A DNA stretch of 64,000 bases from Pedobacter sp. (GCA_039810685.1 JBDHXL010000009.1:8029-72028); one strand, 5' to 3'. Shown: positions 1-64,000, counted from the stretch's first letter. Translations and numbers: made by a program. Notes: generated from the sequence alone by a model not told the origin.

Positions 1-2
1 CA

Positions 3-332
3 CTAAGTTTTAAACTAAAGTCCGATAGAAGAATGAATTTTAGAGCCTATTTCTTAGCCGGATTGAAATATTCTATCGATATGTCGGCCGGTAAAAAGGC
101 CAAAGATGCCAATTATGCTGCCATAGATAAGCTGCTCAAAAACAAAAACAAATTTGCCTCTTATGAGGTAGGTTTGGGTTTTGATTTTTATTTTGAGTAT
201 TTTAAAATGTCGCCAGAAATTAAGATAAGTCATTCATTTAATGATGTTTTGCGCCATGAGGCACACCCATACGCTACACCAATCGATAAAGCCTTACTAA
301 GAAATTTTACTTTCAGTTTGTATTTTGAATAA
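3..332 (+). CDS. porT: PorT/SprT-family T9SS outer-membrane beta-barrel, C-terminal part (5' truncated by window edge)
   Basis: Frame is open from base 3 (LSFKLKSDRRMNFRAY...). It ends in the PorT-like C-terminus GLGFDFYFEYFKMSPEIKIS...FSLYFE with a terminal beta-signal. Confidence 0.75.
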   Translation, partial: LSFKLKSDRRMNFRAYFLAGLKYSIDMSAGKKAKDANYAAIDKLLKNKNKFASYEVGLGFDFYFEYFKMSPEIKISHSFNDVLRHEAHPYATPIDKALLRNFTFSLYFE

Positions 333-351
333 GAAGCTTGGTATAAAATGA

Positions 352-359
352 TAACTTTG
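352..359 (+). promoter_or_regulatory. Bacteroidota sigma-A -7 element (TAACTTTG)
   Basis: Matches TAnnTTTG, 24 nt upstream of the SDR ATG. Confidence 0.6.
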
Positions 360-383
360 CCTTATATCTATTAAAAAGAGCAG

Positions 384-1145
384 ATGACAAAGACCGCCTT
401 AATTACCGGGGCAACATCGGGTATTGGACTGGCATGTGCACATCAATTAGCCGCTAAAGGTTTCCGTTTGGTTTTGTTGGCTCGCCGAGAGCAGCTTTTA
501 CAAGAACATGCCTTAAGCATTGGGAAGCAGTATGGTGTTGAGCTGAAAACATTAGTTGTTGATGTAAGAGACCGAGATTTGTTGACCCAAAGCCTAACAA
601 ATTTACCTGCCGACTGGAGAAATATTGATGTTTTGATTAATAATGCCGGGCTGAGCCAAGGTCTGGATCCAATTGATGCGGGAAGTATGGACGATTGGGA
701 TACCATGATTGACACCAATGTAAAAGGCTTTTTGTATGTTACCAAAATAGTATCGCAATGGATGGTAGCTCAGCAAAAGGGACATATCGTCAATATAGGC
801 TCTATAGCAGGTAAAGAAGTTTACCCCAACGGTAATGTTTATTGTGCCACTAAACATGCAGTTGATGCCTTGAGTAAAGCTATGCGTATTGATTTGCTAC
901 GGCACGGAATAAAAGTTACAGCTATTCATCCCGGCATGGTTGAAACCGAGTTTTCTATTGTACGGTTTAAAGGTGATGAGCGCAGAGCAAAAAAAGTGTA
1001 CGAAGGTGTTGAACCCTTGTTGGCAGAAGATATTGCAGATGCTATTTGTTATGTAATAAGCCGTCCGGCTCATGTAAACATCAACGATATGTTAATTATG
1101 CCCACGGCACAGGCAAACGGTACCATTGTTGAGCGCAAAGCCTAA
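384..1145 (+). CDS. NADP-dependent short-chain dehydrogenase/reductase (YdfG-like)
   Basis: TGATSGIG Rossmann motif, NNAG, YCATK catalytic motif, PGMVETEFS. Confidence 0.9.
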   Translation: MTKTALITGATSGIGLACAHQLAAKGFRLVLLARREQLLQEHALSIGKQYGVELKTLVVDVRDRDLLTQSLTNLPADWRNIDVLINNAGLSQGLDPIDAGSMDDWDTMIDTNVKGFLYVTKIVSQWMVAQQKGHIVNIGSIAGKEVYPNGNVYCATKHAVDALSKAMRIDLLRHGIKVTAIHPGMVETEFSIVRFKGDERRAKKVYEGVEPLLAEDIADAICYVISRPAHVNINDMLIMPTAQANGTIVERKA

Positions 1146-1177
1146 TATTTTAAAATGTAAACAATAATTTTAGCAAC

Positions 1178-1624
1178 ATGATAGCAACAAATATTGATCA
1201 AGAAATAAAGCAAGCCATGTTGGCCAAAGACCAAGTAAGGCTACGCGGACTAAGAGCTATTAAAGCAGCCTTATTGTTGGCCAAAACCGAAAAAGGCCCT
1301 GCAGAGGAAATTAGTGAAGAGGCAGAGCTCAAGATATTGCAAAAATTGGTTAAACAGCGTAAAGAATCGGCCGATATTTATACTAACCAAGGCCGAGCAG
1401 ATCTTGCACAAATAGAAAATGAAGAAATTGAGGTAATATCAACTTTCTTACCCAAGCAGTTGGATCGTGAGGCCATTGCCCAAATTATTGAGCGCATTAT
1501 TAGCGATACCGGGGCTACATCTGTAAAAGAGATGGGCAAGGTAATGGGCTTGGCCAATAAAGAATTGGCAGGCCGTGCCGAGGGTAAACTAATTGGCGAA
1601 ATTGTAAAAGAAAAATTAAAATAG
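1178..1624 (+). CDS. GatB/YqeY domain protein
   Basis: IKQAMLAKD..RL..LR.IKAA; KQRKES...Y...GR.DLA..E..EI.VI..FLPKQL. Confidence 0.92.
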   Translation: MIATNIDQEIKQAMLAKDQVRLRGLRAIKAALLLAKTEKGPAEEISEEAELKILQKLVKQRKESADIYTNQGRADLAQIENEEIEVISTFLPKQLDREAIAQIIERIISDTGATSVKEMGKVMGLANKELAGRAEGKLIGEIVKEKLK

Positions 1625-1730
1625 TTTTTCTTTGGCTGCTACCAAATAATTTGTTGGCATAATTGTAGATATTGTTTACTTTTATAAGGTTTAAAAAGCA
1701 TTTACCAAAAGAAAAAATACAAAGCGAAAT

Positions 1731-2495
1731 ATGAATTACGAAGTAATAGAACAGGAAGGATTTAAATATATCGAGACTGGCGAAGGCGAGCCTTTGGTAT
1801 TACTTCATGGTTTGATGGGAGAGTTGAGCAATTGGGAGCACACCATAGATTATTTTAAAACAAACTACAGGGTGCTAGTACCCATACTACCAATTTACGA
1901 GTTACCCTTACTTACCTTAGGTGTTAAAAGTTTGGCCAAATACGTGCATCGTTTTCTGAAATATAAGGGCTTGGATCAGGTAGTGCTAATCGGTAATTCT
2001 TTAGGAGGGCATGTAGGCTTGGTGTTTACAGTCGCACACCAAAACTTCGTGAAGTCGCTAGTGCTAACAGGTAGCTCAGGATTATACGAAAATGCCTTTG
2101 GGGGTTCTTTCCCACGTAGAGAAAGCTACGACTATGTAAAAGAAAAGGTAGAATATACTTTTTATGATCCCAAAACCGCAAGCAAAGAATTAGTTGACGA
2201 GGTATTTCATACTATCAACGATCGCAATAGGGTGATCCGGATATTGGCTATGGCTAAATCTGCCATACGGCACAACATGGCCAAAGATTTGAAGAAAATA
2301 ACCATACCGGTTTCACTAATTTGGGGAAAGCAAGATAAAATTACCCCACCCGATGTTGCCGAAGAGTTTCATCAATTGCTGCCCAACTCAGAACTAAACT
2401 GGGTGGATAAGTGTGGGCATGCCCCTATGATGGAACAACCCGAAATTTTCAACCAATTGTTGGATAAGTTCTTGAATAGAATATTATTGAAATAG
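1731..2495 (+). CDS. alpha/beta fold hydrolase
   Basis: LLHG motif, GNSLGG nucleophile elbow, WGKQD acid, CGHAP histidine. Confidence 0.9.
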   Translation: MNYEVIEQEGFKYIETGEGEPLVLLHGLMGELSNWEHTIDYFKTNYRVLVPILPIYELPLLTLGVKSLAKYVHRFLKYKGLDQVVLIGNSLGGHVGLVFTVAHQNFVKSLVLTGSSGLYENAFGGSFPRRESYDYVKEKVEYTFYDPKTASKELVDEVFHTINDRNRVIRILAMAKSAIRHNMAKDLKKITIPVSLIWGKQDKITPPDVAEEFHQLLPNSELNWVDKCGHAPMMEQPEIFNQLLDKFLNRILLK

Positions 2496-2498
2496 ACC

Positions 2499-3164
2499 AT
2501 GTTGGCTGTCAAGCACCTAAACAAAAATATACAACCGCTACAAAGCAAAGATACCGTGCGTACGGCCTTAGATAAGATGGCCGAGTACAAAGCTTGGTAT
2601 ATGCCTTTGCTTATCGGCGGGAAGTACATGGGGCTTGTTACCGAAGAGGAATTGCAAGCCGGTCGAGATTTGGATGTACAATTGGGGCTGAAAAAATTAA
2701 ACTTACTTTATGTTTATGCCTTAGACACCAGCCATACTTTAGAGGTGTTGAATTTGTTTGGTGATCTCAAAAGGTTGACTATGATTCCGGTACTCAATCA
2801 GCATAAAAAATTTCTGGGATGTATAGAAAGCGCTGATTTGTTGCAATATACAGCCCAACTTTTTGCGGTACACGAGCCTGGAGCTATTATCGTATTGTCG
2901 GTAAGCAATCGTGATAATTCCTTGTCGCACTTAGCGCAAATTGTTGAGATAGAGAATGCCCAAATCTTATCCTCGTCAGTCAATACCATTCCCGATTCTT
3001 CACGATTAGAAATTAGCTTAAAAGTGAATAAGACAGATGTTTCATCTATCATAGCTTCGTTTGAGCGGTATAACTATGAAGTGATAGCCGTTTTCAACAA
3101 CAGCGGGTCGGATAATGGTTATATGGATCGTTACGATTCGTTAATGAACTACCTAAACGTTTAA
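2499..3164 (+). CDS. CBS-pair plus ACT-like domain protein (AcuB-like architecture)
   Basis: Tandem CBS-like repeats followed by the ACT-like segment GAIIVL...SLSHLAQIVE...LKVN; conserved position upstream of NAD kinase in Bacteroidota. Confidence 0.75.
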   Translation: MLAVKHLNKNIQPLQSKDTVRTALDKMAEYKAWYMPLLIGGKYMGLVTEEELQAGRDLDVQLGLKKLNLLYVYALDTSHTLEVLNLFGDLKRLTMIPVLNQHKKFLGCIESADLLQYTAQLFAVHEPGAIIVLSVSNRDNSLSHLAQIVEIENAQILSSSVNTIPDSSRLEISLKVNKTDVSSIIASFERYNYEVIAVFNNSGSDNGYMDRYDSLMNYLNV

Positions 3165-3170
3165 CAAAGC

Positions 3171-4052
3171 ATGAGAATAGCCCTATACGGTAGAGAATTT
3201 AATCAAAGTGTCCTTCCGTTTATACAAGAGGTATTTGCCGTTTTAGATAGAACCGGTCAAGAAGTCTTGGTGCAATCACAATTCAATGAACATTTAAAAG
3301 CAAAATCGGTTTACCCTAAGAACATAGTTACTTTTAAGGGTTATGATGATTTGTTGGGTAAGGCTGATGTTCTGCTAAGCTTGGGAGGTGATGGCACTTT
3401 ACTCGATACGTTGGCTTATGTGCGTGATTCGCAAATACCCATTATGGGGATAAACCTTGGACGATTAGGTTTCTTAGCAAGTATCAACAAAGCAGAAATC
3501 AACAAAGCCCTCGAAGCATTGCTTGCAGGCGATTACTCTATTGATAAGCGGAGTTTACTGAGCCTCGATTCGCAAAATTCATTATTCGTCAACGAAAATT
3601 TTGCATTGAATGATATCAGCATCCATAGGCGAGACAATTCGGCCATGATGATTATACATGCTTATATCAACGGTGAGTTTGTCAATTCTTATTGGGCCGA
3701 TGGTTTGATAATTGCCACCCCAACAGGCTCTACAGCCTACTCGCTAAGCTGCGGTGGTCCTATTTTGTTGCCTAATGCACAAAATTTTGTCATTACTCCG
3801 GTAGCTCCACACAACCTCAACGTAAGACCTTTGGTTGTGCCAGACAATGTACAACTTACTTTTGAAGTAGAAGCACGCAGTACAAAATTCTTGCTCACTT
3901 GCGATTCACGTACTGAGACTGTAGAAAAGACCGTGAAGGTAAACATCAGCAAGGCTAATTTTAGTATAAATCTCATTCGCCTTAATAATGAATCCTTTTT
4001 AACAACGTTAAGAAATAAATTGCTTTGGGGCATAGATACCCGCAACTATTAG
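3171..4052 (+). CDS. nadK: NAD kinase
   Basis: SLGGDGT, GINLGRLGFL, ALND, ADGLIIATPTGSTAYSLSCGGPI motifs. Confidence 0.97.
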   Translation: MRIALYGREFNQSVLPFIQEVFAVLDRTGQEVLVQSQFNEHLKAKSVYPKNIVTFKGYDDLLGKADVLLSLGGDGTLLDTLAYVRDSQIPIMGINLGRLGFLASINKAEINKALEALLAGDYSIDKRSLLSLDSQNSLFVNENFALNDISIHRRDNSAMMIIHAYINGEFVNSYWADGLIIATPTGSTAYSLSCGGPILLPNAQNFVITPVAPHNLNVRPLVVPDNVQLTFEVEARSTKFLLTCDSRTETVEKTVKVNISKANFSINLIRLNNESFLTTLRNKLLWGIDTRNY

Positions 4053-4054
4053 GG

Positions 4055-4861
4055 ATGAGATTGAGGTACCTATTTCTTTTATTTTTGAGTTTGTTGTGCA
4101 AGGATTTACGTGCACAAGTATGGGAGTTGGGGGTACAGGGCGGCGGTGCTGGCTATATGGGCGATTTAAACCCCGACAATCCACTAAAAATAAGTGGTAG
4201 TTCTTTTGGAGCTTTTTTAAAAGCCAATCTAGATCCGAATTGGGCCTTGAGTTTTAACTATAACATGGGTAAAATAAAAGCTGATGATGCAAAATCTTCC
4301 TCAGTACAATTTCAGCAGCGTAATCTCAATTTTTACAACAAGTTGCATGAGTTTAGTGTTTTGTTAGATTTCAATTTTACTGATTATTTTGCAGCAGGAG
4401 GCACTAAGCAGGTAAGCCCTTATATGTATGTCGGTTTGGCAGGTGTCTTGTCCAACCCCAAAACTAGATATATGGGCAGGGAATATGAATTGGCCTTATA
4501 CACTACAGAGGGGCAGGCCTCGCCCTACAAAAAGGCAGCTTTAAGTATGCCAATCGGAGCAGGTATTAAGGTCAACTTTAGCGAAAATTTGAGTGTTATA
4601 TCAAATATTGGCTATCGTAATGCTTATACCGATTATTTAGATGATGTAAGTGGCAGCTACCCGGATTATGCAGTTTTTAGTAATAGTCCGCCGCAAGTAC
4701 AAGCCATACAGTTTGCGCTTTCCGATCGATCGGCAGAAAAACTAGGAACAGCCATAGGTAAAAAAGGTACCCAACGTGGCGATTTTAGAAAAAGAGATAC
4801 TTATATGTTTGTAGGTATTGGCATATCTTATACCTTTGTGAGCCAAAAATGTCCACGCTAA
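4055..4861 (+). CDS. porG: DUF6089 / PorG-like outer-membrane beta-barrel protein
   Basis: Signal peptide from ATG 4055 (preferred over TTG 4025); YMGDLN, TDYLDDVSG.Y, RGD...RD.Y motifs; lies between nadK and uppS as in other Bacteroidota. Confidence 0.65.
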   Translation: MRLRYLFLLFLSLLCKDLRAQVWELGVQGGGAGYMGDLNPDNPLKISGSSFGAFLKANLDPNWALSFNYNMGKIKADDAKSSSVQFQQRNLNFYNKLHEFSVLLDFNFTDYFAAGGTKQVSPYMYVGLAGVLSNPKTRYMGREYELALYTTEGQASPYKKAALSMPIGAGIKVNFSENLSVISNIGYRNAYTDYLDDVSGSYPDYAVFSNSPPQVQAIQFALSDRSAEKLGTAIGKKGTQRGDFRKRDTYMFVGIGISYTFVSQKCPR

Positions 4862-4880
4862 TAAGATAGCTTAGAAAAGA

Positions 4881-5621
4881 ATGGATTTTAAAGAACAAAT
4901 AGACCTAAACCGATTGCCCCAACACATAGCAATTATTATGGATGGCAACGGGCGTTGGGCAAAAAATCAGGGGAAATTTAGAGTTTTTGGTCACGAGAGC
5001 GGTGTACTGTCGGTGAAAGATATCGTTGAGGGTTGTTTAGAGATAGGCATTAAGTACCTAACAGTTTATGCATTTTCTACCGAAAACTGGAATAGACCCA
5101 AAGAGGAAGTTGATGCATTGATGGAGCTGCTGATATCTACCATCAACCAAGAAGTAGAGAGCTTGAACAAAAATGGGATACGCCTAAACGCCATTGGTAA
5201 TTTAGATAGCCTGCCTCAGCGTTGCCAAGATAATTTGTATAAAGCGATGCAGATTACCCAACAAAATGATAAATGTACCCTAACCTTAGCACTTAGCTAC
5301 AGTGCAAAATGGGAAATTGTTGAGGCTGCCAAAAAAATTGCCCAAAAAGTAAGTTCAGGAGCCCTACAAGCAGAAAATATAGATGAAGCCTGTTTCTCGG
5401 CCGAATTAACTACTATAGGTTTGCCCGATCCGGAGTTGATGATACGCACCAGCGGTGAGCGACGAATTAGTAATTTTTTGCTTTGGCAATTGGCCTACAC
5501 CGAACTGTATTTTACCGAAGTGCTTTGGCCTGATTTTAGGCGACAACACCTTTTTGAGGCAATTGTTGATTTTCAACAACGCGAGCGACGTTTTGGAAAA
5601 ACCAGTGAGCAAATTAACTAA
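4881..5621 (+). CDS. uppS: Undecaprenyl diphosphate synthase (isoprenyl transferase)
   Basis: HIAIIMDGNGRWA, YAFSTENWNRP, IRTSGERRISNFLLWQLAYTE. Confidence 0.97.
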   Translation: MDFKEQIDLNRLPQHIAIIMDGNGRWAKNQGKFRVFGHESGVLSVKDIVEGCLEIGIKYLTVYAFSTENWNRPKEEVDALMELLISTINQEVESLNKNGIRLNAIGNLDSLPQRCQDNLYKAMQITQQNDKCTLTLALSYSAKWEIVEAAKKIAQKVSSGALQAENIDEACFSAELTTIGLPDPELMIRTSGERRISNFLLWQLAYTELYFTEVLWPDFRRQHLFEAIVDFQQRERRFGKTSEQIN

Positions 5622-5684
5622 AAATTTCTTTTAACACTTTTTAACAAGACTTTAGAGTATTTTAGCCACGTTTTTAGACTGTAA

Positions 5685-8228
5685 ATGAGAAGAATATATT
5701 ACCTGTTGTTTCTACTTTCGGCCACTTTTTCGGCGAAAGCCCAGATTCGTAACCCGCAAACACAAGCCGCTCCTTCTTTGAAGGTAAATAATACAGGGCT
5801 CGATTATTTCGCACCAAGAGAATATGTCATTGGTGGTACTACGCTATCGGGAACAAAGTATTTGGATAAAGATGTTATTGTGGTTCTATCAAAACTTACC
5901 CCTGGCGAAACCGTAATGCTACCCGGTGAAGCAACAGCAAACGCTATAAAAAGATTGTGGGAACAAGGACTTTTTGATGATATTAAAATTAATGTATCCA
6001 AACTAAGTGGTGATACCGTTTATTTCGATATTAATGTAGTTGAACGCCCTAGGGTAACCGGCTTTGAATATACCGGTATTAGCCGCTCACATCAAACAGA
6101 AATTGCTGAAAAACTTGGTGATAAAGTTGGTAAGAGTATCATTAACGATAACCTATATAACACCACAAGCGCCATCATCACCAAATTTCTTCGCGAAAAG
6201 GGTTTTTATTTCACTAAGATAGATTATAAAACCAAACCCGATCCTAATCAAGAAAACAGTGTGTTCTTGCAGGTGAATATCAATAAAGGTAAGCGGGTGA
6301 AAGTGCAGAAAATTGATATTGAGGGAAATAAAGTATTTTCTGATGCACGCCTCAGGAAGTTTTTGAAGAAAACCAAGCAAAGAGCCTTTTATAAGGTATT
6401 TGGTAGTGGCAAGTTCAACAACGAAAAATATCAAGAAGACAAAATTGGTTTCATGGCCAAATTGCACGAAAGGGGTTACCGAGATGCCACCATATTGAGT
6501 GACAGCGTTTATCAGTATAATGACAAAACTGTTGGCATAAAAATTAAAATTCATGAGGGGCCAAAGTATTATTTCGGTAATATTACTTGGTTGGGTAATG
6601 CCAAGTACCAAACTCAGTTTCTAGAAAAAGTGTTTGGTATTGAAAAAGGAGAGGTATTTAGCGAGGAAAAAATGGAGAAAAAACTCCGTGGAAGTGCCAA
6701 TGGTGATGATGTTTCGAGTATTTACCTGAATGATGGTTATCTGACTTTCAATGTTGAACCCGTGCAAACCCGCATTCATAATGATACCGTTGATATTGAA
6801 ATGCGAATTTATGAAGGGCCAAAATATACGGTCAATAAAGTAAGTGTGCAGGGTAATACCATCACCAACGACAAAGTAATTATGCGTGAGATAAGAACCA
6901 AACCCGGTGATTATTTCTCTAAAGATTTGTTGATAAGAAGTGTCCGCGAAATAGGTCAGTTGGGTAACTTTGATGAGTCGAAGACCAATCCCGTACCAAA
7001 GCCTAATCCTGCAGACGGTACGGTTGATATCGTTTACCATGTTGAAGAAAAACCCTCAGATCAGATTGAGCTCTCTGGTGGTTTTGGAGGAGGCCGTGTG
7101 ATTGGTACGTTGGGACTAACCTTCAACAACTTTTCTCTAAAAAACCTTTTCAATGGCGAAGCCTATAAACCTTTGCCCAAAGGTGATGGACAAAAACTTA
7201 GTTTGCGAGGACAAACCAACGGTAAGTATTACCAATCATACAGTTTTTCGTTCTCTGAACCATGGTTTGGAGGTAAAAAACCAATCAGCTTTGGTTTTAG
7301 TGCCTTTACCTCATTACAATCAAACGGTTTGGCCAAAACCTCACCCAATTATTACGGTATCCGCTTAAACGGTATCTCATTTAGCTTGGGTCGTAAGCTC
7401 AAATGGCCCGATAACTGGTTCTCTTTGGTGCACGCCATCAACTTTAATCAATATAAGCTAAACAATTATCCAGGCTATCTGTTCAGTACTGGCGATTCGT
7501 ACAACTTTAACATTACCCAAGAGCTAGCTCGCGATTCGAGAAACCATCATATTTTCCCAACCGGAGGTGCTTATTTGAAATTTACAATTCAGGCTACGCC
7601 ACCTTACTCATTGTTCAATAAAGTTAACTATGCTACTGCATCAGACAAGCAGCGATATCGTTTTACCGAATACCACAAGTGGAAATTTGAAGCCCAGTGG
7701 TTCGAAGCTTTGGTTGGTAAATTGGTGTTCAAAGGTCAGGCACAATTTGGTTTCTTGGGCTCCTACAACAAAGCAGTTGGCCAATCGGCATTTGAGCGTT
7801 TTAAGCTAGGTGGTGATGGTATGCAAGGTTTTGATTACCTGCAAGGTTCAGAAATTATCGCCATGCGTGGTTATGCTAACAACTCGGTAATACCTGTAGG
7901 TGCTGATCCAAATATTGCACAATACTCGGGTAGCCCAATCTTTACCAAATATGTGATGGAGCTTCGCTATCCGGTTATCAACTCGCAGCAAGCAACTGCT
8001 TTTATGACTGTTTTTGGTGAAGCTGGTAACACCTGGGATAAGTTTCGTGATTTCAATCCCTTCAATGTAAGAAGGTCTGTTGGGGTAGGTGCGAAAATAT
8101 TTTTGCCTATCTTTGGGCTTCTTGGCATAGATTATGGTTATGGTTTTGATAAGATACCCGGAATGCCTGATGCAAACAAAGGACAGTTTCAATTTAGCAT
8201 AGCGCAACAACTGGGAGGTTTTAACTAA
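5685..8228 (+). CDS. bamA: Outer membrane protein assembly factor BamA
   Basis: 847 aa; signal peptide, POTRA repeats, MRGY (VRGF-like) loop motif, C-terminal barrel. Confidence 0.95.
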   Translation: MRRIYYLLFLLSATFSAKAQIRNPQTQAAPSLKVNNTGLDYFAPREYVIGGTTLSGTKYLDKDVIVVLSKLTPGETVMLPGEATANAIKRLWEQGLFDDIKINVSKLSGDTVYFDINVVERPRVTGFEYTGISRSHQTEIAEKLGDKVGKSIINDNLYNTTSAIITKFLREKGFYFTKIDYKTKPDPNQENSVFLQVNINKGKRVKVQKIDIEGNKVFSDARLRKFLKKTKQRAFYKVFGSGKFNNEKYQEDKIGFMAKLHERGYRDATILSDSVYQYNDKTVGIKIKIHEGPKYYFGNITWLGNAKYQTQFLEKVFGIEKGEVFSEEKMEKKLRGSANGDDVSSIYLNDGYLTFNVEPVQTRIHNDTVDIEMRIYEGPKYTVNKVSVQGNTITNDKVIMREIRTKPGDYFSKDLLIRSVREIGQLGNFDESKTNPVPKPNPADGTVDIVYHVEEKPSDQIELSGGFGGGRVIGTLGLTFNNFSLKNLFNGEAYKPLPKGDGQKLSLRGQTNGKYYQSYSFSFSEPWFGGKKPISFGFSAFTSLQSNGLAKTSPNYYGIRLNGISFSLGRKLKWPDNWFSLVHAINFNQYKLNNYPGYLFSTGDSYNFNITQELARDSRNHHIFPTGGAYLKFTIQATPPYSLFNKVNYATASDKQRYRFTEYHKWKFEAQWFEALVGKLVFKGQAQFGFLGSYNKAVGQSAFERFKLGGDGMQGFDYLQGSEIIAMRGYANNSVIPVGADPNIAQYSGSPIFTKYVMELRYPVINSQQATAFMTVFGEAGNTWDKFRDFNPFNVRRSVGVGAKIFLPIFGLLGIDYGYGFDKIPGMPDANKGQFQFSIAQQLGGFN

Positions 8229-8241
8229 AAATAAAAATCGC

Positions 8242-8778
8242 ATGAAAAAGAAAATTTTAGCACTGGTAATTTTCGTGTTGGCCCTAGGTGCTTATGCTAA
8301 GGCTCAAAAATCGGCTTATGTAGATACCGAATACATTTTAAAGCATATTCCAGATTATAAGTCGGCACAGACACAAATAGAAGGACTTTCTAAACAATAC
8401 CAAAAGGAGGTTGATGAAGCCTTTAAAGCAATTGATGCCATGTATAAGTCTTATCAGGCTGATCAGGTTTTGTTGACTGATGATATGCGCAAAAGAAGAG
8501 AAAACGAAATCATCGATAAAGAAAAAAAGGCAAAAGAATTACAACGCCAAAAATTTGGCCCAGAAGGCGATTTATTTCAGACACGCAACAAATTGTTGAA
8601 GCCCATACAAGAAAAAGTATCAACGGTTATTGCAGAAGTGGCCAAAAGCAAATATATTGACTTCGTTTTTGACAAAAGTAGTGAAAGCACCATGATTATT
8701 TACTCAAATGCCAATTATGATATTAGCAATGATGTAATCATTAAATTGGGTTTAAAACCAGGAACATTAGTACAGTAA
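8242..8778 (+). CDS. skp: OmpH/Skp periplasmic chaperone (copy 1)
   Basis: Signal peptide, AYVDTEYIL, coiled coil, DFVFDK; immediately after bamA. Confidence 0.9.
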   Translation: MKKKILALVIFVLALGAYAKAQKSAYVDTEYILKHIPDYKSAQTQIEGLSKQYQKEVDEAFKAIDAMYKSYQADQVLLTDDMRKRRENEIIDKEKKAKELQRQKFGPEGDLFQTRNKLLKPIQEKVSTVIAEVAKSKYIDFVFDKSSESTMIIYSNANYDISNDVIIKLGLKPGTLVQ

Positions 8779-8822
8779 GTTAAATAAATTAGATAAACAA
8801 AAAGCATAATTAAAGTAAAGTA

Positions 8823-9434
8823 ATGAAAAAGATAATTAACGGATTATTTGTAGCAGCAGGATTATTATTTGTAAGTGCAACGGCAAACGCACAACAAAAA
8901 TTTGGACATATCAACTCTGACGAGATTTTCTCAACATATCCCGAAGCAAAATCGGTTTCTACTACAATAGAAAACTTGGCTAAAACCAAGCAAGAAGAGA
9001 TAGATAAAATGATTAACGAGTACCAAAATAAATATAAAGCCGCACAAGAAAAAGAGAGAACCCTAAGCGAGGCAAACAAAGATCAGGTACTAAAAGAACT
9101 ACAACAAGCACAAACAGAGTTGCAAGATTTGCAAAAACGAATTGAAGATGCTCGTAACAAAGCAAGAGCTGATGTAGAGGCCAAACAACACGAATTGTTC
9201 CCCCCGCTACAACAAAAAGTGTCCAATGCTATTTCGGCAATTGCTAAAGAAAAAGGATTAACCTATGTATTTGATACTTCTGCATCTCAGGGTTTCAACA
9301 ACTTAGTATATTTTGACGGAGGTGAAGATATTACTGCTGCTGTAAAAAGCAAATTGGGAATCAGTGCAAGCTCATCGGTTAGCCCAGCTGCGGCAAAACC
9401 AGCTACAAAACCAGCAGCCAGTACAAAAAAATAA
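8823..9434 (+). CDS. skp: OmpH/Skp periplasmic chaperone (copy 2)
   Basis: QKFGHINSDEI, AKEKGLTYVFD, DITAAVKSKLG; Ala/Pro/Lys-rich tail. Confidence 0.9.
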   Translation: MKKIINGLFVAAGLLFVSATANAQQKFGHINSDEIFSTYPEAKSVSTTIENLAKTKQEEIDKMINEYQNKYKAAQEKERTLSEANKDQVLKELQQAQTELQDLQKRIEDARNKARADVEAKQHELFPPLQQKVSNAISAIAKEKGLTYVFDTSASQGFNNLVYFDGGEDITAAVKSKLGISASSSVSPAAAKPATKPAASTKK

Positions 9435-9455
9435 TCAGATAAATAATATTTTTGT

Positions 9456-9489
9456 AAACGGAGTTAGTGTAAATTAACTCCGTTTTTTT
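9456..9489 (+). terminator. Intrinsic terminator after the bamA-skp-skp operon
   Basis: aaacggagtta / taactccgttt inverted repeat followed by a T-run. Confidence 0.8.
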
Positions 9490-9497
9490 CTGTTATA

Positions 9498-10328
9498 ATG
9501 ACAACAAAAGGTGCAATAGGTGTATTTGATTCGGGATACGGTGGTTTAACGGTTTTTAAGGCAATAAAAGCACAGATGCCCACTTATGATTATATTTATT
9601 TGGGCGACAATGCTCGGTCTCCCTACGGCGACCATTCTTTTGAAACGGTTTACCAATATACCTTAGAGTGTGTAGAGTGGCTTTTTGCGCAAGGTTGCCC
9701 TTTAGTTATATTGGCATGCAACACTGCATCAGCAAAGGCTTTACGAAGTATCCAACAACTGGTTTTGCCCTATAAATACCCCAACAAGAGAGTGCTGGGT
9801 GTAATTCGGCCTACTGCCGAAGTGATAGGCGACTATAGTAAGACCAAACATATCGGTGTTTTGGGTACACGCGGAACAATAAAATCAGAATCCTACTTGA
9901 TAGAAATTGCTAAATTCTTTCCAGATGCGAAAGTTTATCAGCAAAGTTGCCCCATGTGGGTGCCCTTGGTAGAGAATAACGAGCATTTGGGGACTGGAGC
10001 TGATTTCTTTGTAAAAAAATATTTGGACGAGTTGTTTGCTCAAGATACCAAAATAGACACTCTTTTACTTGCCTGTACACATTATCCGTTATTAATTACA
10101 AAGATTGCAAAATTGCTGCATCGAGATGTTAAATTGGTTTCGCAAGGCGATATCGTGGCGCAAAGCTTGTTAGATTATCTTTATCGTCATACAGAAATTG
10201 AAAAACTGTTGAACAAAAACTCGATGAGGACTTATTTTACAACAGGCGACCATGAGGTGTTTGAAACGCAGGCATCTATCTTCTTAGGTGAAGCAATTTC
10301 GGCTTCGAAAATACAGTTAAAGACCTAA
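9498..10328 (+). CDS. murI: Glutamate racemase
   Basis: GVFDSGYGGLTV, ACNTAS and ACTHYP catalytic cysteines. Confidence 0.97.
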   Translation: MTTKGAIGVFDSGYGGLTVFKAIKAQMPTYDYIYLGDNARSPYGDHSFETVYQYTLECVEWLFAQGCPLVILACNTASAKALRSIQQLVLPYKYPNKRVLGVIRPTAEVIGDYSKTKHIGVLGTRGTIKSESYLIEIAKFFPDAKVYQQSCPMWVPLVENNEHLGTGADFFVKKYLDELFAQDTKIDTLLLACTHYPLLITKIAKLLHRDVKLVSQGDIVAQSLLDYLYRHTEIEKLLNKNSMRTYFTTGDHEVFETQASIFLGEAISASKIQLKT

Positions 10329-10469
10329 ACGCTCAAAATCAGTCTGTTTCTGCTCTAGTCTGATTGAAAAAGACTATACCGGCTCTATGTCGATATAATT
10401 TTTACTTTTCGTTAATTATTTTATTGAAAAGAGCCGCAATATTCTTGTTAATTTTTCTGATTAAAGCCT

Positions 10470-10477
10470 TACCTTTG
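10470..10477 (+). promoter_or_regulatory. -7 element (TACCTTTG) for purF
   Basis: TAnnTTTG consensus, 17 nt before the ATG. Confidence 0.65.
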
Positions 10478-10494
10478 CAGCTCATTTACTAACA

Positions 10495-12396
10495 ATGAGT
10501 GATCAGATCAAACACGAGTGCGGAATAGCCTTTATCCGCTTGTTAAAGCCCTTATCTTATTACCAGAAAAAATACGGAACAGCCCTCTATGGCCTCAATA
10601 AGCTGTATCTGTTAATGGAGAAACAGCACAACCGCGGGCAGGACGGTGCAGGTATAGCTACCATAAAGCTAGACATGAAACCCGGACATCGCTATATCAG
10701 CCGTTACCGCTCGATGGAGAAAAATGCTGTGGCAGATATTTTTGGATATGTACAAAATAAGTTTGTAGGTATTCTAAAAGAAAGCCCCGAATTGATGCAA
10801 GATGCCGAATTTCTCAAACAAAATGTAAGTTTTGTTGGTGAAGTACTACTAGGGCATTTGCGCTACGGTACCCACGGTAAAAACAGCATTGAGAGTTGCC
10901 ATCCTTTTTTGCGTCAAAACAATTGGATGAACCGTAACTTGGTAATTGCCGGAAATTTTAACATGACTAATGTTGATGAGTTGCTGGAACAATTGTACGA
11001 GTTGGGTCAGCATCCGAAGGAGAAGGCTGATACCGTTACGGTATTAGAAAAAATTGGGCACTTTCTTGACGATGAGAACCAACAACTTTTTGATGAATAC
11101 AAGAAAAGTGGCCTTTCTAATGTCGAGATTACCAATTTGATTTCAAAAAACCTTGATATTGCCCGTATCTTGCGCCGTTCTGCCAAAACTTGGGACGGTG
11201 GTTTTACTATTTCGGGCATTGTAGGTAATGGTGATGCATTTGTGTTGCGTGATCCTGCTGGTATTCGGCCAGCCTTTTACTACATAGATGATGAAATTGT
11301 AGTAGCAGCATCTGAACGCCCGGCTATTCAAACTGCTTTCAATGTTCAAATCAATAAAGTAAAGGAAATAAAACCCGGACACGCCCTAATTATTAAAAAA
11401 GACGGTACAATAAGTGAAGAAATGTACCGGGAGCCCGTTGAAGAAAAGGCATGCTCTTTCGAGCGTATTTATTTTTCAAGAGGTAGCGATGCCGATATTT
11501 ACAAAGAGCGTAAACGTTTGGGCGAATTACTTTGTCCAACTGTACTAAAATCAGTTGATTACGATATAAAGAATACTGTTTTTTCTTTTATACCTAATAC
11601 TGCCGAAATTTCTTTCTATGGTTTGGTGGATGGCCTGCACAAACACATCAAACAAGTGCAGAAAGATGCCTTAACAGGTAATTCAGCATTGAGTGATTCC
11701 GAACTTGACGAACTACTTTCTATGCGACCAAGGGTAGAGCGTTTGGCCATAAAGGATGTTAAATTACGAACCTTTATTACCCAAGATGCTGATAGGAGCG
11801 AGATGGTAGCGCACGTATATGACACCACCTATGGAATTATTAAAAACCATACGGATACTTTGGTGGCTGTTGATGATTCGATTGTGAGAGGTACAACTTT
11901 GAAAGAAAGTATCATCAAAATTATTGACCGTTTACACCCTAAAAAAATAATAATCGTTTCATCTGCTCCTCAAATCAGATATCCTGACTGTTACGGTATA
12001 GATATGTCCCGTATGGGTGAGTTTGTAGCTTTTGAGGCAGCCATACAATTGCTTAAAGAGCGTGGAAAAGAAGCTCTTATTAAAGAGGTTTATGAGAAAT
12101 GCAAGGCCTCTTTGCTTTTGCCTAAAGAAGAGATAGTGAACCATGTTAAGGAAATTTATCGGCCATTTACCGTAGCTGAAATATCGGAGCGTATTGCGAA
12201 GATTATAACACCAGCCGGAACGGTTGCACAAATTGAGGTGATTTATCAGAGTCTGGAAAATTTACATGAGGCCTGTCCAAAACATAGAGGTGATTGGTAT
12301 TTCTCTGGCGATTACCCAACACCAGGAGGCAATAGGGTAGTGAATAAAGCCTATGTAAACTGGGTTGAAGGTAATAACCAGCGTGCCTATTTATAA
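10495..12396 (+). CDS. purF: Amidophosphoribosyltransferase, long Bacteroidota form
   Basis: KHECG Ntn nucleophile, QHNRGQDGAG, GHLRYGT, CSFERIYF, PRPP motif VDDSIVRGTT, YGIDM. Confidence 0.9.
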   Translation: MSDQIKHECGIAFIRLLKPLSYYQKKYGTALYGLNKLYLLMEKQHNRGQDGAGIATIKLDMKPGHRYISRYRSMEKNAVADIFGYVQNKFVGILKESPELMQDAEFLKQNVSFVGEVLLGHLRYGTHGKNSIESCHPFLRQNNWMNRNLVIAGNFNMTNVDELLEQLYELGQHPKEKADTVTVLEKIGHFLDDENQQLFDEYKKSGLSNVEITNLISKNLDIARILRRSAKTWDGGFTISGIVGNGDAFVLRDPAGIRPAFYYIDDEIVVAASERPAIQTAFNVQINKVKEIKPGHALIIKKDGTISEEMYREPVEEKACSFERIYFSRGSDADIYKERKRLGELLCPTVLKSVDYDIKNTVFSFIPNTAEISFYGLVDGLHKHIKQVQKDALTGNSALSDSELDELLSMRPRVERLAIKDVKLRTFITQDADRSEMVAHVYDTTYGIIKNHTDTLVAVDDSIVRGTTLKESIIKIIDRLHPKKIIIVSSAPQIRYPDCYGIDMSRMGEFVAFEAAIQLLKERGKEALIKEVYEKCKASLLLPKEEIVNHVKEIYRPFTVAEISERIAKIITPAGTVAQIEVIYQSLENLHEACPKHRGDWYFSGDYPTPGGNRVVNKAYVNWVEGNNQRAYL

Positions 12397-12422
12397 TTTT
12401 GCACGAAATAAATAAAAATTGT

Positions 12423-12453
12423 AAAGAGACTACTTAAAATGGTCTCTTTTTTT
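12423..12453. terminator. Terminator hairpin between the convergent purF and HsdR_N genes
   Basis: aaagagac / gtctcttt inverted repeat with a T-run on +; overlaps the 3' end of the HsdR_N ORF. Confidence 0.65.
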
Positions 12454-12915
12454 GTTGAGGCTATTATAGTCAGGTAAATCGGGTAAGAAACTGATTTTAT
12501 GCTGATCAAAATCTATTTCGGCAAAATAGTGATCTAAGCCGTTGCTTAAAGCTATCCAAGGTGCTTGCAATACTTGGTTGTATCGTGCTGCTTGGTCAAA
12601 AGTAGCTTGACTAATGGTGACACTTGGAGCCTTGCACTCAACCAGTAACAAAGGTTGACCAGTAGGTGAATAGGCTAAAATATCACTTCTTTTCTGTCTT
12701 TGCAGTAGTTTGAGTCCTCCTTCAATTTGTAAAAGAGTAGCCGGAAAACCTTTTTGGTGTATTAGAAACTTGATGAAATGTTGGCGTACCCATTCTTCGG
12801 GGCTTAAGACCAGATGTTTTTTCCTAATCTCATCAAAAATATAAAGTATAGTCTCTTTTCTACTTATTTTAAAAGGATAAGGTGGAAGGTTTAATGTCGG
12901 CAACTCAATATTCAT
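12430..12915 (-). CDS. Stand-alone type I restriction enzyme HsdR N-terminal (HSDR_N_2) domain protein
   Basis: IFDEIRKK.LVLSPEEWVRQHF, RSDIL..., LLVECKAP (PD-(D/E)xK-like), Q.ARYN, SNG. Start 12915 is supported by TACTTTTG 5 nt upstream. Confidence 0.85.
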   Translation of the reverse strand: MNIELPTLNLPPYPFKISRKETILYIFDEIRKKHLVLSPEEWVRQHFIKFLIHQKGFPATLLQIEGGLKLLQRQKRSDILAYSPTGQPLLLVECKAPSVTISQATFDQAARYNQVLQAPWIALSNGLDHYFAEIDFDQHKISFLPDLPDYNSLNKKRDHFK

Positions 12916-12920
12916 GCACT

Positions 12921-12928
12921 CAAAAGTA
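12921..12928 (-). promoter_or_regulatory. -7 element (TACTTTTG) for the HsdR_N gene
   Basis: caaaagta on + strand; 5 nt from ATG 12915. Confidence 0.6.
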
Positions 12929-13024
12929 AACAAATGAAATTGTTTAACGTAAACCAACCTTATGTTCTAGCTCCACAATAGTTGTAAGGTCTATTTTTAT
13001 TTATTGCAACATTAGCCAAAATTG

Positions 13025-13032
13025 TATCTTTG
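13025..13032 (+). promoter_or_regulatory. -7 element (TATCTTTG) for holA
   Basis: Consensus match, 4 nt before the ATG. Confidence 0.65.
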
Positions 13033-13036
13033 ACTA

Positions 13037-14062
13037 ATGACTATCGACGATATCCTGAAGGATTTAAAAGCACGAAAATTTAAGCCCATCTACCTATTGC
13101 ATGGCAACGAGGCTTATTTTATTGACCAAATTGTTGATTATATAGAAAATAATGTGCTTAGTCCAGCTGAGCAAAGTTTTAATCAAACGATTTTATACGG
13201 GAAAGACACGGATATGACCACAGTCATCAATACGGCTAAGCGCTTTCCAATGATGTCGGACTATCAGGTAGTCATAGTAAAAGAAGCCCAAGACTTAAAA
13301 TGGGGGAAAGACGCTGATGATGAAAATTCGGAGATGGCACAAGCTATCAGGTATTTTGAGTATCCACAGGCTTCAACAATCTTAGTATTTGCCTATAAGC
13401 ACGGCGCATTTGATAAGCGTAAAAAAATATACAAGGTATTGGCTAATACTGCTTTGTTGTTTCAGAGTGATGAGGTAAGAGAGAATAAAATTGCAAGTTG
13501 GATTGAAACTTATGTAAAAGGCAAAGGTTATCAAATATCAACCCAAAGTAGTGTTTTAATAGCCGAATACTTGGGTACAGATTTATCTAAAATAACCAAT
13601 GAAATAGATAAACTTTGCTTGAATATTGAACAGAATAGTTTAATAACCGATGATCATATTCAAAAAAATATCGGTATTAGTAAAGAGTATAATGTATTTG
13701 AGTTGCAAAAAGCATTGGCTAAACGGCAAGTGTTAAAATGCAACCAAATTATTAACTATTTTGCAGCAAATCCAAAAGCCAATCCAATGGTGTTGGTGTT
13801 AGCCAATTTGTATGGTTATTTCACAAAAGTTCTTCGTTATCATTATCTTGTTAATAAGGCAGATGCCGCAAAAGAACTTGGTGTTCCGCCTTTTTTTGTG
13901 AGCGATTATGAGCTTGCATCAAGAAATTTTTCATTGCCAAAGGTGTTCCAAATTATTGCTTTATTGCGTGAGTACGATTTAAAAAGCAAAGGGCTGGATA
14001 GCACAGGAAATACTGCCGATGGAGCTTTGTTGCGAGAGCTGATATTTAAAATATTACACTAA
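13037..14062 (+). CDS. holA: DNA polymerase III subunit delta
   Basis: KPIYLLHG.E.YFID, AKRFPMMSDYQVVIVKEAQ, IGISKEYNVFELQKAL. Confidence 0.93.
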   Translation: MTIDDILKDLKARKFKPIYLLHGNEAYFIDQIVDYIENNVLSPAEQSFNQTILYGKDTDMTTVINTAKRFPMMSDYQVVIVKEAQDLKWGKDADDENSEMAQAIRYFEYPQASTILVFAYKHGAFDKRKKIYKVLANTALLFQSDEVRENKIASWIETYVKGKGYQISTQSSVLIAEYLGTDLSKITNEIDKLCLNIEQNSLITDDHIQKNIGISKEYNVFELQKALAKRQVLKCNQIINYFAANPKANPMVLVLANLYGYFTKVLRYHYLVNKADAAKELGVPPFFVSDYELASRNFSLPKVFQIIALLREYDLKSKGLDSTGNTADGALLRELIFKILH

Positions 14063-14159
14063 TACAGCTTTCTAGTAACAAAACAATAAGTTGCAGCAAC
14101 TTTATTGTCGTGTAACTAAGAAGTTATAACAAAATTTCTGTTTATAGTATTTAGTAGTT

Positions 14160-14167
14160 TATTTTTG
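14160..14167 (+). promoter_or_regulatory. -7 element (TATTTTTG) for the metalloprotease gene
   Basis: Consensus match, 23 nt before the ATG. Confidence 0.5.
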
Positions 14168-14190
14168 GTTCTTCAACTAACTTTTAAATA

Positions 14191-16737
14191 ATGATGAAAA
14201 AGAGACTCTTAACAGTTTTCTTGCTGGCAGGTTCTGTAGCAATTAACCAAGCACAAGCCCAAAGGCCAGCTACAAGGTCTGCTACACCAAGCGATACTAC
14301 GCGAAAAGCTCCATCGGCTGCGGCAAAAGCACAGCCCAAACCCTACGAACAAGTAATAACCGATAAGGCACTTAGCCGTCATGGGATGATTACCACCCAT
14401 CGTATCGATGATAAATTTTATTTTGAAATTGCTGACAGCATCTTAAATAGAGATATTTTGGTGGTAAGCCGTATCGCTAAGTCGGGTGCCGCAGTAAGAG
14501 ACGCTCAAGGTTATGCAGGCGATCAGATTGGTAGCTCTGTAATACGATTTGAAAAAGGTCCAAATCATAAAATCTATATGCGTAAAATAAGTTATGCAGC
14601 ATATAGTCCTGACACCACCAGCTCCATGTATCAATCGGTAAAGAACTCAACTGTTCAGCCTATTGCAGCAGCTTTTGATATTGCTGCCTATACAGCTGAT
14701 AAAGATGGGAGTGTGGTTGACGTGACTGCTTATACCAATAGCGACAACGATATTTTCTTTTTTAGTTCACCTTCTTTTAAATCTCGCTTCAGAATGGGAA
14801 TGCAACAGGCCGATCGTAGCTACATACAAGATATGCGCAGTTATCCTACCAATGTAGAGATAAAAACGGTGAAGACCTATACACAAACAGCAGCATCACA
14901 ACAAGGAAGTGCACCACAAATGGGTGGTGGGGCAGCTTCCGGATTTGTTACAGTTGAACTGAACACCTCTTTGGTACTGTTGCCAAAAGTACCTATGAAA
15001 CCCCGTTATTTTGACCCTCGTGTAGGTTATTTTGCTATTGGATACACCGATTTTGATAGTAACCCACAAGGCGTGAAAGAAATTGAAATGGTAAAACGTT
15101 GGCGTTTGGAGCCCAAGCCACAAGATATAGCCAAATACAAGCGTGGCGAATTGGTAGAGCCCCAAAAACCAATTATCTTCTATATTGATCCTACTACTCC
15201 AAAAAAATGGGTGCCCTACCTAATTGCAGGAGTAAACGATTGGCAAAAAGCATTTGAGAAAGCAGGCTTTAAAAATGCAATTATCGGTAAAATGGCTCCA
15301 ACAAAAGAGCAAGACTCTACTTGGAGTTTGGAAGATGCTCGCCACTCGGCAATCGTCTATAAACCATCCGAAATTGCCAACGCTAGTGGCCCAAGTATTT
15401 CTGATCCTCGATCAGGAGAAATTTTGGAAAGTCATATCAATTGGTATCACAACGTGATGAAATTGTTACGTGATTGGTACTTTATACAAAATGCAGCAGT
15501 TGACAAGAGAGCCCAAACCATTAATTTTAGCGATGAACTGATGGGCGATTTAATTCGTTTTGTTTCTTCGCATGAGGTAGGACATACCCTAGGTTTACGC
15601 CACAATTTCGGTTCAAGTTCAACTGTACCTGTTGAGAATTTGCGGAACAAAAAATGGGTGGAAGCCAACGGACACACCCCGTCTATTATGGATTATGCCC
15701 GTTTCAATTATGTGGCACAACCTGAAGACAATATCTCGAAAGCAGGACTTTACCCTCGTATCGGTGATTATGATAAATGGGCTATTGAATGGGGTTACAA
15801 ATATTTCCCAGACAGCAAATCCGTTACTTCTGATATGAAGCTATTGGATAAAATGACCCTCGAGGCGGCTAAAAATCGTCGTTTATGGTTTGGTACAGAA
15901 ACCAACCCCGACGATCCTCACTCTCAAAACGAGGATTTGAGCGACAACGCTATGAAAGCTAGTGAATACGGTATCAAAAACCTCAAGGTGATATTGACTA
16001 ACCTAAAAAAATGGACTAAGCAACCTGGCGAAAATTATGACGAACTAAAAAATATGTACGGTCAATTGACCACACAATTAGGTCGTTATATTGGCCATGT
16101 TAGCAAAAATATTGGTGGTATTTATGAAAATCCTAAAACTGTAGATCAAGAGGGAGCTGTTTATGAGAGAACACCAGCAGCTACCCAAAAAGAGGCTATG
16201 GATTTCTTGAATAAGCAAGTTTTTACTACACCAAAATGGTTGTTAGATCAGTCTATACTTGATAACATCAACGAAAATCCACTCAACGTGGTGCATCGTT
16301 TGCAAGGAGTAGCTTTGAGTAGGTTACTCTCAACTCGTGTGTTAGGCAATCTCATTGCAGCAGAAGCGACAGATGGTGCAAATGCCTACAAAATAACAGA
16401 CTTGTTTAAAGATTTGAATGCTTCAATCTTCACTGAGTTAAGAGGTGGAAATGCCGACGCTTATCGCAGAAATTTGCAGAAAGCATATGTTGATAAACTG
16501 GTGGCTATTGCTAATCCTCCTGCTCCAGCGGCATCAAGTGCTTCTACTTTTATGAGAACTAGCTCATCATCGGGTCTAGGTGCTGATCAAACCGATGTAA
16601 TTTCGGTAGTAAAAGGTCAATTGAGGGATCTACAAAAAGCTATTCAAGCTAGTGCAGCTAGCCAAAGCGATAGCTTAAACAAATATCATTTAGAAGATTT
16701 GTCAGACCGTATTCGTTTGGCTCTCGATAAAAAATAA
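14191..16737 (+). CDS. Exported zinc-dependent metalloprotease (DUF5117/DUF5118/DUF4953, EcxA-like metzincin)
   Basis: Signal peptide; HEVGHTLGLRHN (HExxHxxGxxH) and SIMDY Met-turn; DPRVGYF and RWRLEPK motifs. Confidence 0.9.
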   Translation: MMKKRLLTVFLLAGSVAINQAQAQRPATRSATPSDTTRKAPSAAAKAQPKPYEQVITDKALSRHGMITTHRIDDKFYFEIADSILNRDILVVSRIAKSGAAVRDAQGYAGDQIGSSVIRFEKGPNHKIYMRKISYAAYSPDTTSSMYQSVKNSTVQPIAAAFDIAAYTADKDGSVVDVTAYTNSDNDIFFFSSPSFKSRFRMGMQQADRSYIQDMRSYPTNVEIKTVKTYTQTAASQQGSAPQMGGGAASGFVTVELNTSLVLLPKVPMKPRYFDPRVGYFAIGYTDFDSNPQGVKEIEMVKRWRLEPKPQDIAKYKRGELVEPQKPIIFYIDPTTPKKWVPYLIAGVNDWQKAFEKAGFKNAIIGKMAPTKEQDSTWSLEDARHSAIVYKPSEIANASGPSISDPRSGEILESHINWYHNVMKLLRDWYFIQNAAVDKRAQTINFSDELMGDLIRFVSSHEVGHTLGLRHNFGSSSTVPVENLRNKKWVEANGHTPSIMDYARFNYVAQPEDNISKAGLYPRIGDYDKWAIEWGYKYFPDSKSVTSDMKLLDKMTLEAAKNRRLWFGTETNPDDPHSQNEDLSDNAMKASEYGIKNLKVILTNLKKWTKQPGENYDELKNMYGQLTTQLGRYIGHVSKNIGGIYENPKTVDQEGAVYERTPAATQKEAMDFLNKQVFTTPKWLLDQSILDNINENPLNVVHRLQGVALSRLLSTRVLGNLIAAEATDGANAYKITDLFKDLNASIFTELRGGNADAYRRNLQKAYVDKLVAIANPPAPAASSASTFMRTSSSSGLGADQTDVISVVKGQLRDLQKAIQASAASQSDSLNKYHLEDLSDRIRLALDKK

Positions 16738-16754
16738 AAAATTCTTTATCGCAC

Positions 16755-16791
16755 AAAAATCTCCCCAAATATTAGCTTGGGGAGATTTTTT
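16755..16791 (+). terminator. Intrinsic terminator
   Basis: Perfect 14-bp inverted repeat aaaaatctccccaa / ttggggagattttt with an 8-nt loop. Confidence 0.85.
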
Positions 16792-16871
16792 GTTTTTACT
16801 CAAAATGCCTGATAAAAGCTTAACTTAGCTGATGATGGATTTTCCATTTTAACACCAAATAATCAACCCTA

Positions 16872-18500
16872 ATGGACATCTCTTTCAACAAAAACGAAGA
16901 TTACAACAAGCAGCTAGTTTATAAACTACAACAAAGGCTTAAAAAGGTTAAGCAGGGCGGAGGTGAAAAAAATGCCCAAAAGCAAAAGGAAAAAGGCAAA
17001 ATGCTAGCTCGAGAGCGAATAGCTTACCTGTTGGATAAAGATATGCCCCACACAGAGATTGCAGCCTTAGCAGCCGATGGTATGTACGAGACCGAAGGCG
17101 GCTGCCCAAGTGCGGGGGTAGTAGTGGTGTTGGGTTATATCTCAGGGAAGATGTGTGTGGTGGTAGCTAATGATGCTACTGTAAAAGCAGGAGCTTGGTT
17201 TCCTATGACAGCCAAAAAAAACCTACGTGCCCAAGAAATTGCTATGGAAAATAGGCTACCCATTATTTATTTGGTTGATAGCGCAGGGGTATATTTACCG
17301 ATGCAAGACGAGATATTTCCAGACAAAGAACATTTTGGGCGCATTTTTCGCAACAATGCTGTAATGTCGGCAGCGGGAATTGTGCAAATTTCTGCAATTA
17401 TGGGTTCTTGTGTGGCCGGAGGTGCCTATTTACCTATTATGAGTGATGAAGCGATGATTGTGGATGGGACAGGATCGGTTTTTCTGGCAGGCTCTTATTT
17501 GGTAAAATCTGCTATTGGTGAAGATATTGATAACGAAACCTTGGGAGGTGCAACAACCCACTGCGAGATTTCGGGAGTAACTGATTATAAACAGCCTGAT
17601 GACAAAACTTGTTTGGACAGTATACGAAATATCATTTCAATGATGGCCACTCCACAACTTGCCGGGTTTAACCGTATCAAAGCGCAAGCCCCAAGCTTGT
17701 CTCCAGAAGACATATATGGCATTTTGCCCGACCATCGAGAAAAACCATACGATATGAAAGAAATCATCAAACGTTTGGTGGACAACTCTGATTTTGAAGA
17801 GTATAAAGCTTTATATGGCCAAACCATTATTTGCGGCTTGGCACGAATTGAAGGTTGGGCCGTGGGCATAGTCGCCAATCAGCGTTCGGTAGTGAAATCA
17901 AAAAAAGGAGAAATGCAATTTGGTGGAGTCATCTACTCAGACAGTGCCGATAAGGCTGCCCGATTCATTATGAATTGTAATCAAAAGAAAATTCCTTTGG
18001 TCTTTTTGCAAGATGTTACCGGTTTTATGGTGGGCAGTCGTTCTGAGCAAGGTGGTATTATAAAAGATGGGGCAAAAATGGTCAACGCTGTAGCCAATTC
18101 GGTCGTGCCTAAATTTACCGTTGTAGTAGGTAATTCGTATGGTGCGGGCAACTATGCAATGTGTGGTAAGGCCTACGACCCCAGGTTTATTTATGCTTGG
18201 CCAAGCGCAAAAATTGCTGTAATGGGTGGGGCTCAGGCTGCAAAGGTGTTGTTGCAAATTCAAGAATCAGCACATAAAAGTAAAGGCGAAAATTTATCAG
18301 AAGAACAAAGAACACAGCTATTAGCAGAAATTAGCGGTCGTTACGAAGCTCAAACCAGTCCATACTATGCGGCAGCACGGTTATGGGTTGATGGTATAAT
18401 TAATCCGCAAAACACCCGACAGCATATTGCAATGGGTATCGAGGCAGCAAACCATGCACCAATAGAGAAAGCATTTAATCCTGGAATAATACAAACTTAA
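16872..18500 (+). CDS. Acyl-CoA carboxylase carboxyltransferase (beta) subunit, methylcrotonyl-CoA carboxylase type
   Basis: VANDATVKAGAW, DSAGVYLP, GSCVAGGAY, SYGAGNYAMCG. Confidence 0.92.
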   Translation: MDISFNKNEDYNKQLVYKLQQRLKKVKQGGGEKNAQKQKEKGKMLARERIAYLLDKDMPHTEIAALAADGMYETEGGCPSAGVVVVLGYISGKMCVVVANDATVKAGAWFPMTAKKNLRAQEIAMENRLPIIYLVDSAGVYLPMQDEIFPDKEHFGRIFRNNAVMSAAGIVQISAIMGSCVAGGAYLPIMSDEAMIVDGTGSVFLAGSYLVKSAIGEDIDNETLGGATTHCEISGVTDYKQPDDKTCLDSIRNIISMMATPQLAGFNRIKAQAPSLSPEDIYGILPDHREKPYDMKEIIKRLVDNSDFEEYKALYGQTIICGLARIEGWAVGIVANQRSVVKSKKGEMQFGGVIYSDSADKAARFIMNCNQKKIPLVFLQDVTGFMVGSRSEQGGIIKDGAKMVNAVANSVVPKFTVVVGNSYGAGNYAMCGKAYDPRFIYAWPSAKIAVMGGAQAAKVLLQIQESAHKSKGENLSEEQRTQLLAEISGRYEAQTSPYYAAARLWVDGIINPQNTRQHIAMGIEAANHAPIEKAFNPGIIQT

Positions 18501-18508
18501 AACACACG

Positions 18509-19678
18509 ATGAAAATTATAAGACACCTCGCTTTTGTACCGCTTGTTTGCTTGGTCTGTGCCACTAGTTTGGCTCAAAATTACAAGAAAGTACATAAGCA
18601 AACCTTACTTATTGATACCCACGACGATGTTATTTCTAGATTATTGGAAGAAGATGCCGATTTAGCTAAAGAACAAACTCACCTAGAGTTTGATTTAGTT
18701 AAGGCCAAAAAAGGAGGGCTTAAGGCTCAAGTATTTTCTATTTGGGGTGATGAAAAAATTGGCTATAAACATGCACAAAGAGAGATAGATACTTTGATGG
18801 TCTTGATAAATAGGCATCCGGATAAGATAAGTTTGGTTAAGGATGCTCAATCTTTGCGTAGTACCGTAAAGCAAGGAAAATTAGCCGCTATGATTGGCGT
18901 AGAAGGAGGCCACATGATAGATAATGATTTGTCGAAGATAGATAGTTTGGCAGCAAGGGGAATGATTTACTTGACACTTACCTGGAACAATAGTACTAAT
19001 TGGGCCAGCTCTGCAGTTGATGAACGGGGAGCCAAATTAGGGGGTAGAAAACCAGGGCTCGATGGTTTTGGCCAAGAAGTGGTGAAACGTTTAAACCAAT
19101 TGGGCGTAATGGTTGATTTGTCTCATGTTGGTGAACAAACCTTTTTTGATGCCATTAAACTCTCAACCAAACCTGTTATCTTATCACATAGCTGCGCTTA
19201 TGCCATTAATCCGGTGCCTCGAAACATTAAAGATGAACAAATTTTAGCTTTAGGAAAAAATGGAGGGCTTATTTCAATTAACTTTTATAACGGTTTTGTT
19301 GATCCCAACTACGATAAAGAATTTTCCAAATTTATGGACAGGCATCGAGCCGAGTACCAGCAATTATTGAAAGATAAACAATCTGATGCCCGTCGAAAAT
19401 TGATTGAGAAATATAGTAGTGAGTTTGAGCAAATAAAACCCAATATTGATTTATTGGTAGATCATATTGATCATATCGTGAAGCTAATTGGTATAGACCA
19501 TGTTGGTATAGGTGCTGATTATGATGGAGCAACCTCTTATCCTCAGCAACTTGCAAATGTGGCCGATTATCCAAATCTCACAAAAGCATTACTAAAAAGA
19601 GGTTATACTTTGACCGATATAAAAAAAATATATGGCGAGAACTTTCTGAGAGTACTAAAGGCTAATAAGGGAAGCTAA
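18509..19678 (+). CDS. Membrane dipeptidase (peptidase M19)
   Basis: Signal peptide; DTHDD, GVEGGH, YLTLTWN, VDLSH, SHS, GIGADYDG. Confidence 0.92.
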   Translation: MKIIRHLAFVPLVCLVCATSLAQNYKKVHKQTLLIDTHDDVISRLLEEDADLAKEQTHLEFDLVKAKKGGLKAQVFSIWGDEKIGYKHAQREIDTLMVLINRHPDKISLVKDAQSLRSTVKQGKLAAMIGVEGGHMIDNDLSKIDSLAARGMIYLTLTWNNSTNWASSAVDERGAKLGGRKPGLDGFGQEVVKRLNQLGVMVDLSHVGEQTFFDAIKLSTKPVILSHSCAYAINPVPRNIKDEQILALGKNGGLISINFYNGFVDPNYDKEFSKFMDRHRAEYQQLLKDKQSDARRKLIEKYSSEFEQIKPNIDLLVDHIDHIVKLIGIDHVGIGADYDGATSYPQQLANVADYPNLTKALLKRGYTLTDIKKIYGENFLRVLKANKGS

Positions 19679-19764
19679 TAGTCTTCTTAGCAATATTTTT
19701 TACGAAAAGCTTGACGAATCTTCGCTTTTTGACAAAATAATCATAGCATTCAGATAATTGCCTT

Positions 19765-19772
19765 TATATTTG
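19765..19772 (+). promoter_or_regulatory. -7 element (TATATTTG) for slyD
   Basis: Consensus match about 60 nt upstream of the ATG. Confidence 0.6.
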
Positions 19773-19834
19773 TCCGAAATTATCCTGCCGGAGTATGTTC
19801 TCCTGCTTTTAGAAAACCAATTAAATAATACGGA

Positions 19835-20341
19835 ATGAAAATTAGTCCAAACACGGTAGTTGCGCTAACCTACGAGTTGCACACCACTACACCAGAGGGT
19901 ACACAGGTATTCGTAGAGAAGGCCACCAAAGAACATCCACTTGTATTTTTATACGGGGTAGGGATGATGTTGCCAAAGTTTGAAGAACACTTAGCAGGAT
20001 TGACTGTTGGAGATAGCTACGGATTTGAGCTTTCTGCTGCTGATGGTTATGGAGAGATAGACCCAGGAGCTTTTGCTGATTTGCCTGTTACAATGTTTAA
20101 AGAAGGAGGTGCTGATTTACCACAAGTAGGTGATGTTATTCCTTTGCAAGACAACCAAGGCAACCACTTCCGTGCAGGAGTAACAGCTGTGCATGATGAG
20201 TATGTGTCGGTAGATTTAAACCACCCTATGGCTGGCAAAAACTTGATTTTTTCTGGAGAAATTGTTTTGGTAAGAGAGGCTACCGCTGATGAACTGGCTC
20301 ATGGTCATGCTCACGGTGCTGATGGACACTCGGGGCACTAA
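19835..20341 (+). CDS. slyD: FKBP-type peptidyl-prolyl isomerase, SlyD-like
   Basis: P.VFLYG.G.MLPKFE..L.G, DLNHPMAGKNL.F, His-rich tail AHGHAHGADGHSGH. Confidence 0.9.
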   Translation: MKISPNTVVALTYELHTTTPEGTQVFVEKATKEHPLVFLYGVGMMLPKFEEHLAGLTVGDSYGFELSAADGYGEIDPGAFADLPVTMFKEGGADLPQVGDVIPLQDNQGNHFRAGVTAVHDEYVSVDLNHPMAGKNLIFSGEIVLVREATADELAHGHAHGADGHSGH

Positions 20342-20362
20342 GTAAAATATTAACTATTTAAG

Positions 20363-20397
20363 AAAGGCGGTCAAATATTACTTTGGCTGCCTTTTTT
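20363..20397. terminator. Bidirectional terminator between slyD and lptF/G
   Basis: 13-bp stem aaaggcggtcaaa / tttggctgccttt (two G-U pairs) followed by a T-run. Confidence 0.8.
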
Positions 20398-21499
20398 ATT
20401 TAGGTGCCTTACGCAAGATTATTGCTCCGAGGAGGGCAAATATAATAATGGGTAAAAGATTGGCCACTAATGGAGAAAAGCCACCTTTGGTAGAAAACAT
20501 TTTGGTGAATTGCACCATTACAATAAAGAGAAAACTCAGTACAATGCCTATACCCAGTGATAGGCCTACACCACCACGTACTTTACGTGATGATAGCGCC
20601 ACACCTATTAAGGTTAGTACAAAGGCTGATAAAGGTTGGGTGTAGCGTTTGTACTGTTCAAATAGCAAATCATTCATGATACCCGAGCCTCTAATTTTTT
20701 CTTTTCTGATTTTGTCGCTCAATTCGCTATTTGTCATATTTTCCACCACATTATCATAAGCCGAGAAATCATCGGGTTTCATATCCAAAACCGTATCTTT
20801 TGTTTTGTCGTTGGCATAAACCATTCCTTCTTTTAGTCCCTTTATAGTTCGGATAGAGTAGTTGTTTAATCGCCATACTTTTTTGAGGGTATCGTAACTA
20901 ATTTTATCAGCTACAATCTTTTTTTCTAGCTCATCACCCTTAAATCGGTCTAGTGTAAATCGGTATCCAATATTGCTTCTGTTATCGAAATTATCAATAA
21001 ATATATAGGTGTTCTTGTCCAAACGCATGTGAATATTGGACTTGGTATAGGGGTCGTTTTTGTTTACCACTTGGTTCATGAAGCGGTTTTTTATTTTGTT
21101 GGTGTAAGGTAAAAGGTAAAGATTGGACAGCAGATTGGCACTAAAAATGATAAATGCCGCAATGAAATAAGGACGCAAAAAACGGTTGTAGCTAACACCA
21201 CCGCTAAGTATGGGTACAATCTCTGTTTGGTCGGCCATTTTTGCAGTAAAAAAGATTACAGCAATAAAGTTCATCAGCGGCGACAACATGTTGACATAGA
21301 AGGGAACCGAACCGGCGTAGTATTCTGTAAATACTTCCCATACGCTCATATCGTTTTCAAGAAAATCATCCAATTTCTCGGACAAATCAAAAATGATGAT
21401 TACCAGTACAAAAACAGCCAAAGTATAGACAAAAGTACCTAGGTACTTGCCAATTATATAACGATCAATGAGTTTTAGCCTGTTCTTAAAAAGGTTCAT
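20396..21499 (-). CDS. LptF/LptG-family LPS export permease
   Basis: IDRYIIGKYL, TM segments around a periplasmic beta domain, SGGVSYNRFLRP, GVALSSRKVRGG; TAATG overlap with tgt. Confidence 0.9.
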   Translation of the reverse strand: MNLFKNRLKLIDRYIIGKYLGTFVYTLAVFVLVIIIFDLSEKLDDFLENDMSVWEVFTEYYAGSVPFYVNMLSPLMNFIAVIFFTAKMADQTEIVPILSGGVSYNRFLRPYFIAAFIIFSANLLSNLYLLPYTNKIKNRFMNQVVNKNDPYTKSNIHMRLDKNTYIFIDNFDNRSNIGYRFTLDRFKGDELEKKIVADKISYDTLKKVWRLNNYSIRTIKGLKEGMVYANDKTKDTVLDMKPDDFSAYDNVVENMTNSELSDKIRKEKIRGSGIMNDLLFEQYKRYTQPLSAFVLTLIGVALSSRKVRGGVGLSLGIGIVLSFLFIVMVQFTKMFSTKGGFSPLVANLLPIIIFALLGAIILRKAPK

Positions 21500-22629
21500 T
21501 ATAATTTTGTGCCTAAGATAGGGAGCATTTTATTTTTCCAAGCATAAAATTCGCCCGAAATAATCTTGTTTCTGGCCTCAGTAACTAGCCAAAGATAAAA
21601 ATGTAAATTGTGCAGTGTTGCAATTTGTGCACCCAACATTTCTTTACTGTGCATCAAATGTCGTAAATAAGCTTTAGAGTACATTTTATCGGCCAATAAA
21701 TCACTTTCTTCCTCAATTGGCGAGTAGTCGTTGGCCCATTTTTTATTGCCAATATTGATCATGCCTTTGCGGGTAAAGAGCATACCGTTGCGGGCATTTC
21801 GGGTTGGCATTACACAATCAAACATGTCTATGCCCAAAGCAATATTTTCTAAAATGTTTACCGGTGTGCCCACGCCCATCAAATAACGAGGCTTATTTTG
21901 GGGCAAAATATTGCAAACTACCTCGGTCATGGCATACATTTCTTCGGCAGGCTCACCAACCGAAAGCCCACCGATAGCGTTGCCATCTCTGTTCATACTA
22001 GCAATAAATTCTGCCGATTTTTCTCGTAAGTCTTTATATACAGAACCTTGTACAATCGGAAATAAAGTTTGGTCGTATCCGTATTTGGGCTCGGTGCTGT
22101 CCATTCTTTCGCAACATCTTTTTAGCCAACGGTGGGTCATATTCAACGATTTGGCGGCGTAAGCATAATCGCAAGGGTAGGGTGTACATTCATCAAAAGC
22201 CATAATTATGTCTGCACCAATACTACGTTGAATATCAATTGCGTATTCGGGGCTGAAAAGATGTTTGGAACCATCTATATGCGAGCGAAAGGTAACCCCT
22301 TCTTCTCTGATTTTTCTGACCTGGCTTAGCGAATAAACCTGATAACCGCCACTATCTGTCAAAATTGGACGATCCCAGCTCATAAATCGATGCAAACCGC
22401 CAGCTTGTTCCAAAATATCAAGACCCGGACGAAGATAAAGATGATAGGTGTTGCCTAAAATAATTTGGGCATTAATATCTTCTTTTAATTGTTGTTGGTT
22501 GATAGCTTTTACGGTACCTGCTGTACCTACAGGCATAAAAATAGGAGTTGCTATTTCGCCGTGTGCCGTGCTTATAACTCCTGCTCTTGCCTTGCTGTTG
22601 GGGTCTTTTGCCTTTAGTTCAAACTTCAT
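21499..22629 (-). CDS. tgt: Queuine tRNA-ribosyltransferase
   Basis: TPIFMPVGT, GNTYHL, TDSGGYQ, FDECT, DMFDCVMPTRNARNG. Confidence 0.98.
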   Translation of the reverse strand: MKFELKAKDPNSKARAGVISTAHGEIATPIFMPVGTAGTVKAINQQQLKEDINAQIILGNTYHLYLRPGLDILEQAGGLHRFMSWDRPILTDSGGYQVYSLSQVRKIREEGVTFRSHIDGSKHLFSPEYAIDIQRSIGADIIMAFDECTPYPCDYAYAAKSLNMTHRWLKRCCERMDSTEPKYGYDQTLFPIVQGSVYKDLREKSAEFIASMNRDGNAIGGLSVGEPAEEMYAMTEVVCNILPQNKPRYLMGVGTPVNILENIALGIDMFDCVMPTRNARNGMLFTRKGMINIGNKKWANDYSPIEEESDLLADKMYSKAYLRHLMHSKEMLGAQIATLHNLHFYLWLVTEARNKIISGEFYAWKNKMLPILGTKL

Positions 22630-22660
22630 TTATTCGTAATGACCTTTCTAAAAAATCATG

Positions 22661-22668
22661 CAAAAATA
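22661..22668 (-). promoter_or_regulatory. -7 element (TATTTTTG) for tgt-lptF/G
   Basis: caaaaata on + strand, 31 nt upstream of the tgt start. Confidence 0.5.
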
Positions 22669-22795
22669 ACATTATTTTGCGTCATCCGCTTAGCATGTTA
22701 ATTTTAGCTAGCCAGTGTTTGTACCTATATGGAGATTGATTTTTCAACATCCTTCACTAATTGCGATAAAAAACAGACCTTTGCATCTTTCTGCT

Positions 22796-23926
22796 ATGAT
22801 AGCTCTCGATTTTAGTGTTTTAGAACTCAGTCTGTTAGTGGTACTAGGGCTTAGCGCATTAGTTCACCTTTTTTATTTGTTCTACTTTCATCTCCGCCTG
22901 CGTAATTATAAGCCCGACCCAATTGATAAACAGATTTATCATCCCTTGTCGGTTCTTATTGCGGCTCGTAACGAAGAAGAAAATTTGCGTAAGTACTTGC
23001 GTAAGGTGTTGACACAAGATTATCCCGATTTTGAGGTGGTGGTAATCAATGATCGCTCTAGTGATGACACGGCCGATGTATTGCGTGAATATGCTCAAGA
23101 ATTTAAACACCTGAAAATTGTTAATGTAAACCCCTACGATAGTTTTTTGGCTGGCAAAAAATTTGCGATAGCAATGGGTATTAAAGCAGCCAAGCACGAT
23201 TGGTTGGTCTTTACTGATGCCGATTGTGAACCTGCTAGCCAAAATTGGTTGAGGGAGATGTCGCTCCCGACAGATGAAACTAAGGAGATTTTGCTAGGCT
23301 ACTCGCCTTATACCAAACGCAAAGGCTTGTTAAATGCTTTAATTCGCTACGAAACCTTTTTTACAGCAGTCAACTACATGTCTTTTGCCCTCAGTGGTAG
23401 GGCCTATATGGGGGTAGGCCGTAATTTAGCCTACAAAAAAGAATTGTTCTTTAAGGGTAAAGGCTTCTCTGCTCACATGCACATTCCATCGGGCGATGAT
23501 GATTTATTTGTGAACGCCCATGCCAACCCTAGCAACACTGCCATACAGCTAGCCTACGATTCGCAAGTGTGGAGCGAACCCAAAACTACCTGGAGTACTT
23601 ATCTTAAACAGAAAAACAGACACTTAGGTGCCGGGCACTTTTATAAAGCCGAGCACAAACGATGGTTGACTGCCCAAATTATTTTCCAGGTTTTATTTTA
23701 TGCGTCAGTTATTGCGCTATGTTTTTTTACTAAAACACTTTATTTGTCTTTGGGGACTTTGGCCTTAGTTACATTACTCAAATATTTTGTTTATCCACCT
23801 TTGCTTAAAAGACTGAATTATGCAGAGTGGCGAGTGTTTTTTCCGGTATTAGAGATTCTTCTTCTTGTTTTTTTAGTCCTTAATGCCATTCTCGCTATCT
23901 TTGTCAAAAAAGTAAAGTGGAAATAG
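22796..23926 (+). CDS. Family 2 glycosyltransferase, membrane-anchored
   Basis: N-terminal TM, IAARNEE, INDRSSD, FTDADC (DxD), SGDDDLF, QKNRH, C-terminal TMs; ATG 22796 preferred over GTG 22715. Confidence 0.88.
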   Translation: MIALDFSVLELSLLVVLGLSALVHLFYLFYFHLRLRNYKPDPIDKQIYHPLSVLIAARNEEENLRKYLRKVLTQDYPDFEVVVINDRSSDDTADVLREYAQEFKHLKIVNVNPYDSFLAGKKFAIAMGIKAAKHDWLVFTDADCEPASQNWLREMSLPTDETKEILLGYSPYTKRKGLLNALIRYETFFTAVNYMSFALSGRAYMGVGRNLAYKKELFFKGKGFSAHMHIPSGDDDLFVNAHANPSNTAIQLAYDSQVWSEPKTTWSTYLKQKNRHLGAGHFYKAEHKRWLTAQIIFQVLFYASVIALCFFTKTLYLSLGTLALVTLLKYFVYPPLLKRLNYAEWRVFFPVLEILLLVFLVLNAILAIFVKKVKWK

Positions 23927-23953
23927 GATTGCTTTTCCTTTAAGAATCAGCTT

Positions 23954-24589
23954 ATGCCAACAGTACAAGTCGATATAATTTTTAAATATTTTACCGGATT
24001 GAGCGAACAACAGAAAGAGCAATTTACAAAGCTCTTTGAGTTGTATAGCTTCTGGAATGCACAAATCAATGTAATTTCTCGTAAAGATATTGATGAGTTG
24101 TACGAACGCCATATTTTACATTCCCTGGCAATTGCCAAGTTTTGTACATTTAAGAAAGGTGAGCGAGTGCTTGATGTGGGCACGGGTGGTGGTTTTCCGG
24201 GCATACCTTTGGCTATTCTCTTTCCCGAAACGGATTTTCATTTGGTTGATTCGATTGGGAAAAAGATAAAAGTTGTACAAGAAGTGGCTAAAGCTTTAGG
24301 TCTTAAAAATGTAACCGCTACACATGGCCGAGCCGAGCAAATACGAGATAAATATAACTTCGTAGTATCAAGGGCGGTAACACGTTTGGCCGATTTTTAC
24401 CCTTGGGTACGTGGTAAATTCTCTTCTCAACACATCAACGCCATACCCAATGGCATACTCTACCTAAAAGGTGGCGATTTGAACGAGGAAATCAAAGAAG
24501 CTAAACTTAAAGCAGAATTGTACCCTATATCAGATTTTTATAGCGAAGAATTTTTTGAGACCAAATACGTAGTTTATATCCCGCAATAA
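23954..24589 (+). CDS. rsmG: 16S rRNA m7G527 methyltransferase
   Basis: WNAQINVISR, HILHSL, LDVGTGGGFPGIPLAI, SRAV, LKGG. Confidence 0.96.
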   Translation: MPTVQVDIIFKYFTGLSEQQKEQFTKLFELYSFWNAQINVISRKDIDELYERHILHSLAIAKFCTFKKGERVLDVGTGGGFPGIPLAILFPETDFHLVDSIGKKIKVVQEVAKALGLKNVTATHGRAEQIRDKYNFVVSRAVTRLADFYPWVRGKFSSQHINAIPNGILYLKGGDLNEEIKEAKLKAELYPISDFYSEEFFETKYVVYIPQ

Positions 24590-24700
24590 CTTGCTTTGAT
24601 ACTTGTCAAGCATGAGGTGAGATGATAGGCTGAAAGGTTAAATTTTGATAGAGATAGTGGCTCGTTTCAGATAAATTACTAAATTGAGTTTTTTAAACCA

Positions 24701-25801
24701 ATGAGCCTGCTACATCAAATTGCATTAACCCAAATTAAAGATATTGGGCCTAAGTTGGCCAAAAACCTTATTCAGTATTTTGGGGATGCTGAGGTAGTTT
24801 TTTCTGCAGCCAAATCAAAAATTGAGCGGGTAGATGGTATTGCTCACAAAACAGCAGAAGCTATTATCGCAAGGCGTACCGAGGCATTAGAAAAAGCCAA
24901 GTTACAAATGGATTTTGTCACTAAACACCAAATTAAGGTGTTGACCCAGAGCGATCCACAGTATCCCAAACGCCTTCGCAATTGCCATGATGCACCCTTG
25001 TTGCTTTATTACAAAGGTACTGCAGATTTAAATCATCCACGTATTGTAAGCGTTGTGGGTACACGTAATGCAAGTGCTTATGGAAAAATGATTTGTAAGC
25101 AGTTGATAGAGGTGCTTTCTGCTCATCAAGTTTTGGTAGTGAGTGGTTTGGCGCACGGTATTGATGCTGCAGCACATCGAGAGTGTGTAGCAGCCAATGT
25201 ACCTACCTTAGGGGTGCTGGGACATGGGCTAGATCGTATTTATCCGGCAGTGCATCGCGAATTGGCAGCCAAGATGCTTCACAATGGCGGCTTACTTACC
25301 GAGTTTGTAGCCGGTACTTTGCCTAGCCGTGAAAATTTCCCCCAACGCAATCGGATAATTGCCGGTATAGCCGATGTAACTTTGGTGGTTGAAGCCTCTA
25401 TAAAAGGTGGGGCACTCATCACAGCAGAAATTGCCAATTCTTACAACAGAGATGTTTATGCCTTCCCTGGCCGAATAAACGATGAGTTTTCTGAAGGCTG
25501 TAATTTTTTAATAAAGACCAATAGAGCGGCTTTGCTCAACCATGCTCAGGACCTGGTGTATTACCTTGCTTGGGATAATGAACAAGTCAAAAAAACCGAA
25601 AATAAACAAATACAACTAGCCTTAGAGCTTAGTACTGATGAAAGGCGTATTGCTGAGGCATTGCAAGAACAAGCCATGGGGGTTGATGAGTTGGCTCTAG
25701 CTACCCAGCTCAGTCAAAGTGCTTTGGCCATGCTTTTGCTCACCCTCGAGATGAAAGGGGTGTTGGTGAGTATGCCCGGCAAAATCTATAAGCTGGCCTA
25801 A
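24701..25801 (+). CDS. dprA: DNA-processing protein DprA (Smf)
   Basis: VSVVGTR, VVSGLAHGIDAAAH, NFPQRNRIIAG, GGALITA, C-terminal winged helix. Confidence 0.95.
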   Translation: MSLLHQIALTQIKDIGPKLAKNLIQYFGDAEVVFSAAKSKIERVDGIAHKTAEAIIARRTEALEKAKLQMDFVTKHQIKVLTQSDPQYPKRLRNCHDAPLLLYYKGTADLNHPRIVSVVGTRNASAYGKMICKQLIEVLSAHQVLVVSGLAHGIDAAAHRECVAANVPTLGVLGHGLDRIYPAVHRELAAKMLHNGGLLTEFVAGTLPSRENFPQRNRIIAGIADVTLVVEASIKGGALITAEIANSYNRDVYAFPGRINDEFSEGCNFLIKTNRAALLNHAQDLVYYLAWDNEQVKKTENKQIQLALELSTDERRIAEALQEQAMGVDELALATQLSQSALAMLLLTLEMKGVLVSMPGKIYKLA

Positions 25802-25943
25802 TCAGTAAAAAAAAAAGCACCAAATTTTTGGGTAAATTGCTTGTCTATTTCTAAGTGTTTTGAAATATTATTCGGAGAAGTGTGTTGCGGGGAAATAAAA
25901 TTCTAATTGTTTGACCGGCTCAAAAAAGTCCAAAATTCCTGAT

Positions 25944-25951
25944 TACATTTG
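25944..25951 (+). promoter_or_regulatory. -7 element (TACATTTG) for the cystathionine beta-synthase gene
   Basis: Consensus match 3 nt before ATG 25955; the ORF-track TTG start lies inside it. Confidence 0.65.
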
Positions 25952-25954
25952 TGT

Positions 25955-27316
25955 ATGTGGTATAATAACATTCTAGAAACCATTGGTAATACGCCATTGG
26001 TAAAACTCAATAAAATAGTAAAGGATATTCCGGCCACGGTTTTAGCCAAAATAGAGACTACCAACCCCGGCAACTCTATTAAAGACCGTATGGCTCTGAA
26101 GATGATTGAAGATGCTGAGAAGCAAGGGCTACTCAAACCCGGAGGCACCATAATAGAAGGTACTTCAGGCAATACAGGTATGGGTTTGGCTATGGCAGCC
26201 ATCATAAAGGGGTATAAATGTATTTTTACCACTACCGACAAGCAATCTAAAGAGAAAGTAGATGCTTTACGTGCTTTTGGTGCAGAGGTAATTGTTTGCC
26301 CTACCAACGTTGAACCAGAAGATCCCCGTTCGTACTATTCGGTTTCATCACGCTTGGAGCGAGAAGTGCCCAACGCTTGGAAACCCAACCAGTACGATAA
26401 CCTGAGCAATAGTCAAGCCCACTATGAGCAAACCGGCCCCGAAATATGGGCGCAAACCGAAGGTAAGATTACGCATTTAGTAGTAGGTGTGGGTACTGGA
26501 GGCACCATTTCGGGTACAGGTAGGTATTTGAAAGAGCAAAATCCAAATATAAAAATTTGGGGTATAGATACCTATGGTTCAGTATTTAAGAAATATAAAG
26601 AAACGGGTATTTTTGATAAGAACGAGATTTACCCTTATATAACCGAAGGTATAGGCGAAGATTTTTTGCCTGCTAATGTAGATTTTGATTTGATAGATCA
26701 TTTTGAGAAAGTAACAGATAAAGATGCAGCTTTGATGACCCGAGAAATATGCCGTCAGGAAGGGATTTTTGTGGGCAACTCGGCAGGTTCGGCAATTGCC
26801 GGATTGTTACAAATGAAGCAGCTGTTGCAGCCAGATGATGTGGTAGTGGTTATTTTTCACGACCACGGTAGCCGTTATATGGGCAAAATGTATAACGATG
26901 ACTGGTTGAGAGAACGTGGATTTTTGAAAGATGAAAAACTTACTGCTCGAGGTATTTTGGCTAAGAAGTCGGGTTCAGAAATTGTTACTGTTGATGCAGA
27001 AAAGACTGTTTTGGAGGCCATCAATACTATGAACACGCTAAATATTTCACAAATACCAGTAACACAAAATGGCATATTGGTAGGTAAGCTTACCGAAGGT
27101 GATATTTTACGTGTGTTGTTAGAGAACCCCAGCCTAAAATCGGCAAAAGTAGAGCAGATTATGACAGCAACTTTCCCTTTTGTAAACCTTAATACCTCGA
27201 TAGATAAACTATCAACATTGATAAATAAAGACAATAGCGCTGTTTTGGTTGAGCTTGAAGATGGTCAATTTGATATTATTACCCAATACGATATTATTCA
27301 TGCTATGAAAGCATAA
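25955..27316 (+). CDS. Cystathionine beta-synthase (PLP-dependent, C-terminal CBS domains)
   Basis: GNTPLV, NPGNSIKDR (PLP Lys), TSGNTG, GVGTGGT, TEGIGEDF, DHGSRY, C-terminal CBS pair. Confidence 0.92.
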   Translation: MWYNNILETIGNTPLVKLNKIVKDIPATVLAKIETTNPGNSIKDRMALKMIEDAEKQGLLKPGGTIIEGTSGNTGMGLAMAAIIKGYKCIFTTTDKQSKEKVDALRAFGAEVIVCPTNVEPEDPRSYYSVSSRLEREVPNAWKPNQYDNLSNSQAHYEQTGPEIWAQTEGKITHLVVGVGTGGTISGTGRYLKEQNPNIKIWGIDTYGSVFKKYKETGIFDKNEIYPYITEGIGEDFLPANVDFDLIDHFEKVTDKDAALMTREICRQEGIFVGNSAGSAIAGLLQMKQLLQPDDVVVVIFHDHGSRYMGKMYNDDWLRERGFLKDEKLTARGILAKKSGSEIVTVDAEKTVLEAINTMNTLNISQIPVTQNGILVGKLTEGDILRVLLENPSLKSAKVEQIMTATFPFVNLNTSIDKLSTLINKDNSAVLVELEDGQFDIITQYDIIHAMKA

Positions 27317-27417
27317 GCGGTAGGGAAGTACAGGCTTAAACTAGTGTTAAATTGTAATAAAGGTCTTTTTTTACTTGGCTTTGATATTGAATTGTGTGAA
27401 ATTGAGGTGTATAGTCT

Positions 27418-27425
27418 TATCTTTG
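27418..27425 (+). promoter_or_regulatory. -7 element (TATCTTTG) for the NifU-family gene
   Basis: Consensus match 22 nt before the ATG. Confidence 0.6.
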
Positions 27426-27447
27426 CCCTATAAATTAATTTGAAAAC

Positions 27448-27996
27448 ATGAATATTACCGTATATACCGAACAAACTCCCAATCCAGCTACTTTAAAATT
27501 TATGGTCAACAAATTGTTGATTAACGGAAGCGTAGATTATCCGACAAAAGAAAGTGCCGAGTCGTCTCCCTTTGCTAAGGAGTTGTTTAAATTTAACTTT
27601 GTGAACGGGGTGTTTTTTGCAAGTAACTTTGTTACTGTAACCAAAACAGATGAGGCTAGTTGGGGCGATGTAGAAGCAATTTTGAAAGATTTTATAAAAG
27701 GTGCTGTTGAGGCAGAGTTGAAAGTGAAAGAGCAGCAAAATAGCGAACAAGAACTTTCGGGCTCTGAAATAGAGATTAAAATACAGCAGATCTTGCGTGA
27801 CTATGTACAGCCTGCCGTAGAGCAAGATGGAGGTGCAATTGCCTATCGTTCGTTTGAAGATGGGGTGGTAACAGTTGAGCTAAAAGGCTCGTGCAGCGGA
27901 TGCCCATCCAGTATGATAACGCTCAAAGCGGGTATCCAAAATTTGTTGCAACGTATGGTGCCAGAAGTAAAAGAGGTGGTTTCTGAGGCTATGTAA
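27448..27996 (+). CDS. NifU/Nfu-type Fe-S cluster carrier (Nfu_N plus NifU-C)
   Basis: TPNPATLKF, PAVEQDGG, GSCSGCPSS (CxxC), TLKAGI. Confidence 0.92.
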   Translation: MNITVYTEQTPNPATLKFMVNKLLINGSVDYPTKESAESSPFAKELFKFNFVNGVFFASNFVTVTKTDEASWGDVEAILKDFIKGAVEAELKVKEQQNSEQELSGSEIEIKIQQILRDYVQPAVEQDGGAIAYRSFEDGVVTVELKGSCSGCPSSMITLKAGIQNLLQRMVPEVKEVVSEAM

Positions 27997-28020
27997 ATAG
28001 CTATTGCAAAATATTAGAGA

Positions 28021-28047
28021 AGAAGAGGCATTAAGCCTCTTTTTTTG
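28021..28047. terminator. Terminator between the convergent nfu and suhB genes
   Basis: aagaggc / gcctctt hairpin with a T-run on +. Confidence 0.7.
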
Positions 28048-28052
28048 TATCT

Positions 28053-28844
28053 CTAGAAATGCTTTTGTATTAGATTTAGCATTTCCTGCCCGATTAATCC
28101 GTTGCTGGCTACAATTTCGCGTTGAGCTACAAAATTGTCAGTTCCTTTGAAATCAAAAACTGTTCCCCCGGCTTGCTGAACAATAAAAGCTCCAGCAGCC
28201 ACATCGTAAGCATTGAGGTTGTACTCGAAATAGCCGCCAAATCGTCCACAGGCTACGTAGGCCAAATCAACAGCTGCCGAACCAATACGCCTTAATCCTC
28301 TTGATTTTTGTACCATCTCGGCAAAAAGCCCTATGTATTGTGGTAATTTGTCGAACTGGTAATAAGGAAAACCTGTGGCTATCAGTGAATTGGCCAATAG
28401 TGGGGTTTTGGATACCGTAATAATTTTGTTGTTCAGAAAAGCAGGAGCCCCTTTGTAGCTGTAAAACATTTCGCCACGGTTTATCTCGTACACAACACCC
28501 AACACAGGCTGGTCTTCCTCGTAGAGGGCAATACTAATGGCGTAGGTAGGTATGCCGTGTATAAAATTACTGGTACCGTCTAAGGGGTCAATAATCCAAG
28601 TAAATGTTTTGCTAGTATCGTTGTCGGTTACTTCTTCTTCGGTTATGAAGCCCGAGTTGGGCAAAATCTTCTTGAGGTTTTTTACTAATTGTTGCTCTGC
28701 AGTTTTGTCAACATAAGAAACCAAATCATTTAGCCCCTTAAACTCAATAGCCGCAGTGTCAAAACTCATACCTTCCTTGCGTATAAAATTTCCGGTGAGG
28801 CGTGCCGTAGCTAATACCTTGTTGCAGAGTAATTCGTAATCCAT
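28053..28844 (-). CDS. suhB: Inositol monophosphatase family protein (SuhB)
   Basis: WIIDPLDGTSNF, RRIGSAAVDL, YDVAAG. Confidence 0.93.
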   Translation of the reverse strand: MDYELLCNKVLATARLTGNFIRKEGMSFDTAAIEFKGLNDLVSYVDKTAEQQLVKNLKKILPNSGFITEEEVTDNDTSKTFTWIIDPLDGTSNFIHGIPTYAISIALYEEDQPVLGVVYEINRGEMFYSYKGAPAFLNNKIITVSKTPLLANSLIATGFPYYQFDKLPQYIGLFAEMVQKSRGLRRIGSAAVDLAYVACGRFGGYFEYNLNAYDVAAGAFIVQQAGGTVFDFKGTDNFVAQREIVASNGLIGQEMLNLIQKHF

Positions 28845-28848
28845 TGTA

Positions 28849-30003
28849 TTAGTATTGAGCCAGTTTTTCTTTGTTTTTTAGCGCATAAACGATTAGTGCA
28901 ACACCGGCTAAAAAGAGGAAAGTCGCAATCATTTCTGCTTGGGTAAAAGCAAAAGAGCCAATGTGGTATTTAGTGTTTACCCGAATAAGTTCGATAGAGA
29001 AACGTTCAATTCCGTTGAAAACCAAATAAATGCCAAACATCAATCCGGGGATGTTTATTTTTTCTCTAATCTTCCAGAGAATAAAGAAAATAATCAATGC
29101 TGCAATTACTTCGTAAAAGGGGGTTGGATATACGGGTTGGGGTAGCACATTGCAAAAACGCCCTACACAATCGGCAATTGGAACTCCTTCACCGGCAACA
29201 TTGTTGGGGTAGTTGTAGGCCCACATCCAGTCGGGCAGCCAAGAGAAAGGTTTGGGATTGAGATTGACAATTCCCCAATCGCCATCACCCGACATTTGGC
29301 AACCAATACGACCAACACCATAAGCCAGCATCATGCCTGGTGCTCCCACATCAAGCATGTGTAAAGGCTTAATTCCGTTTTTATGGGCAATATATAATAC
29401 GGCTGCGCCTCCACAAATTAAGCCTCCATAAAAGGTCAATCCGCTAAAAGACAATAAGCCACCAATGGGATCCTGCACAAAGCTATCCCAATGCTCTAGG
29501 TTATCGAATATTTTTGCTCCCAAAAAGCCCCAAATAGCAGCCCATACCACCATGTTGTTCATCAACTCGTGAGGTCGGATAGTTACTTCTACCTTTTTTG
29601 GTTGCGGAAGCTTTGTTTTTTCTTTTTCTTTATGAGTCCAATAGGCCAATAAACCGGCAATTAAAAGACCACCTATAAAACTACCTTGTCCCGATAGGAG
29701 TACGCTTTGCGAATCGTTCACAAATTCGCGGTAGTTCATCAGTGCATAAATTAGTTTATAGCCGATGATGAAGCCGAAAATACCGTTAGATACCAAATCC
29801 CAAGTACTAGCACCTCGACCAATCTCGACTATTTTTTTGATAGCTTTTAGCTTGCCCTGTTCTTCTTTTCGTTGCAATTCTTTGCTAAAAGCCCAAAAAC
29901 CGGCTACAAATGCCAAGGCTACAAAAACTCCAAAGGTGTTGAAGGGTAATGGTATGTTGATGCCGAAAAGATAGGACAAAAAATGTGATACGGTAGGAAA
30001 CAT
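28849..30003 (-). CDS. lgt: Prolipoprotein diacylglyceryl transferase, long form
   Basis: GAKIF, GLTFYGGLI.G, GRIGC, PTPFYE, RFSIELIR; multiple TM helices. Confidence 0.85.
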   Translation of the reverse strand: MFPTVSHFLSYLFGINIPLPFNTFGVFVALAFVAGFWAFSKELQRKEEQGKLKAIKKIVEIGRGASTWDLVSNGIFGFIIGYKLIYALMNYREFVNDSQSVLLSGQGSFIGGLLIAGLLAYWTHKEKEKTKLPQPKKVEVTIRPHELMNNMVVWAAIWGFLGAKIFDNLEHWDSFVQDPIGGLLSFSGLTFYGGLICGGAAVLYIAHKNGIKPLHMLDVGAPGMMLAYGVGRIGCQMSGDGDWGIVNLNPKPFSWLPDWMWAYNYPNNVAGEGVPIADCVGRFCNVLPQPVYPTPFYEVIAALIIFFILWKIREKINIPGLMFGIYLVFNGIERFSIELIRVNTKYHIGSFAFTQAEMIATFLFLAGVALIVYALKNKEKLAQY

Positions 30004-30029
30004 CTTTCTTATAATATTTAGGCGAATAT

Positions 30030-30070
30030 AAATAAAAATGCGATTTAAACAGTGAAAGGTTTAAATCGCA
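30030..30070 (-). terminator. Intrinsic terminator after mtaB
   Basis: Perfect 12-bp inverted repeat tgcgatttaaac / gtttaaatcgca (30039-30070), followed by a T-run on the minus strand. Confidence 0.8.
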
Positions 30071-30098
30071 ATATTGATTTTTTAGTGAGGCTAATGAC

Positions 30099-31424
30099 TT
30101 AGTGTTTGTGCAGATAGGCTGCTTCGGGCTCGCTTACTTCTACTTCGCCATCTGGGCTAATTAGCACTAATTTCACCTCTTTTAGTTCGTTTACCAAAAT
30201 AGGGTCGTATTTGGCACGTACCCGCACATAGTTTTGTGTAAAACCATACATCAAGCCGTCTTTCACGTCGTCTTCAAAAAGTACTTGAGCGTGCTTGCCT
30301 AATTGTGATTGATAGAACAATCTTCTTTTTTTGGCAGAAAGACCGTGTAGCATTTTGTTACGTTCGAAACGGGTACGACCGGCTACTTTTCCTTCCATGG
30401 CAGCTGCCTCGGTATTTTCACGCTCAGAGTAAGTGAAAACGTGGAAGTATGACACATCTAGCTGGTTCAAAAACTCGTAGGTCTCTAAGAAATCTTCTTG
30501 TGTTTCGCCAGGGAAACCTACAATAATATCAACACCGATGCAGCAATCGGGGATTTGTTCTTTTATTTTGGCTACTTTTTCGGCATAGAGTTCACGGCGA
30601 TAACGACGTTTCATTAGCCCCAAAATTTTGTTAGAACCCGATTGTAAAGGGATATGGAAATGTGGGACAAAACGTTTTGACTGGGCAACAAACTCAATGA
30701 TGTCATCGCTAAGTAGGTTAGGCTCTATCGAAGAAATGCGGATACGTTCAATACCTTCTACTTCGTCAAGTGCTTTAGCCAAATCTATAAACCGTTCTTC
30801 TCTTTTGCCATCACGTATTCCAAAATCACCTAAGTTTACCCCGGTAAGTACAATTTCTTTTACTCCTTTAGCGGCAACCTCATGCACTCTTTGCAGTACG
30901 TTTTCTATCGTGTCGCTGCGGCTGGCTCCACGGGCTAAGGGTATAGTGCAGTAGGTACATGGAAAATCGCAACCATCTTGTACTTTCAAGAAGGTACGTG
31001 TGCGGTCGCCAACAGAATATGCCGCCACAAAATTATTGTTTACCTTTTCTACATCACTTTGGTGTACAACAGCTTTGGGTTTTTTGGTGAGGTCGTCTAA
31101 AAACTCAAGTATGCGGAATTTTTCGGCAGCACCCAACACCATATCTACACCTTCCATCAGAGCAATTTCATCGGGTTTGAGCTGGGCATAACAACCTATT
31201 ACCACTACATAGGCTTGCGGTGAATGTTTTAGAGCTTCGTTTACTACCTTTCTGCATTTTTTGTCGGCATGGTCGGTAACAGAGCAGGTATTGATAATGT
31301 AGATATCGGCAGCATCTGTAAACTCTACAATGCTATAACCGGCATCGTTAAAGATGCGACCAATAGTTGAGGTTTCAGAGAAATTTAGCTTACAGCCAAG
31401 GGTATAAAAGGCTACTTTTTTCAT
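30099..31424 (-). CDS. mtaB: tRNA N6-threonylcarbamoyladenosine-37 methylthiotransferase
   Basis: TLGCKLNFSE, NTCSVT, radical-SAM CDFPCTYC (CxxxCxxC), R.SSIEP, HIPLQSG. Confidence 0.93.
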   Translation of the reverse strand: MKKVAFYTLGCKLNFSETSTIGRIFNDAGYSIVEFTDAADIYIINTCSVTDHADKKCRKVVNEALKHSPQAYVVVIGCYAQLKPDEIALMEGVDMVLGAAEKFRILEFLDDLTKKPKAVVHQSDVEKVNNNFVAAYSVGDRTRTFLKVQDGCDFPCTYCTIPLARGASRSDTIENVLQRVHEVAAKGVKEIVLTGVNLGDFGIRDGKREERFIDLAKALDEVEGIERIRISSIEPNLLSDDIIEFVAQSKRFVPHFHIPLQSGSNKILGLMKRRYRRELYAEKVAKIKEQIPDCCIGVDIIVGFPGETQEDFLETYEFLNQLDVSYFHVFTYSERENTEAAAMEGKVAGRTRFERNKMLHGLSAKKRRLFYQSQLGKHAQVLFEDDVKDGLMYGFTQNYVRVRAKYDPILVNELKEVKLVLISPDGEVEVSEPEAAYLHKH

Positions 31425-31432
31425 TATTGCTG

Positions 31433-31440
31433 CAAAATTA
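31433..31440 (-). promoter_or_regulatory. -7 element (TAATTTTG) for mtaB
   Basis: caaaatta on + strand, 8 nt upstream of the ATG. Confidence 0.6.
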
Positions 31441-31484
31441 CAAAATTGAGCTTGTTAAAAGTTGTATTAAAGTCAAATCTGTCT

Positions 31485-32066
31485 CTATTGTTCTTCATTT
31501 TCTTTCCAACGGTAGGTGTTGATGCTTAGTCCGGCTAAGTCGAGCACCCTATCTACAACTGTTTTTGCTAGTTCCTCAACGTTTTGTGGCAAACTGTAGA
31601 AGGAGGGTGCAGCCGGGCAAATGATGGCTCCGGCTTCGGTTAAACTACACATGTTGCGTAGGTGGATGAGGCTAAGAGGTGTATCACGAGCTACGAGGAT
31701 TAGTTTTCGTCTTTCTTTGAGGATGACATCAGCAGCTCGGCTAATCAAATCGTTGGATACACCTTGAGCAATACGTGCCAATGTGCCCATCGAGCAAGGG
31801 GCTATTATCATGGTATCATATCGAGCAGAGCCAGAAGCGAAAGGTGCATAAAAATCATTTTTGGCGTAATAATCAAAAGGGTAGTTGTGGTACTCGGATT
31901 GGCCAAGTTCGTATGTCCAAACTTCTTTGGCATTGTCAGACATCACTATAGCTACCTTATCCCATTGTTGTTGGTGCAAAAGTAGTTGATCCATGATTTG
32001 TTTAGCATATATTGCCCCACTGGCACCGGTTATGCCAAGGATGATTTTCTTTTTTGAGTTTTGCAT
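31485..32066 (-). CDS. ubiX: UbiX-family flavin prenyltransferase
   Basis: LGITGASGAIY, APFASGS, APCSMGT, RAADVILKERRKLILV.R.TP, P.FY. Confidence 0.93.
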   Translation of the reverse strand: MQNSKKKIILGITGASGAIYAKQIMDQLLLHQQQWDKVAIVMSDNAKEVWTYELGQSEYHNYPFDYYAKNDFYAPFASGSARYDTMIIAPCSMGTLARIAQGVSNDLISRAADVILKERRKLILVARDTPLSLIHLRNMCSLTEAGAIICPAAPSFYSLPQNVEELAKTVVDRVLDLAGLSINTYRWKENEEQ

Positions 32067-32070
32067 TTTG

Positions 32071-32078
32071 CAAATATA
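32071..32078 (-). promoter_or_regulatory. -7 element (TATATTTG) for ubiX
   Basis: caaatata on + strand, 4 nt upstream of the ATG. Confidence 0.65.
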
Positions 32079-32150
32079 AGGCGATTTTTTAGGCTAAATG
32101 ATTTTTTTGAGGCTATAAATCAATATTATACAAGATAAGGTGTAAAAATA

Positions 32151-32182
32151 TTTGTACTTTGTTGCAGATAGCTCTATATTTG
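32151..32182 (+). promoter_or_regulatory. Complete -33/-7 promoter for tRNA-Lys
   Basis: TTTG (32151-54), 20-nt spacer, TATATTTG (32175-82): the canonical Bacteroidota arrangement. Confidence 0.75.
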
Positions 32183-32206
32183 CACCTCCTTAAAACAATT
32201 GAGGAT

Positions 32207-32279
32207 GATTCCGTAGCTCAGCTGGTAGAGCATTACACTTTTAATGTAGTGGTCCTGGGTTCGAATCCCAGCGGGATCA
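32207..32279 (+). tRNA. tRNA-Lys (anticodon UUU)
   Basis: Acceptor stem GATTCCG/CGGGATC, D arm AGCTCAGCTGGTAGAGC, anticodon loop CTTTTAA, T arm GGTTCGAATCC; CCA not encoded. Confidence 0.97.
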
Positions 32280-32282
32280 CAG

Positions 32283-32308
32283 AAGGCGCACAAACGTGCG
32301 CCTTTTTT
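32283..32308 (+). terminator. tRNA-Lys terminator
   Basis: aaggcgcac-aaac-gtgcgcctt hairpin plus T-run. Confidence 0.88.
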
Positions 32309-32373
32309 GTTTTTAACTTTTTTTATTTTGCCTTGCATAGTTATTAACAACTGTTTTTAGTTATTCTGATAGC

Positions 32374-32403
32374 AAAAAAAAGCTGCCCTAAGACAGCTTT
32401 TTT
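32374..32403 (-). terminator. Terminator after glnA
   Basis: Minus-strand stem AGCTGTC/GGCAGCT flanked by T and A runs. Confidence 0.7.
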
Positions 32404-32418
32404 CTAAAATTACTTTTC

Positions 32419-34602
32419 TTATTTCAAGAATAATAGTTCTCTGAACTTCGGTAGTGGCCAATTAGAATCATCAACAATTTGCTCTAACTTGTCGGCATGA
32501 TAACGAATTTGGTCGAAGTGAACTTTTACACGCTCGTCGTAATTGATGGCCTTTTCACGGCTTTCTTCAATTTTATTGACATTTTTACGTTCTTCGAGCA
32601 TCAAATCGGTTGTTTGTTTCAACACGCTCAAGTGGTGTGATATTTTTTGGATAATGCCCATTGCTGTTGCGGTGCTCTCTTCGCCTAATCCCAACTCTTT
32701 TAAACCCTTCACATTTTCGATGAGGGTGTTTTGGTAGCTAATAACAGCAGGAATAATTTGGCTGTTGGCAATTTCGCCGAAAACACGGGCTTCTATTTGT
32801 AGTTTTTTGAAGAAGTTTTCGAGCAAAATCTCTTGACGGGCGTGAAGCTCTCTAGCACTGAATACTTTGGTTCTCTCAAAAAGTGATACGGTTTTTTCGC
32901 TAGTGTAGGCATCCAAAGCTTTTGGTGTAGTTTTGATATTGGATAAACCACGTTTTTCGGCTTCTTGAGCCCATTCGTCACTATAACCGTTTCCTTCAAA
33001 GCGGATAGCTTTTGATTCTTTGATGTAGCGTTTGATGATGGTCATTAAGGCTACATCTTTTTTCTCGCCTTTTTTTATCAGCTTATCTACTTCTACCTTA
33101 AATTTGGTTAGCTGATCGGCAACAATGGCATTTAGTACAGTCATAGAGGCTGATGAGTTGGCCAGAGATCCTACGGCTCTCAATTCAAATTTGTTGCCGG
33201 TAAAAGCAAAAGGCGAGGTGCGATTACGGTCGGTATTGTCAAACGAAATTTGAGGAATTTTTGGAATACCCAACCACAGTTGGTTTTCTTCTTTTAATTT
33301 TTTGCTGATGCGAGAGTGCTCGATTTCGTCCAAAATACCATCCAGTTGTTGGCCCAAGAAGATAGAGATAATAGCCGGAGGTGCTTCGTTGGCACCCAAA
33401 CGGTGATCGTTGCTTACCGAGGCAATGCTGGCTCTTAGCAAATCAGCGTTATCATGTACTGCTTTGATGGTGTTTACAAAGAATGTAAGGAACATCAAAT
33501 TGTTTTTTGGTGTTTTGCCAGGGGCCAATAGGTTTTTGCCGTTGTCGGTAATTAAAGACCAGTTGTTGTGCTTGCCCGATCCGTTGATGCCTGCATAAGG
33601 TTTTTCGTGCAATAACACTTTTAGGTTATGACGACGGGCTACACGCTCCATCATGTCCATCAGAAGCAGGTTGTGGTCGATTGCCAAGTTGATTTCTTCA
33701 TAAATAGGAGCACATTCAAATTGAGATGGTGCCACCTCATTGTGACGGGTTTTTAATGGGATGCCTAATTTCAACGCCTCGTTTTCAAAATCAACCATAA
33801 AGGCAAATACGCGATCAGGTATAGAGGCAAAGTAATGGTCTTCAAGTTGTTGGTTTTTTGCTGATATACGTCCGTACAAAGCTCTGCCGGTAAGTACCAA
33901 ATCGGGGCGGGCATTGAATAGTGCTAAGTCAACCAAGAAATATTCTTGCTCAATACCTAAAGAAGCGTTTACTTTAGTAACACTCTTATCGAAATATTGA
34001 CAAACATCTACAGCGGCTTTGTCTATTGCAGCGAGGGCTTTTAAAAGTGGGGCTTTATAATCTAAAGCTTCACCTGTATAGGCTATAAAAACAGTAGGAA
34101 TACAAAGGGTTTTGCCAGCTTGGTTTTCCATAATGAAAGCAGGAGACGAAGGGTCCCAAGCAGTATAACCACGTGCTTCGAACGTATTACGGATACCTCC
34201 GTTAGGAAAACTTGATGCATCGGGCTCTTGTTGTACTAAAGCACTACCTTCAAATTTTTCGATAGCTCCATCGCCACTGGGTTCAAAAAATGAATCGTGT
34301 TTTTCGGCAGTTGATCCGGTTAATGGTTGAAACCAGTGTGTGTAGTGAGTTACACCTTTGCTCATGGCCCAGCTTTTCATTGCTGTTGCAATGTGGTTGG
34401 CATCTTCAGACGTCAGGGTCTCACCTTGGTTGATAGCAGAGAGCAATTTTTTGTAAACCTCTTTGGAGAGATAGTCTCTCATTTTCTTTTTGTCGAAGAC
34501 ATTTTCTCCGTAAAAATCAGAAATTTTAGTAGAAATTACATTGATTTCTGGAATTGATCTGTTTCTTGCTTCTTTTAGTGCTTCAAATCTGGCTGATTTC
34601 AT
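32419..34602 (-). CDS. glnA: Glutamine synthetase type III
   Basis: 727 aa; [67 protein letters not shown]. Confidence 0.97.
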
Positions 34603-34871
34603 TGTTTTATTTTTATTTATATGGCAAAATACAGCAAAAAAAAATAAATAATCAATAAAAATTTATAAAATATTGAATTTAGTTGGGTTGTTTTGGTTGT
34701 TTAGCTGTTTTTATAATGATATTTTTTAAATTTATTGTGTATTTTGTAGGGTTTTCCTTTTCTTTTCTTGTTTTGTTGAACGGTTAGTAGGAAATTTTTT
34801 AAAACCTTTGTTAAAGTATTTAGCTTGCAAATTTGAAATTTTATGTTTTTTTCGATTAGTTTTACGCTTGC

Positions 34872-35837
34872 ATGTTAGTAGAATTAGATCAAACAACTTG
34901 GAACAATCGGATAAGCCAAATCCGTCCTATAAGCATGGAAGAGGAAGATGGTTTTGTGAAATCTTTATGTCGTGTTTTTGATTTAAAAGCCCGCTACTTT
35001 GTGTTTGAGCAAAAAGGAAGCATCAGATTAAGCTTTTTGGCACTTTGTAAGGGTAAAGCTATTGTACAGCCTATACATTTCTATTATTCGGCATTTTGGA
35101 TTGCTCCCGAGCTTAGCCAATTGCACAGTATGAACTTTTGTACTGAATTTATTGGGCAACTTAAAAAGTACTTTAACTGTATCGACTTGCGTTTGCCGCC
35201 TCAATATTCGGATATCAGACCATATTTGTGGAATGGTTTTTCTGTTACTAATAACTATACGTATATTAAAGATTTAACTCGGCTCAATTACTCTTCTTCC
35301 GTACAACGAAATATCAAACAAGCACAAAAACTAGCACTTAGTCTGCGTTGTGAACGTTTAAATGAAGCAAGTGAGCAACTGAACGCAGATGTGTTTGATG
35401 CCTTGGGTACTGTGCCACAAAAACGTAAGGCACAAATTGCCGCATTAATGCGTGCTTTGGATGAGCAAGGGCTGCTACGCTGTTTTAATTGTTATGCCGA
35501 TACTGAGTTGTTGGCCTCGCAACAGGTTTTCTTAGATTTTGTAAACAAAAAAGCTTATTTGGTATTGCTTAGTAGGCAAACTAAACAGCATGGTCAAAAT
35601 GTTCATGCGCTGCTGCACCATTTCTTGTTTGAGCATTTACAAAGTTTGGGCTATCTGAGGCTAGATTTGATGGGCGGAGATTTGCGAGGTATAGCTGATT
35701 TTAAAACCAGTTTAAAGGCCGATTTACAGCCTCATTTTACTTTGAAATATCGTAGCTCTGTCGCCAATATGGCTAAAATGAAGCAAAAGCTAGTGGATAG
35801 CTTAAAAAAGATGGTAGTAAGGATAGGTATGGCCTAA
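34872..35837 (+). CDS. FemAB-like / GNAT-fold acyl- or aminoacyl-transferase (polysaccharide-cluster type)
   Basis: DIRPYLWNGF.V..NYTY, QRNIKQA, late LDLMGG...IADFK; pattern of two-lobed Fem/GNAT proteins, divergent. Confidence 0.6.
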   Translation: MLVELDQTTWNNRISQIRPISMEEEDGFVKSLCRVFDLKARYFVFEQKGSIRLSFLALCKGKAIVQPIHFYYSAFWIAPELSQLHSMNFCTEFIGQLKKYFNCIDLRLPPQYSDIRPYLWNGFSVTNNYTYIKDLTRLNYSSSVQRNIKQAQKLALSLRCERLNEASEQLNADVFDALGTVPQKRKAQIAALMRALDEQGLLRCFNCYADTELLASQQVFLDFVNKKAYLVLLSRQTKQHGQNVHALLHHFLFEHLQSLGYLRLDLMGGDLRGIADFKTSLKADLQPHFTLKYRSSVANMAKMKQKLVDSLKKMVVRIGMA

Positions 35838-35950
35838 TAAATTGCAAAAAATTAAGGTCGTATAGGAAAGTACAAATCGTATATCTTCAGTAATAAATTT
35901 AAGGATTTGATTCCAATTTGAGTGCTTTAGATAAAAAGTTATTAGAAACT

Positions 35951-36508
35951 TTATTGATCGTATTTGGCATCAAACACTCCGCCTGTAATTTCTTTTTTAT
36001 TACCAAGATTATCTTTAGCAGTAAAATAAAATCTACCCGAAACTATTTTGTTTGCCGTGTCGAGTCGGGTGATTGCTAATTTGCCACTTTCTATAAAATA
36101 GCTTATCCCTTGTTTTGAGCTGTAATAGTCACCGTTATCACAATTATAGGGCTTATCACAATCGGGGATATTGCTTATTGGGTATTCTCCAGGTCCAAAT
36201 ACGTGTTGTTTTTGGATTAATATACGCCCAGAATGGGCAATGTTTCTAGCATCTATTCCTTGTATAGAAAAGAAACCGGCTTTATATGTTTTTGATGAGT
36301 TGGGCTGGTAATAGACACTTAAAGGATGAACATTTCCAAATAAAGTAGTTGAAGGTATGAAGGCCTTGTTATCTATGTAACAACCAAAAGTGTTTAAGCC
36401 ACTTTGTGTTTCTAAAGGAAACTTTGGTCCGTTTATCTTGCTTTTGAAACAGGCGGTATAAACGCAAAGTACACTGATTACTAGTGTTAATATTTTTAGG
36501 TTCTTCAT
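35951..36508 (-). CDS. Uncharacterised Bacteroidota lipoprotein (DUF6252/DUF5025-like)
   Basis: Lipoprotein-type signal ending VYTAC (Cys20); P.ETQSG.NTFGC and ITRLD....IVSGRF.F motifs. Confidence 0.7.
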   Translation of the reverse strand: MKNLKILTLVISVLCVYTACFKSKINGPKFPLETQSGLNTFGCYIDNKAFIPSTTLFGNVHPLSVYYQPNSSKTYKAGFFSIQGIDARNIAHSGRILIQKQHVFGPGEYPISNIPDCDKPYNCDNGDYYSSKQGISYFIESGKLAITRLDTANKIVSGRFYFTAKDNLGNKKEITGGVFDAKYDQ

Positions 36509-36656
36509 GTTTTAATGAGTATTGAACCAAATTATTTTCTGATAATCATGTAAATATAGGCTAAAATTGTTTATTGATATAGTTTTAGTGGTAGGGTTGG
36601 AGAATAATATTCAAATGCAAATTAAAAAAAGAATGAATTTTCCTGCTCGTTTCAAG

Positions 36657-36866
36657 CTACTTGTCCTCTACATACTCTAAAATATCGCTAGGTTGGCATG
36701 ATAAAACCTTACAAATCGCTTCTAAGGTGCTAAATCTAATTGCTTTTGCTTTTCCGGTCTTTAGTATAGAGAGGTTTGATAAGGTTATACCTACCTTTTC
36801 TGATAGTTCATTGAGCGTTATTTTGCGTTTGGCCATCACAACGTCTAAGTTTACAATAATTGCCAT
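36657..36866 (-). CDS. Xre/Cro-family HTH transcriptional regulator (YozG-like, DUF2975-associated)
   Basis: LDVVMAKRKITLNELSEKVGITLSNLSILKTGKAKAIRFSTLEAIC..L.CQPSDILEY. Confidence 0.93.
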   Translation of the reverse strand: MAIIVNLDVVMAKRKITLNELSEKVGITLSNLSILKTGKAKAIRFSTLEAICKVLSCQPSDILEYVEDK

Positions 36867-36869
36867 TAT

Positions 36870-37406
36870 TTACACGGTTAATTCGTTTTCGTTCTGTATT
36901 TCTACTCCTTTTTTGAAAATACATGCAATTATATAAACTACTGCTCCCATTAAAATATATGCATCACTATCTGCCCAAAACTGGTGAAGATTTTCGGTAT
37001 TTATATCATAACTATCCCATTTTTTCGTGGTTTGACGGGCAATAAAACTTATTAGCCCTATTGCCAGAGTATATTGGCTGATTAATGTGATTTGTTTTGC
37101 AGCAAAAGTGCTGAAGGGTTGTGCAAGGTTGAGTTGGTGCATTAACCTAATTACTGTGTAGAATAAAGCAGCTTTTAATAATGCAATGGTGATGATAAAA
37201 CTGTAGCTAGTTAAAAAGGCATACCAATTGATATCATATAGCTGGCTTAAATCAAGCTTTTGATAGAGGTGTTGTACAAAATCTGGCCAATATAGACTGA
37301 AAATGAAATTAACAACCAAACCACCTGCTTCTATACACAACGCTACAAAAATTATCCAAGCAATAATAAGCAAGGCTTTAAATACAAATTGATTTGTTTT
37401 TGACAT
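36870..37406 (-). CDS. DUF2975-domain membrane protein
   Basis: About four TM helices, PFS motif, C-terminal IFKKGVEIQNENELTV; directly upstream of the Xre gene. Confidence 0.88.
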   Translation of the reverse strand: MSKTNQFVFKALLIIAWIIFVALCIEAGGLVVNFIFSLYWPDFVQHLYQKLDLSQLYDINWYAFLTSYSFIITIALLKAALFYTVIRLMHQLNLAQPFSTFAAKQITLISQYTLAIGLISFIARQTTKKWDSYDINTENLHQFWADSDAYILMGAVVYIIACIFKKGVEIQNENELTV

Positions 37407-37434
37407 GATTTAAGGTTTAATCTAAAGTAAAGCT

Positions 37435-37469
37435 AAAAAATATTTATTGATTAACAATAAATATTTTTT
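37435..37469. promoter_or_regulatory. Perfect 15-bp inverted repeat, putative Xre operator
   Basis: AAAAAATATTTATTG-ATTAA-CAATAAATATTTTTT, 28 nt upstream of the DUF2975 start. Confidence 0.6.
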
Positions 37470-37590
37470 CTTTTTCGATTAAGTGAGTTTGAGTTTGTCC
37501 TGTCTAGAGCAAGGGTTAGCTGTTGGTATAAGTAGAGTAACAATTAAAAACCTCTATTGGATAAGACCAGTTGTGGGTTGTTTTCTCAGT

Positions 37591-39426
37591 TTATGAATCA
37601 AAATGTTTGTCGTACCACATCTGAAACTGTAGCAATAACCAAAGTTTGCGTGCATCGGTGCCATTGGGCGAGGCAAAAAAGCGATTTTTAAGTTTAAACA
37701 CCTCTATAATATCAAAAAATTGATGCTTGTTCAACTCATAAGGGCTGAGGTGCTTTTCGATAAAAGGTTTGTAGATAGTGCTCATCCAGGCAACTAGTGG
37801 TATGCTAAAACCTTGTTTGGGGTTGTCCATCATGGCCTTGGGTAGGTATTGGTGGCAAACTTGTTTTAGCAGATGTTTTAGCCCTTGTTTTGGATATAGC
37901 CATTTGGCATCTAAACTTTGTGCAAAGTTTACTAGGTCTAAACTTAGCAGCGCATCTCTATTATCTATGCTGTAGTGCATGGCACAGCGGTCGGCCTTCA
38001 TCATCAAATCGTTGGGAAGGTAATACTCCAAATCAAACCGAAGCAAACCCTTGATGTTTTGGGTGTTAAACTCATAAAAACTATTTGGTTCTAGTCTTTT
38101 GTTGAGCATTAAGCTAATTTCATTTTTTGGGAAAAACGAGCATATAGACTCATAACAGGCTCCCAAATTGTCGGTAAACAAAACTTCGTTGAGTTTGTTT
38201 TGCCGATGTTTGGAAAGACTACTGAGTATTTTCTTTAAAAAATTGGGTAATCTTCTGCTCAAGCAAAAAATTCGGTTGCTGAGTTTGTAATTGGTATAGC
38301 CGGCAAAAAGCTCATCGCCTCCTTCGGCACCCAGTAAAACCTTAATATTGTCGGCCGCAGATTGCTTGGCCAAAAAAGCTAAAGCTATGGCTCCGCTATC
38401 GCCGCTGGGCTCGTCCAGAATTTCCGGTAATTTTTCGAGCATTTCTACGGCATCTTGGGGTTCTATAAAGTATTCGTGATGATTAGTGTTTAGGTAGTTG
38501 GCTATATTTTTGGCTCTGCTGGCTTCGTTTAATCGCAGGTCTCTAAAACCCAATGTAAAGGTTTTTATACGTTGTACTTGGTTTTTTTGTAAGATAGCGG
38601 CAACGGTTGCACTATCATAACCACCACTTAGCATTACGCCTGTTGATAGATCGGCGGTGTATCGCCTAAGCACAGATTCTGTTATGAGATTGTTGAGCTG
38701 TTTAATGAGACCGTCTTCGGTATTGGCAGCCACAAGGTTGTTGAAACGGCTTTCAAACCTATTCATCATGTAGTTGCCGCTAGCCAAATCAATGACCATG
38801 TAGTGCTGTTTTTTGAAGTTTTTTATACCCTCAAAAATTGTTTCTTCACCAATAAAATAGCCCTGTCTGAGATAGGTTTCTATGCAAGGTCGATGTATAT
38901 TTTTGACGATGGGGTAATGCAACAAAGCCTTAATTTCTGAAGCAAAAACAAAGAAATTGTTGTTTTTGAACCAATAAAGTGGTTTTACCCCCATTTGGTC
39001 ACGAGCCAAAATCATTTGGTTGCGTCTTCGGTCTATGATGGCAAAGGCAAAGGTACCATCAATATGCTCAAACATCTGGGTGCCCCATTTTTTGAAACAC
39101 GCTAACAGTACTTCGGTGTCGGACAGGGTGTGGAATATTGCGCCTTGACGTATCATGGTCAGCCTTAGCTCTTGGTAATTGTATATGGTGCCGTTAAAGC
39201 TGATGACATAGTTTCCACATGCCGAGTGAAATGGTTGTTGGGCTTCGGCGCTAATGTCTATAGTAGAAAGCCTTTCGGTGGCTATACCCACCGTATATTT
39301 TTCTTTTTGTTCAACAAAATTACCGCTGCTACTGCCACCTCGATGTTGCAAGCGTGCAGAAGCAGCCAATAGTTCTGTTTCTGTTACTAATCCGTGGTAA
39401 TCAATAAAACCTGTTATGCCACACAT
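37591..39426 (-). CDS. AsnB-like glutamine-dependent amidotransferase (polysaccharide/WbpS-type), motif-divergent
   Basis: MCGITG (Cys2), FNG.IYNY, DTEV, GVKPLY, LSGGYDS, GEGGDELFAGY, KQGF.IP; TAATG overlap with the C25 gene. Confidence 0.88.
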   Translation of the reverse strand: MCGITGFIDYHGLVTETELLAASARLQHRGGSSSGNFVEQKEKYTVGIATERLSTIDISAEAQQPFHSACGNYVISFNGTIYNYQELRLTMIRQGAIFHTLSDTEVLLACFKKWGTQMFEHIDGTFAFAIIDRRRNQMILARDQMGVKPLYWFKNNNFFVFASEIKALLHYPIVKNIHRPCIETYLRQGYFIGEETIFEGIKNFKKQHYMVIDLASGNYMMNRFESRFNNLVAANTEDGLIKQLNNLITESVLRRYTADLSTGVMLSGGYDSATVAAILQKNQVQRIKTFTLGFRDLRLNEASRAKNIANYLNTNHHEYFIEPQDAVEMLEKLPEILDEPSGDSGAIALAFLAKQSAADNIKVLLGAEGGDELFAGYTNYKLSNRIFCLSRRLPNFLKKILSSLSKHRQNKLNEVLFTDNLGACYESICSFFPKNEISLMLNKRLEPNSFYEFNTQNIKGLLRFDLEYYLPNDLMMKADRCAMHYSIDNRDALLSLDLVNFAQSLDAKWLYPKQGLKHLLKQVCHQYLPKAMMDNPKQGFSIPLVAWMSTIYKPFIEKHLSPYELNKHQFFDIIEVFKLKNRFFASPNGTDARKLWLLLQFQMWYDKHFDS

Positions 39427-42400
39427 TATCTCATCAAGTATATTTTACCTATGTTCTTTTTAAAATATTTATCGCCTCCAGTGCTGCGGTGTTTAATACT
39501 AGAGTGGTCGTTGTTCTCAATACTTACTTTATAAAAGTAAACACCGTTGGCCAGTTTATCGCCGTACATGTCGGTACCGTCCCAAGTAAAATCCGAAATA
39601 TTGTTGCCGATACGCAGGTTGCCTAATTCGTTTTTCAACACCTCACGTACTACCTTGCCGCTAATGGTCATAATCTGTACTTTGATATTGTCGGGCACCT
39701 TATCGCCTGTTAGGGTGAAAACAAATTTCATTGCTGTACTAAAAGGGTTGGGGTAGGGATAGAAATTGCTGACGGAGGCTTCATTAATCACTTCAAAATC
39801 TATCGTGTAATTGTTGCTTGGATTTTTGTTGCCACTGGCATCTTTTGCCTCTACCATTAGTGTGTAAATACCGTCATCGAGCTTTTGCGGTTTAAAAATT
39901 GCTGTGGCTTTGTTGTTGTTGGCTGTAGTGGCAGGCATAAAACTCAGTAAACCTGATGAGTAGGCAATTTTCTTAAAATTATTGTTTTCGTCTTTTAAAT
40001 AAACAGTCATGGCGCTGGTGTCTGAGAGTAGAATATAGGGGTTCTCATCACTCAAGCTGATGTTGATGTTGGGTTGTGGCGATACGATTTCGCCATTCAT
40101 AATTCGTTTACCATCAAAAGATACGTCAACTAGGGGCTCTTTGTTGTCGCGGCTAACTTGGAAGCTCTGCTGGATATAATTGTTGAAAGCATAACTGTCC
40201 AACCCGTTTATCGGCTCAAAATCCATTTTTAAAAGATTATTGCCCACTAATCCTAAGCTCGGTAGTTTTAGGGTGAAGATTTGGCTTGCTCCCGGAGCCA
40301 ATGCAGGGATCTTACCTACTTTTGCACTTACAACACTACGGTCTGGCTTGGTTAGACTATAATAAATATTTACCGAATCACTTTGGTATTTAGAGAAGTT
40401 TTGGTAAGCGATATGCCATTTTATGCTGTCGCCCTCTTGGATGGTATTGTTATAAAAATCATGCTTGATTTCGGTGTTGATTCCGGCCTCGGGAAGTTCG
40501 TTATACAAAAATTTCCATTGTAGGGGCTGGGCAGGTGTCCGATTGCTGGCATCTGTATATTTAACCCTAAATCCCATTTTTGGGTATTGTGTAGCGTCGT
40601 AAGCCGATAAGTTGATGGTGTTTCCGCTGAGGTTGCTTTGAAGTACGTCGCTAGAACCATCAGGCTTATAGCCAAGCAAATCGTAAACAACTTGGTCTCC
40701 GCTCTCTAGTGTAGAGCTAAAGCTAGCACTAGTCCATTTGGTGGCAGGCCCGGCCTTGGCACTGATATAAGTGCCTTGGGTAAGCGGATAGCCGTAGGTA
40801 ACATCAAATTTTATTTGTTGATTTTTTGCCGGTTCTTGGTTGGTATAGTCGGCAGTTTTCTCTATTGCAGTACCTTGTGCAGCACCTTTTACTCCCCAAA
40901 ACATATAAGGTTCGCCAGGTCCAATATTGCCAATTTGTGCTACACCTACTTGTTTGAAAGCATTTATGGCTGCTTGGGGTAGTGCTGATAAATTGATTCC
41001 TCTACCGTTGAAGCCCATCACTTTGTAACCCTCGGGAATACGATTGAGATGAGCCACCAAACTGTCCACAGCTATCGGATTGTTGGTATCATAATAGAAT
41101 TGTCCGGAATAATATGGCCCGGCACCATCATTATTGACAACATTATAGGGCGAAGGGTAATTGTATGCCCGCATGGTGGTGGGGTTGAGGGCGATGAGGG
41201 TAAAGCCCACAAACTCGTAGCCAAGATAGCCCAGCCTTCCACCTGGGTTGGATCGGTAAGTTCTTTCATCTACGGTAGGTGCGTCGTCTCCTCGGGTTTG
41301 TATGCTGGTGGCAAAGGCGGTTTTGGCAAATTCCAATTTTTGGCCATTGTACTCCAAACTAGTGAGTGTAGCGTCTTTTAGTTGCTGAAAATGTGTTTGG
41401 GCCCATCCATCAGGACTATCTTGGATATAGGTGAATGATGCGGATTGCCAAGTGCCTCCTTTGTCGGGATCAATATTAAGCCTTACCCGCCAATAATAAG
41501 CTTTATTAGCTGTGTTGGGTAAAACAACTTGCCATTTCGGCATAAACCCACTGTTGATGGTGCTACTTCTTTTCCAAGGGCTATCAAAGGTGCTCAGGGT
41601 GTCAAGCTCAAAAATATATTCGGCATTTTTGATTGCCAAATCGCTTGATTGGGCGACGAGATCAACGGTATTTTTCCCTACAATTGCATAAGGTTTGGGG
41701 TAGAGTAGGTTTACGCCATTTGATGCAAAAAAATAGTTAAGATTTGCACTATTGTTGGTCTTGCTCAATTCGTCAAACTGGTTGTCGGGATCTAAAATTA
41801 CCTGAAAACGATTCATCCCTGCAGAACTGAGGTTGTTTTGGTTGATATCAAAATAAACCGTATCAGTATTGAATACCGGGTTGGCATTAATACTTGGATA
41901 GTTGATTGTGCTATTGTCTGGGAGTGTTCTTGCTAAGTTAATTTTTAATGGTTGATTAATTGCTTTGCCGATGTTTTTGGCAATGAGCCCTACTCTAAAT
42001 GTGTTGCTCATGGCGTTGACGTTGTTCGGCGATAGAAACAAATCTTGATCTTCAAGCGCAAAATCGGGTTTGGAAGGGGTATAAAATTTTAAAGCCGGAT
42101 CTCCCTGAAAAGTGTACTGCGTGGTGTGCATCACGTTGATGACATCATTTAGGTTTTGGTATTGCTGTTTGCTCAGTCTAATTGCTTCGGCAATTGAGGC
42201 ACCATAATTGGTATTGAAAACATTTCTGTAGAAAATAGAACTGAAACTTGATAGGTAACTGGCTACCCCTTCGCTAGATGTTCCTATCCAGCCTATAGCT
42301 CCTTTGTCGGGGAAAAACATCAGCTTATCACCCAATGAGGGTTCGTAGATATAGGTATTTCCGGTTGTACAGCCGTTAACTAGGTAAGTGAGTAGGGTGT

Positions 42401-44354
42401 TGGCGTTGTCCAGCTCATCGGCATGTCCAAAGTCAATTTCGGTAGCTTGGTGTGCTCCGTGTCCCAAGAAAGAGAGTAAGGCTGCACCTTTGTTGATTTC
42501 GCCGATAATTCGCTGCTTTTGATTGGTGCTAACCGGAAGACCTACGTTTTTGTTGAAGTTGACGGTGTCGGCACCAAAGGGCACATCCTTGGTCATATTG
42601 TACATGTTGGCCTGATAATTGGCCCATGAAATATTTTCGGAAAGGTTGGCTCCACCACTGATGTGGATGAATTTTTTGCGCCATAAAGCATTTGGATATT
42701 GCTCGTAGCGTTGTAGTTTTTGCAAGTATAGCTCAACCTCTGCATTGGTGCTGGCTCCCAAACGGCCTGTTGCCAATGCGGGGGCAAGGCTGGTACTGTT
42801 AATACGGGCGGTCAACAAATCATCTGATGGTGGCGAACCGTAAGTGGGCACCAAATCATCTGCCAAACCCGATGCCGAACGTACCAAGTGGTTTTCCAAT
42901 CCTTTGCCCAGCAACAACAAGTATTTGGGTTTTATGTTGGCGTACTGCATCAAATATTTGATGAAATTTTTTATGGCCAAGGGGTGGTGTACGCCGTAAT
43001 AAAACTGGTCATACAATTGTTCTGTAGTGATAAGTAGCGGTTTGAAACCTTTCAGTTGGCGATAATTGGCGTAGTTTTGAGCACTAGTTTGTAGTTTGTT
43101 ATTGGTAACAATAAGAAAATCTTTGTCAAAACTAGCTGGCGATAGGTTAAAAAAATTAACTTTTGATAGGGTAGTAGGCGTGTAAGCGGCACTGTCTGCC
43201 AAGTAATAGTTGTAGTTTTGATTAGCTGCTGCAAGCACAAAATCAGCTGTATTTCCGTTGATAGTACCTACTATTCTCTGTTGGTTTTCAATATCCCAAA
43301 CAATAGGTTTGGCAAGATTGTTATTATTGAAACTGAGCCAGCGGTTTTGGCTGCTGCTACCTAAACCAAAGTTGAGCCAATTGGTATTTTGCAGATTGGG
43401 TAGCCTTGGATAAGTAATTAAGGCATAAGCCGGAGCCTGATAGTCTGTGGCTTCGTTAGACATGCCCAAGTCGTTGATAGATTGATAAATTACAGTGCTG
43501 GTGTTGCCAATTTCATTGGGCAAAATGTTAATATTGGTACGTATTACCTCGTAGCCACGAAATAAGGTGTCTTTTTTGTAGTAGGTAGTTGTTCCGTTGT
43601 TGATACCAATTCGTAAGTGGTGGTTGTAGCGTTGTGGATGTGGCGAATCGGCATCTGATCGCCCCGCCACATAGGTTTCGAGGTTGATGCTCGGCGCACC
43701 CGAACCTGTATATAAGAAAGGAGTATTTAAGCTATTGCTTTGGGTTTGTCCTTTGCCATAAACAGCACCTAAAAATCCTTCGCCAGCCTGATAATCGGAT
43801 AAACTCATGTGGGCTATGATGTACCGACCTTGATAATAGGCATCGGTGAAAACTTTTAGGCTCTTGCTTAAAATGTAGGCTTCGGGATTGAGCCCGCTAG
43901 TACTGGCTTTAAAATTTTGAATTCTTTTGCCTGCTACATTTGGTGCATAGGTTAAATAGTAAGCTGCAGTATCGGTAAATAGGCTGTAATACTTATGAGG
44001 TTGATCATTTGCATTGACATATAATTCGGTATCCAACCTACCGTCGTTGCCTTCGCCGTAAAACTCAATAAAATCGTTACTGTCAAAACTATTGTCGGCC
44101 TGGCCATGCACATAAATGGCTTGTTCTATCCCGTTTTTGTAGATCAGGAAGTTTTTTGGGGCAAGACTGTTGAGGTTGCTGTAATATTGTCCCAATTGAC
44201 TTGCGGTAATTCGGTAAATACCTTTGTTTACCACTTTTATTTTGTAGTAAGCTTGGTTGTGGTTTATCCAATCGTTGCCATAGGGTGTTTGTGCGTAGCC
44301 CGCTATTTGCAGAAAGGTAAGCAATATTAAGGGTAGAATAATCTTACGGCTCAT
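39426..44354 (-). CDS. C25 (gingipain/PorU-family) cysteine peptidase, PorU2-like, with Ig-like domains and T9SS CTD
   Basis: Signal peptide from ATG 44354; YGEGNDGRLD; YLLLLGKG; LATGRL; FLGHG (His codon 42459-61) and VNGCTTG (Cys codon 42369-71); GDPAL; C-terminal YPNPFS...WDG.D...LANGVYFYKV...KIYLMR. Confidence 0.88.
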   Translation of the reverse strand: MSRKIILPLILLTFLQIAGYAQTPYGNDWINHNQAYYKIKVVNKGIYRITASQLGQYYSNLNSLAPKNFLIYKNGIEQAIYVHGQADNSFDSNDFIEFYGEGNDGRLDTELYVNANDQPHKYYSLFTDTAAYYLTYAPNVAGKRIQNFKASTSGLNPEAYILSKSLKVFTDAYYQGRYIIAHMSLSDYQAGEGFLGAVYGKGQTQSNSLNTPFLYTGSGAPSINLETYVAGRSDADSPHPQRYNHHLRIGINNGTTTYYKKDTLFRGYEVIRTNINILPNEIGNTSTVIYQSINDLGMSNEATDYQAPAYALITYPRLPNLQNTNWLNFGLGSSSQNRWLSFNNNNLAKPIVWDIENQQRIVGTINGNTADFVLAAANQNYNYYLADSAAYTPTTLSKVNFFNLSPASFDKDFLIVTNNKLQTSAQNYANYRQLKGFKPLLITTEQLYDQFYYGVHHPLAIKNFIKYLMQYANIKPKYLLLLGKGLENHLVRSASGLADDLVPTYGSPPSDDLLTARINSTSLAPALATGRLGASTNAEVELYLQKLQRYEQYPNALWRKKFIHISGGANLSENISWANYQANMYNMTKDVPFGADTVNFNKNVGLPVSTNQKQRIIGEINKGAALLSFLGHGAHQATEIDFGHADELDNANTLLTYLVNGCTTGNTYIYEPSLGDKLMFFPDKGAIGWIGTSSEGVASYLSSFSSIFYRNVFNTNYGASIAEAIRLSKQQYQNLNDVINVMHTTQYTFQGDPALKFYTPSKPDFALEDQDLFLSPNNVNAMSNTFRVGLIAKNIGKAINQPLKINLARTLPDNSTINYPSINANPVFNTDTVYFDINQNNLSSAGMNRFQVILDPDNQFDELSKTNNSANLNYFFASNGVNLLYPKPYAIVGKNTVDLVAQSSDLAIKNAEYIFELDTLSTFDSPWKRSSTINSGFMPKWQVVLPNTANKAYYWRVRLNIDPDKGGTWQSASFTYIQDSPDGWAQTHFQQLKDATLTSLEYNGQKLEFAKTAFATSIQTRGDDAPTVDERTYRSNPGGRLGYLGYEFVGFTLIALNPTTMRAYNYPSPYNVVNNDGAGPYYSGQFYYDTNNPIAVDSLVAHLNRIPEGYKVMGFNGRGINLSALPQAAINAFKQVGVAQIGNIGPGEPYMFWGVKGAAQGTAIEKTADYTNQEPAKNQQIKFDVTYGYPLTQGTYISAKAGPATKWTSASFSSTLESGDQVVYDLLGYKPDGSSDVLQSNLSGNTINLSAYDATQYPKMGFRVKYTDASNRTPAQPLQWKFLYNELPEAGINTEIKHDFYNNTIQEGDSIKWHIAYQNFSKYQSDSVNIYYSLTKPDRSVVSAKVGKIPALAPGASQIFTLKLPSLGLVGNNLLKMDFEPINGLDSYAFNNYIQQSFQVSRDNKEPLVDVSFDGKRIMNGEIVSPQPNINISLSDENPYILLSDTSAMTVYLKDENNNFKKIAYSSGLLSFMPATTANNNKATAIFKPQKLDDGIYTLMVEAKDASGNKNPSNNYTIDFEVINEASVSNFYPYPNPFSTAMKFVFTLTGDKVPDNIKVQIMTISGKVVREVLKNELGNLRIGNNISDFTWDGTDMYGDKLANGVYFYKVSIENNDHSSIKHRSTGGDKYFKKNIGKIYLMR

Positions 44355-44359
44355 AAATT

Positions 44360-44367
44360 CAAACATA
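44360..44367 (-). promoter_or_regulatory. -7 element (TATGTTTG) for the C25-asnB operon
   Basis: caaacata on + strand, 5 nt upstream of ATG 44354; supports that start codon. Confidence 0.6.
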
Positions 44368-44436
44368 CAAATAATCGGCAATTTATGAAATATTAGCCGC
44401 AGCACTCTTTTTTTTATATTTTTACCTCAACTGGTT

Positions 44437-45609
44437 ATGAAATTTTCGAACACTGTTTTGTTTCTACCTGCCTGGTATCCTAACCGGACGCATGCCTCTA
44501 TCGGTTCTTTTATACGCAGTCATGCCGAAGCTTTGAGCAAACAAATACAGGTACATGTTTTGCATGTTTGCGGTGATGAGCAGGCTCGGCGTTTATTTGA
44601 GTTAGAACAATCATTGGTAAACGGTGTTGAAACCTACGTGCTATATTACCGCAAACCGGCCTCCAAAACAAAACTGGCTCTACTGAGGAAAGCTATTTTG
44701 CATGGTGTTGCTTTGTTTTATGCTTATTACCTCTACCGAAAAAATCAGCCTCGACCAGGTGTTTTTCATGTGCATGTACTTAGCCGCTCGGCTTTGGTGC
44801 CTTTTACACTTAACTTGTTCACTAAAACGCCTTATTATATTAGCGAGCATTGGTCTCGCTATGTTCCCGAAGACGGCAGTTATAAGGGATACTTGCGAAA
44901 AGCATTTACAAAGGCAGTGGTCAAGCGGTCGAGAGGGCTTTCTGCAGTAACGGCATATTTGGGTACACATTTGCAAAATCATGCCTTGTCTCATCCCAAT
45001 TTTAAAGTGATTTCTAACGTTGTTCGAGAGCTATTTGTAAAGGCTCCGTTTCACAACCTACCCGTTGCAGAAACAGGTTATTTTGTACATGTCTCCAATT
45101 TTGCCCGTGATGTTAAAAACGTATTGATGATTTTGGAGATGGCAAAGATTATGCAGCAGCAAAATATTCCGTTTAAGCTGGTTATGGTGGGCGATGGAGA
45201 TGAGCTGGAAGCAGCCCAAGCATTTGCTACACGTGAAGCACTCGGCAATGTTGTATTTACCGGTTTTTTGTATGATGATGCTTTGTTATCCATTATGCAA
45301 AATGCAAAAGCCTTAGTCATGTTTAGCCACTATGAAACCCAATCGGTAGTAGCTCTAGAAAGTCTTACTTTAGGTGTTCCGGTTATCTCATCGGCAGTTG
45401 GTGGCCTAGCCGAAATTGTTAATGAGCAGAATGGTATTTTGGTTGAACCTAAAAATACCTCTGCTTTGGTAGCTGCAATAAAAATGTTTTTAGATACAGG
45501 TAATAGATTTGATAGATTAGCTATTCGGCAAGCAGCCTTAAAAAAATATTCTCCTGAAGTTATAGCACAAGAATTTTTGGATTTTTATAAGGCTGGAACA
45601 GAGCTTTAA
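44437..45609 (+). CDS. GT4 glycosyltransferase (TuaC-like)
   Basis: VLFLPAWYP...G.F, HVH, SEHWS, ISNVV, ETQSVVALE (E-x7-E), GVPVISS.VGG. Confidence 0.88.
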   Translation: MKFSNTVLFLPAWYPNRTHASIGSFIRSHAEALSKQIQVHVLHVCGDEQARRLFELEQSLVNGVETYVLYYRKPASKTKLALLRKAILHGVALFYAYYLYRKNQPRPGVFHVHVLSRSALVPFTLNLFTKTPYYISEHWSRYVPEDGSYKGYLRKAFTKAVVKRSRGLSAVTAYLGTHLQNHALSHPNFKVISNVVRELFVKAPFHNLPVAETGYFVHVSNFARDVKNVLMILEMAKIMQQQNIPFKLVMVGDGDELEAAQAFATREALGNVVFTGFLYDDALLSIMQNAKALVMFSHYETQSVVALESLTLGVPVISSAVGGLAEIVNEQNGILVEPKNTSALVAAIKMFLDTGNRFDRLAIRQAALKKYSPEVIAQEFLDFYKAGTEL

Positions 45610-45610
45610 C

Positions 45611-45649
45611 AAAAAGAGGAGAAAACCGACAGGTCATCTCCTCTTTTTT
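45611..45649. terminator. Bidirectional terminator between GT4 and the S9 peptidase
   Basis: 12-bp inverted repeat aaaaagaggaga / tctcctcttttt. Confidence 0.8.
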
Positions 45650-45668
45650 ATAGGATTATATGCTTGGC

Positions 45669-47831
45669 CTACCGAGCTCCCGGAGGGCAATTTTCTTTCA
45701 AGAAGTTGGTGTAAGTAAGTGCCAAATGTGCACTGGTGCCTTCGCCCTCTCTAATGCTGTGTGAACGGTTGGGATAACTCATCAGCTGAAAAGGCTTTTG
45801 GTATTTTACCAATTCATTAATCAACATTTCGGCGTTTTGATAGTGCACATTATCGTCTCCGGTGCCGTGTATCAATAATAATTTACCTTTTAGTTGCTTA
45901 GCATAGGTAATTGGCGAGCCTTTTACATAAGCTTCGGTACTTGGAAATGGAGTCCCCATATAACGTTCTTGGTAAATGTTATCGTAGGTGAGTTGGTTTG
46001 CCACTGGGGCAATAGTTATCCCAACTTTATAAATTTCTGGATATTGGAACATTAAGTTTAGAGTAGAAGATCCGCCACCACTCCAACCCCATACAGCTAC
46101 CCGGTCTTTATCCATAAAACTATTTTCATCTAAAAGCTTTTTGGCAGCCATAGCCTGGTCTCTGATGTTAATTTGGCCAATATTTTTATAGATAGATTTG
46201 CGCCAGTTTTTGCCTTTGGGTACGGGTGCACCACGGTTGTCCATAGAGATATAGATATAACCGTCTTTAGCCATATCACCTTGGTACAGTCGGTTGGCTC
46301 CGGCACCCCACACATCCAGCGCAGTTGCTGATGCGGGTTCGCCGTACACGTAAAACACTACCGGATATTTCTTGGTCCGATCAAAATGGTCGGGTTTCTT
46401 CATCCAGCCGTCCATTTCTACGCCATCGGCAGTGGTAATTTTAAAAAATTCAACTTTGTTTTTGGGTGGGTTTTGTCGGCCAATTTGGTTGGTAATACTA
46501 CCCTCCATGGTAAGAGGGGTATTGGTTTTAAAGTTCATCCATTCGCTAGCTGGACTAATGGTAGCACTACTGAAAGAATGGAAAGCAAATAGGCCTTTGG
46601 GAGAAATGTCGTAATTGTGGTTACCTTTTAATACCGAAGGGCTTACGATTTCTAATTTTCCTTTACCATTAAGCTTGGTTTTGTATAAGTATTTTTGAGT
46701 GGCATTTTCTGGTGATGCCAAAAAATAAACCGTTTGATTGGCTTCGTCTATCAATTTTAGGTCAATAACATCGTAATTACCCTTGGTAATGAGTGTGGTT
46801 TTCTTATTTTCGATATTGAGGGCGTAAAGATGTGCCCATCTGTCGGTATCACTCTTAAAAACTAGGGATTTGTTGTTGTTTATCCAATCAAAACTTGGTA
46901 AGGCATCAATCCAAGCTTGGTCTTGCTCTTTGTACAGTTCATCTACTTTCAGGCTTTGTCCGTTTACCAGAAATAGTGTGCTTTGGTTTTGTTGACGATT
47001 GAGTTGTTGTAGAATTATTTGGTTGCTGTTCGGCACCCAGTCCATGCGTGGTATATAGTTTTGTACACTACTGCCCGGAATTGCTAGCCACCTGGTTTGT
47101 GCACTTTCGATATCAACTAAACCAATTTTGCAGCTAGAAGGATCTTGACCCACTTTTGGGTACTCAACCGGAATAGTGAAGGAATATATAGAATCGGTAT
47201 TGTTGATCATCAAAAAATTCTTGATGTTGCGAGCGTCCAATTGCCAATAGGCTATTGATTTGCTATCGGGACTCCAGCGAAAACCGTCTCTACAATCGAA
47301 CTCTTCTTCGTAGGCCCAATCAAAAGTACCATTAATGATTCGGGAGGTGCCATCATTTGTTAAGGCTTTGCTTTGTCCGCTTTCGAGGTCTTCTACATAA
47401 AGGTTGTGTTCGCTAACATAAGCTACTTTTTTGCCATCTGGCGAGAATTTAGCAAACATCAAGGATGAAGCTGGACGATCTTTACCAATTTGTCGGAGGG
47501 TATTTTTGTTACGATCTACCAACCAATAATCGCCTCGGGTATCATATCGCCACACTTTTTTACTATTCGTGTAAATTAGTGCCTTGCTGCCATCTTCGCT
47601 TAAACTAAAGCTTCTGATTGCAAGAGGCTGTCTGTTATCTCTTGTGAGTTGAGCTCGGCTTATCACCAAACTTCGGGCAAAGTTGGGCAGATTGATGGCG
47701 GTAATTTCGCCATTGTTGCTTTGGTAGTAGCCCGTGCCATCTGCTTTCCAGTTTATGCCTTGTGCCCAAGAGTTTTGGCTTAATAGTAGCAGTGCAAAAA
47801 CAACTAATTTAATTTGAAACTTTGTTTTCAT
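45669..47831 (-). CDS. Dipeptidyl-peptidase IV (S9B family)
   Basis: Signal peptide; DWAYEEE; GWSGGG (Ser), HGTGDDNVH (Asp), NRSHSI (His). Confidence 0.93.
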   Translation of the reverse strand: MKTKFQIKLVVFALLLLSQNSWAQGINWKADGTGYYQSNNGEITAINLPNFARSLVISRAQLTRDNRQPLAIRSFSLSEDGSKALIYTNSKKVWRYDTRGDYWLVDRNKNTLRQIGKDRPASSLMFAKFSPDGKKVAYVSEHNLYVEDLESGQSKALTNDGTSRIINGTFDWAYEEEFDCRDGFRWSPDSKSIAYWQLDARNIKNFLMINNTDSIYSFTIPVEYPKVGQDPSSCKIGLVDIESAQTRWLAIPGSSVQNYIPRMDWVPNSNQIILQQLNRQQNQSTLFLVNGQSLKVDELYKEQDQAWIDALPSFDWINNNKSLVFKSDTDRWAHLYALNIENKKTTLITKGNYDVIDLKLIDEANQTVYFLASPENATQKYLYKTKLNGKGKLEIVSPSVLKGNHNYDISPKGLFAFHSFSSATISPASEWMNFKTNTPLTMEGSITNQIGRQNPPKNKVEFFKITTADGVEMDGWMKKPDHFDRTKKYPVVFYVYGEPASATALDVWGAGANRLYQGDMAKDGYIYISMDNRGAPVPKGKNWRKSIYKNIGQINIRDQAMAAKKLLDENSFMDKDRVAVWGWSGGGSSTLNLMFQYPEIYKVGITIAPVANQLTYDNIYQERYMGTPFPSTEAYVKGSPITYAKQLKGKLLLIHGTGDDNVHYQNAEMLINELVKYQKPFQLMSYPNRSHSIREGEGTSAHLALTYTNFLKENCPPGAR

Positions 47832-47843
47832 AGCCTTGTGGTT

Positions 47844-49709
47844 CTAGAAATTGATAAATTGCTGATACACCGTTTGCAAATAGGCTTTTCCGTAGTTAAG
47901 TACACTATCGGTTAGCACTTTGTTGTTTTTATCGGTGTTGTATAGGATGTTTTTTCCCAAGTTGTCAAAAGTAACCGTATGTTGGTCTTTGATAAAACCT
48001 AAGCCGTTGTCCCAGCTAAAAAAAGCAAATTTTTTTCGATAAGGGTTCATCAAATCTTTACTCCAAACAAAGTTTTTGGCATTCATGTTTAGCTGCTTTA
48101 GTAATGTAGCCGATAAATCCAATTGACTACCTAGCTCTTTGTAGTTGCGCCCTCTAAATTCTTCTTTGATAACATCTCCGTAGAAAATAAGCGGAATATG
48201 AAATCGCTGCGGCTCATAAATCTCGTGGTTGGCCTTGGGCAAGGGGTGACCGTGATCGGCAATGAAAACAAATAGGGTATTTTTGTACCAAGCTTGTTTT
48301 TTGGCCTCATCCAAGTAGCTGCCTATACAAGAGTCGGTGAAAAAAGCTGTGCTCTTAAATTTCTGAATATTATCAGCCGTTCCAAATTTATAATTGCCTT
48401 GCAAATCGAAAGGCTCGTGGTTGGTCAAAGATAAAATGGTTGAGAAGAATGGTTGCTTAAAAGTATTAGCGTCGGCTAGTTGTCGGCTAAACACTACATT
48501 ATCATAAGCTCCCCACTTGGGGTTCATGTCTTTGGCTTGGAAATTCTTTTTGTCGGTTAGTTTTTTGAAATCGTGACCCAAAATAAAGGCTTTGTAATTA
48601 TCAAATTCGGCCTCGCCGCCATAATAAAATGCAGTTTGATACCCGTTTTTGTAGAATTCTTGACTAATTGCCGGAATTTTTTGCATTTTCTCGGGCCACT
48701 TTACAATACTACCGAAGGCCAATGTAGGGAAACCGGCCAAACTACCAATCAAACCTTTGTCTGTACGATTACCTGTAGCGTAAATATTACTGAAAAATAC
48801 TCCTTTTTTAGCTAAGCTGTCCAAATTGGGAGTTACACCGTCTTCGTTACCTAAGGCCTTGGTTAAATCAGCAGTAAAACTTTCTAAAATAAACAGTACT
48901 ACATTGGGGCGAGGATTTTTTAGGAAATGTACCGTAGTGTCTTTGGGTACAGTATATAACTCATCAACTAGTTGCTTTGCTTCGTCTGCTTTGAAATACA
49001 AATAAGGGTTTTTCTTTACCTTACCACTGGCCAATAAACTAGAGCCCAAATTCCACTCGGTGTTTAGTGAGGCAATATTTAAAATCTGGTAATTGGAAAA
49101 ATAGGCCATACTTTGCGAGTTGGGGGCGGTATCGGTACCACCACGAATAAACAAGAAGTTAACGCCAAAAGCCAGTATTGCTATAATAATCTTTAGGCTA
49201 AGTGGTTCTTTCTTTATTTCGGTGTAGCGACGCACCAACACAAAATTGAGGTAAAAACCTACCGATAGTAATATGGCTAATAAGAATAGAGCCAACATGA
49301 CGGGAGACGATTCGCTTGATGCAAAAGACTCTTTAGGGGTTTTTATAGCAAACTCAACAATGCGGGCGTTTATTTTGCTGCCCCATTCGCGATATACGTT
49401 GAAATTGACAATGCCAATAATACTAAACAGTACAATAAAAAACTTGTTGTAAATCTTAACCCAAGTAAAATTTATACGTGTTTTGGAGGTGAAATGCAAG
49501 GCCAAAAATACCAATAGTGGGATGATGCTGAGGTAGCCAGCCATAGAAAGATCTAGGCGCAAACCGTGGTAAAAAGTAGCCAATTTCTCGCCAAGGGGTA
49601 TTTCTCTCATTTTGGCGTGGTAAACCCCCATAAAAAGCAGTCGGTCAACTGCAAAAAATATAAGCCAGAAAATGTAGTATCTGACAAAGAATAGCAGATT
49701 TTTTAACAT
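47844..49709 (-). CDS. LTA synthase-family (sulfatase/alkaline-phosphatase superfamily) membrane phosphotransferase
   Basis: About five N-terminal TMs, IRGG, PNVVLFILES, GNRTDKG (catalytic Thr), TLTNH-like SLTNHEPF, IADHG; ATG 49709 preferred. Confidence 0.88.
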   Translation of the reverse strand: MLKNLLFFVRYYIFWLIFFAVDRLLFMGVYHAKMREIPLGEKLATFYHGLRLDLSMAGYLSIIPLLVFLALHFTSKTRINFTWVKIYNKFFIVLFSIIGIVNFNVYREWGSKINARIVEFAIKTPKESFASSESSPVMLALFLLAILLSVGFYLNFVLVRRYTEIKKEPLSLKIIIAILAFGVNFLFIRGGTDTAPNSQSMAYFSNYQILNIASLNTEWNLGSSLLASGKVKKNPYLYFKADEAKQLVDELYTVPKDTTVHFLKNPRPNVVLFILESFTADLTKALGNEDGVTPNLDSLAKKGVFFSNIYATGNRTDKGLIGSLAGFPTLAFGSIVKWPEKMQKIPAISQEFYKNGYQTAFYYGGEAEFDNYKAFILGHDFKKLTDKKNFQAKDMNPKWGAYDNVVFSRQLADANTFKQPFFSTILSLTNHEPFDLQGNYKFGTADNIQKFKSTAFFTDSCIGSYLDEAKKQAWYKNTLFVFIADHGHPLPKANHEIYEPQRFHIPLIFYGDVIKEEFRGRNYKELGSQLDLSATLLKQLNMNAKNFVWSKDLMNPYRKKFAFFSWDNGLGFIKDQHTVTFDNLGKNILYNTDKNNKVLTDSVLNYGKAYLQTVYQQFINF

Positions 49710-49715
49710 AGCTTG

Positions 49716-49723
49716 CAAAGCTA
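49716..49723 (-). promoter_or_regulatory. -7 element (TAGCTTTG) for the LTA-synthase/DPP-IV operon
   Basis: caaagcta on + strand, 6 nt upstream of ATG 49709; second identical copy at 49745-49752. Confidence 0.6.
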
Positions 49724-49897
49724 CTAAAAAAAATGGCTCAACATCAAAGCTAGCGCAAGCTACGCAATGAGCTGCAGGTGTATTGTTTGCCAGACTTGGG
49801 TTAAAGTTTGTTTATTGTTGATTTTTTGTAAAGTATTGTTTGTAATGTGTTTTTGCTCAACTTTGTGCCGTAAATTGTTCGGCAAAACCTTGGTCTT

Positions 49898-50902
49898 ATG
49901 ATTTTTATCGACAACGAGGGCAACACCAACCCTCATCTCAATTTAGCTTTAGAGGAGTATGCGTTACGTAATTTTAGCGGAGCTAATGATTATCTCCTTT
50001 TTTATATCAACGAGCCTTCTATCATTATCGGTAGAAATCAAAATACACTAGAAGAGATCAATCAAAAATACATTCAAGAAAAAGGCATACACGTAGTAAG
50101 GCGTATTTCGGGAGGTGGTGCCGTATATCATGATTTGGGTAATCTCAACTTTAGCTTTCTTACGGCACATGATAGCCAGAGCATCAGTAATTTTAAGAAA
50201 TTTACAGCTCCTGTTATTAAAGTGTTAAACGATTTAGGTTTACAAGCCGAGTTGAAAGGCCGAAACGACATACAGGTAGATGAAAAAAAGATTAGCGGAA
50301 CAGCTCAGTTTACCAATGGAAAGAGAATGTTGAGTCATGGTACGCTCTTGTTCAATGCCGATTTGGGCGAGGTAGCCAAGGCCTTGCAAGTGAAAATGAG
50401 TAAAATCGAATCAAAAGGACATAAATCGGTGCGAAGCAGGGTAGCCAATATAAGCGATTTTATGCAAGAACAAATGAGTATTGAGCGCTTTCGGCAAATT
50501 CTGCTTGATGGACTTAATGAAGAAGATGAACCGTTTGTGCATTACCGCTTAAGTGCTGATGAATGGAGAGGTGTACACGAGCTGAAAGCACAAAAGTATG
50601 ATACTTGGGATTGGAACTACGGTCAATCTCCTAAATTTAATATTCAACGCACCAAACGTTTTGCAATTGGCGAAATTGATATCCGGATTTTTGTGGAAGA
50701 CGGTCGTATAGCTACTTTTAAGGTTTATGGTGACTTTTTTGGCTCGCGACCTATTGATGAATTGGAACAGCGTTTTGAAGGGATACGCTACGACGAAGAA
50801 GATATAAGCCAATTGGTGGATGAGCTTGATCTAGAAGCCTATTTTGGGCAAGTAGATAAAACCGCCTTCAAAGAGTTGGTATACGGCGATGACGAGGCGT
50901 AG
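49898..50902 (+). CDS. lplA: Lipoate--protein ligase (LplA/LplJ type)
   Basis: NLALEEY, IIGRNQN, RRISGGGAVYHDLGNLNFSF, GRND, KKISG, HGTLL, WDWNYG, GDFF. Confidence 0.95.
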   Translation: MIFIDNEGNTNPHLNLALEEYALRNFSGANDYLLFYINEPSIIIGRNQNTLEEINQKYIQEKGIHVVRRISGGGAVYHDLGNLNFSFLTAHDSQSISNFKKFTAPVIKVLNDLGLQAELKGRNDIQVDEKKISGTAQFTNGKRMLSHGTLLFNADLGEVAKALQVKMSKIESKGHKSVRSRVANISDFMQEQMSIERFRQILLDGLNEEDEPFVHYRLSADEWRGVHELKAQKYDTWDWNYGQSPKFNIQRTKRFAIGEIDIRIFVEDGRIATFKVYGDFFGSRPIDELEQRFEGIRYDEEDISQLVDELDLEAYFGQVDKTAFKELVYGDDEA

Positions 50903-50953
50903 CCTGGTTATCAACTGGTGTGGTTCCTCAATTATGGCTTAAAACGATAGTGT

Positions 50954-52813
50954 TTATTTGTCTACACGTTTTCCTTTCATGGCTTGGCCTATAGCCATAT
51001 CCATTACTCGTTCGGCAAAAGGACGGGTGTATTCGTTTAGTTCATCGGTCTTTTTCAAAATCAGGTCTTTATCACCCGATTGCAATGCAGTTTTTAGGGC
51101 CTCGATGTACTGTTTAGTACTGGCAATCTCTTGCTCGTTCAACAGCTGTTGGTTCTTGTCCACAAAACGTTCGGCAGTATAAACCAATTGTTCGCCTTCG
51201 CTTCGTGCTTCAATTAACATTCGCTGTGCTACATCACTTTTGGCGTGGGTTATGCTGTCTATCAACATTTTTTCTACCTCCTCATCACTCAGTCCATAGC
51301 TGGGTTTTACTTCTATTTCTTGTTTAATACCAGAACGTAATTCTATGGCCTGTACCGTCAAAATTCCATCAGCATTCAGCAAAAAATTAATATCAACCTT
51401 TGGAAGCCCGGCAGGCATGGCCGGTATGCCTTTGAGATCAAACTCTGCTAGTTTTCGGTTTTCTTGAACCAAGTCGCGTTCGCCTTGGTAAACCGATATT
51501 TTCATGTTCACCTGCCCATCTACCGAAGTGGTATATTGACGACCGGCTTTGGTAGGCACCTTGCTGTTTCTGGGGATGATGACATCCATCAATCCGCCCA
51601 TGGTCTCAATGCCTAAGGATAGGGGAGTGACATCTAATAAAAGAATGTCAGAGCGGTTACCTGCCAATATATCGGCTTGTATAGCTGCTCCAAGAGCTAC
51701 TACCTCGTCCGGGTTGAGGTGATCGTGTGGGGTTTTTCCGAAAAATTCGCGTACACACTTTTTTACTTCTTTGCTGCGGGTAGAACCGCCTACCAAAACC
51801 ACCTCATCAATATCCGCTACGCTGAGCTGGGCATCATTCAAGGCTTGTTGGCAACATTTAATGGTTTCTTCCAGTTTACTGGCAATTAATTGTTGGAAGG
51901 TTTTTCGATTCAGTGCGCACCAAATATCACCAACTTTTTCGTTGAAAATATTTTGTATGCCCATGGTTATTTTGGCTTCTTCGGCTTTTAGTCGTAAGGC
52001 TTGGGTAAGTTCGGGCTGTTCGGCCAATCTGGCTTTATCTATATTGTTGTTGGCTACCCAGTAGTCGAAAATAGCACGGTCAAAGTCATCGCCTCCCAAA
52101 TACGTGTTGCCGTTGGTACTTAAAACTTCAAAAATACCATTTTGTATTTGCAAGATAGAAATATCAAAAGTACCTCCTCCCAAATCATAAACAGCAATGG
52201 TTTTTTTCTCTTGCGGATTGAGCCCAATACCGTAGGCCAAACTTGCAGCGGTAGGTTCGTTTACGATACGCAATACGTCCAAACCAGCTAGTTTCCCTGC
52301 ATCTCGGGTAGCTTGTCTTTGGCTATCGTTGAAATAAGCAGGTACTGTAATAACTACACGGTTTACCGGAGTTTTTAGTGCATGTTCGGCTCGTTGTTTG
52401 AGCTCTTTTAGTATCTCGGCAGATAATTCAATGGGTGTATAAAAACGGTCGGCAACTTGAATTTTAACTAAGCTGTCGCTTTCATCGTCAATAATTTTAT
52501 AGCTGAAAATATCTTTGTGTTCGGCCAAATCGGCATAGGACCTACCTAAAAGGCGTTTTACCGAAAAAATTGTGTTGGCTGGGTCAGTAACTAAATGTGA
52601 TTTGGCTGTAGTACCCACTTTAACTTCGCCATTTTGGTCGAAATGGATTACCGAAGGTACTAATACACCCTTGCCCGTGTCGTTAATGACTTGTGCTTGT
52701 TGCTCGGGATTGATGAAAGCGACTAAACTATTGGTTGTGCCTAAATCTATACCAACAATAATTTCTTCTTTTTGCAAGGAACCTGTTGCCAAGTTGATGG
52801 ATATTTTTGCCAT
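50954..52813 (-). CDS. hscA: Hsp70-family Fe-S assembly chaperone HscA
   Basis: GIDLGTTNS, PAYFNDSQRQAT, DLGGGTFD, VGGSTR; 619 aa, lacks the DnaK acidic tail and ends FAERVMDMAIGQAMKG as HscA does. Confidence 0.82.
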   Translation of the reverse strand: MAKISINLATGSLQKEEIIVGIDLGTTNSLVAFINPEQQAQVINDTGKGVLVPSVIHFDQNGEVKVGTTAKSHLVTDPANTIFSVKRLLGRSYADLAEHKDIFSYKIIDDESDSLVKIQVADRFYTPIELSAEILKELKQRAEHALKTPVNRVVITVPAYFNDSQRQATRDAGKLAGLDVLRIVNEPTAASLAYGIGLNPQEKKTIAVYDLGGGTFDISILQIQNGIFEVLSTNGNTYLGGDDFDRAIFDYWVANNNIDKARLAEQPELTQALRLKAEEAKITMGIQNIFNEKVGDIWCALNRKTFQQLIASKLEETIKCCQQALNDAQLSVADIDEVVLVGGSTRSKEVKKCVREFFGKTPHDHLNPDEVVALGAAIQADILAGNRSDILLLDVTPLSLGIETMGGLMDVIIPRNSKVPTKAGRQYTTSVDGQVNMKISVYQGERDLVQENRKLAEFDLKGIPAMPAGLPKVDINFLLNADGILTVQAIELRSGIKQEIEVKPSYGLSDEEVEKMLIDSITHAKSDVAQRMLIEARSEGEQLVYTAERFVDKNQQLLNEQEIASTKQYIEALKTALQSGDKDLILKKTDELNEYTRPFAERVMDMAIGQAMKGKRVDK

Positions 52814-52817
52814 GTCG

Positions 52818-52825
52818 CAAATTTA
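52818..52825 (-). promoter_or_regulatory. -7 element (TAAATTTG) for hscA
   Basis: caaattta on + strand, 4 nt upstream of the ATG. Confidence 0.65.
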
Positions 52826-52858
52826 GATTCTTTCTACTCAACAATTGTTGAGTTTAGG

Positions 52859-54115
52859 TCAATTCGTGTCTATTTTTTTATTTTTTTCTTTCTCGGCTAT
52901 CCAAAGCGAGAGGTATTTGGTGCTCTGCAAACTGTGGTGACGCAAAATTTCGCCTATAAAATTCTGTTCTCGGTGTTGTGTTAGGTTTGCTTGCAGGGTG
53001 TTAATTTGGTGCAGTAGTTGCGTTTTCCATTTTTGTCGAGCAAACAACTGGTTGATAATAGGAGCAATGTTTTTTTGCGCCTCCATCCATTTGTCTTTAT
53101 GCGTATAGAGCGCAAGTGCCTGCTCACAGAAAACGGTTTTGTTGTCGCTAATATAACCTGGCCAAGCTAGTTGTTGGTGCATACCTTCGGCTCCTATACT
53201 GCTCGTAACCGATGGGGTGCCGCTTTGCATGGCATCAATTAATTTGCCTTTTGCACCTGCACCAAAGCTAAGCGGAGCCAACATTACACGGTGTTGGGCT
53301 ATACTAGCTAAGGCGTTCTCAGTTCTTCCTTCAATTAAAAAACCATCTTTTTCTTGGTGTAGTTGTAATACTTTATGGCTTGGGTAGGCACCGTAGATAT
53401 GCAATGTAGCTTGTTTGGCTTTTTTGCGAATAATTGGCCAAATCTCATTTTTTAAACTAAGTACAGCTTGCCAATTGGGTTCGTGTATAAAATTGCCAAT
53501 AAATACAAATCCGGTTCTGTCTTCGAATTTGGTCCATTGTGCCATCTTGTTTTCATCCAATTCATCCTCCATAAATGGCAGGTAAAACAACAACTCTTCG
53601 GCAATCTGAAAAGTTGCAGTAAGTAGTTTTATCTCGGCCTGCGAAATAATGATCGAAAGGTCGCAGCGTAGTATAGAGGCAATTTCTCTTTTGGCTATTT
53701 CGTTATACAGATGCTTCGTTTCAAAATTATTTTGCTGCTTATAAGCATTTTCTCGGCCTTTTCGGAGTAGGTGTAAGTCTTCTGTGTCGAGCAATAAAAG
53801 TGTATTAGGACAGTTTTGTCTTACTCGCCAACCGTATTGTTCTTCGGTGATAAAGCGGTCGAAAATGACAATATTTGGCTGTAATTGGGCTACCCATTGG
53901 TCAAAACTATTGTCGTTCAGTTTGATGGGACATACCTCAACTCCTAAATCTTGTAGCGGGAAAGAATAAGTGCTCCATTGTGCTGCAGAAGCAAAATAGC
54001 AGGTATATTGTTCGGGCTCAAAGCAATTTAATAGTTGCAAGATACGGGTTCCGGCTGCAGACGATTGGGGCTCTGGCCATACCAGACCTATGAATAAGAC
54101 TTTTTGCTTTTTCAT
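52859..54115 (-). CDS. GT4-like glycosyltransferase (WPEP family)
   Basis: VWPEPQSSAAG, FDRFITEEQYGW, DTEDLHLLR, IGNF.HEPN, APLSFGAG.KGK; start at ATG 54115. Confidence 0.8.
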   Translation of the reverse strand: MKKQKVLFIGLVWPEPQSSAAGTRILQLLNCFEPEQYTCYFASAAQWSTYSFPLQDLGVEVCPIKLNDNSFDQWVAQLQPNIVIFDRFITEEQYGWRVRQNCPNTLLLLDTEDLHLLRKGRENAYKQQNNFETKHLYNEIAKREIASILRCDLSIIISQAEIKLLTATFQIAEELLFYLPFMEDELDENKMAQWTKFEDRTGFVFIGNFIHEPNWQAVLSLKNEIWPIIRKKAKQATLHIYGAYPSHKVLQLHQEKDGFLIEGRTENALASIAQHRVMLAPLSFGAGAKGKLIDAMQSGTPSVTSSIGAEGMHQQLAWPGYISDNKTVFCEQALALYTHKDKWMEAQKNIAPIINQLFARQKWKTQLLHQINTLQANLTQHREQNFIGEILRHHSLQSTKYLSLWIAEKEKNKKIDTN

Positions 54116-54181
54116 TTGCTGCAAAGGTCAGCAATTTATGCTTTATATTTTAGTTTTGTTGTTGCATAGATAGGCAAATAC

Positions 54182-54189
54182 TACCTTTG
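54182..54189 (+). promoter_or_regulatory. -7 element (TACCTTTG) for the lpxK-PNP-porin operon
   Basis: Consensus match 8 nt before ATG 54198. Confidence 0.6.
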
Positions 54190-54197
54190 TTTTGCTT

Positions 54198-55250
54198 ATG
54201 TTAAAAGTAATCCGACTTTTATTGTGGCCTTTGAGCTTGCTTTTTGCGGTAGTAGTTTACTTCAGAAATCGATTATTTGATTGGGGTATTTTCCCCTCCA
54301 AAAGCTTTGATAAACCGGTTATTGCCGTTGGTAATTTGGCTGTGGGCGGTAGCGGCAAAACCCCAACGGTTGAATATTTGTTGCGTTTGCTTGATGGTTA
54401 TAAGGTAGCGGTATTGAGTAGGGGTTACGGCAGAAAAAGTAAAGGCTTTTTGTTGGCCGATGAAAATTCGGATGCACAAAGCATTGGTGATGAGCCTTTA
54501 CAATACTATCGTAAATTTCCGCAGGTTACTGTTGCAGTTTGCGAAGACAGAGTAGAAGGTATTGCCCGGCTATTGCCCAAACACGATTTGATTTTGCTGG
54601 ATGATGCCTATCAACACCGTTGGGTGAAACCCGGGTTTAATTTGCTTTTGTTTGATTGGCCACGGCTTATACGCCGACAATGGCTGTTGCCTAGTGGCGA
54701 TTTGCGAGAACCTTACTCGGGTGTAAAACGAGCCCAAGCCATTTGGATAACCAAAGCACCCGCTAATCTAACTGATGATGAGTGCAAAAAAGCTTTAGGC
54801 AAATTAAACCTTACCAAACAACAAGACCTGTTTTTTACACAGATACAATATTTAGCACCTCGGGCGTTGCACGGTAAAGGACAAATTTCTTTAACGGCTG
54901 ATGTTGAGGTTTTTTTGTTAAGTGGAATTGCTAATCCCCAGCCTCTACTGCAATATTTGAGTTCGTTGAATATCAAATATCATCATTTTGATTTTCCTGA
55001 TCATTATGCTTTTAAACTAGCTGATATCAAACAGCTCAAAAATGCGTTTGAGACTTCGATTGTACGACAAAAAATTATCTTGACCACCGAAAAAGATGCT
55101 CAACGATTATTTGGCGATGAGTTTAAAGAATTACTGTTAAATTTGCCGATATACTATTTGCCTATTCAGTTTACTTTGGGTGAGACCGAGAAACTGCAAT
55201 TTGACAAAAAAATATTAGATTATGTTGCAAGCTTTAGAAGAGTCAATTAA
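54198..55250 (+). CDS. lpxK: Tetraacyldisaccharide 4'-kinase
   Basis: VGNLAVGGSGKTP, LSRGYGR, GDEP, LDDAYQH, LPSGDLRE, FPDHY, TTEKD. Confidence 0.96.
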   Translation: MLKVIRLLLWPLSLLFAVVVYFRNRLFDWGIFPSKSFDKPVIAVGNLAVGGSGKTPTVEYLLRLLDGYKVAVLSRGYGRKSKGFLLADENSDAQSIGDEPLQYYRKFPQVTVAVCEDRVEGIARLLPKHDLILLDDAYQHRWVKPGFNLLLFDWPRLIRRQWLLPSGDLREPYSGVKRAQAIWITKAPANLTDDECKKALGKLNLTKQQDLFFTQIQYLAPRALHGKGQISLTADVEVFLLSGIANPQPLLQYLSSLNIKYHHFDFPDHYAFKLADIKQLKNAFETSIVRQKIILTTEKDAQRLFGDEFKELLLNLPIYYLPIQFTLGETEKLQFDKKILDYVASFRRVN

Positions 55251-56037
55251 ATACCTGAAATCAAAAATAGGAGATTTTAGCCCTGAAGTTGGTATAATAC
55301 TGGGTACGGGTTTGGGCGATTTGGTAAATGAAATTAGTGTTGAGCACAGCGTAATGTACTCAAGTATCCCCAATTTCCCAATATCTACATTAGAGTTTCA
55401 CTCTGGTAAGTTGATTTTTGGGCTGCTTAGAGGGAAAAAAGTAGTGGCTATGCAAGGCCGATTACATTATTACGAAGGTTATTCTATGCAGCAAATCACT
55501 TTCCCGGTGAGGGTGATGAAATTTTTGGGTATTTCCACCTTGTTGGTGTCCAATGCGGCAGGTTCGCTCAACCCGGCCTTCAAAAAAGGGCACCTGATGA
55601 TTATTAACGATCACATCAATTTGCAGCCCGAATCTCCTTTGCGAGGGATTAACTACGGCGATTTGGGGCCTCGTTTTCCTGATATGAGTCAGGCCTATGA
55701 TAAAAAATTAGTAGCCAAAGGCTTGGAAATTGCCGCCTCTTTGCAAGTAAATTGCCATCAAGGGGTATATGTTTCTGTTACAGGGCCTAATTTAGAAACT
55801 AAGGCCGAGTACCGCTACTTGAGGACAATTGGTGGTGATGCAGTAGGGATGAGCACCGTACCCGAAGTAATTGTGGCTAGGCACATGGGAGTGCCCGTTT
55901 TTGCCATTTCGGTACTGACCGATGAGGGCTTCCCCGAAGATCTACAACCCGTTAGCCTCGAAGAAATTATTGAGACTGCAAAAATTGCTGAACCGAAAAT
56001 GACCCAAATATTGGCTACTTTGATTTCTAGCTTGTAA
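55222..56037 (+). CDS. Purine nucleoside phosphorylase (trimeric PNP-I / PunA type)
   Basis: GIILGTGLG, MQGRLHYYEGY, SNAAG, GPNLETKAE, VGMSTVPE; overlaps lpxK by 29 nt. Confidence 0.95.
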   Translation: MLQALEESIKYLKSKIGDFSPEVGIILGTGLGDLVNEISVEHSVMYSSIPNFPISTLEFHSGKLIFGLLRGKKVVAMQGRLHYYEGYSMQQITFPVRVMKFLGISTLLVSNAAGSLNPAFKKGHLMIINDHINLQPESPLRGINYGDLGPRFPDMSQAYDKKLVAKGLEIAASLQVNCHQGVYVSVTGPNLETKAEYRYLRTIGGDAVGMSTVPEVIVARHMGVPVFAISVLTDEGFPEDLQPVSLEEIIETAKIAEPKMTQILATLISSL

Positions 56038-58040
56038 TGCCCAAAAAGATACTCATTTGCTTGGCTTTGTTGCTACTATTGGTGGGCAGAGGCTTGGCTC
56101 AAGACCTCAAAACAACAATTGCCGGAAACAAAGAACTGGACTCGCTCCGGAAATTGGAAGAATCTGGAAAAGACTCGGTGGTGTTTACGGCCAAATACAT
56201 TCGTTATACTACTTATAAACTGAGCAAAGACAGCATACAGACTTTACCTATCGATACTTTGCTCTCGGGCATACAGCATTTTAGTCCAATTGCCAAGCCC
56301 AAACGCCCAACTATCGGTACAGGATTGATTGGTTTAGCTGCTGCCCCTTTGTTGTTTGAGCCGAATAAGCAAATAGGCTTTCAGATGGGTTTTCGGGCAT
56401 TGGATGATTACAAACTGAAACACGATGACATTTTGTTTTACAGAGCCCGATCGCCTTTTACCAGCCTTTCTTACATAAGTGCAAGCGATAATGTACAATT
56501 GCTCAAGATTACCCATTCGCAAAACATAAAGCCCAATTGGAACTTTGGAGCTAATTTTAACCGAATTGGGGCAAATGGCTTTTATGCCCACCAAAGGGGC
56601 GATGATTTGAATGCCTCACTATTCACTTGGTTTCATACTAAAAACAAACGTTATAATTTGTGGGTTGATGCTGTCTTTAACACACTAAAAGCACAAGAAA
56701 ATGGTTCTTTGCTTCGCGATACCACTATTTTTACAGTTGTCAACGGAGAGCTTATCAACAAAAAAGCAGAGCCCGTTAGGCTAAACACAGCTATGCAAAT
56801 TTATAGAGATAATTCTCTACAGCTAAGACACAGCTATTTTGTAGGGCGTATAGATAGCAGCAAGTATAACCAAAACGTGCTGCCTACCAATAAGCTTACC
56901 CACACTTTCTCGCTCAGCAAAAGTACTTATGCCTTCCAAAAAAATGAAGCAGATACTTATCAGGTTTTACCCAGTACGGTGATGGCTGATGCCAGCTTTA
57001 CCAACGATACAACAAGTGTAAAGCATATTAGCAATGAGTTTATTTATAGCTTTTATTTGCGAGCAAAGGGCAGTGCTTTTGTTAAAAATGAGTTTAAGAT
57101 TGATGCAGGGCTAAGGCATGATTATTATGAGGTAGGGCAGTGGGTTATGAAACCCAATAAATTAGCGCAAGTAGCTCGCGAGTTTGCACTGCAAAATACG
57201 AGTTTGTTGGGCAATGTTGGTTATCGTTTTAGTGATAAAATTAACTTTAACCTTGCGCTGCAACAGGTTTTTCAAGGCAGACAAGCTGGAGATTACCTTT
57301 ACGAGGCCGAAGCCCAATTTTTGATGAGCAAGAAAGCAGGTCGAGTGGTGATGTCTGCTTTTCTACAAAACAAATCGCCCGAAGAACTGTTTATGCGTTA
57401 CGAGGGCAATCATTATCGTTGGGACAACAGCAGCCTGTTTGATCATAGCCATACCACCAATTTTAGTTTCAATTATTTTAATGATTTTTTAAAACTAGAA
57501 GCCAGTGCGTCCTATTACTTACTCAACAAATATTTGTATTTTGCAGAATCAACCAATACCGCTAGGGCTATTATACCCCAACAATATAACGGTAATATTA
57601 GCCTATTGCAGTTGAAACTGGGTAAAAAATTAGATTTTGGCTCTTTCCATATTGATAGCTACGGGGTTTACCAGAAAAATGACAAATCGTCTTTGTTGCG
57701 TACTCCCGATTTCTATTTGTACACGAGCTTATTCAAAGATCAAACATTTTTTAAAGCCTTGAAAACTCAGGTAGGATTTGATGTTTATTACAACAGTAGT
57801 TACACTTCCAAATCATATTCTCCGGCAACGGCACAGTTCTACAACATTAGCCCCATCGTATTTGGCTCAAAACCTGTGGTTGATGCCTGGTTGAAAGCCG
57901 GCTTGCTTAGGGCCAATCTTTTTATCAAATACCAGTATGCCAATCAAGGGCTTTTCAGTAAGGGCTATTATACGGTAAATCGTTATCCAATGCCCGACCG
58001 TTTGTTGCTCTTTGGTGTTACTTGGAATTTTTATGATTAA
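56037..58040 (+). CDS. Putative porin (Bacteroidota Porin_10-like beta-barrel)
   Basis: Signal peptide, FYRARSPFT.L.Y, HSQNIKPNWNFG, C-terminal FGVTWNFYD; TAATG overlap with PNP. Confidence 0.75.
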   Translation: MPKKILICLALLLLLVGRGLAQDLKTTIAGNKELDSLRKLEESGKDSVVFTAKYIRYTTYKLSKDSIQTLPIDTLLSGIQHFSPIAKPKRPTIGTGLIGLAAAPLLFEPNKQIGFQMGFRALDDYKLKHDDILFYRARSPFTSLSYISASDNVQLLKITHSQNIKPNWNFGANFNRIGANGFYAHQRGDDLNASLFTWFHTKNKRYNLWVDAVFNTLKAQENGSLLRDTTIFTVVNGELINKKAEPVRLNTAMQIYRDNSLQLRHSYFVGRIDSSKYNQNVLPTNKLTHTFSLSKSTYAFQKNEADTYQVLPSTVMADASFTNDTTSVKHISNEFIYSFYLRAKGSAFVKNEFKIDAGLRHDYYEVGQWVMKPNKLAQVAREFALQNTSLLGNVGYRFSDKINFNLALQQVFQGRQAGDYLYEAEAQFLMSKKAGRVVMSAFLQNKSPEELFMRYEGNHYRWDNSSLFDHSHTTNFSFNYFNDFLKLEASASYYLLNKYLYFAESTNTARAIIPQQYNGNISLLQLKLGKKLDFGSFHIDSYGVYQKNDKSSLLRTPDFYLYTSLFKDQTFFKALKTQVGFDVYYNSSYTSKSYSPATAQFYNISPIVFGSKPVVDAWLKAGLLRANLFIKYQYANQGLFSKGYYTVNRYPMPDRLLLFGVTWNFYD

Positions 58041-58047
58041 TTGTTCA

Positions 58048-60138
58048 TCAGTTGGCCAGTAGTTTGATTTGTTGATAAAAGCCTTGATTACTTTTCACCC
58101 TTAAAAGGTAAATACCACTTGGCAAATTGCCAAAATTAGCTACGGCAAAATTATCGTTGTTTGTTTTTGCTTGATAAGCTATTTCGCTGTACAATTTACC
58201 TGTTGTGTTATACAAGCTCAATGAAAGTAGGTGCCCGGCTAAGTTGTTAATATGTAATAAGGCGGTTGTATTGGTTGGGTTGGGTGCTACAAGCACGTTT
58301 CCTGCTGATGCTAAACCAAATAGTGTACTAACAATACTTTGTTTACTTATTTTTCCGTCAATATCCACTGCGCTTAAACGATAATAATTTGTACCCTTTG
58401 TAGGTGCCTTATCGAGTGCAAAATATCTGTTTATTCCAGCCTGTAACTGGGCTTTTTGATTGCTGAGTAAAGTCCAATCGAATTGATTTGTAGATTTTTC
58501 GATGATGTAATGAGATAACTTTTCTTCTTGAGCACTCTCCCAAACCACTTGGATGTGTTGATTGTTGGCTTTTGCATTAAATTGAATTAGGTTGATTGGT
58601 AACGTTAATCCATCGGGAGCAACGTTGCTTTCTGTGCTTTCGTTGCTCATGCGGTCAAGTGCACGGATTGCGTAGTAATACGAATTGCCGGCACCCGGGT
58701 TTACTTCATTGTCGGGATAATTGGTTTGGCTAGCAGGTAAAATTGCTATGAGTTGGCTTGCATCGTTGAAGTTGATGTTTGGACTGGTAGATCGATAAAC
58801 CGTATAGCGTACTACTTTTTGCAGTTCATCGGTTTCGCTTGGGGCACTATCCCACGTTAGTTTTGTTTTTCCGCCCACAAGACTAGAGTTGAGGCCAGTT
58901 GGCGCATTTGGGCTAATAGGGTCAATCCAGGTCATTGGCGGAATTATTGCCAAGGTGCTGTATTGGTTGTCGCGGATATACTCCATGGTACTTTTTGAAG
59001 CCGGTAGTGTCGTAACGGTTTGTGCGGCTCTAAAATGTGCGGCTCCTTTTATGTTGGGGCAGTTGTTTCGCAGGTAGTTGAGCTGGTTCTTTATCTCATC
59101 TGTACTAAATGCAGAGCCAGTACCATCATTGGTGCGATAAGTGCCTAGGCCAATAAATAAGTGACGATTAAAATTGAGTGCATTCCAATAATCGGTAATG
59201 TAATTGAATTTAGCATTGGCTGTAACCTGACTAAAAGCCCAATAAACCTGTGGGACTAAATAGTCTATTAGTCCATCCTCCATCCATTTCTTGGTGTCGG
59301 CATATTGGGTACTATAATGTTGAGATCCGGTAGTGGTTATACTTGGCGATGAACCAGGAACAGTAAAATTTTTATAAATACCTGATGGAGAGATGCCAAA
59401 TTTTACCCAAGGTTTTAGACTTTTTATTGAATTGCTAAGTTGTTGTATCAATAGGGTGACGTTGTCTCTGCGCCAATCGTTGATATTGGCAAAACCACGT
59501 GGGTCGCTACTGAAATTGCTTTGGTCTTGAGTGCCAAGACCTGAATAGTAGAAATAATCATCGAAATGTATGCCGTCCAAATCATAATTGTTCACCAATT
59601 CACGAACCACATCATCTATATGGTTTCTTACTGCACTTAGTGCGGGGTTGAAATATTTGAGGGTGGTGGAGCCACTCACTTGTTCAAGTAACCACTCGGG
59701 ATTGGTTTTGGCTTTGTGATTAGCGGTATAGCTATTAATATTTGAGGCATCTGTAGCGGCACGGTAAGGGTTGAGCCAAGCATGTAGTTCCATGCCTCTG
59801 TTGTGGCATTCTTGTATAGCAAATGCTAACGGATCCCAAAGTGGGTCTTGGCCATAGGTGCCTGTCATGCGGTTAGACCACGGAACAATTGCGCTAGGAT
59901 AAAGCGCATCGCCTATACTTCTTACCTGAAAGTAGATGGTGTTTATGCCCAATGTTTTCAAATTGTCAAGCATGGCGGTAAGCTTGCTCTTTTTGGTAGC
60001 AGTAGCGTCAGCTGCTACCGGCCAGTCGAGACCAAAGTGTGTGGTTATCCAAACGGCTCGTAGCTCATGTTTTGGGTTTTGGGCTTCTAGCCCCAGAGAT
60101 AGCGTGATTAGTAAGCAAAAAAGAGCAATTTTTTTCAT
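58048..60138 (-). CDS. GHL10 (DUF187) glycosyl hydrolase-like protein with FN3, Ig-like region and T9SS CTD
   Basis: Signal peptide; ELRAVWITT...DWP, HAWLNPYR, DGIHFDDYFY, PQVYW; FN3 (APTGL...YYYAIRALDR.SNES); TLPINL..F; APNPT...GIYLLRV. Confidence 0.85.
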   Translation of the reverse strand: MKKIALFCLLITLSLGLEAQNPKHELRAVWITTHFGLDWPVAADATATKKSKLTAMLDNLKTLGINTIYFQVRSIGDALYPSAIVPWSNRMTGTYGQDPLWDPLAFAIQECHNRGMELHAWLNPYRAATDASNINSYTANHKAKTNPEWLLEQVSGSTTLKYFNPALSAVRNHIDDVVRELVNNYDLDGIHFDDYFYYSGLGTQDQSNFSSDPRGFANINDWRRDNVTLLIQQLSNSIKSLKPWVKFGISPSGIYKNFTVPGSSPSITTTGSQHYSTQYADTKKWMEDGLIDYLVPQVYWAFSQVTANAKFNYITDYWNALNFNRHLFIGLGTYRTNDGTGSAFSTDEIKNQLNYLRNNCPNIKGAAHFRAAQTVTTLPASKSTMEYIRDNQYSTLAIIPPMTWIDPISPNAPTGLNSSLVGGKTKLTWDSAPSETDELQKVVRYTVYRSTSPNINFNDASQLIAILPASQTNYPDNEVNPGAGNSYYYAIRALDRMSNESTESNVAPDGLTLPINLIQFNAKANNQHIQVVWESAQEEKLSHYIIEKSTNQFDWTLLSNQKAQLQAGINRYFALDKAPTKGTNYYRLSAVDIDGKISKQSIVSTLFGLASAGNVLVAPNPTNTTALLHINNLAGHLLSLSLYNTTGKLYSEIAYQAKTNNDNFAVANFGNLPSGIYLLRVKSNQGFYQQIKLLAN

Positions 60139-60256
60139 GTACAAAGTTTTAAAACCGCATAAAAATGCAAAAAATCTTAATTAGACGCAAAAAGATTTAA
60201 AAAAAATTAAGACTTAAAAAATTGTTAGATAGTTATTTAAATAAAATTGCCTGTTT

Positions 60257-61525
60257 TTATGTTTTTTGATGTTTCTTCTTAGCTGCTGGAAAAAGCACGT
60301 TATTCAGAATTAATCGGTATCCGGGCGAATTGGGGTGTAAATTGAGATCGGTAGGGGGGTCGTTTACCATGTGTTGATAATCTTCGGGGTCATGACCGCC
60401 ATAAAATGTAAATTGCCCTTTTCCAATCTCGCCATGTAGGTAGCGCACTTCGGCACCTGCTTTGTTTTCGCCCATGACTGTAATACTGGGTTTTACCAAT
60501 TTTTTTCGAAAAGCAGTAGTTTGGCCCATAAAACCTTTTATTACTTTTTCGTGGTTTTGGGTGAGCATGCTGGGTACTAAATCCCATTTTGCAGAAAAAT
60601 CAAAAAGGGTGAAGAAATCATTACTTTCGTTGAAATTTCGGTTTTGGGTAACATCTATATCAGAAAACTCATAATTGTAGGGGTTCATGTCGAGCGTAAA
60701 ATTGCTAAATGCCAAACTTTTGTTGAAATCTAATCGCTGTTGAGCTTGGCTATCTACACCGTCACCATCAAACATACGCTCTACAATATCGAGCCCTTCG
60801 GCCGCTAAGGCAATGTCAAAACTATCCGTGCCCGAACACATGGCAAATAAAAAACCACCACCTACACAAAATTCTTTAATGCGTTTTGCTACGGCAAGTT
60901 TTAACTGAGAAACCTTGTTAAAACCGTTTCTTTTTGCGGTAGCCTCTTGCGTTTTTACATCGTCTTGGTACCAGGCTGTATGTCTAAAATTAGCCCAAAA
61001 ACGCCCATATTGCCCGGTAAAATCTTCGTGGTGCAAGTGTAGCCAATCATATCCAACTAGTTTGTCTTTTAAAATTTCCTCGTCATAAATAACGTCGTAT
61101 GGTATTTCGGCATAGCTCAGTACTAATGTTACCGCATCATCCCAAGGTAGCTTACTTTTAGGCGAATAGACAGCAATTTTTGGTGCTTTTTCTAGTTTTA
61201 CCATCTCCATGTTAACGGCAGGATCGCTAATTTGGTTGAGCAGGGTAATGACTTTTCCGTCGGCCAGTATTTCGTAGGAAACGCCTCTTATTTTGCATTC
61301 GTCTTCAATATTTTTTTGGTATTTGACCAAAAAACTGCCACCTCGGTAGTTGAGCAGCCAGTCCACTTCGGTTTGCCGATTTTTAATACTCCAATACGCT
61401 ATTCCGTAAGCTTTGAGGTGGTTTTTTTGGTCTTCGTCCATGTAAATAAGTATAGACGAAGCCTTCATCCAGAGCGGAAATAACTGCAAAAGGACAAGCA
61501 AAACGAAGGATATTTTTAGACGCAT
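60257..61525 (-). CDS. Conserved exported Bacteroidota protein with class I glutamine-amidotransferase-like domain (function unknown)
   Basis: Signal peptide; QKNHLKAYG, WLHLHHEDFTGQYG, GGFLFAMCSG (nucleophile-elbow Cys), GGHDPED, GYRLILNNVLFP. Confidence 0.75.
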   Translation of the reverse strand: MRLKISFVLLVLLQLFPLWMKASSILIYMDEDQKNHLKAYGIAYWSIKNRQTEVDWLLNYRGGSFLVKYQKNIEDECKIRGVSYEILADGKVITLLNQISDPAVNMEMVKLEKAPKIAVYSPKSKLPWDDAVTLVLSYAEIPYDVIYDEEILKDKLVGYDWLHLHHEDFTGQYGRFWANFRHTAWYQDDVKTQEATAKRNGFNKVSQLKLAVAKRIKEFCVGGGFLFAMCSGTDSFDIALAAEGLDIVERMFDGDGVDSQAQQRLDFNKSLAFSNFTLDMNPYNYEFSDIDVTQNRNFNESNDFFTLFDFSAKWDLVPSMLTQNHEKVIKGFMGQTTAFRKKLVKPSITVMGENKAGAEVRYLHGEIGKGQFTFYGGHDPEDYQHMVNDPPTDLNLHPNSPGYRLILNNVLFPAAKKKHQKT

Positions 61526-61631
61526 ATTCATATCAACATACGAATGTACATTTTTTAACTATCCTTTTAAGTTGCATAGCTAGCTTTTTTTGCAGACTTA
61601 GCCTTGCATATATTATGGTTTAACAGCTCTT

Positions 61632-62648
61632 TTACTTGCTTAACTCGCCAGCCAAAGGAATTTCCATTTGTTTTTTTATGGCTTCTACGTCAGTACTAGC
61701 TCCCAAAAGATACATAAGCTTAGTTACGGCTGCCTCAAATGTCATATCGTAGCCACTAATTACTCCCATGCGGCTCAATTCGCTACTGGTTTCGTAAACG
61801 CCCAAAAGTACCGAGCCTCTTTTGCATTGCGATATGTCAACAATAATTTTACCTGCTTGGGTAGCTTCTTCTATGCAAGCCAAAAACCAGGAGAAAGTTG
61901 GGGCATTGCCAGAGCCAAAAGTTTCGAGCACTATAGCACGTACTTTTGATTGTGTAACAGCACGTACTACTTCTTCGGTGATACCCGGATAGAGTTTTAG
62001 CACACCAATATTAGCATCAAACTGGGTTTGGATAAAAAATGCCTCGCTAGGATGAGGTAAAATTTCTTTGTGAAAATAGCTAAGCTGCACACCTGCCTCG
62101 GCCAAGATAGGACAGTTGGGCGAACGAAAAGCTTCGAATTTTTCGGTGTTGTATTTGATTGATCGGTTACCTCTAAAAAGTTGGTTATCGAAATAGATAC
62201 ATACTTCAGGTACAATCGCCTTATTGTTTTGCTTACTGGCAGCAATTTCTAAAGCAGTGATGAGATTTTCTTTTGCATCAGTTCTGATTTGACCAATAGG
62301 TAGCTGCGAACCGGTTAAAATTACAGGTTTTGCCAAGTTGCGGAGCATAAAGCTTAGTGCAGAAGCTGTATAGGCCATGGTATCGGAGCCGTGCAAAATT
62401 ACAAAACCATCAAACGCTGTATATTTCTCTTCTATCATCTCGGCCAATATCTTCCATAGCTCGGGATGCATATTAGAGGAGTCGATGATAGGTTTAAAAG
62501 AATGTACAACAATCTCATAATTTAATCGAGCAAGTTCTGGTGTGTGTTGGATGATTTGTTCAAAATCAAAAGGAACCAATACACCAGTTGCTTCATCGGT
62601 TACCATTCCAATAGTGCCACCGGTGTAAATTATGAGAATTTTAGTCAT
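61632..62648 (-). CDS. ansA: L-asparaginase type I (cytoplasmic)
   Basis: IYTGGTIGM, HGSDTMAYTAS, TGSQLP, no signal peptide. Confidence 0.95.
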   Translation of the reverse strand: MTKILIIYTGGTIGMVTDEATGVLVPFDFEQIIQHTPELARLNYEIVVHSFKPIIDSSNMHPELWKILAEMIEEKYTAFDGFVILHGSDTMAYTASALSFMLRNLAKPVILTGSQLPIGQIRTDAKENLITALEIAASKQNNKAIVPEVCIYFDNQLFRGNRSIKYNTEKFEAFRSPNCPILAEAGVQLSYFHKEILPHPSEAFFIQTQFDANIGVLKLYPGITEEVVRAVTQSKVRAIVLETFGSGNAPTFSWFLACIEEATQAGKIIVDISQCKRGSVLLGVYETSSELSRMGVISGYDMTFEAAVTKLMYLLGASTDVEAIKKQMEIPLAGELSK

Positions 62649-62747
62649 GGAAGATATAGATTGAACTACAAATTAAGGAACAATCTAAGAGCTTTTTCGT
62701 TTTTATTGAATTTTTATGACTTAGCTAATTTTTTGTGCTATATCTTG

Positions 62748-63269
62748 TTAATTTTTTGTTAAAGAACGAGCCAGTTCGTCAAAATCGTATCCAGCACGGA
62801 GTAAGGCACGTTTGGCAGCACCCAAAACAACATCGCTGGTATTGATGGGGTGAACGGGCACAGGTGTTGTTTTTTCTAGTTCAGATAAAATTTCTTGAGT
62901 TTGGTTTTGGGTCAATTTTTCACAAATATCATACATCCCACCGGGTTCTTCTTCTAATAAGTCATGTTTATCTAAAATGTATTTCAATACTTTTATAGCC
63001 TCGGCGGTAGGACTAATGGTCATTAGGGCTGTTAGTGCACCATGATCTAGCCTTAATTGCGCTGCTAGCGGTATGGGCACACCATTGTTAGCTCTTTGTG
63101 CAGCAGGGAAAAGTATCTTTTCTTCCATTTTGATGTGCGTGAGCAGTCCCGTTCTGAAAAGATTATAGTGTTCCATTGCTATTTGTTGCGGATTGACCAA
63201 TGCATCATCCAAAATACGCTCGATACGTCTGTGGTCATTGGTAAAGTAATCGTGCAGTGCTTTGTTCAT
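62748..63269 (-). CDS. Hemerythrin/HHE cation-binding domain protein
   Basis: DHRRIE, HIKMEEKILFP, LDHG, HDLLEE: H...HxxxE...H...HxxxE di-iron ligand pattern. Confidence 0.82.
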   Translation of the reverse strand: MNKALHDYFTNDHRRIERILDDALVNPQQIAMEHYNLFRTGLLTHIKMEEKILFPAAQRANNGVPIPLAAQLRLDHGALTALMTISPTAEAIKVLKYILDKHDLLEEEPGGMYDICEKLTQNQTQEILSELEKTTPVPVHPINTSDVVLGAAKRALLRAGYDFDELARSLTKN

Positions 63270-63352
63270 TTTCTTAGGCTTTAATAGTCAAATATCGCTT
63301 CTTTTTTAATAGGATTTCTTACAGCAGAAAAATGTGAACTATGTTTGACTGT

Positions 63353-64000
63353 TTAGTGGTATCGTAATATAAAATCGCTCAAACTTTCACCATTTGGAAT
63401 ATTGAATTTCTTACGGAGGCGATACCTACCATTTTCTACTCCTTTTATGGAGAAATGTAGCAGTTGAGCAATTTCTTTAGATGATAAATTCATTTTTAAA
63501 TAGGCACATAATTTCAAATCGCCCGAAGTTAGATCTGGGTAATCACTTTTAAGTTTTTGCAAAAATTTGTTGTGTACTTCATCAAAATGTATAGAAAATT
63601 GTTCCCAATTGTGTTCTTGCCGTTCTTCATGTAATAACAATTTGAGCAATTTATTGAGATCGTTTTTTTGCTCTCGGTTTTGGCTTTTGGCAGATATGGC
63701 ATTGAGTTCTTCTTTAATTTTGTTGAGTAGGCGACTGTGATTATACAAGTGCATGGTGGTAGAAGCTAACTCCTTGTTTTTATAGCTCATTTCAGCTTCT
63801 AATCGTTCGTTTTTAAGCTTTACAATCTCTTTGTCGTTTTTTTCTAACTCCAGTTCGTGTACATATTTGAGATGTGCTTGCTTCTCTAAGAAACTGATTT
63901 TTTGTTTTTTTAATCGTTTTTTGTGGTAATGTAATGCCAAGTAAACCAAAGCAACAATTGTCAATAGGTACAGAAAGTATGCAATTTTGGTTTGGTACCA
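63353..64000 (-). CDS. Membrane-anchored sensor/regulator with Y_Y_Y-type periplasmic domain and C-terminal LuxR-like HTH (5' truncated)
   Basis: Frame open to base 64000 (WYQTKIAYFLYLL TM segment), coiled coil, KNKELAS, LCAYLKMNLSSKEIA...VENGRYRLRKK. Confidence 0.85.
   Translation of the reverse strand, partial: WYQTKIAYFLYLLTIVALVYLALHYHKKRLKKQKISFLEKQAHLKYVHELELEKNDKEIVKLKNERLEAEMSYKNKELASTTMHLYNHSRLLNKIKEELNAISAKSQNREQKNDLNKLLKLLLHEERQEHNWEQFSIHFDEVHNKFLQKLKSDYPDLTSGDLKLCAYLKMNLSSKEIAQLLHFSIKGVENGRYRLRKKFNIPNGESLSDFILRYH

Follow-up and report, generated by a model that had tools for sequence, protein, structure and literature searches.

A PorU2-type C25 peptidase gene clustered with genes for putative sugar-modifying enzymes in Pedobacter and other Sphingobacteriales

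Known systems that combine protein sorting with glycan synthesis

Only in a few oral Bacteroidales has the chemistry of T9SS cargo anchoring been established. In Porphyromonas gingivalis, presentation of the glycan is the job of a separate protein, PorZ, and VimF of the Wbp/Vim pathway is presumably a GT4 enzyme. Published work describes VimF as a glycosyltransferase without giving a GT family (PMC7468200, PMC13086638). The Wbp/Vim pathway, which occurs in P. gingivalis and T. forsythia, involves WbpA/B/E/D, which produce the 2,3-diamino uronic acid, as well as WbpS, VimE, VimA and VimF (PMC7468200, PMC13086638). VimE is a CE4 deacetylase (PMC7468200), and its description as a Fem/GNAT-like protein in the original prediction for this DNA was wrong. 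Attachment in P. gingivalis does not depend on WbpS (PMC7468200, PMC13086638). The trio of FemAB-like, AsnB-like and glycosyltransferase proteins that forms the Wbp/Vim pathway also accompanies exosortases (PMC7468200). For example, in XrtA/EpsH PEP-CTERM EPS loci, the gene for the sorting transpeptidase lies beside genes for FemAB-like (TIGR03019), AsnB-like (TIGR03108) and GT4 proteins (PMC7468200). In environmental Bacteroidota, the mechanism of T9SS cargo anchoring is unresolved according to a review (PMC11611037).

Gene content of the Pedobacter locus

We analyzed a 64-kb stretch of DNA from Pedobacter sp. (hereafter, the window). It contains a gene for a PorU-like C25 peptidase, porU2, which is flanked by genes of the same enzyme classes as those of the Wbp/Vim pathway. 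The main features are as follows:

34872..35837, plus strand: tandem-GNAT protein with a FemX/MprF fold, 321 aa (Acetyltransf_6, AF2 model, Foldseek)
35951..37406, minus strand: unrelated inserted module in the 1.75-kb gap between the AsnB and GNAT-like genes
35951-36508, minus strand: Riean_0653-family lipoprotein
36657-36866, minus strand: HTH_26 regulator
36870-37406, minus strand: DUF2975 membrane protein
37591..39426, minus strand: AsnB-family glutamine-dependent amidotransferase, 611 aa (TIGR01536, Cys2, SGGYDS)
39426..44354, minus strand: porU2, PorU-like C25 cysteine peptidase/putative sortase, 1,642 aa (NF052324, Peptidase_C25, 6za2 match)
42369..42461, minus strand: catalytic dyad, His632 (codon 42459-42461, in FLGHGA) and Cys662 (codon 42369-42371, in VNGCT), codons read directly
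44355..44436, no strand: divergent intergenic region between porU2 and the GT4 gene, 82 bp, bounded by the ATG start at 44354
44437..45609, plus strand: GT4 glycosyltransferase, 390 aa, divergent from porU2 (Glycos_transf_1)

The called ORFs agreed with the coordinates originally given. The ORF call for the C25 gene (39426-44405, minus strand) used a mechanical GTG start; the actual start is the ATG at 44354 (MSRKIILPLILLTFLQIAGYAQ, Sec signal peptide). With this start, the 82-bp divergent spacing between porU2 and the GT4 gene was exactly as originally described, and the TAATG overlap of the porU2 stop with the asnB start could be read in the sequence (gaTAATGtgt). The C25 gene (44354-39426) had been called catalytically intact, and indeed both residues of the dyad are present and Peptidase_C25 matches at 215 bits. 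The GNAT-like gene is located beyond asnB, past a module that had been considered unrelated. This was also the case, as the three genes of the module were absent from every related locus, where the GNAT-like gene directly follows AsnB or PorU2.

PorU2 family and domain organization

The C25 protein matched NF052324 ("putative T9SS sortase PorU2") at 795.5 bits (cutoff 450) over model positions 5-879 of 879, and its score against the canonical PorU model, NF033707, was 265.1 bits, below the cutoff of 420. On these profile scores, it is a member of the already named PorU2 family and not of a new family. This family is widespread (at least 589 genome loci), carries the name putative sortase in NCBI and UniRef, and the names used in NCBIfam already imply a second sorting system of the PorU type. 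A literature search found no publication or experiment on any PorU2. Comparison of PorU2 with PDB sequences by phmmer gave no match, so a profile search was needed. The best PDB relative was then P. gingivalis PorU (6za2, E 6.6e-27, three aligned regions), ahead of the gingipains Kgp and RgpB (E 1.7e-9 to 1.6e-7), in agreement with the earlier description of the C25 protein as a PorU paralogue. Its predicted organization is as follows:

Residues 1-22: signal peptide
Residues ~413-756: C25 domain
Residues ~760-1420: tandem beta-sandwich domains and an ILEI/FAM3-like domain
Residues ~1534-1618: T9SS type-A CTD, C-terminal, highly conserved

A signal peptide and a CTD are common to PorU2 and P. 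gingivalis PorU, and their alignment takes in the N-terminal region, the C25 domain together with its His/Cys motifs, and the CTD-containing C-terminal region. However, PorU2 is ~490 residues longer, and the surplus corresponds to the beta-sandwich and ILEI/FAM3-like domains. His632 and Cys662 align with the catalytic motifs of PorU and gingipains; they were invariant in an alignment of 17 sequences (A1) and at least 90% conserved in another of 32 sequences (A4). The CTD was recognized by TIGR04183 (30.5 bits, cutoff 23), and conservation of the protein is highest over its last 140 residues, consistent with a docking domain kept as it is in PorU. PorU2 proteins have a near-constant length of ~1,650 aa (1,598-1,731 aa for most listed homologues), query coverage was ~99-100% for nearly all of the 120 homologues listed, and porU2 was single-copy in each fetched locus. 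We also considered a PorZ-like beta-propeller in the middle region (model pLDDT 88.7). Such a fold is unsupported, because Foldseek gave only generic macroglobulin-like/Ig-like domain strings with TM ≤0.24.

Enzymes encoded next to PorU2

The AsnB-type protein begins with MCGITGF (Ntn Cys2), keeps the PP-loop SGGYDS and matched TIGR01536 at 372.6 bits (cutoff 267.1). Its best model after the generic AsnB model was the XrtA/PEP-CTERM amidotransferase TIGR03108 (345.8 bits, cutoff 816.9). Scores were also below cutoff for housekeeping AsnB (NF006949; 244, cutoff 499), lasso-peptide cyclase (160 bits) and N-acetylglutaminylglutamine amidotransferase (287 bits). The GT4 protein matched Glycos_transf_1 at 100 bits and was below the cutoff of every NCBIfam equivalog, its second-best model being the XrtA-system glycosyltransferase TIGR03088 (67.9 bits, cutoff 409). 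Thus, the locus differs from XrtA/EpsH loci in that its AsnB and GT4 proteins score far below the TIGR03108 and TIGR03088 cutoffs, and in that its sorting enzyme is an outer-surface C25 peptidase rather than an inner-membrane exosortase.

With the GNAT-like protein, a single-sequence search found 2 proteins and a profile search 16, the latter serving as the folding alignment. Acetyltransf_6 (PF13480) gave a weak match (29.4 bits, cutoff 22) and recognized 8 of the 16 family members. The AF2 model (pLDDT 88, pTM 0.80) had Sba18/Sbb17, MprF and FemX as its top Foldseek matches (E ~1e-11 to 4e-12, TMq ≤0.66). The modeled fold is that of aminoacyl-tRNA-dependent transferases (FemX, MprF, Sba18), among which VimA has been proposed to belong, making this protein a candidate aminoacyl/acyl transferase acting on an amino sugar. 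Tandem-GNAT acetyltransferases likewise matched the fold (E ~3e-9), and the donor may therefore be acyl-CoA. TIGR03019, the model matched by VimA (PMC7468200), gave no match with the GNAT-like protein at E up to 10, and ten distant relatives looked up for VimA were named only "GNAT family" or "CelD/BcsL family".

The correspondence with the Wbp/Vim pathway is therefore one of enzyme classes: the AsnB-type amidotransferase resembles WbpS at the family level, the FemAB-superfamily transferase resembles VimA by fold, and the GT4 protein resembles VimF as a glycosyltransferase. A counterpart of VimE, a CE4 deacetylase, is adjacent in one relative (P. ureilyticus, L083) and is missing from the window. 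In P. gingivalis, the Wbp/Vim genes are apart from porU, whereas their counterparts in this locus flank porU2. The locus had been proposed to be self-contained, but WbpA/B/D/E, CE4 deacetylase, flippase, ligase, PorV2, PorZ and PorQ were not found among the scanned ORFs of the 64-kb window. For WbpA/B/D/E, this means that the scanned ORFs included no dehydrogenase, aminotransferase or acetyltransferase of the kind required; the genes may be located elsewhere in the genome. Of the T9SS markers expected there, PorG (4025-4861; 152.6 bits, cutoff 130) and a type-A CTD cargo protein (58048-60144) were present, but PorT was not found in any window ORF scanned.

Distribution and conservation of PorU2 neighborhoods

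We surveyed the neighborhoods of 80 PorU2 loci. The most common neighbor was PorV2 (NF052325, "putative type IX sorting system protein PorV2"), a PorV/PorQ-like barrel whose gene was found in 42 loci, directly upstream of porU2 and on the same strand. The ~60 loci from outside Sphingobacteriales mostly had PorV2 and housekeeping neighbors and lacked glycan genes. PorV2 was absent from the window and from all Sphingobacteriales loci (HMM, tblastn). Compared to the NF052324/NF052325 system, the window thus encodes a full-length PorU2 but has glycan enzymes instead of PorV2.

Within Sphingobacteriales, clustering with AsnB, GT4 and GNAT-like genes was kept across PorU2 loci with 34-65% PorU2 identity. 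The most constant neighbor was the GNAT-like gene, which its family HMM recognized in 17 of the 19 Sphingobacteriales loci that were informative and in none of the other loci; it was downstream of porU2 in most of them, upstream in two (L014 and L015) and duplicated in four. GT4 homologues adjoined PorU2 in 11/20 loci, and AsnB was missing in about half. Where AsnB was present, operon-type coupling was preserved: the porU2-asnB junction was TAATG, TAAATG or TAAtATG in 9/9 loci (PorU2 identity 42-65%). The divergent spacing between porU2 and GT4 genes was 51-82 bp in six genomes. PorU2 occurred without GT4, AsnB or GNAT-like genes in L010 and L011. In most other Bacteroidota, where PorV2 is the conserved neighbor, this clustering was not seen. 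In the window, the purL flank has been lost, and GT4-porU2-asnB and the GNAT-like gene are still together. The clustering in Sphingobacteriales is conserved yet rearranged, beyond mere inheritance. Part of the linkage could nevertheless reflect an ancestral gene order from purL to the type III glutamine synthetase gene.

Glycan genes were also found beside PorU2 in several other loci. One unrelated MAG (L019) had a GT4-AsnB-GT4-carbamoyltransferase-GT2 run upstream of PorU2, and a GT2 gene adjoined PorU2 in L028, L037 and L046. In these four loci, glycan genes thus accompany PorU2 independently of the Sphingobacteriales clusters.

Accessory genes varied among Sphingobacteriales loci and included flippases, CE4 deacetylase, GT2s and methyltransferases. 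For example, P. ureilyticus (L083) had a Wzx-like flippase, a hexapeptide acetyltransferase and the CE4 deacetylase, and was the only case of a Polysacc_deac_1 gene adjoining the GNAT-like gene. Other loci had GT2, GT11 and a Hist_deacetyl-family gene (L084), GT2 and GT87 (L086), Acyl_transf_3 (L087), or DUF6798 and a flippase (L089). Two recurrent unknown neighbors gave no match by phmmer against PDB sequences. In public runs, sequence of the locus was present in sludge and biofilm metagenome DNA only, and in no RNA.

Possible functions of the PorU2 locus

These data tentatively point to PorU2 as a T9SS-exported paralogue of the PorU sortase which, in Sphingobacteriales, is genetically coupled to cytoplasmic sugar-decorating enzymes and quite possibly anchors cargo to their glycan. 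In such a route, GT4, together with further glycosyltransferases in relatives, would build a lipid-linked glycan. The AsnB-family enzyme would amidate a carboxylate, as WbpS does in making a uronamide, and the FemX-fold tandem-GNAT protein would place an amino acid or acyl group on a sugar amine, similar to the proposal for VimA. Products of genes located elsewhere would flip the glycan and display it on LPS or another glycolipid. At the surface, PorU2 would then cleave the CTD from part of the T9SS cargo and join the new C-terminus to that amine, which would serve as the acceptor.

Alternatively, the neighborhood may be a coincidence. PorU2 would then be a CTD peptidase/sortase that teams up with PorV2 or PorV and is unconnected with the neighboring enzymes, and GT4, AsnB and the GNAT-like gene would belong to a hypervariable LPS/exopolysaccharide island that shares its chromosomal site, between purL and the gene for type III glutamine synthetase, in Sphingobacteriales. 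The restriction of the glycan genes to one lineage, with PorV2 as the neighbor in 42/80 loci, would be expected in this case, as would accessory content that varies as in O-antigen islands, the conserved flanking synteny (purL, TonB, glutamine synthetase) and the two loci, L010 and L011, in which PorU2 lacks these genes. However, a stop/start fusion of porU2 and asnB in all nine loci at 42-65% identity, a GNAT-like gene that stays adjacent despite changes in side and orientation, the persistence of the cluster in the window after loss of the purL flank, and the independent glycan genes in L019, L028, L037 and L046 argue against it. We regard coincidence as rather unlikely, and a lineage-restricted link between the sortase and a glycan as plausible.

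Two other explanations concern the nature of the proteins themselves. PorU2 might be a large secreted or surface T9SS cargo protease or adhesin, similar to gingipains, with no sortase role and with its CTD as an ordinary export signal. A signal peptide followed by a type-A CTD (TIGR04183, 30.5 bits), the many Ig-like/macroglobulin-like beta-sandwich domains typical of surface proteins, and the missed PorU cutoff (265 vs 420) are all compatible with a cargo protein. This appears improbable given the match to PorU at E 6.6e-27, including the N- and C-terminal regions, against ~1e-9 for gingipains, the dedicated PorV/PorQ-like barrel paired with PorU2 in 42 loci, and the single copy per fetched locus, constant length of ~1,650 aa and unusually conserved CTD. 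It is even less probable that the AsnB-like, FemX-like and GT4 proteins act on a peptide/peptidoglycan-type precursor or make a small glycopeptide which PorU2 processes or exports. Homologues of AsnB do include lasso-peptide cyclases and N-acetylglutaminylglutamine amidotransferase (160 and 287 bits, below cutoff), the substrate of FemX is UDP-MurNAc-pentapeptide, and that of Sba18/Sbb17 is an aminosugar antibiotic scaffold; but all specific equivalog cutoffs were missed, no precursor-peptide ORF, ATP-grasp or NRPS gene was found in the locus, and relatives carry Wzx-type flippases, CE4 deacetylase and several glycosyltransferases, which are typical of surface glycans.

Returning to the coupling of PorU2 with a glycan, a more specific version may be considered, which we think doubtful in its full form. 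PorU2, the FemX-fold transferase, AsnB and GT4 of Sphingobacteriales would constitute a second T9SS attachment route, by which a subset of cargo is joined to its own aminoacylated and amidated sugar. Presentation of the glycan would fall to the extra 650 residues of PorU2 (beta-sandwich and ILEI/FAM3-like domains) in place of PorZ, and acceptors would differ from species to species through the variable accessory enzymes, much as with an O-antigen locus.

PorU2 and PorV2 are widespread and known by annotation name, and this type of locus connects PorU2 with a few candidate acceptor builders, i.e., the FemX-fold transferase, AsnB and GT4. A vague annotation thereby becomes a concrete genetic and mass-spectrometric question about cargo anchoring in environmental bacteria. 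In addition, the theme of a sorting transpeptidase beside FemAB-like and AsnB-like enzymes reaches a third setting, after exosortase systems and P. gingivalis.

Divergent intergenic region

Neither a sigma-70 promoter scan (26 sites vs 30.5 in shuffled sequence) nor a terminator scan (9 sites vs 11.4 in shuffled sequence) revealed an excess of sites. In the porU2/GT4 intergenic region, the motif TATGTTTG (TAnnTTTG) ends 5 nt before the porU2 ATG. In 5 loci, a perfect TAnnTTTG precedes the ATG by 4-7 nt, with a chance expectation of ~1.2% per locus.

Identity of the C25 protein

The C25 protein had been predicted to be a PorU paralogue, and profile searches agreed. It scored 795.5 bits (cutoff 450) against NCBIfam NF052324, "putative type IX secretion system sortase PorU2", and only 265 bits (cutoff 420) against the canonical PorU model. 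With the family profile, its best solved relative was P. gingivalis PorU (6za2, E 6.6e-27), whereas gingipains reached only about 1e-9. Three parts aligned with 6za2: the N-terminus, the catalytic domain and the CTD-bearing C-terminal domain. The proposed catalytic integrity also held, as His632 and Cys662 were invariant in a 17-sequence alignment and at least 90% conserved in a 32-sequence alignment. Most of the listed homologues were ~1,600–1,730 aa long and aligned end to end, and those in Pedobacter, Rufibacter and other genera bear the name PorU2 in NCBI and UniRef. The family itself is already annotated; in the papers searched, we did not find the names PorU2 or PorV2 (NCBIfam NF052325, a PorV/PorQ-like barrel) in use for such proteins.

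The last 140 residues formed the most conserved segment of PorU2. Because PorU keeps its CTD, this conservation is more in line with a docking domain that stays on the protein than with a signal that is discarded. Compared with PorU, PorU2 is longer by about 490 residues, which were modeled confidently (pLDDT 88.7) as tandem beta-sandwiches plus an alpha/beta domain, the latter related in sequence profiles to ILEI/FAM3 and the POMGnT1 stem. A fold search with this extra part returned only generic macroglobulin-like or Ig-like strings.

In sequence archives, metagenome DNA runs from activated sludge, bioreactors and biofilms were the sole source of window positions 39426–44405, which were found in no RNA run. 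Logan assemblies contained 99%-identical PorU2 and GNAT-like proteins (homologues P0001 and P0121, respectively).

Gene organization of the locus

ORF calling placed the C25, AsnB, GT4 and GNAT-like genes where they had been predicted.

Features of the window locus
34872–35837, + strand: GNAT-like protein, 321 aa (weak Pfam Acetyltransf_6 match, 29.4 bits, cutoff 22)
35951–37406: inserted module of a DUF2975 membrane protein, an HTH_26 regulator and a Riean_0653/DUF6252-family lipoprotein
37591–39426, - strand: AsnB (Pfam Asn_synthase and GATase_7; NCBIfam TIGR01536, 372.6 bits, cutoff 267.1)
39426–44354, - strand: C25 protein, PorU2 (Pfam Peptidase_C25, 215 bits)
44437–45609, + strand: GT4 (Pfam Glycos_transf_1, 100 bits)

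The mechanical C25 ORF opens at a GTG (44405), and a typical Sec signal peptide, MSRKIILPLILLTFLQIAGYAQ, begins with the ATG at 44354. The expected 82 bp between C25 and the divergent GT4 gene are exact when this ATG is the start, and the TAATG overlap of the C25 stop and AsnB start is present in the sequence. AsnB has the N-terminus MCGITGF and retains an SGGYDS PP-loop. The 1.75-kb module between asnB and the GNAT-like gene had been called unrelated; the insertion was specific to this genome, no related locus carrying it.

Neighborhoods of PorU2 in Sphingobacteriales

We examined fetched genome loci L002–L009, L014 and L015 together with eight distinct loci (L081 and L083–L089). Clustering of C25 with asnB, GT4 and GNAT-like genes was found in Sphingobacteriales, where the neighbors of PorU2 differed from those in other lineages. 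A GNAT-like homologue adjoined PorU2 in 17 of the 19 informative Sphingobacteriales loci, and its HMM matched no other lineage; the gene was downstream and convergent in most loci, and upstream and divergent in L014 and L015. AsnB occurred in nine loci and abutted the porU2 stop codon in every one (TAATG in five, TAAATG in three and TAAtATG in one), and homologs of the window GT4 occurred in 11. Several loci carried further genes.

Extra genes in Sphingobacteriales loci
L083: Wzx-type flippase, hexapeptide acetyltransferase, CE4 deacetylase
L084: GT11, GT2, Hist_deacetyl-family protein
L086: GT2, GT87, methyltransferase
L087: Acyl_transf_3
L089: DUF6798, flippase
L005 and L006: GT2

A perfect match to TAnnTTTG, known as the Bacteroidota -7 promoter motif, ended 4–7 nt 5' of the porU2 ATG in five of eight distinct loci with exact gene starts (the window, 44355–44372, L083, L084, L086 and L088; chance ~1.2% per locus). 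Its position suggests that the porU2 mRNA may be leaderless or nearly so.

The FemX-fold (GNAT-like) gene was doubled in four loci (L005, 16852–18744; L008, 16058–19432; L014, 8915–15556; L089, 4209–15709), and two different residues may be added in these cases. Two loci with PorU2 and Sphingobacteriales-type synteny came from contigs labeled "Flavobacteriaceae bacterium" (L005) and "Rhizobium sp." (L016); given this synteny, the labels look wrong. Their type III glutamine synthetases were 73–86% identical to that of the window.

The FemX-fold protein

The AlphaFold model of the GNAT-like protein (16-sequence alignment) had a pLDDT of 88 and a pTM of 0.80. Its top 27 Foldseek matches were aminoacyl-tRNA-dependent transferases of tandem-GNAT fold, including the aminosugar-acylating Sba18/Sbb17 (E 3.9e-12, TMq 0.66), FemX (E 1e-11, TMq 0.64), the MprF aminoacyl-phosphatidylglycerol synthase domain and FemA. 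Tandem-GNAT acetyltransferases came next (~3e-9), so the donor may be either aminoacyl-tRNA or acyl-CoA. A PDB sequence profile search agreed weakly with the fold result (9wqw, E 0.11). The family comprised 3,141 representative clusters at E ≤1e-3, with distant members labeled CelD/BcsL or GNAT. TIGR03019, a model that VimA reportedly matches, did not match this protein.

PorU2 in other Bacteroidota

Scanning a single genome for each species yielded at least 589 PorU2 loci, and we clustered de novo the ORFs of 80 fetched loci. The commonest neighbor, in 42 of the 80, was PorV2, a 360-aa barrel (NF052325, 532.7 bits) directly upstream on the same strand. PorV2 was not found in the window or in any Sphingobacteriales locus. 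In 24 PorV2-carrying loci (within L022–L080, e.g., L026 5757–9950; those named are Cytophagales), two conserved, divergent genes (~112 and ~820 aa) lay ahead of the porV2-porU2 pair. On visual inspection they resemble a PadR-like regulator and a membrane protein with a PspC domain, and may form an envelope-stress regulatory unit tied to porV2-porU2.

Outside Sphingobacteriales, glycan genes adjoined PorU2 only sporadically. In L019, from an unrelated Bacteroidia MAG, a same-strand series (2056–15013) of a 398-aa ORF, GT4, AsnB, GT4, carbamoyltransferase and GT2 fragment ended in PorU2, an independent glycan-PorU2 linkage. GT2 genes were near PorU2 in L028, L037 and L046, and its neighbors in L010, L011 and L013 were housekeeping genes.

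Comparison with known systems and interpretation

In the Wbp/Vim pathway, WbpA/B/E/D build di-N-acetylglucuronic acid, VimE takes off an acetyl group, VimA is thought to attach Ser or Gly, WbpS (PGN_1234) turns the acid into its amide in a step dispensable for attachment, and VimF probably transfers the sugar (PMC7468200, PMC13086638). VimE is a CE4 deacetylase and not Fem/GNAT-like as had been assumed (PMC7468200, PMC13086638). The window shares with this pathway, at class level only, AsnB-type, FemAB-superfamily and GT4 enzymes. Wbp enzymes, deacetylase, flippase and ligase were not found among the window ORFs scanned, and the locus is therefore not the self-contained sortase and glycan acceptor system originally proposed. 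Exosortase genes are likewise adjoined by FemAB-like, AsnB-like and deacetylase genes (PMC7468200). The XrtA amidotransferase model was the best match of the window AsnB after the generic AsnB model, and the XrtA GT model the second-best match of GT4, both with scores far below cutoff.

Stop/start fusion of porU2 and asnB over deep divergence, FemX-fold adjacency despite rearrangement and glycan genes beside PorU2 in unrelated MAGs together favor a functional connection, in Sphingobacteriales, of PorU2 with a surface glycan that is decorated. A model in which PorU2 acts as sortase and the glycan enzymes supply its acceptor is our tentative preference, at somewhat below an even chance. The main rival, that the interval from purL to the type III glutamine synthetase gene just happens to be occupied by a variable LPS or EPS island as well, would suit the differing extra genes, sits less easily with the nine abutting porU2-asnB junctions, and is somewhat less likely. 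That PorU2 is a plain protease or adhesin cargo is less likely than such an island; its closer relation to PorU than to gingipains points elsewhere. A peptide or small-molecule pathway, which AsnB-type and GNAT-fold enzymes might also serve, is the least probable of the four. What appears new is that, in this lineage specifically, PorU2 is coupled to a set of Vim-like enzymes instead of PorV2.

T9SS background and other window genes

Three T9SS genes had been noted in the window. PorG (4025–4861) and a type-A CTD cargo (58048–60144) were present, confirming a T9SS background; PorT was in no ORF scanned. PorG belongs to a cluster of housekeeping envelope genes (4025–9434) with NAD kinase, uppS, an 847-aa ORF and two Skp-like chaperones. 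Scattered LPS-related genes (52859–55250 and 20396–23926), with no Wbp enzyme among them, included an LptF/G permease, a GT2 and a GT4-like gene that weakly matched the PEP-CTERM stp1 model and adjoins lpxK.
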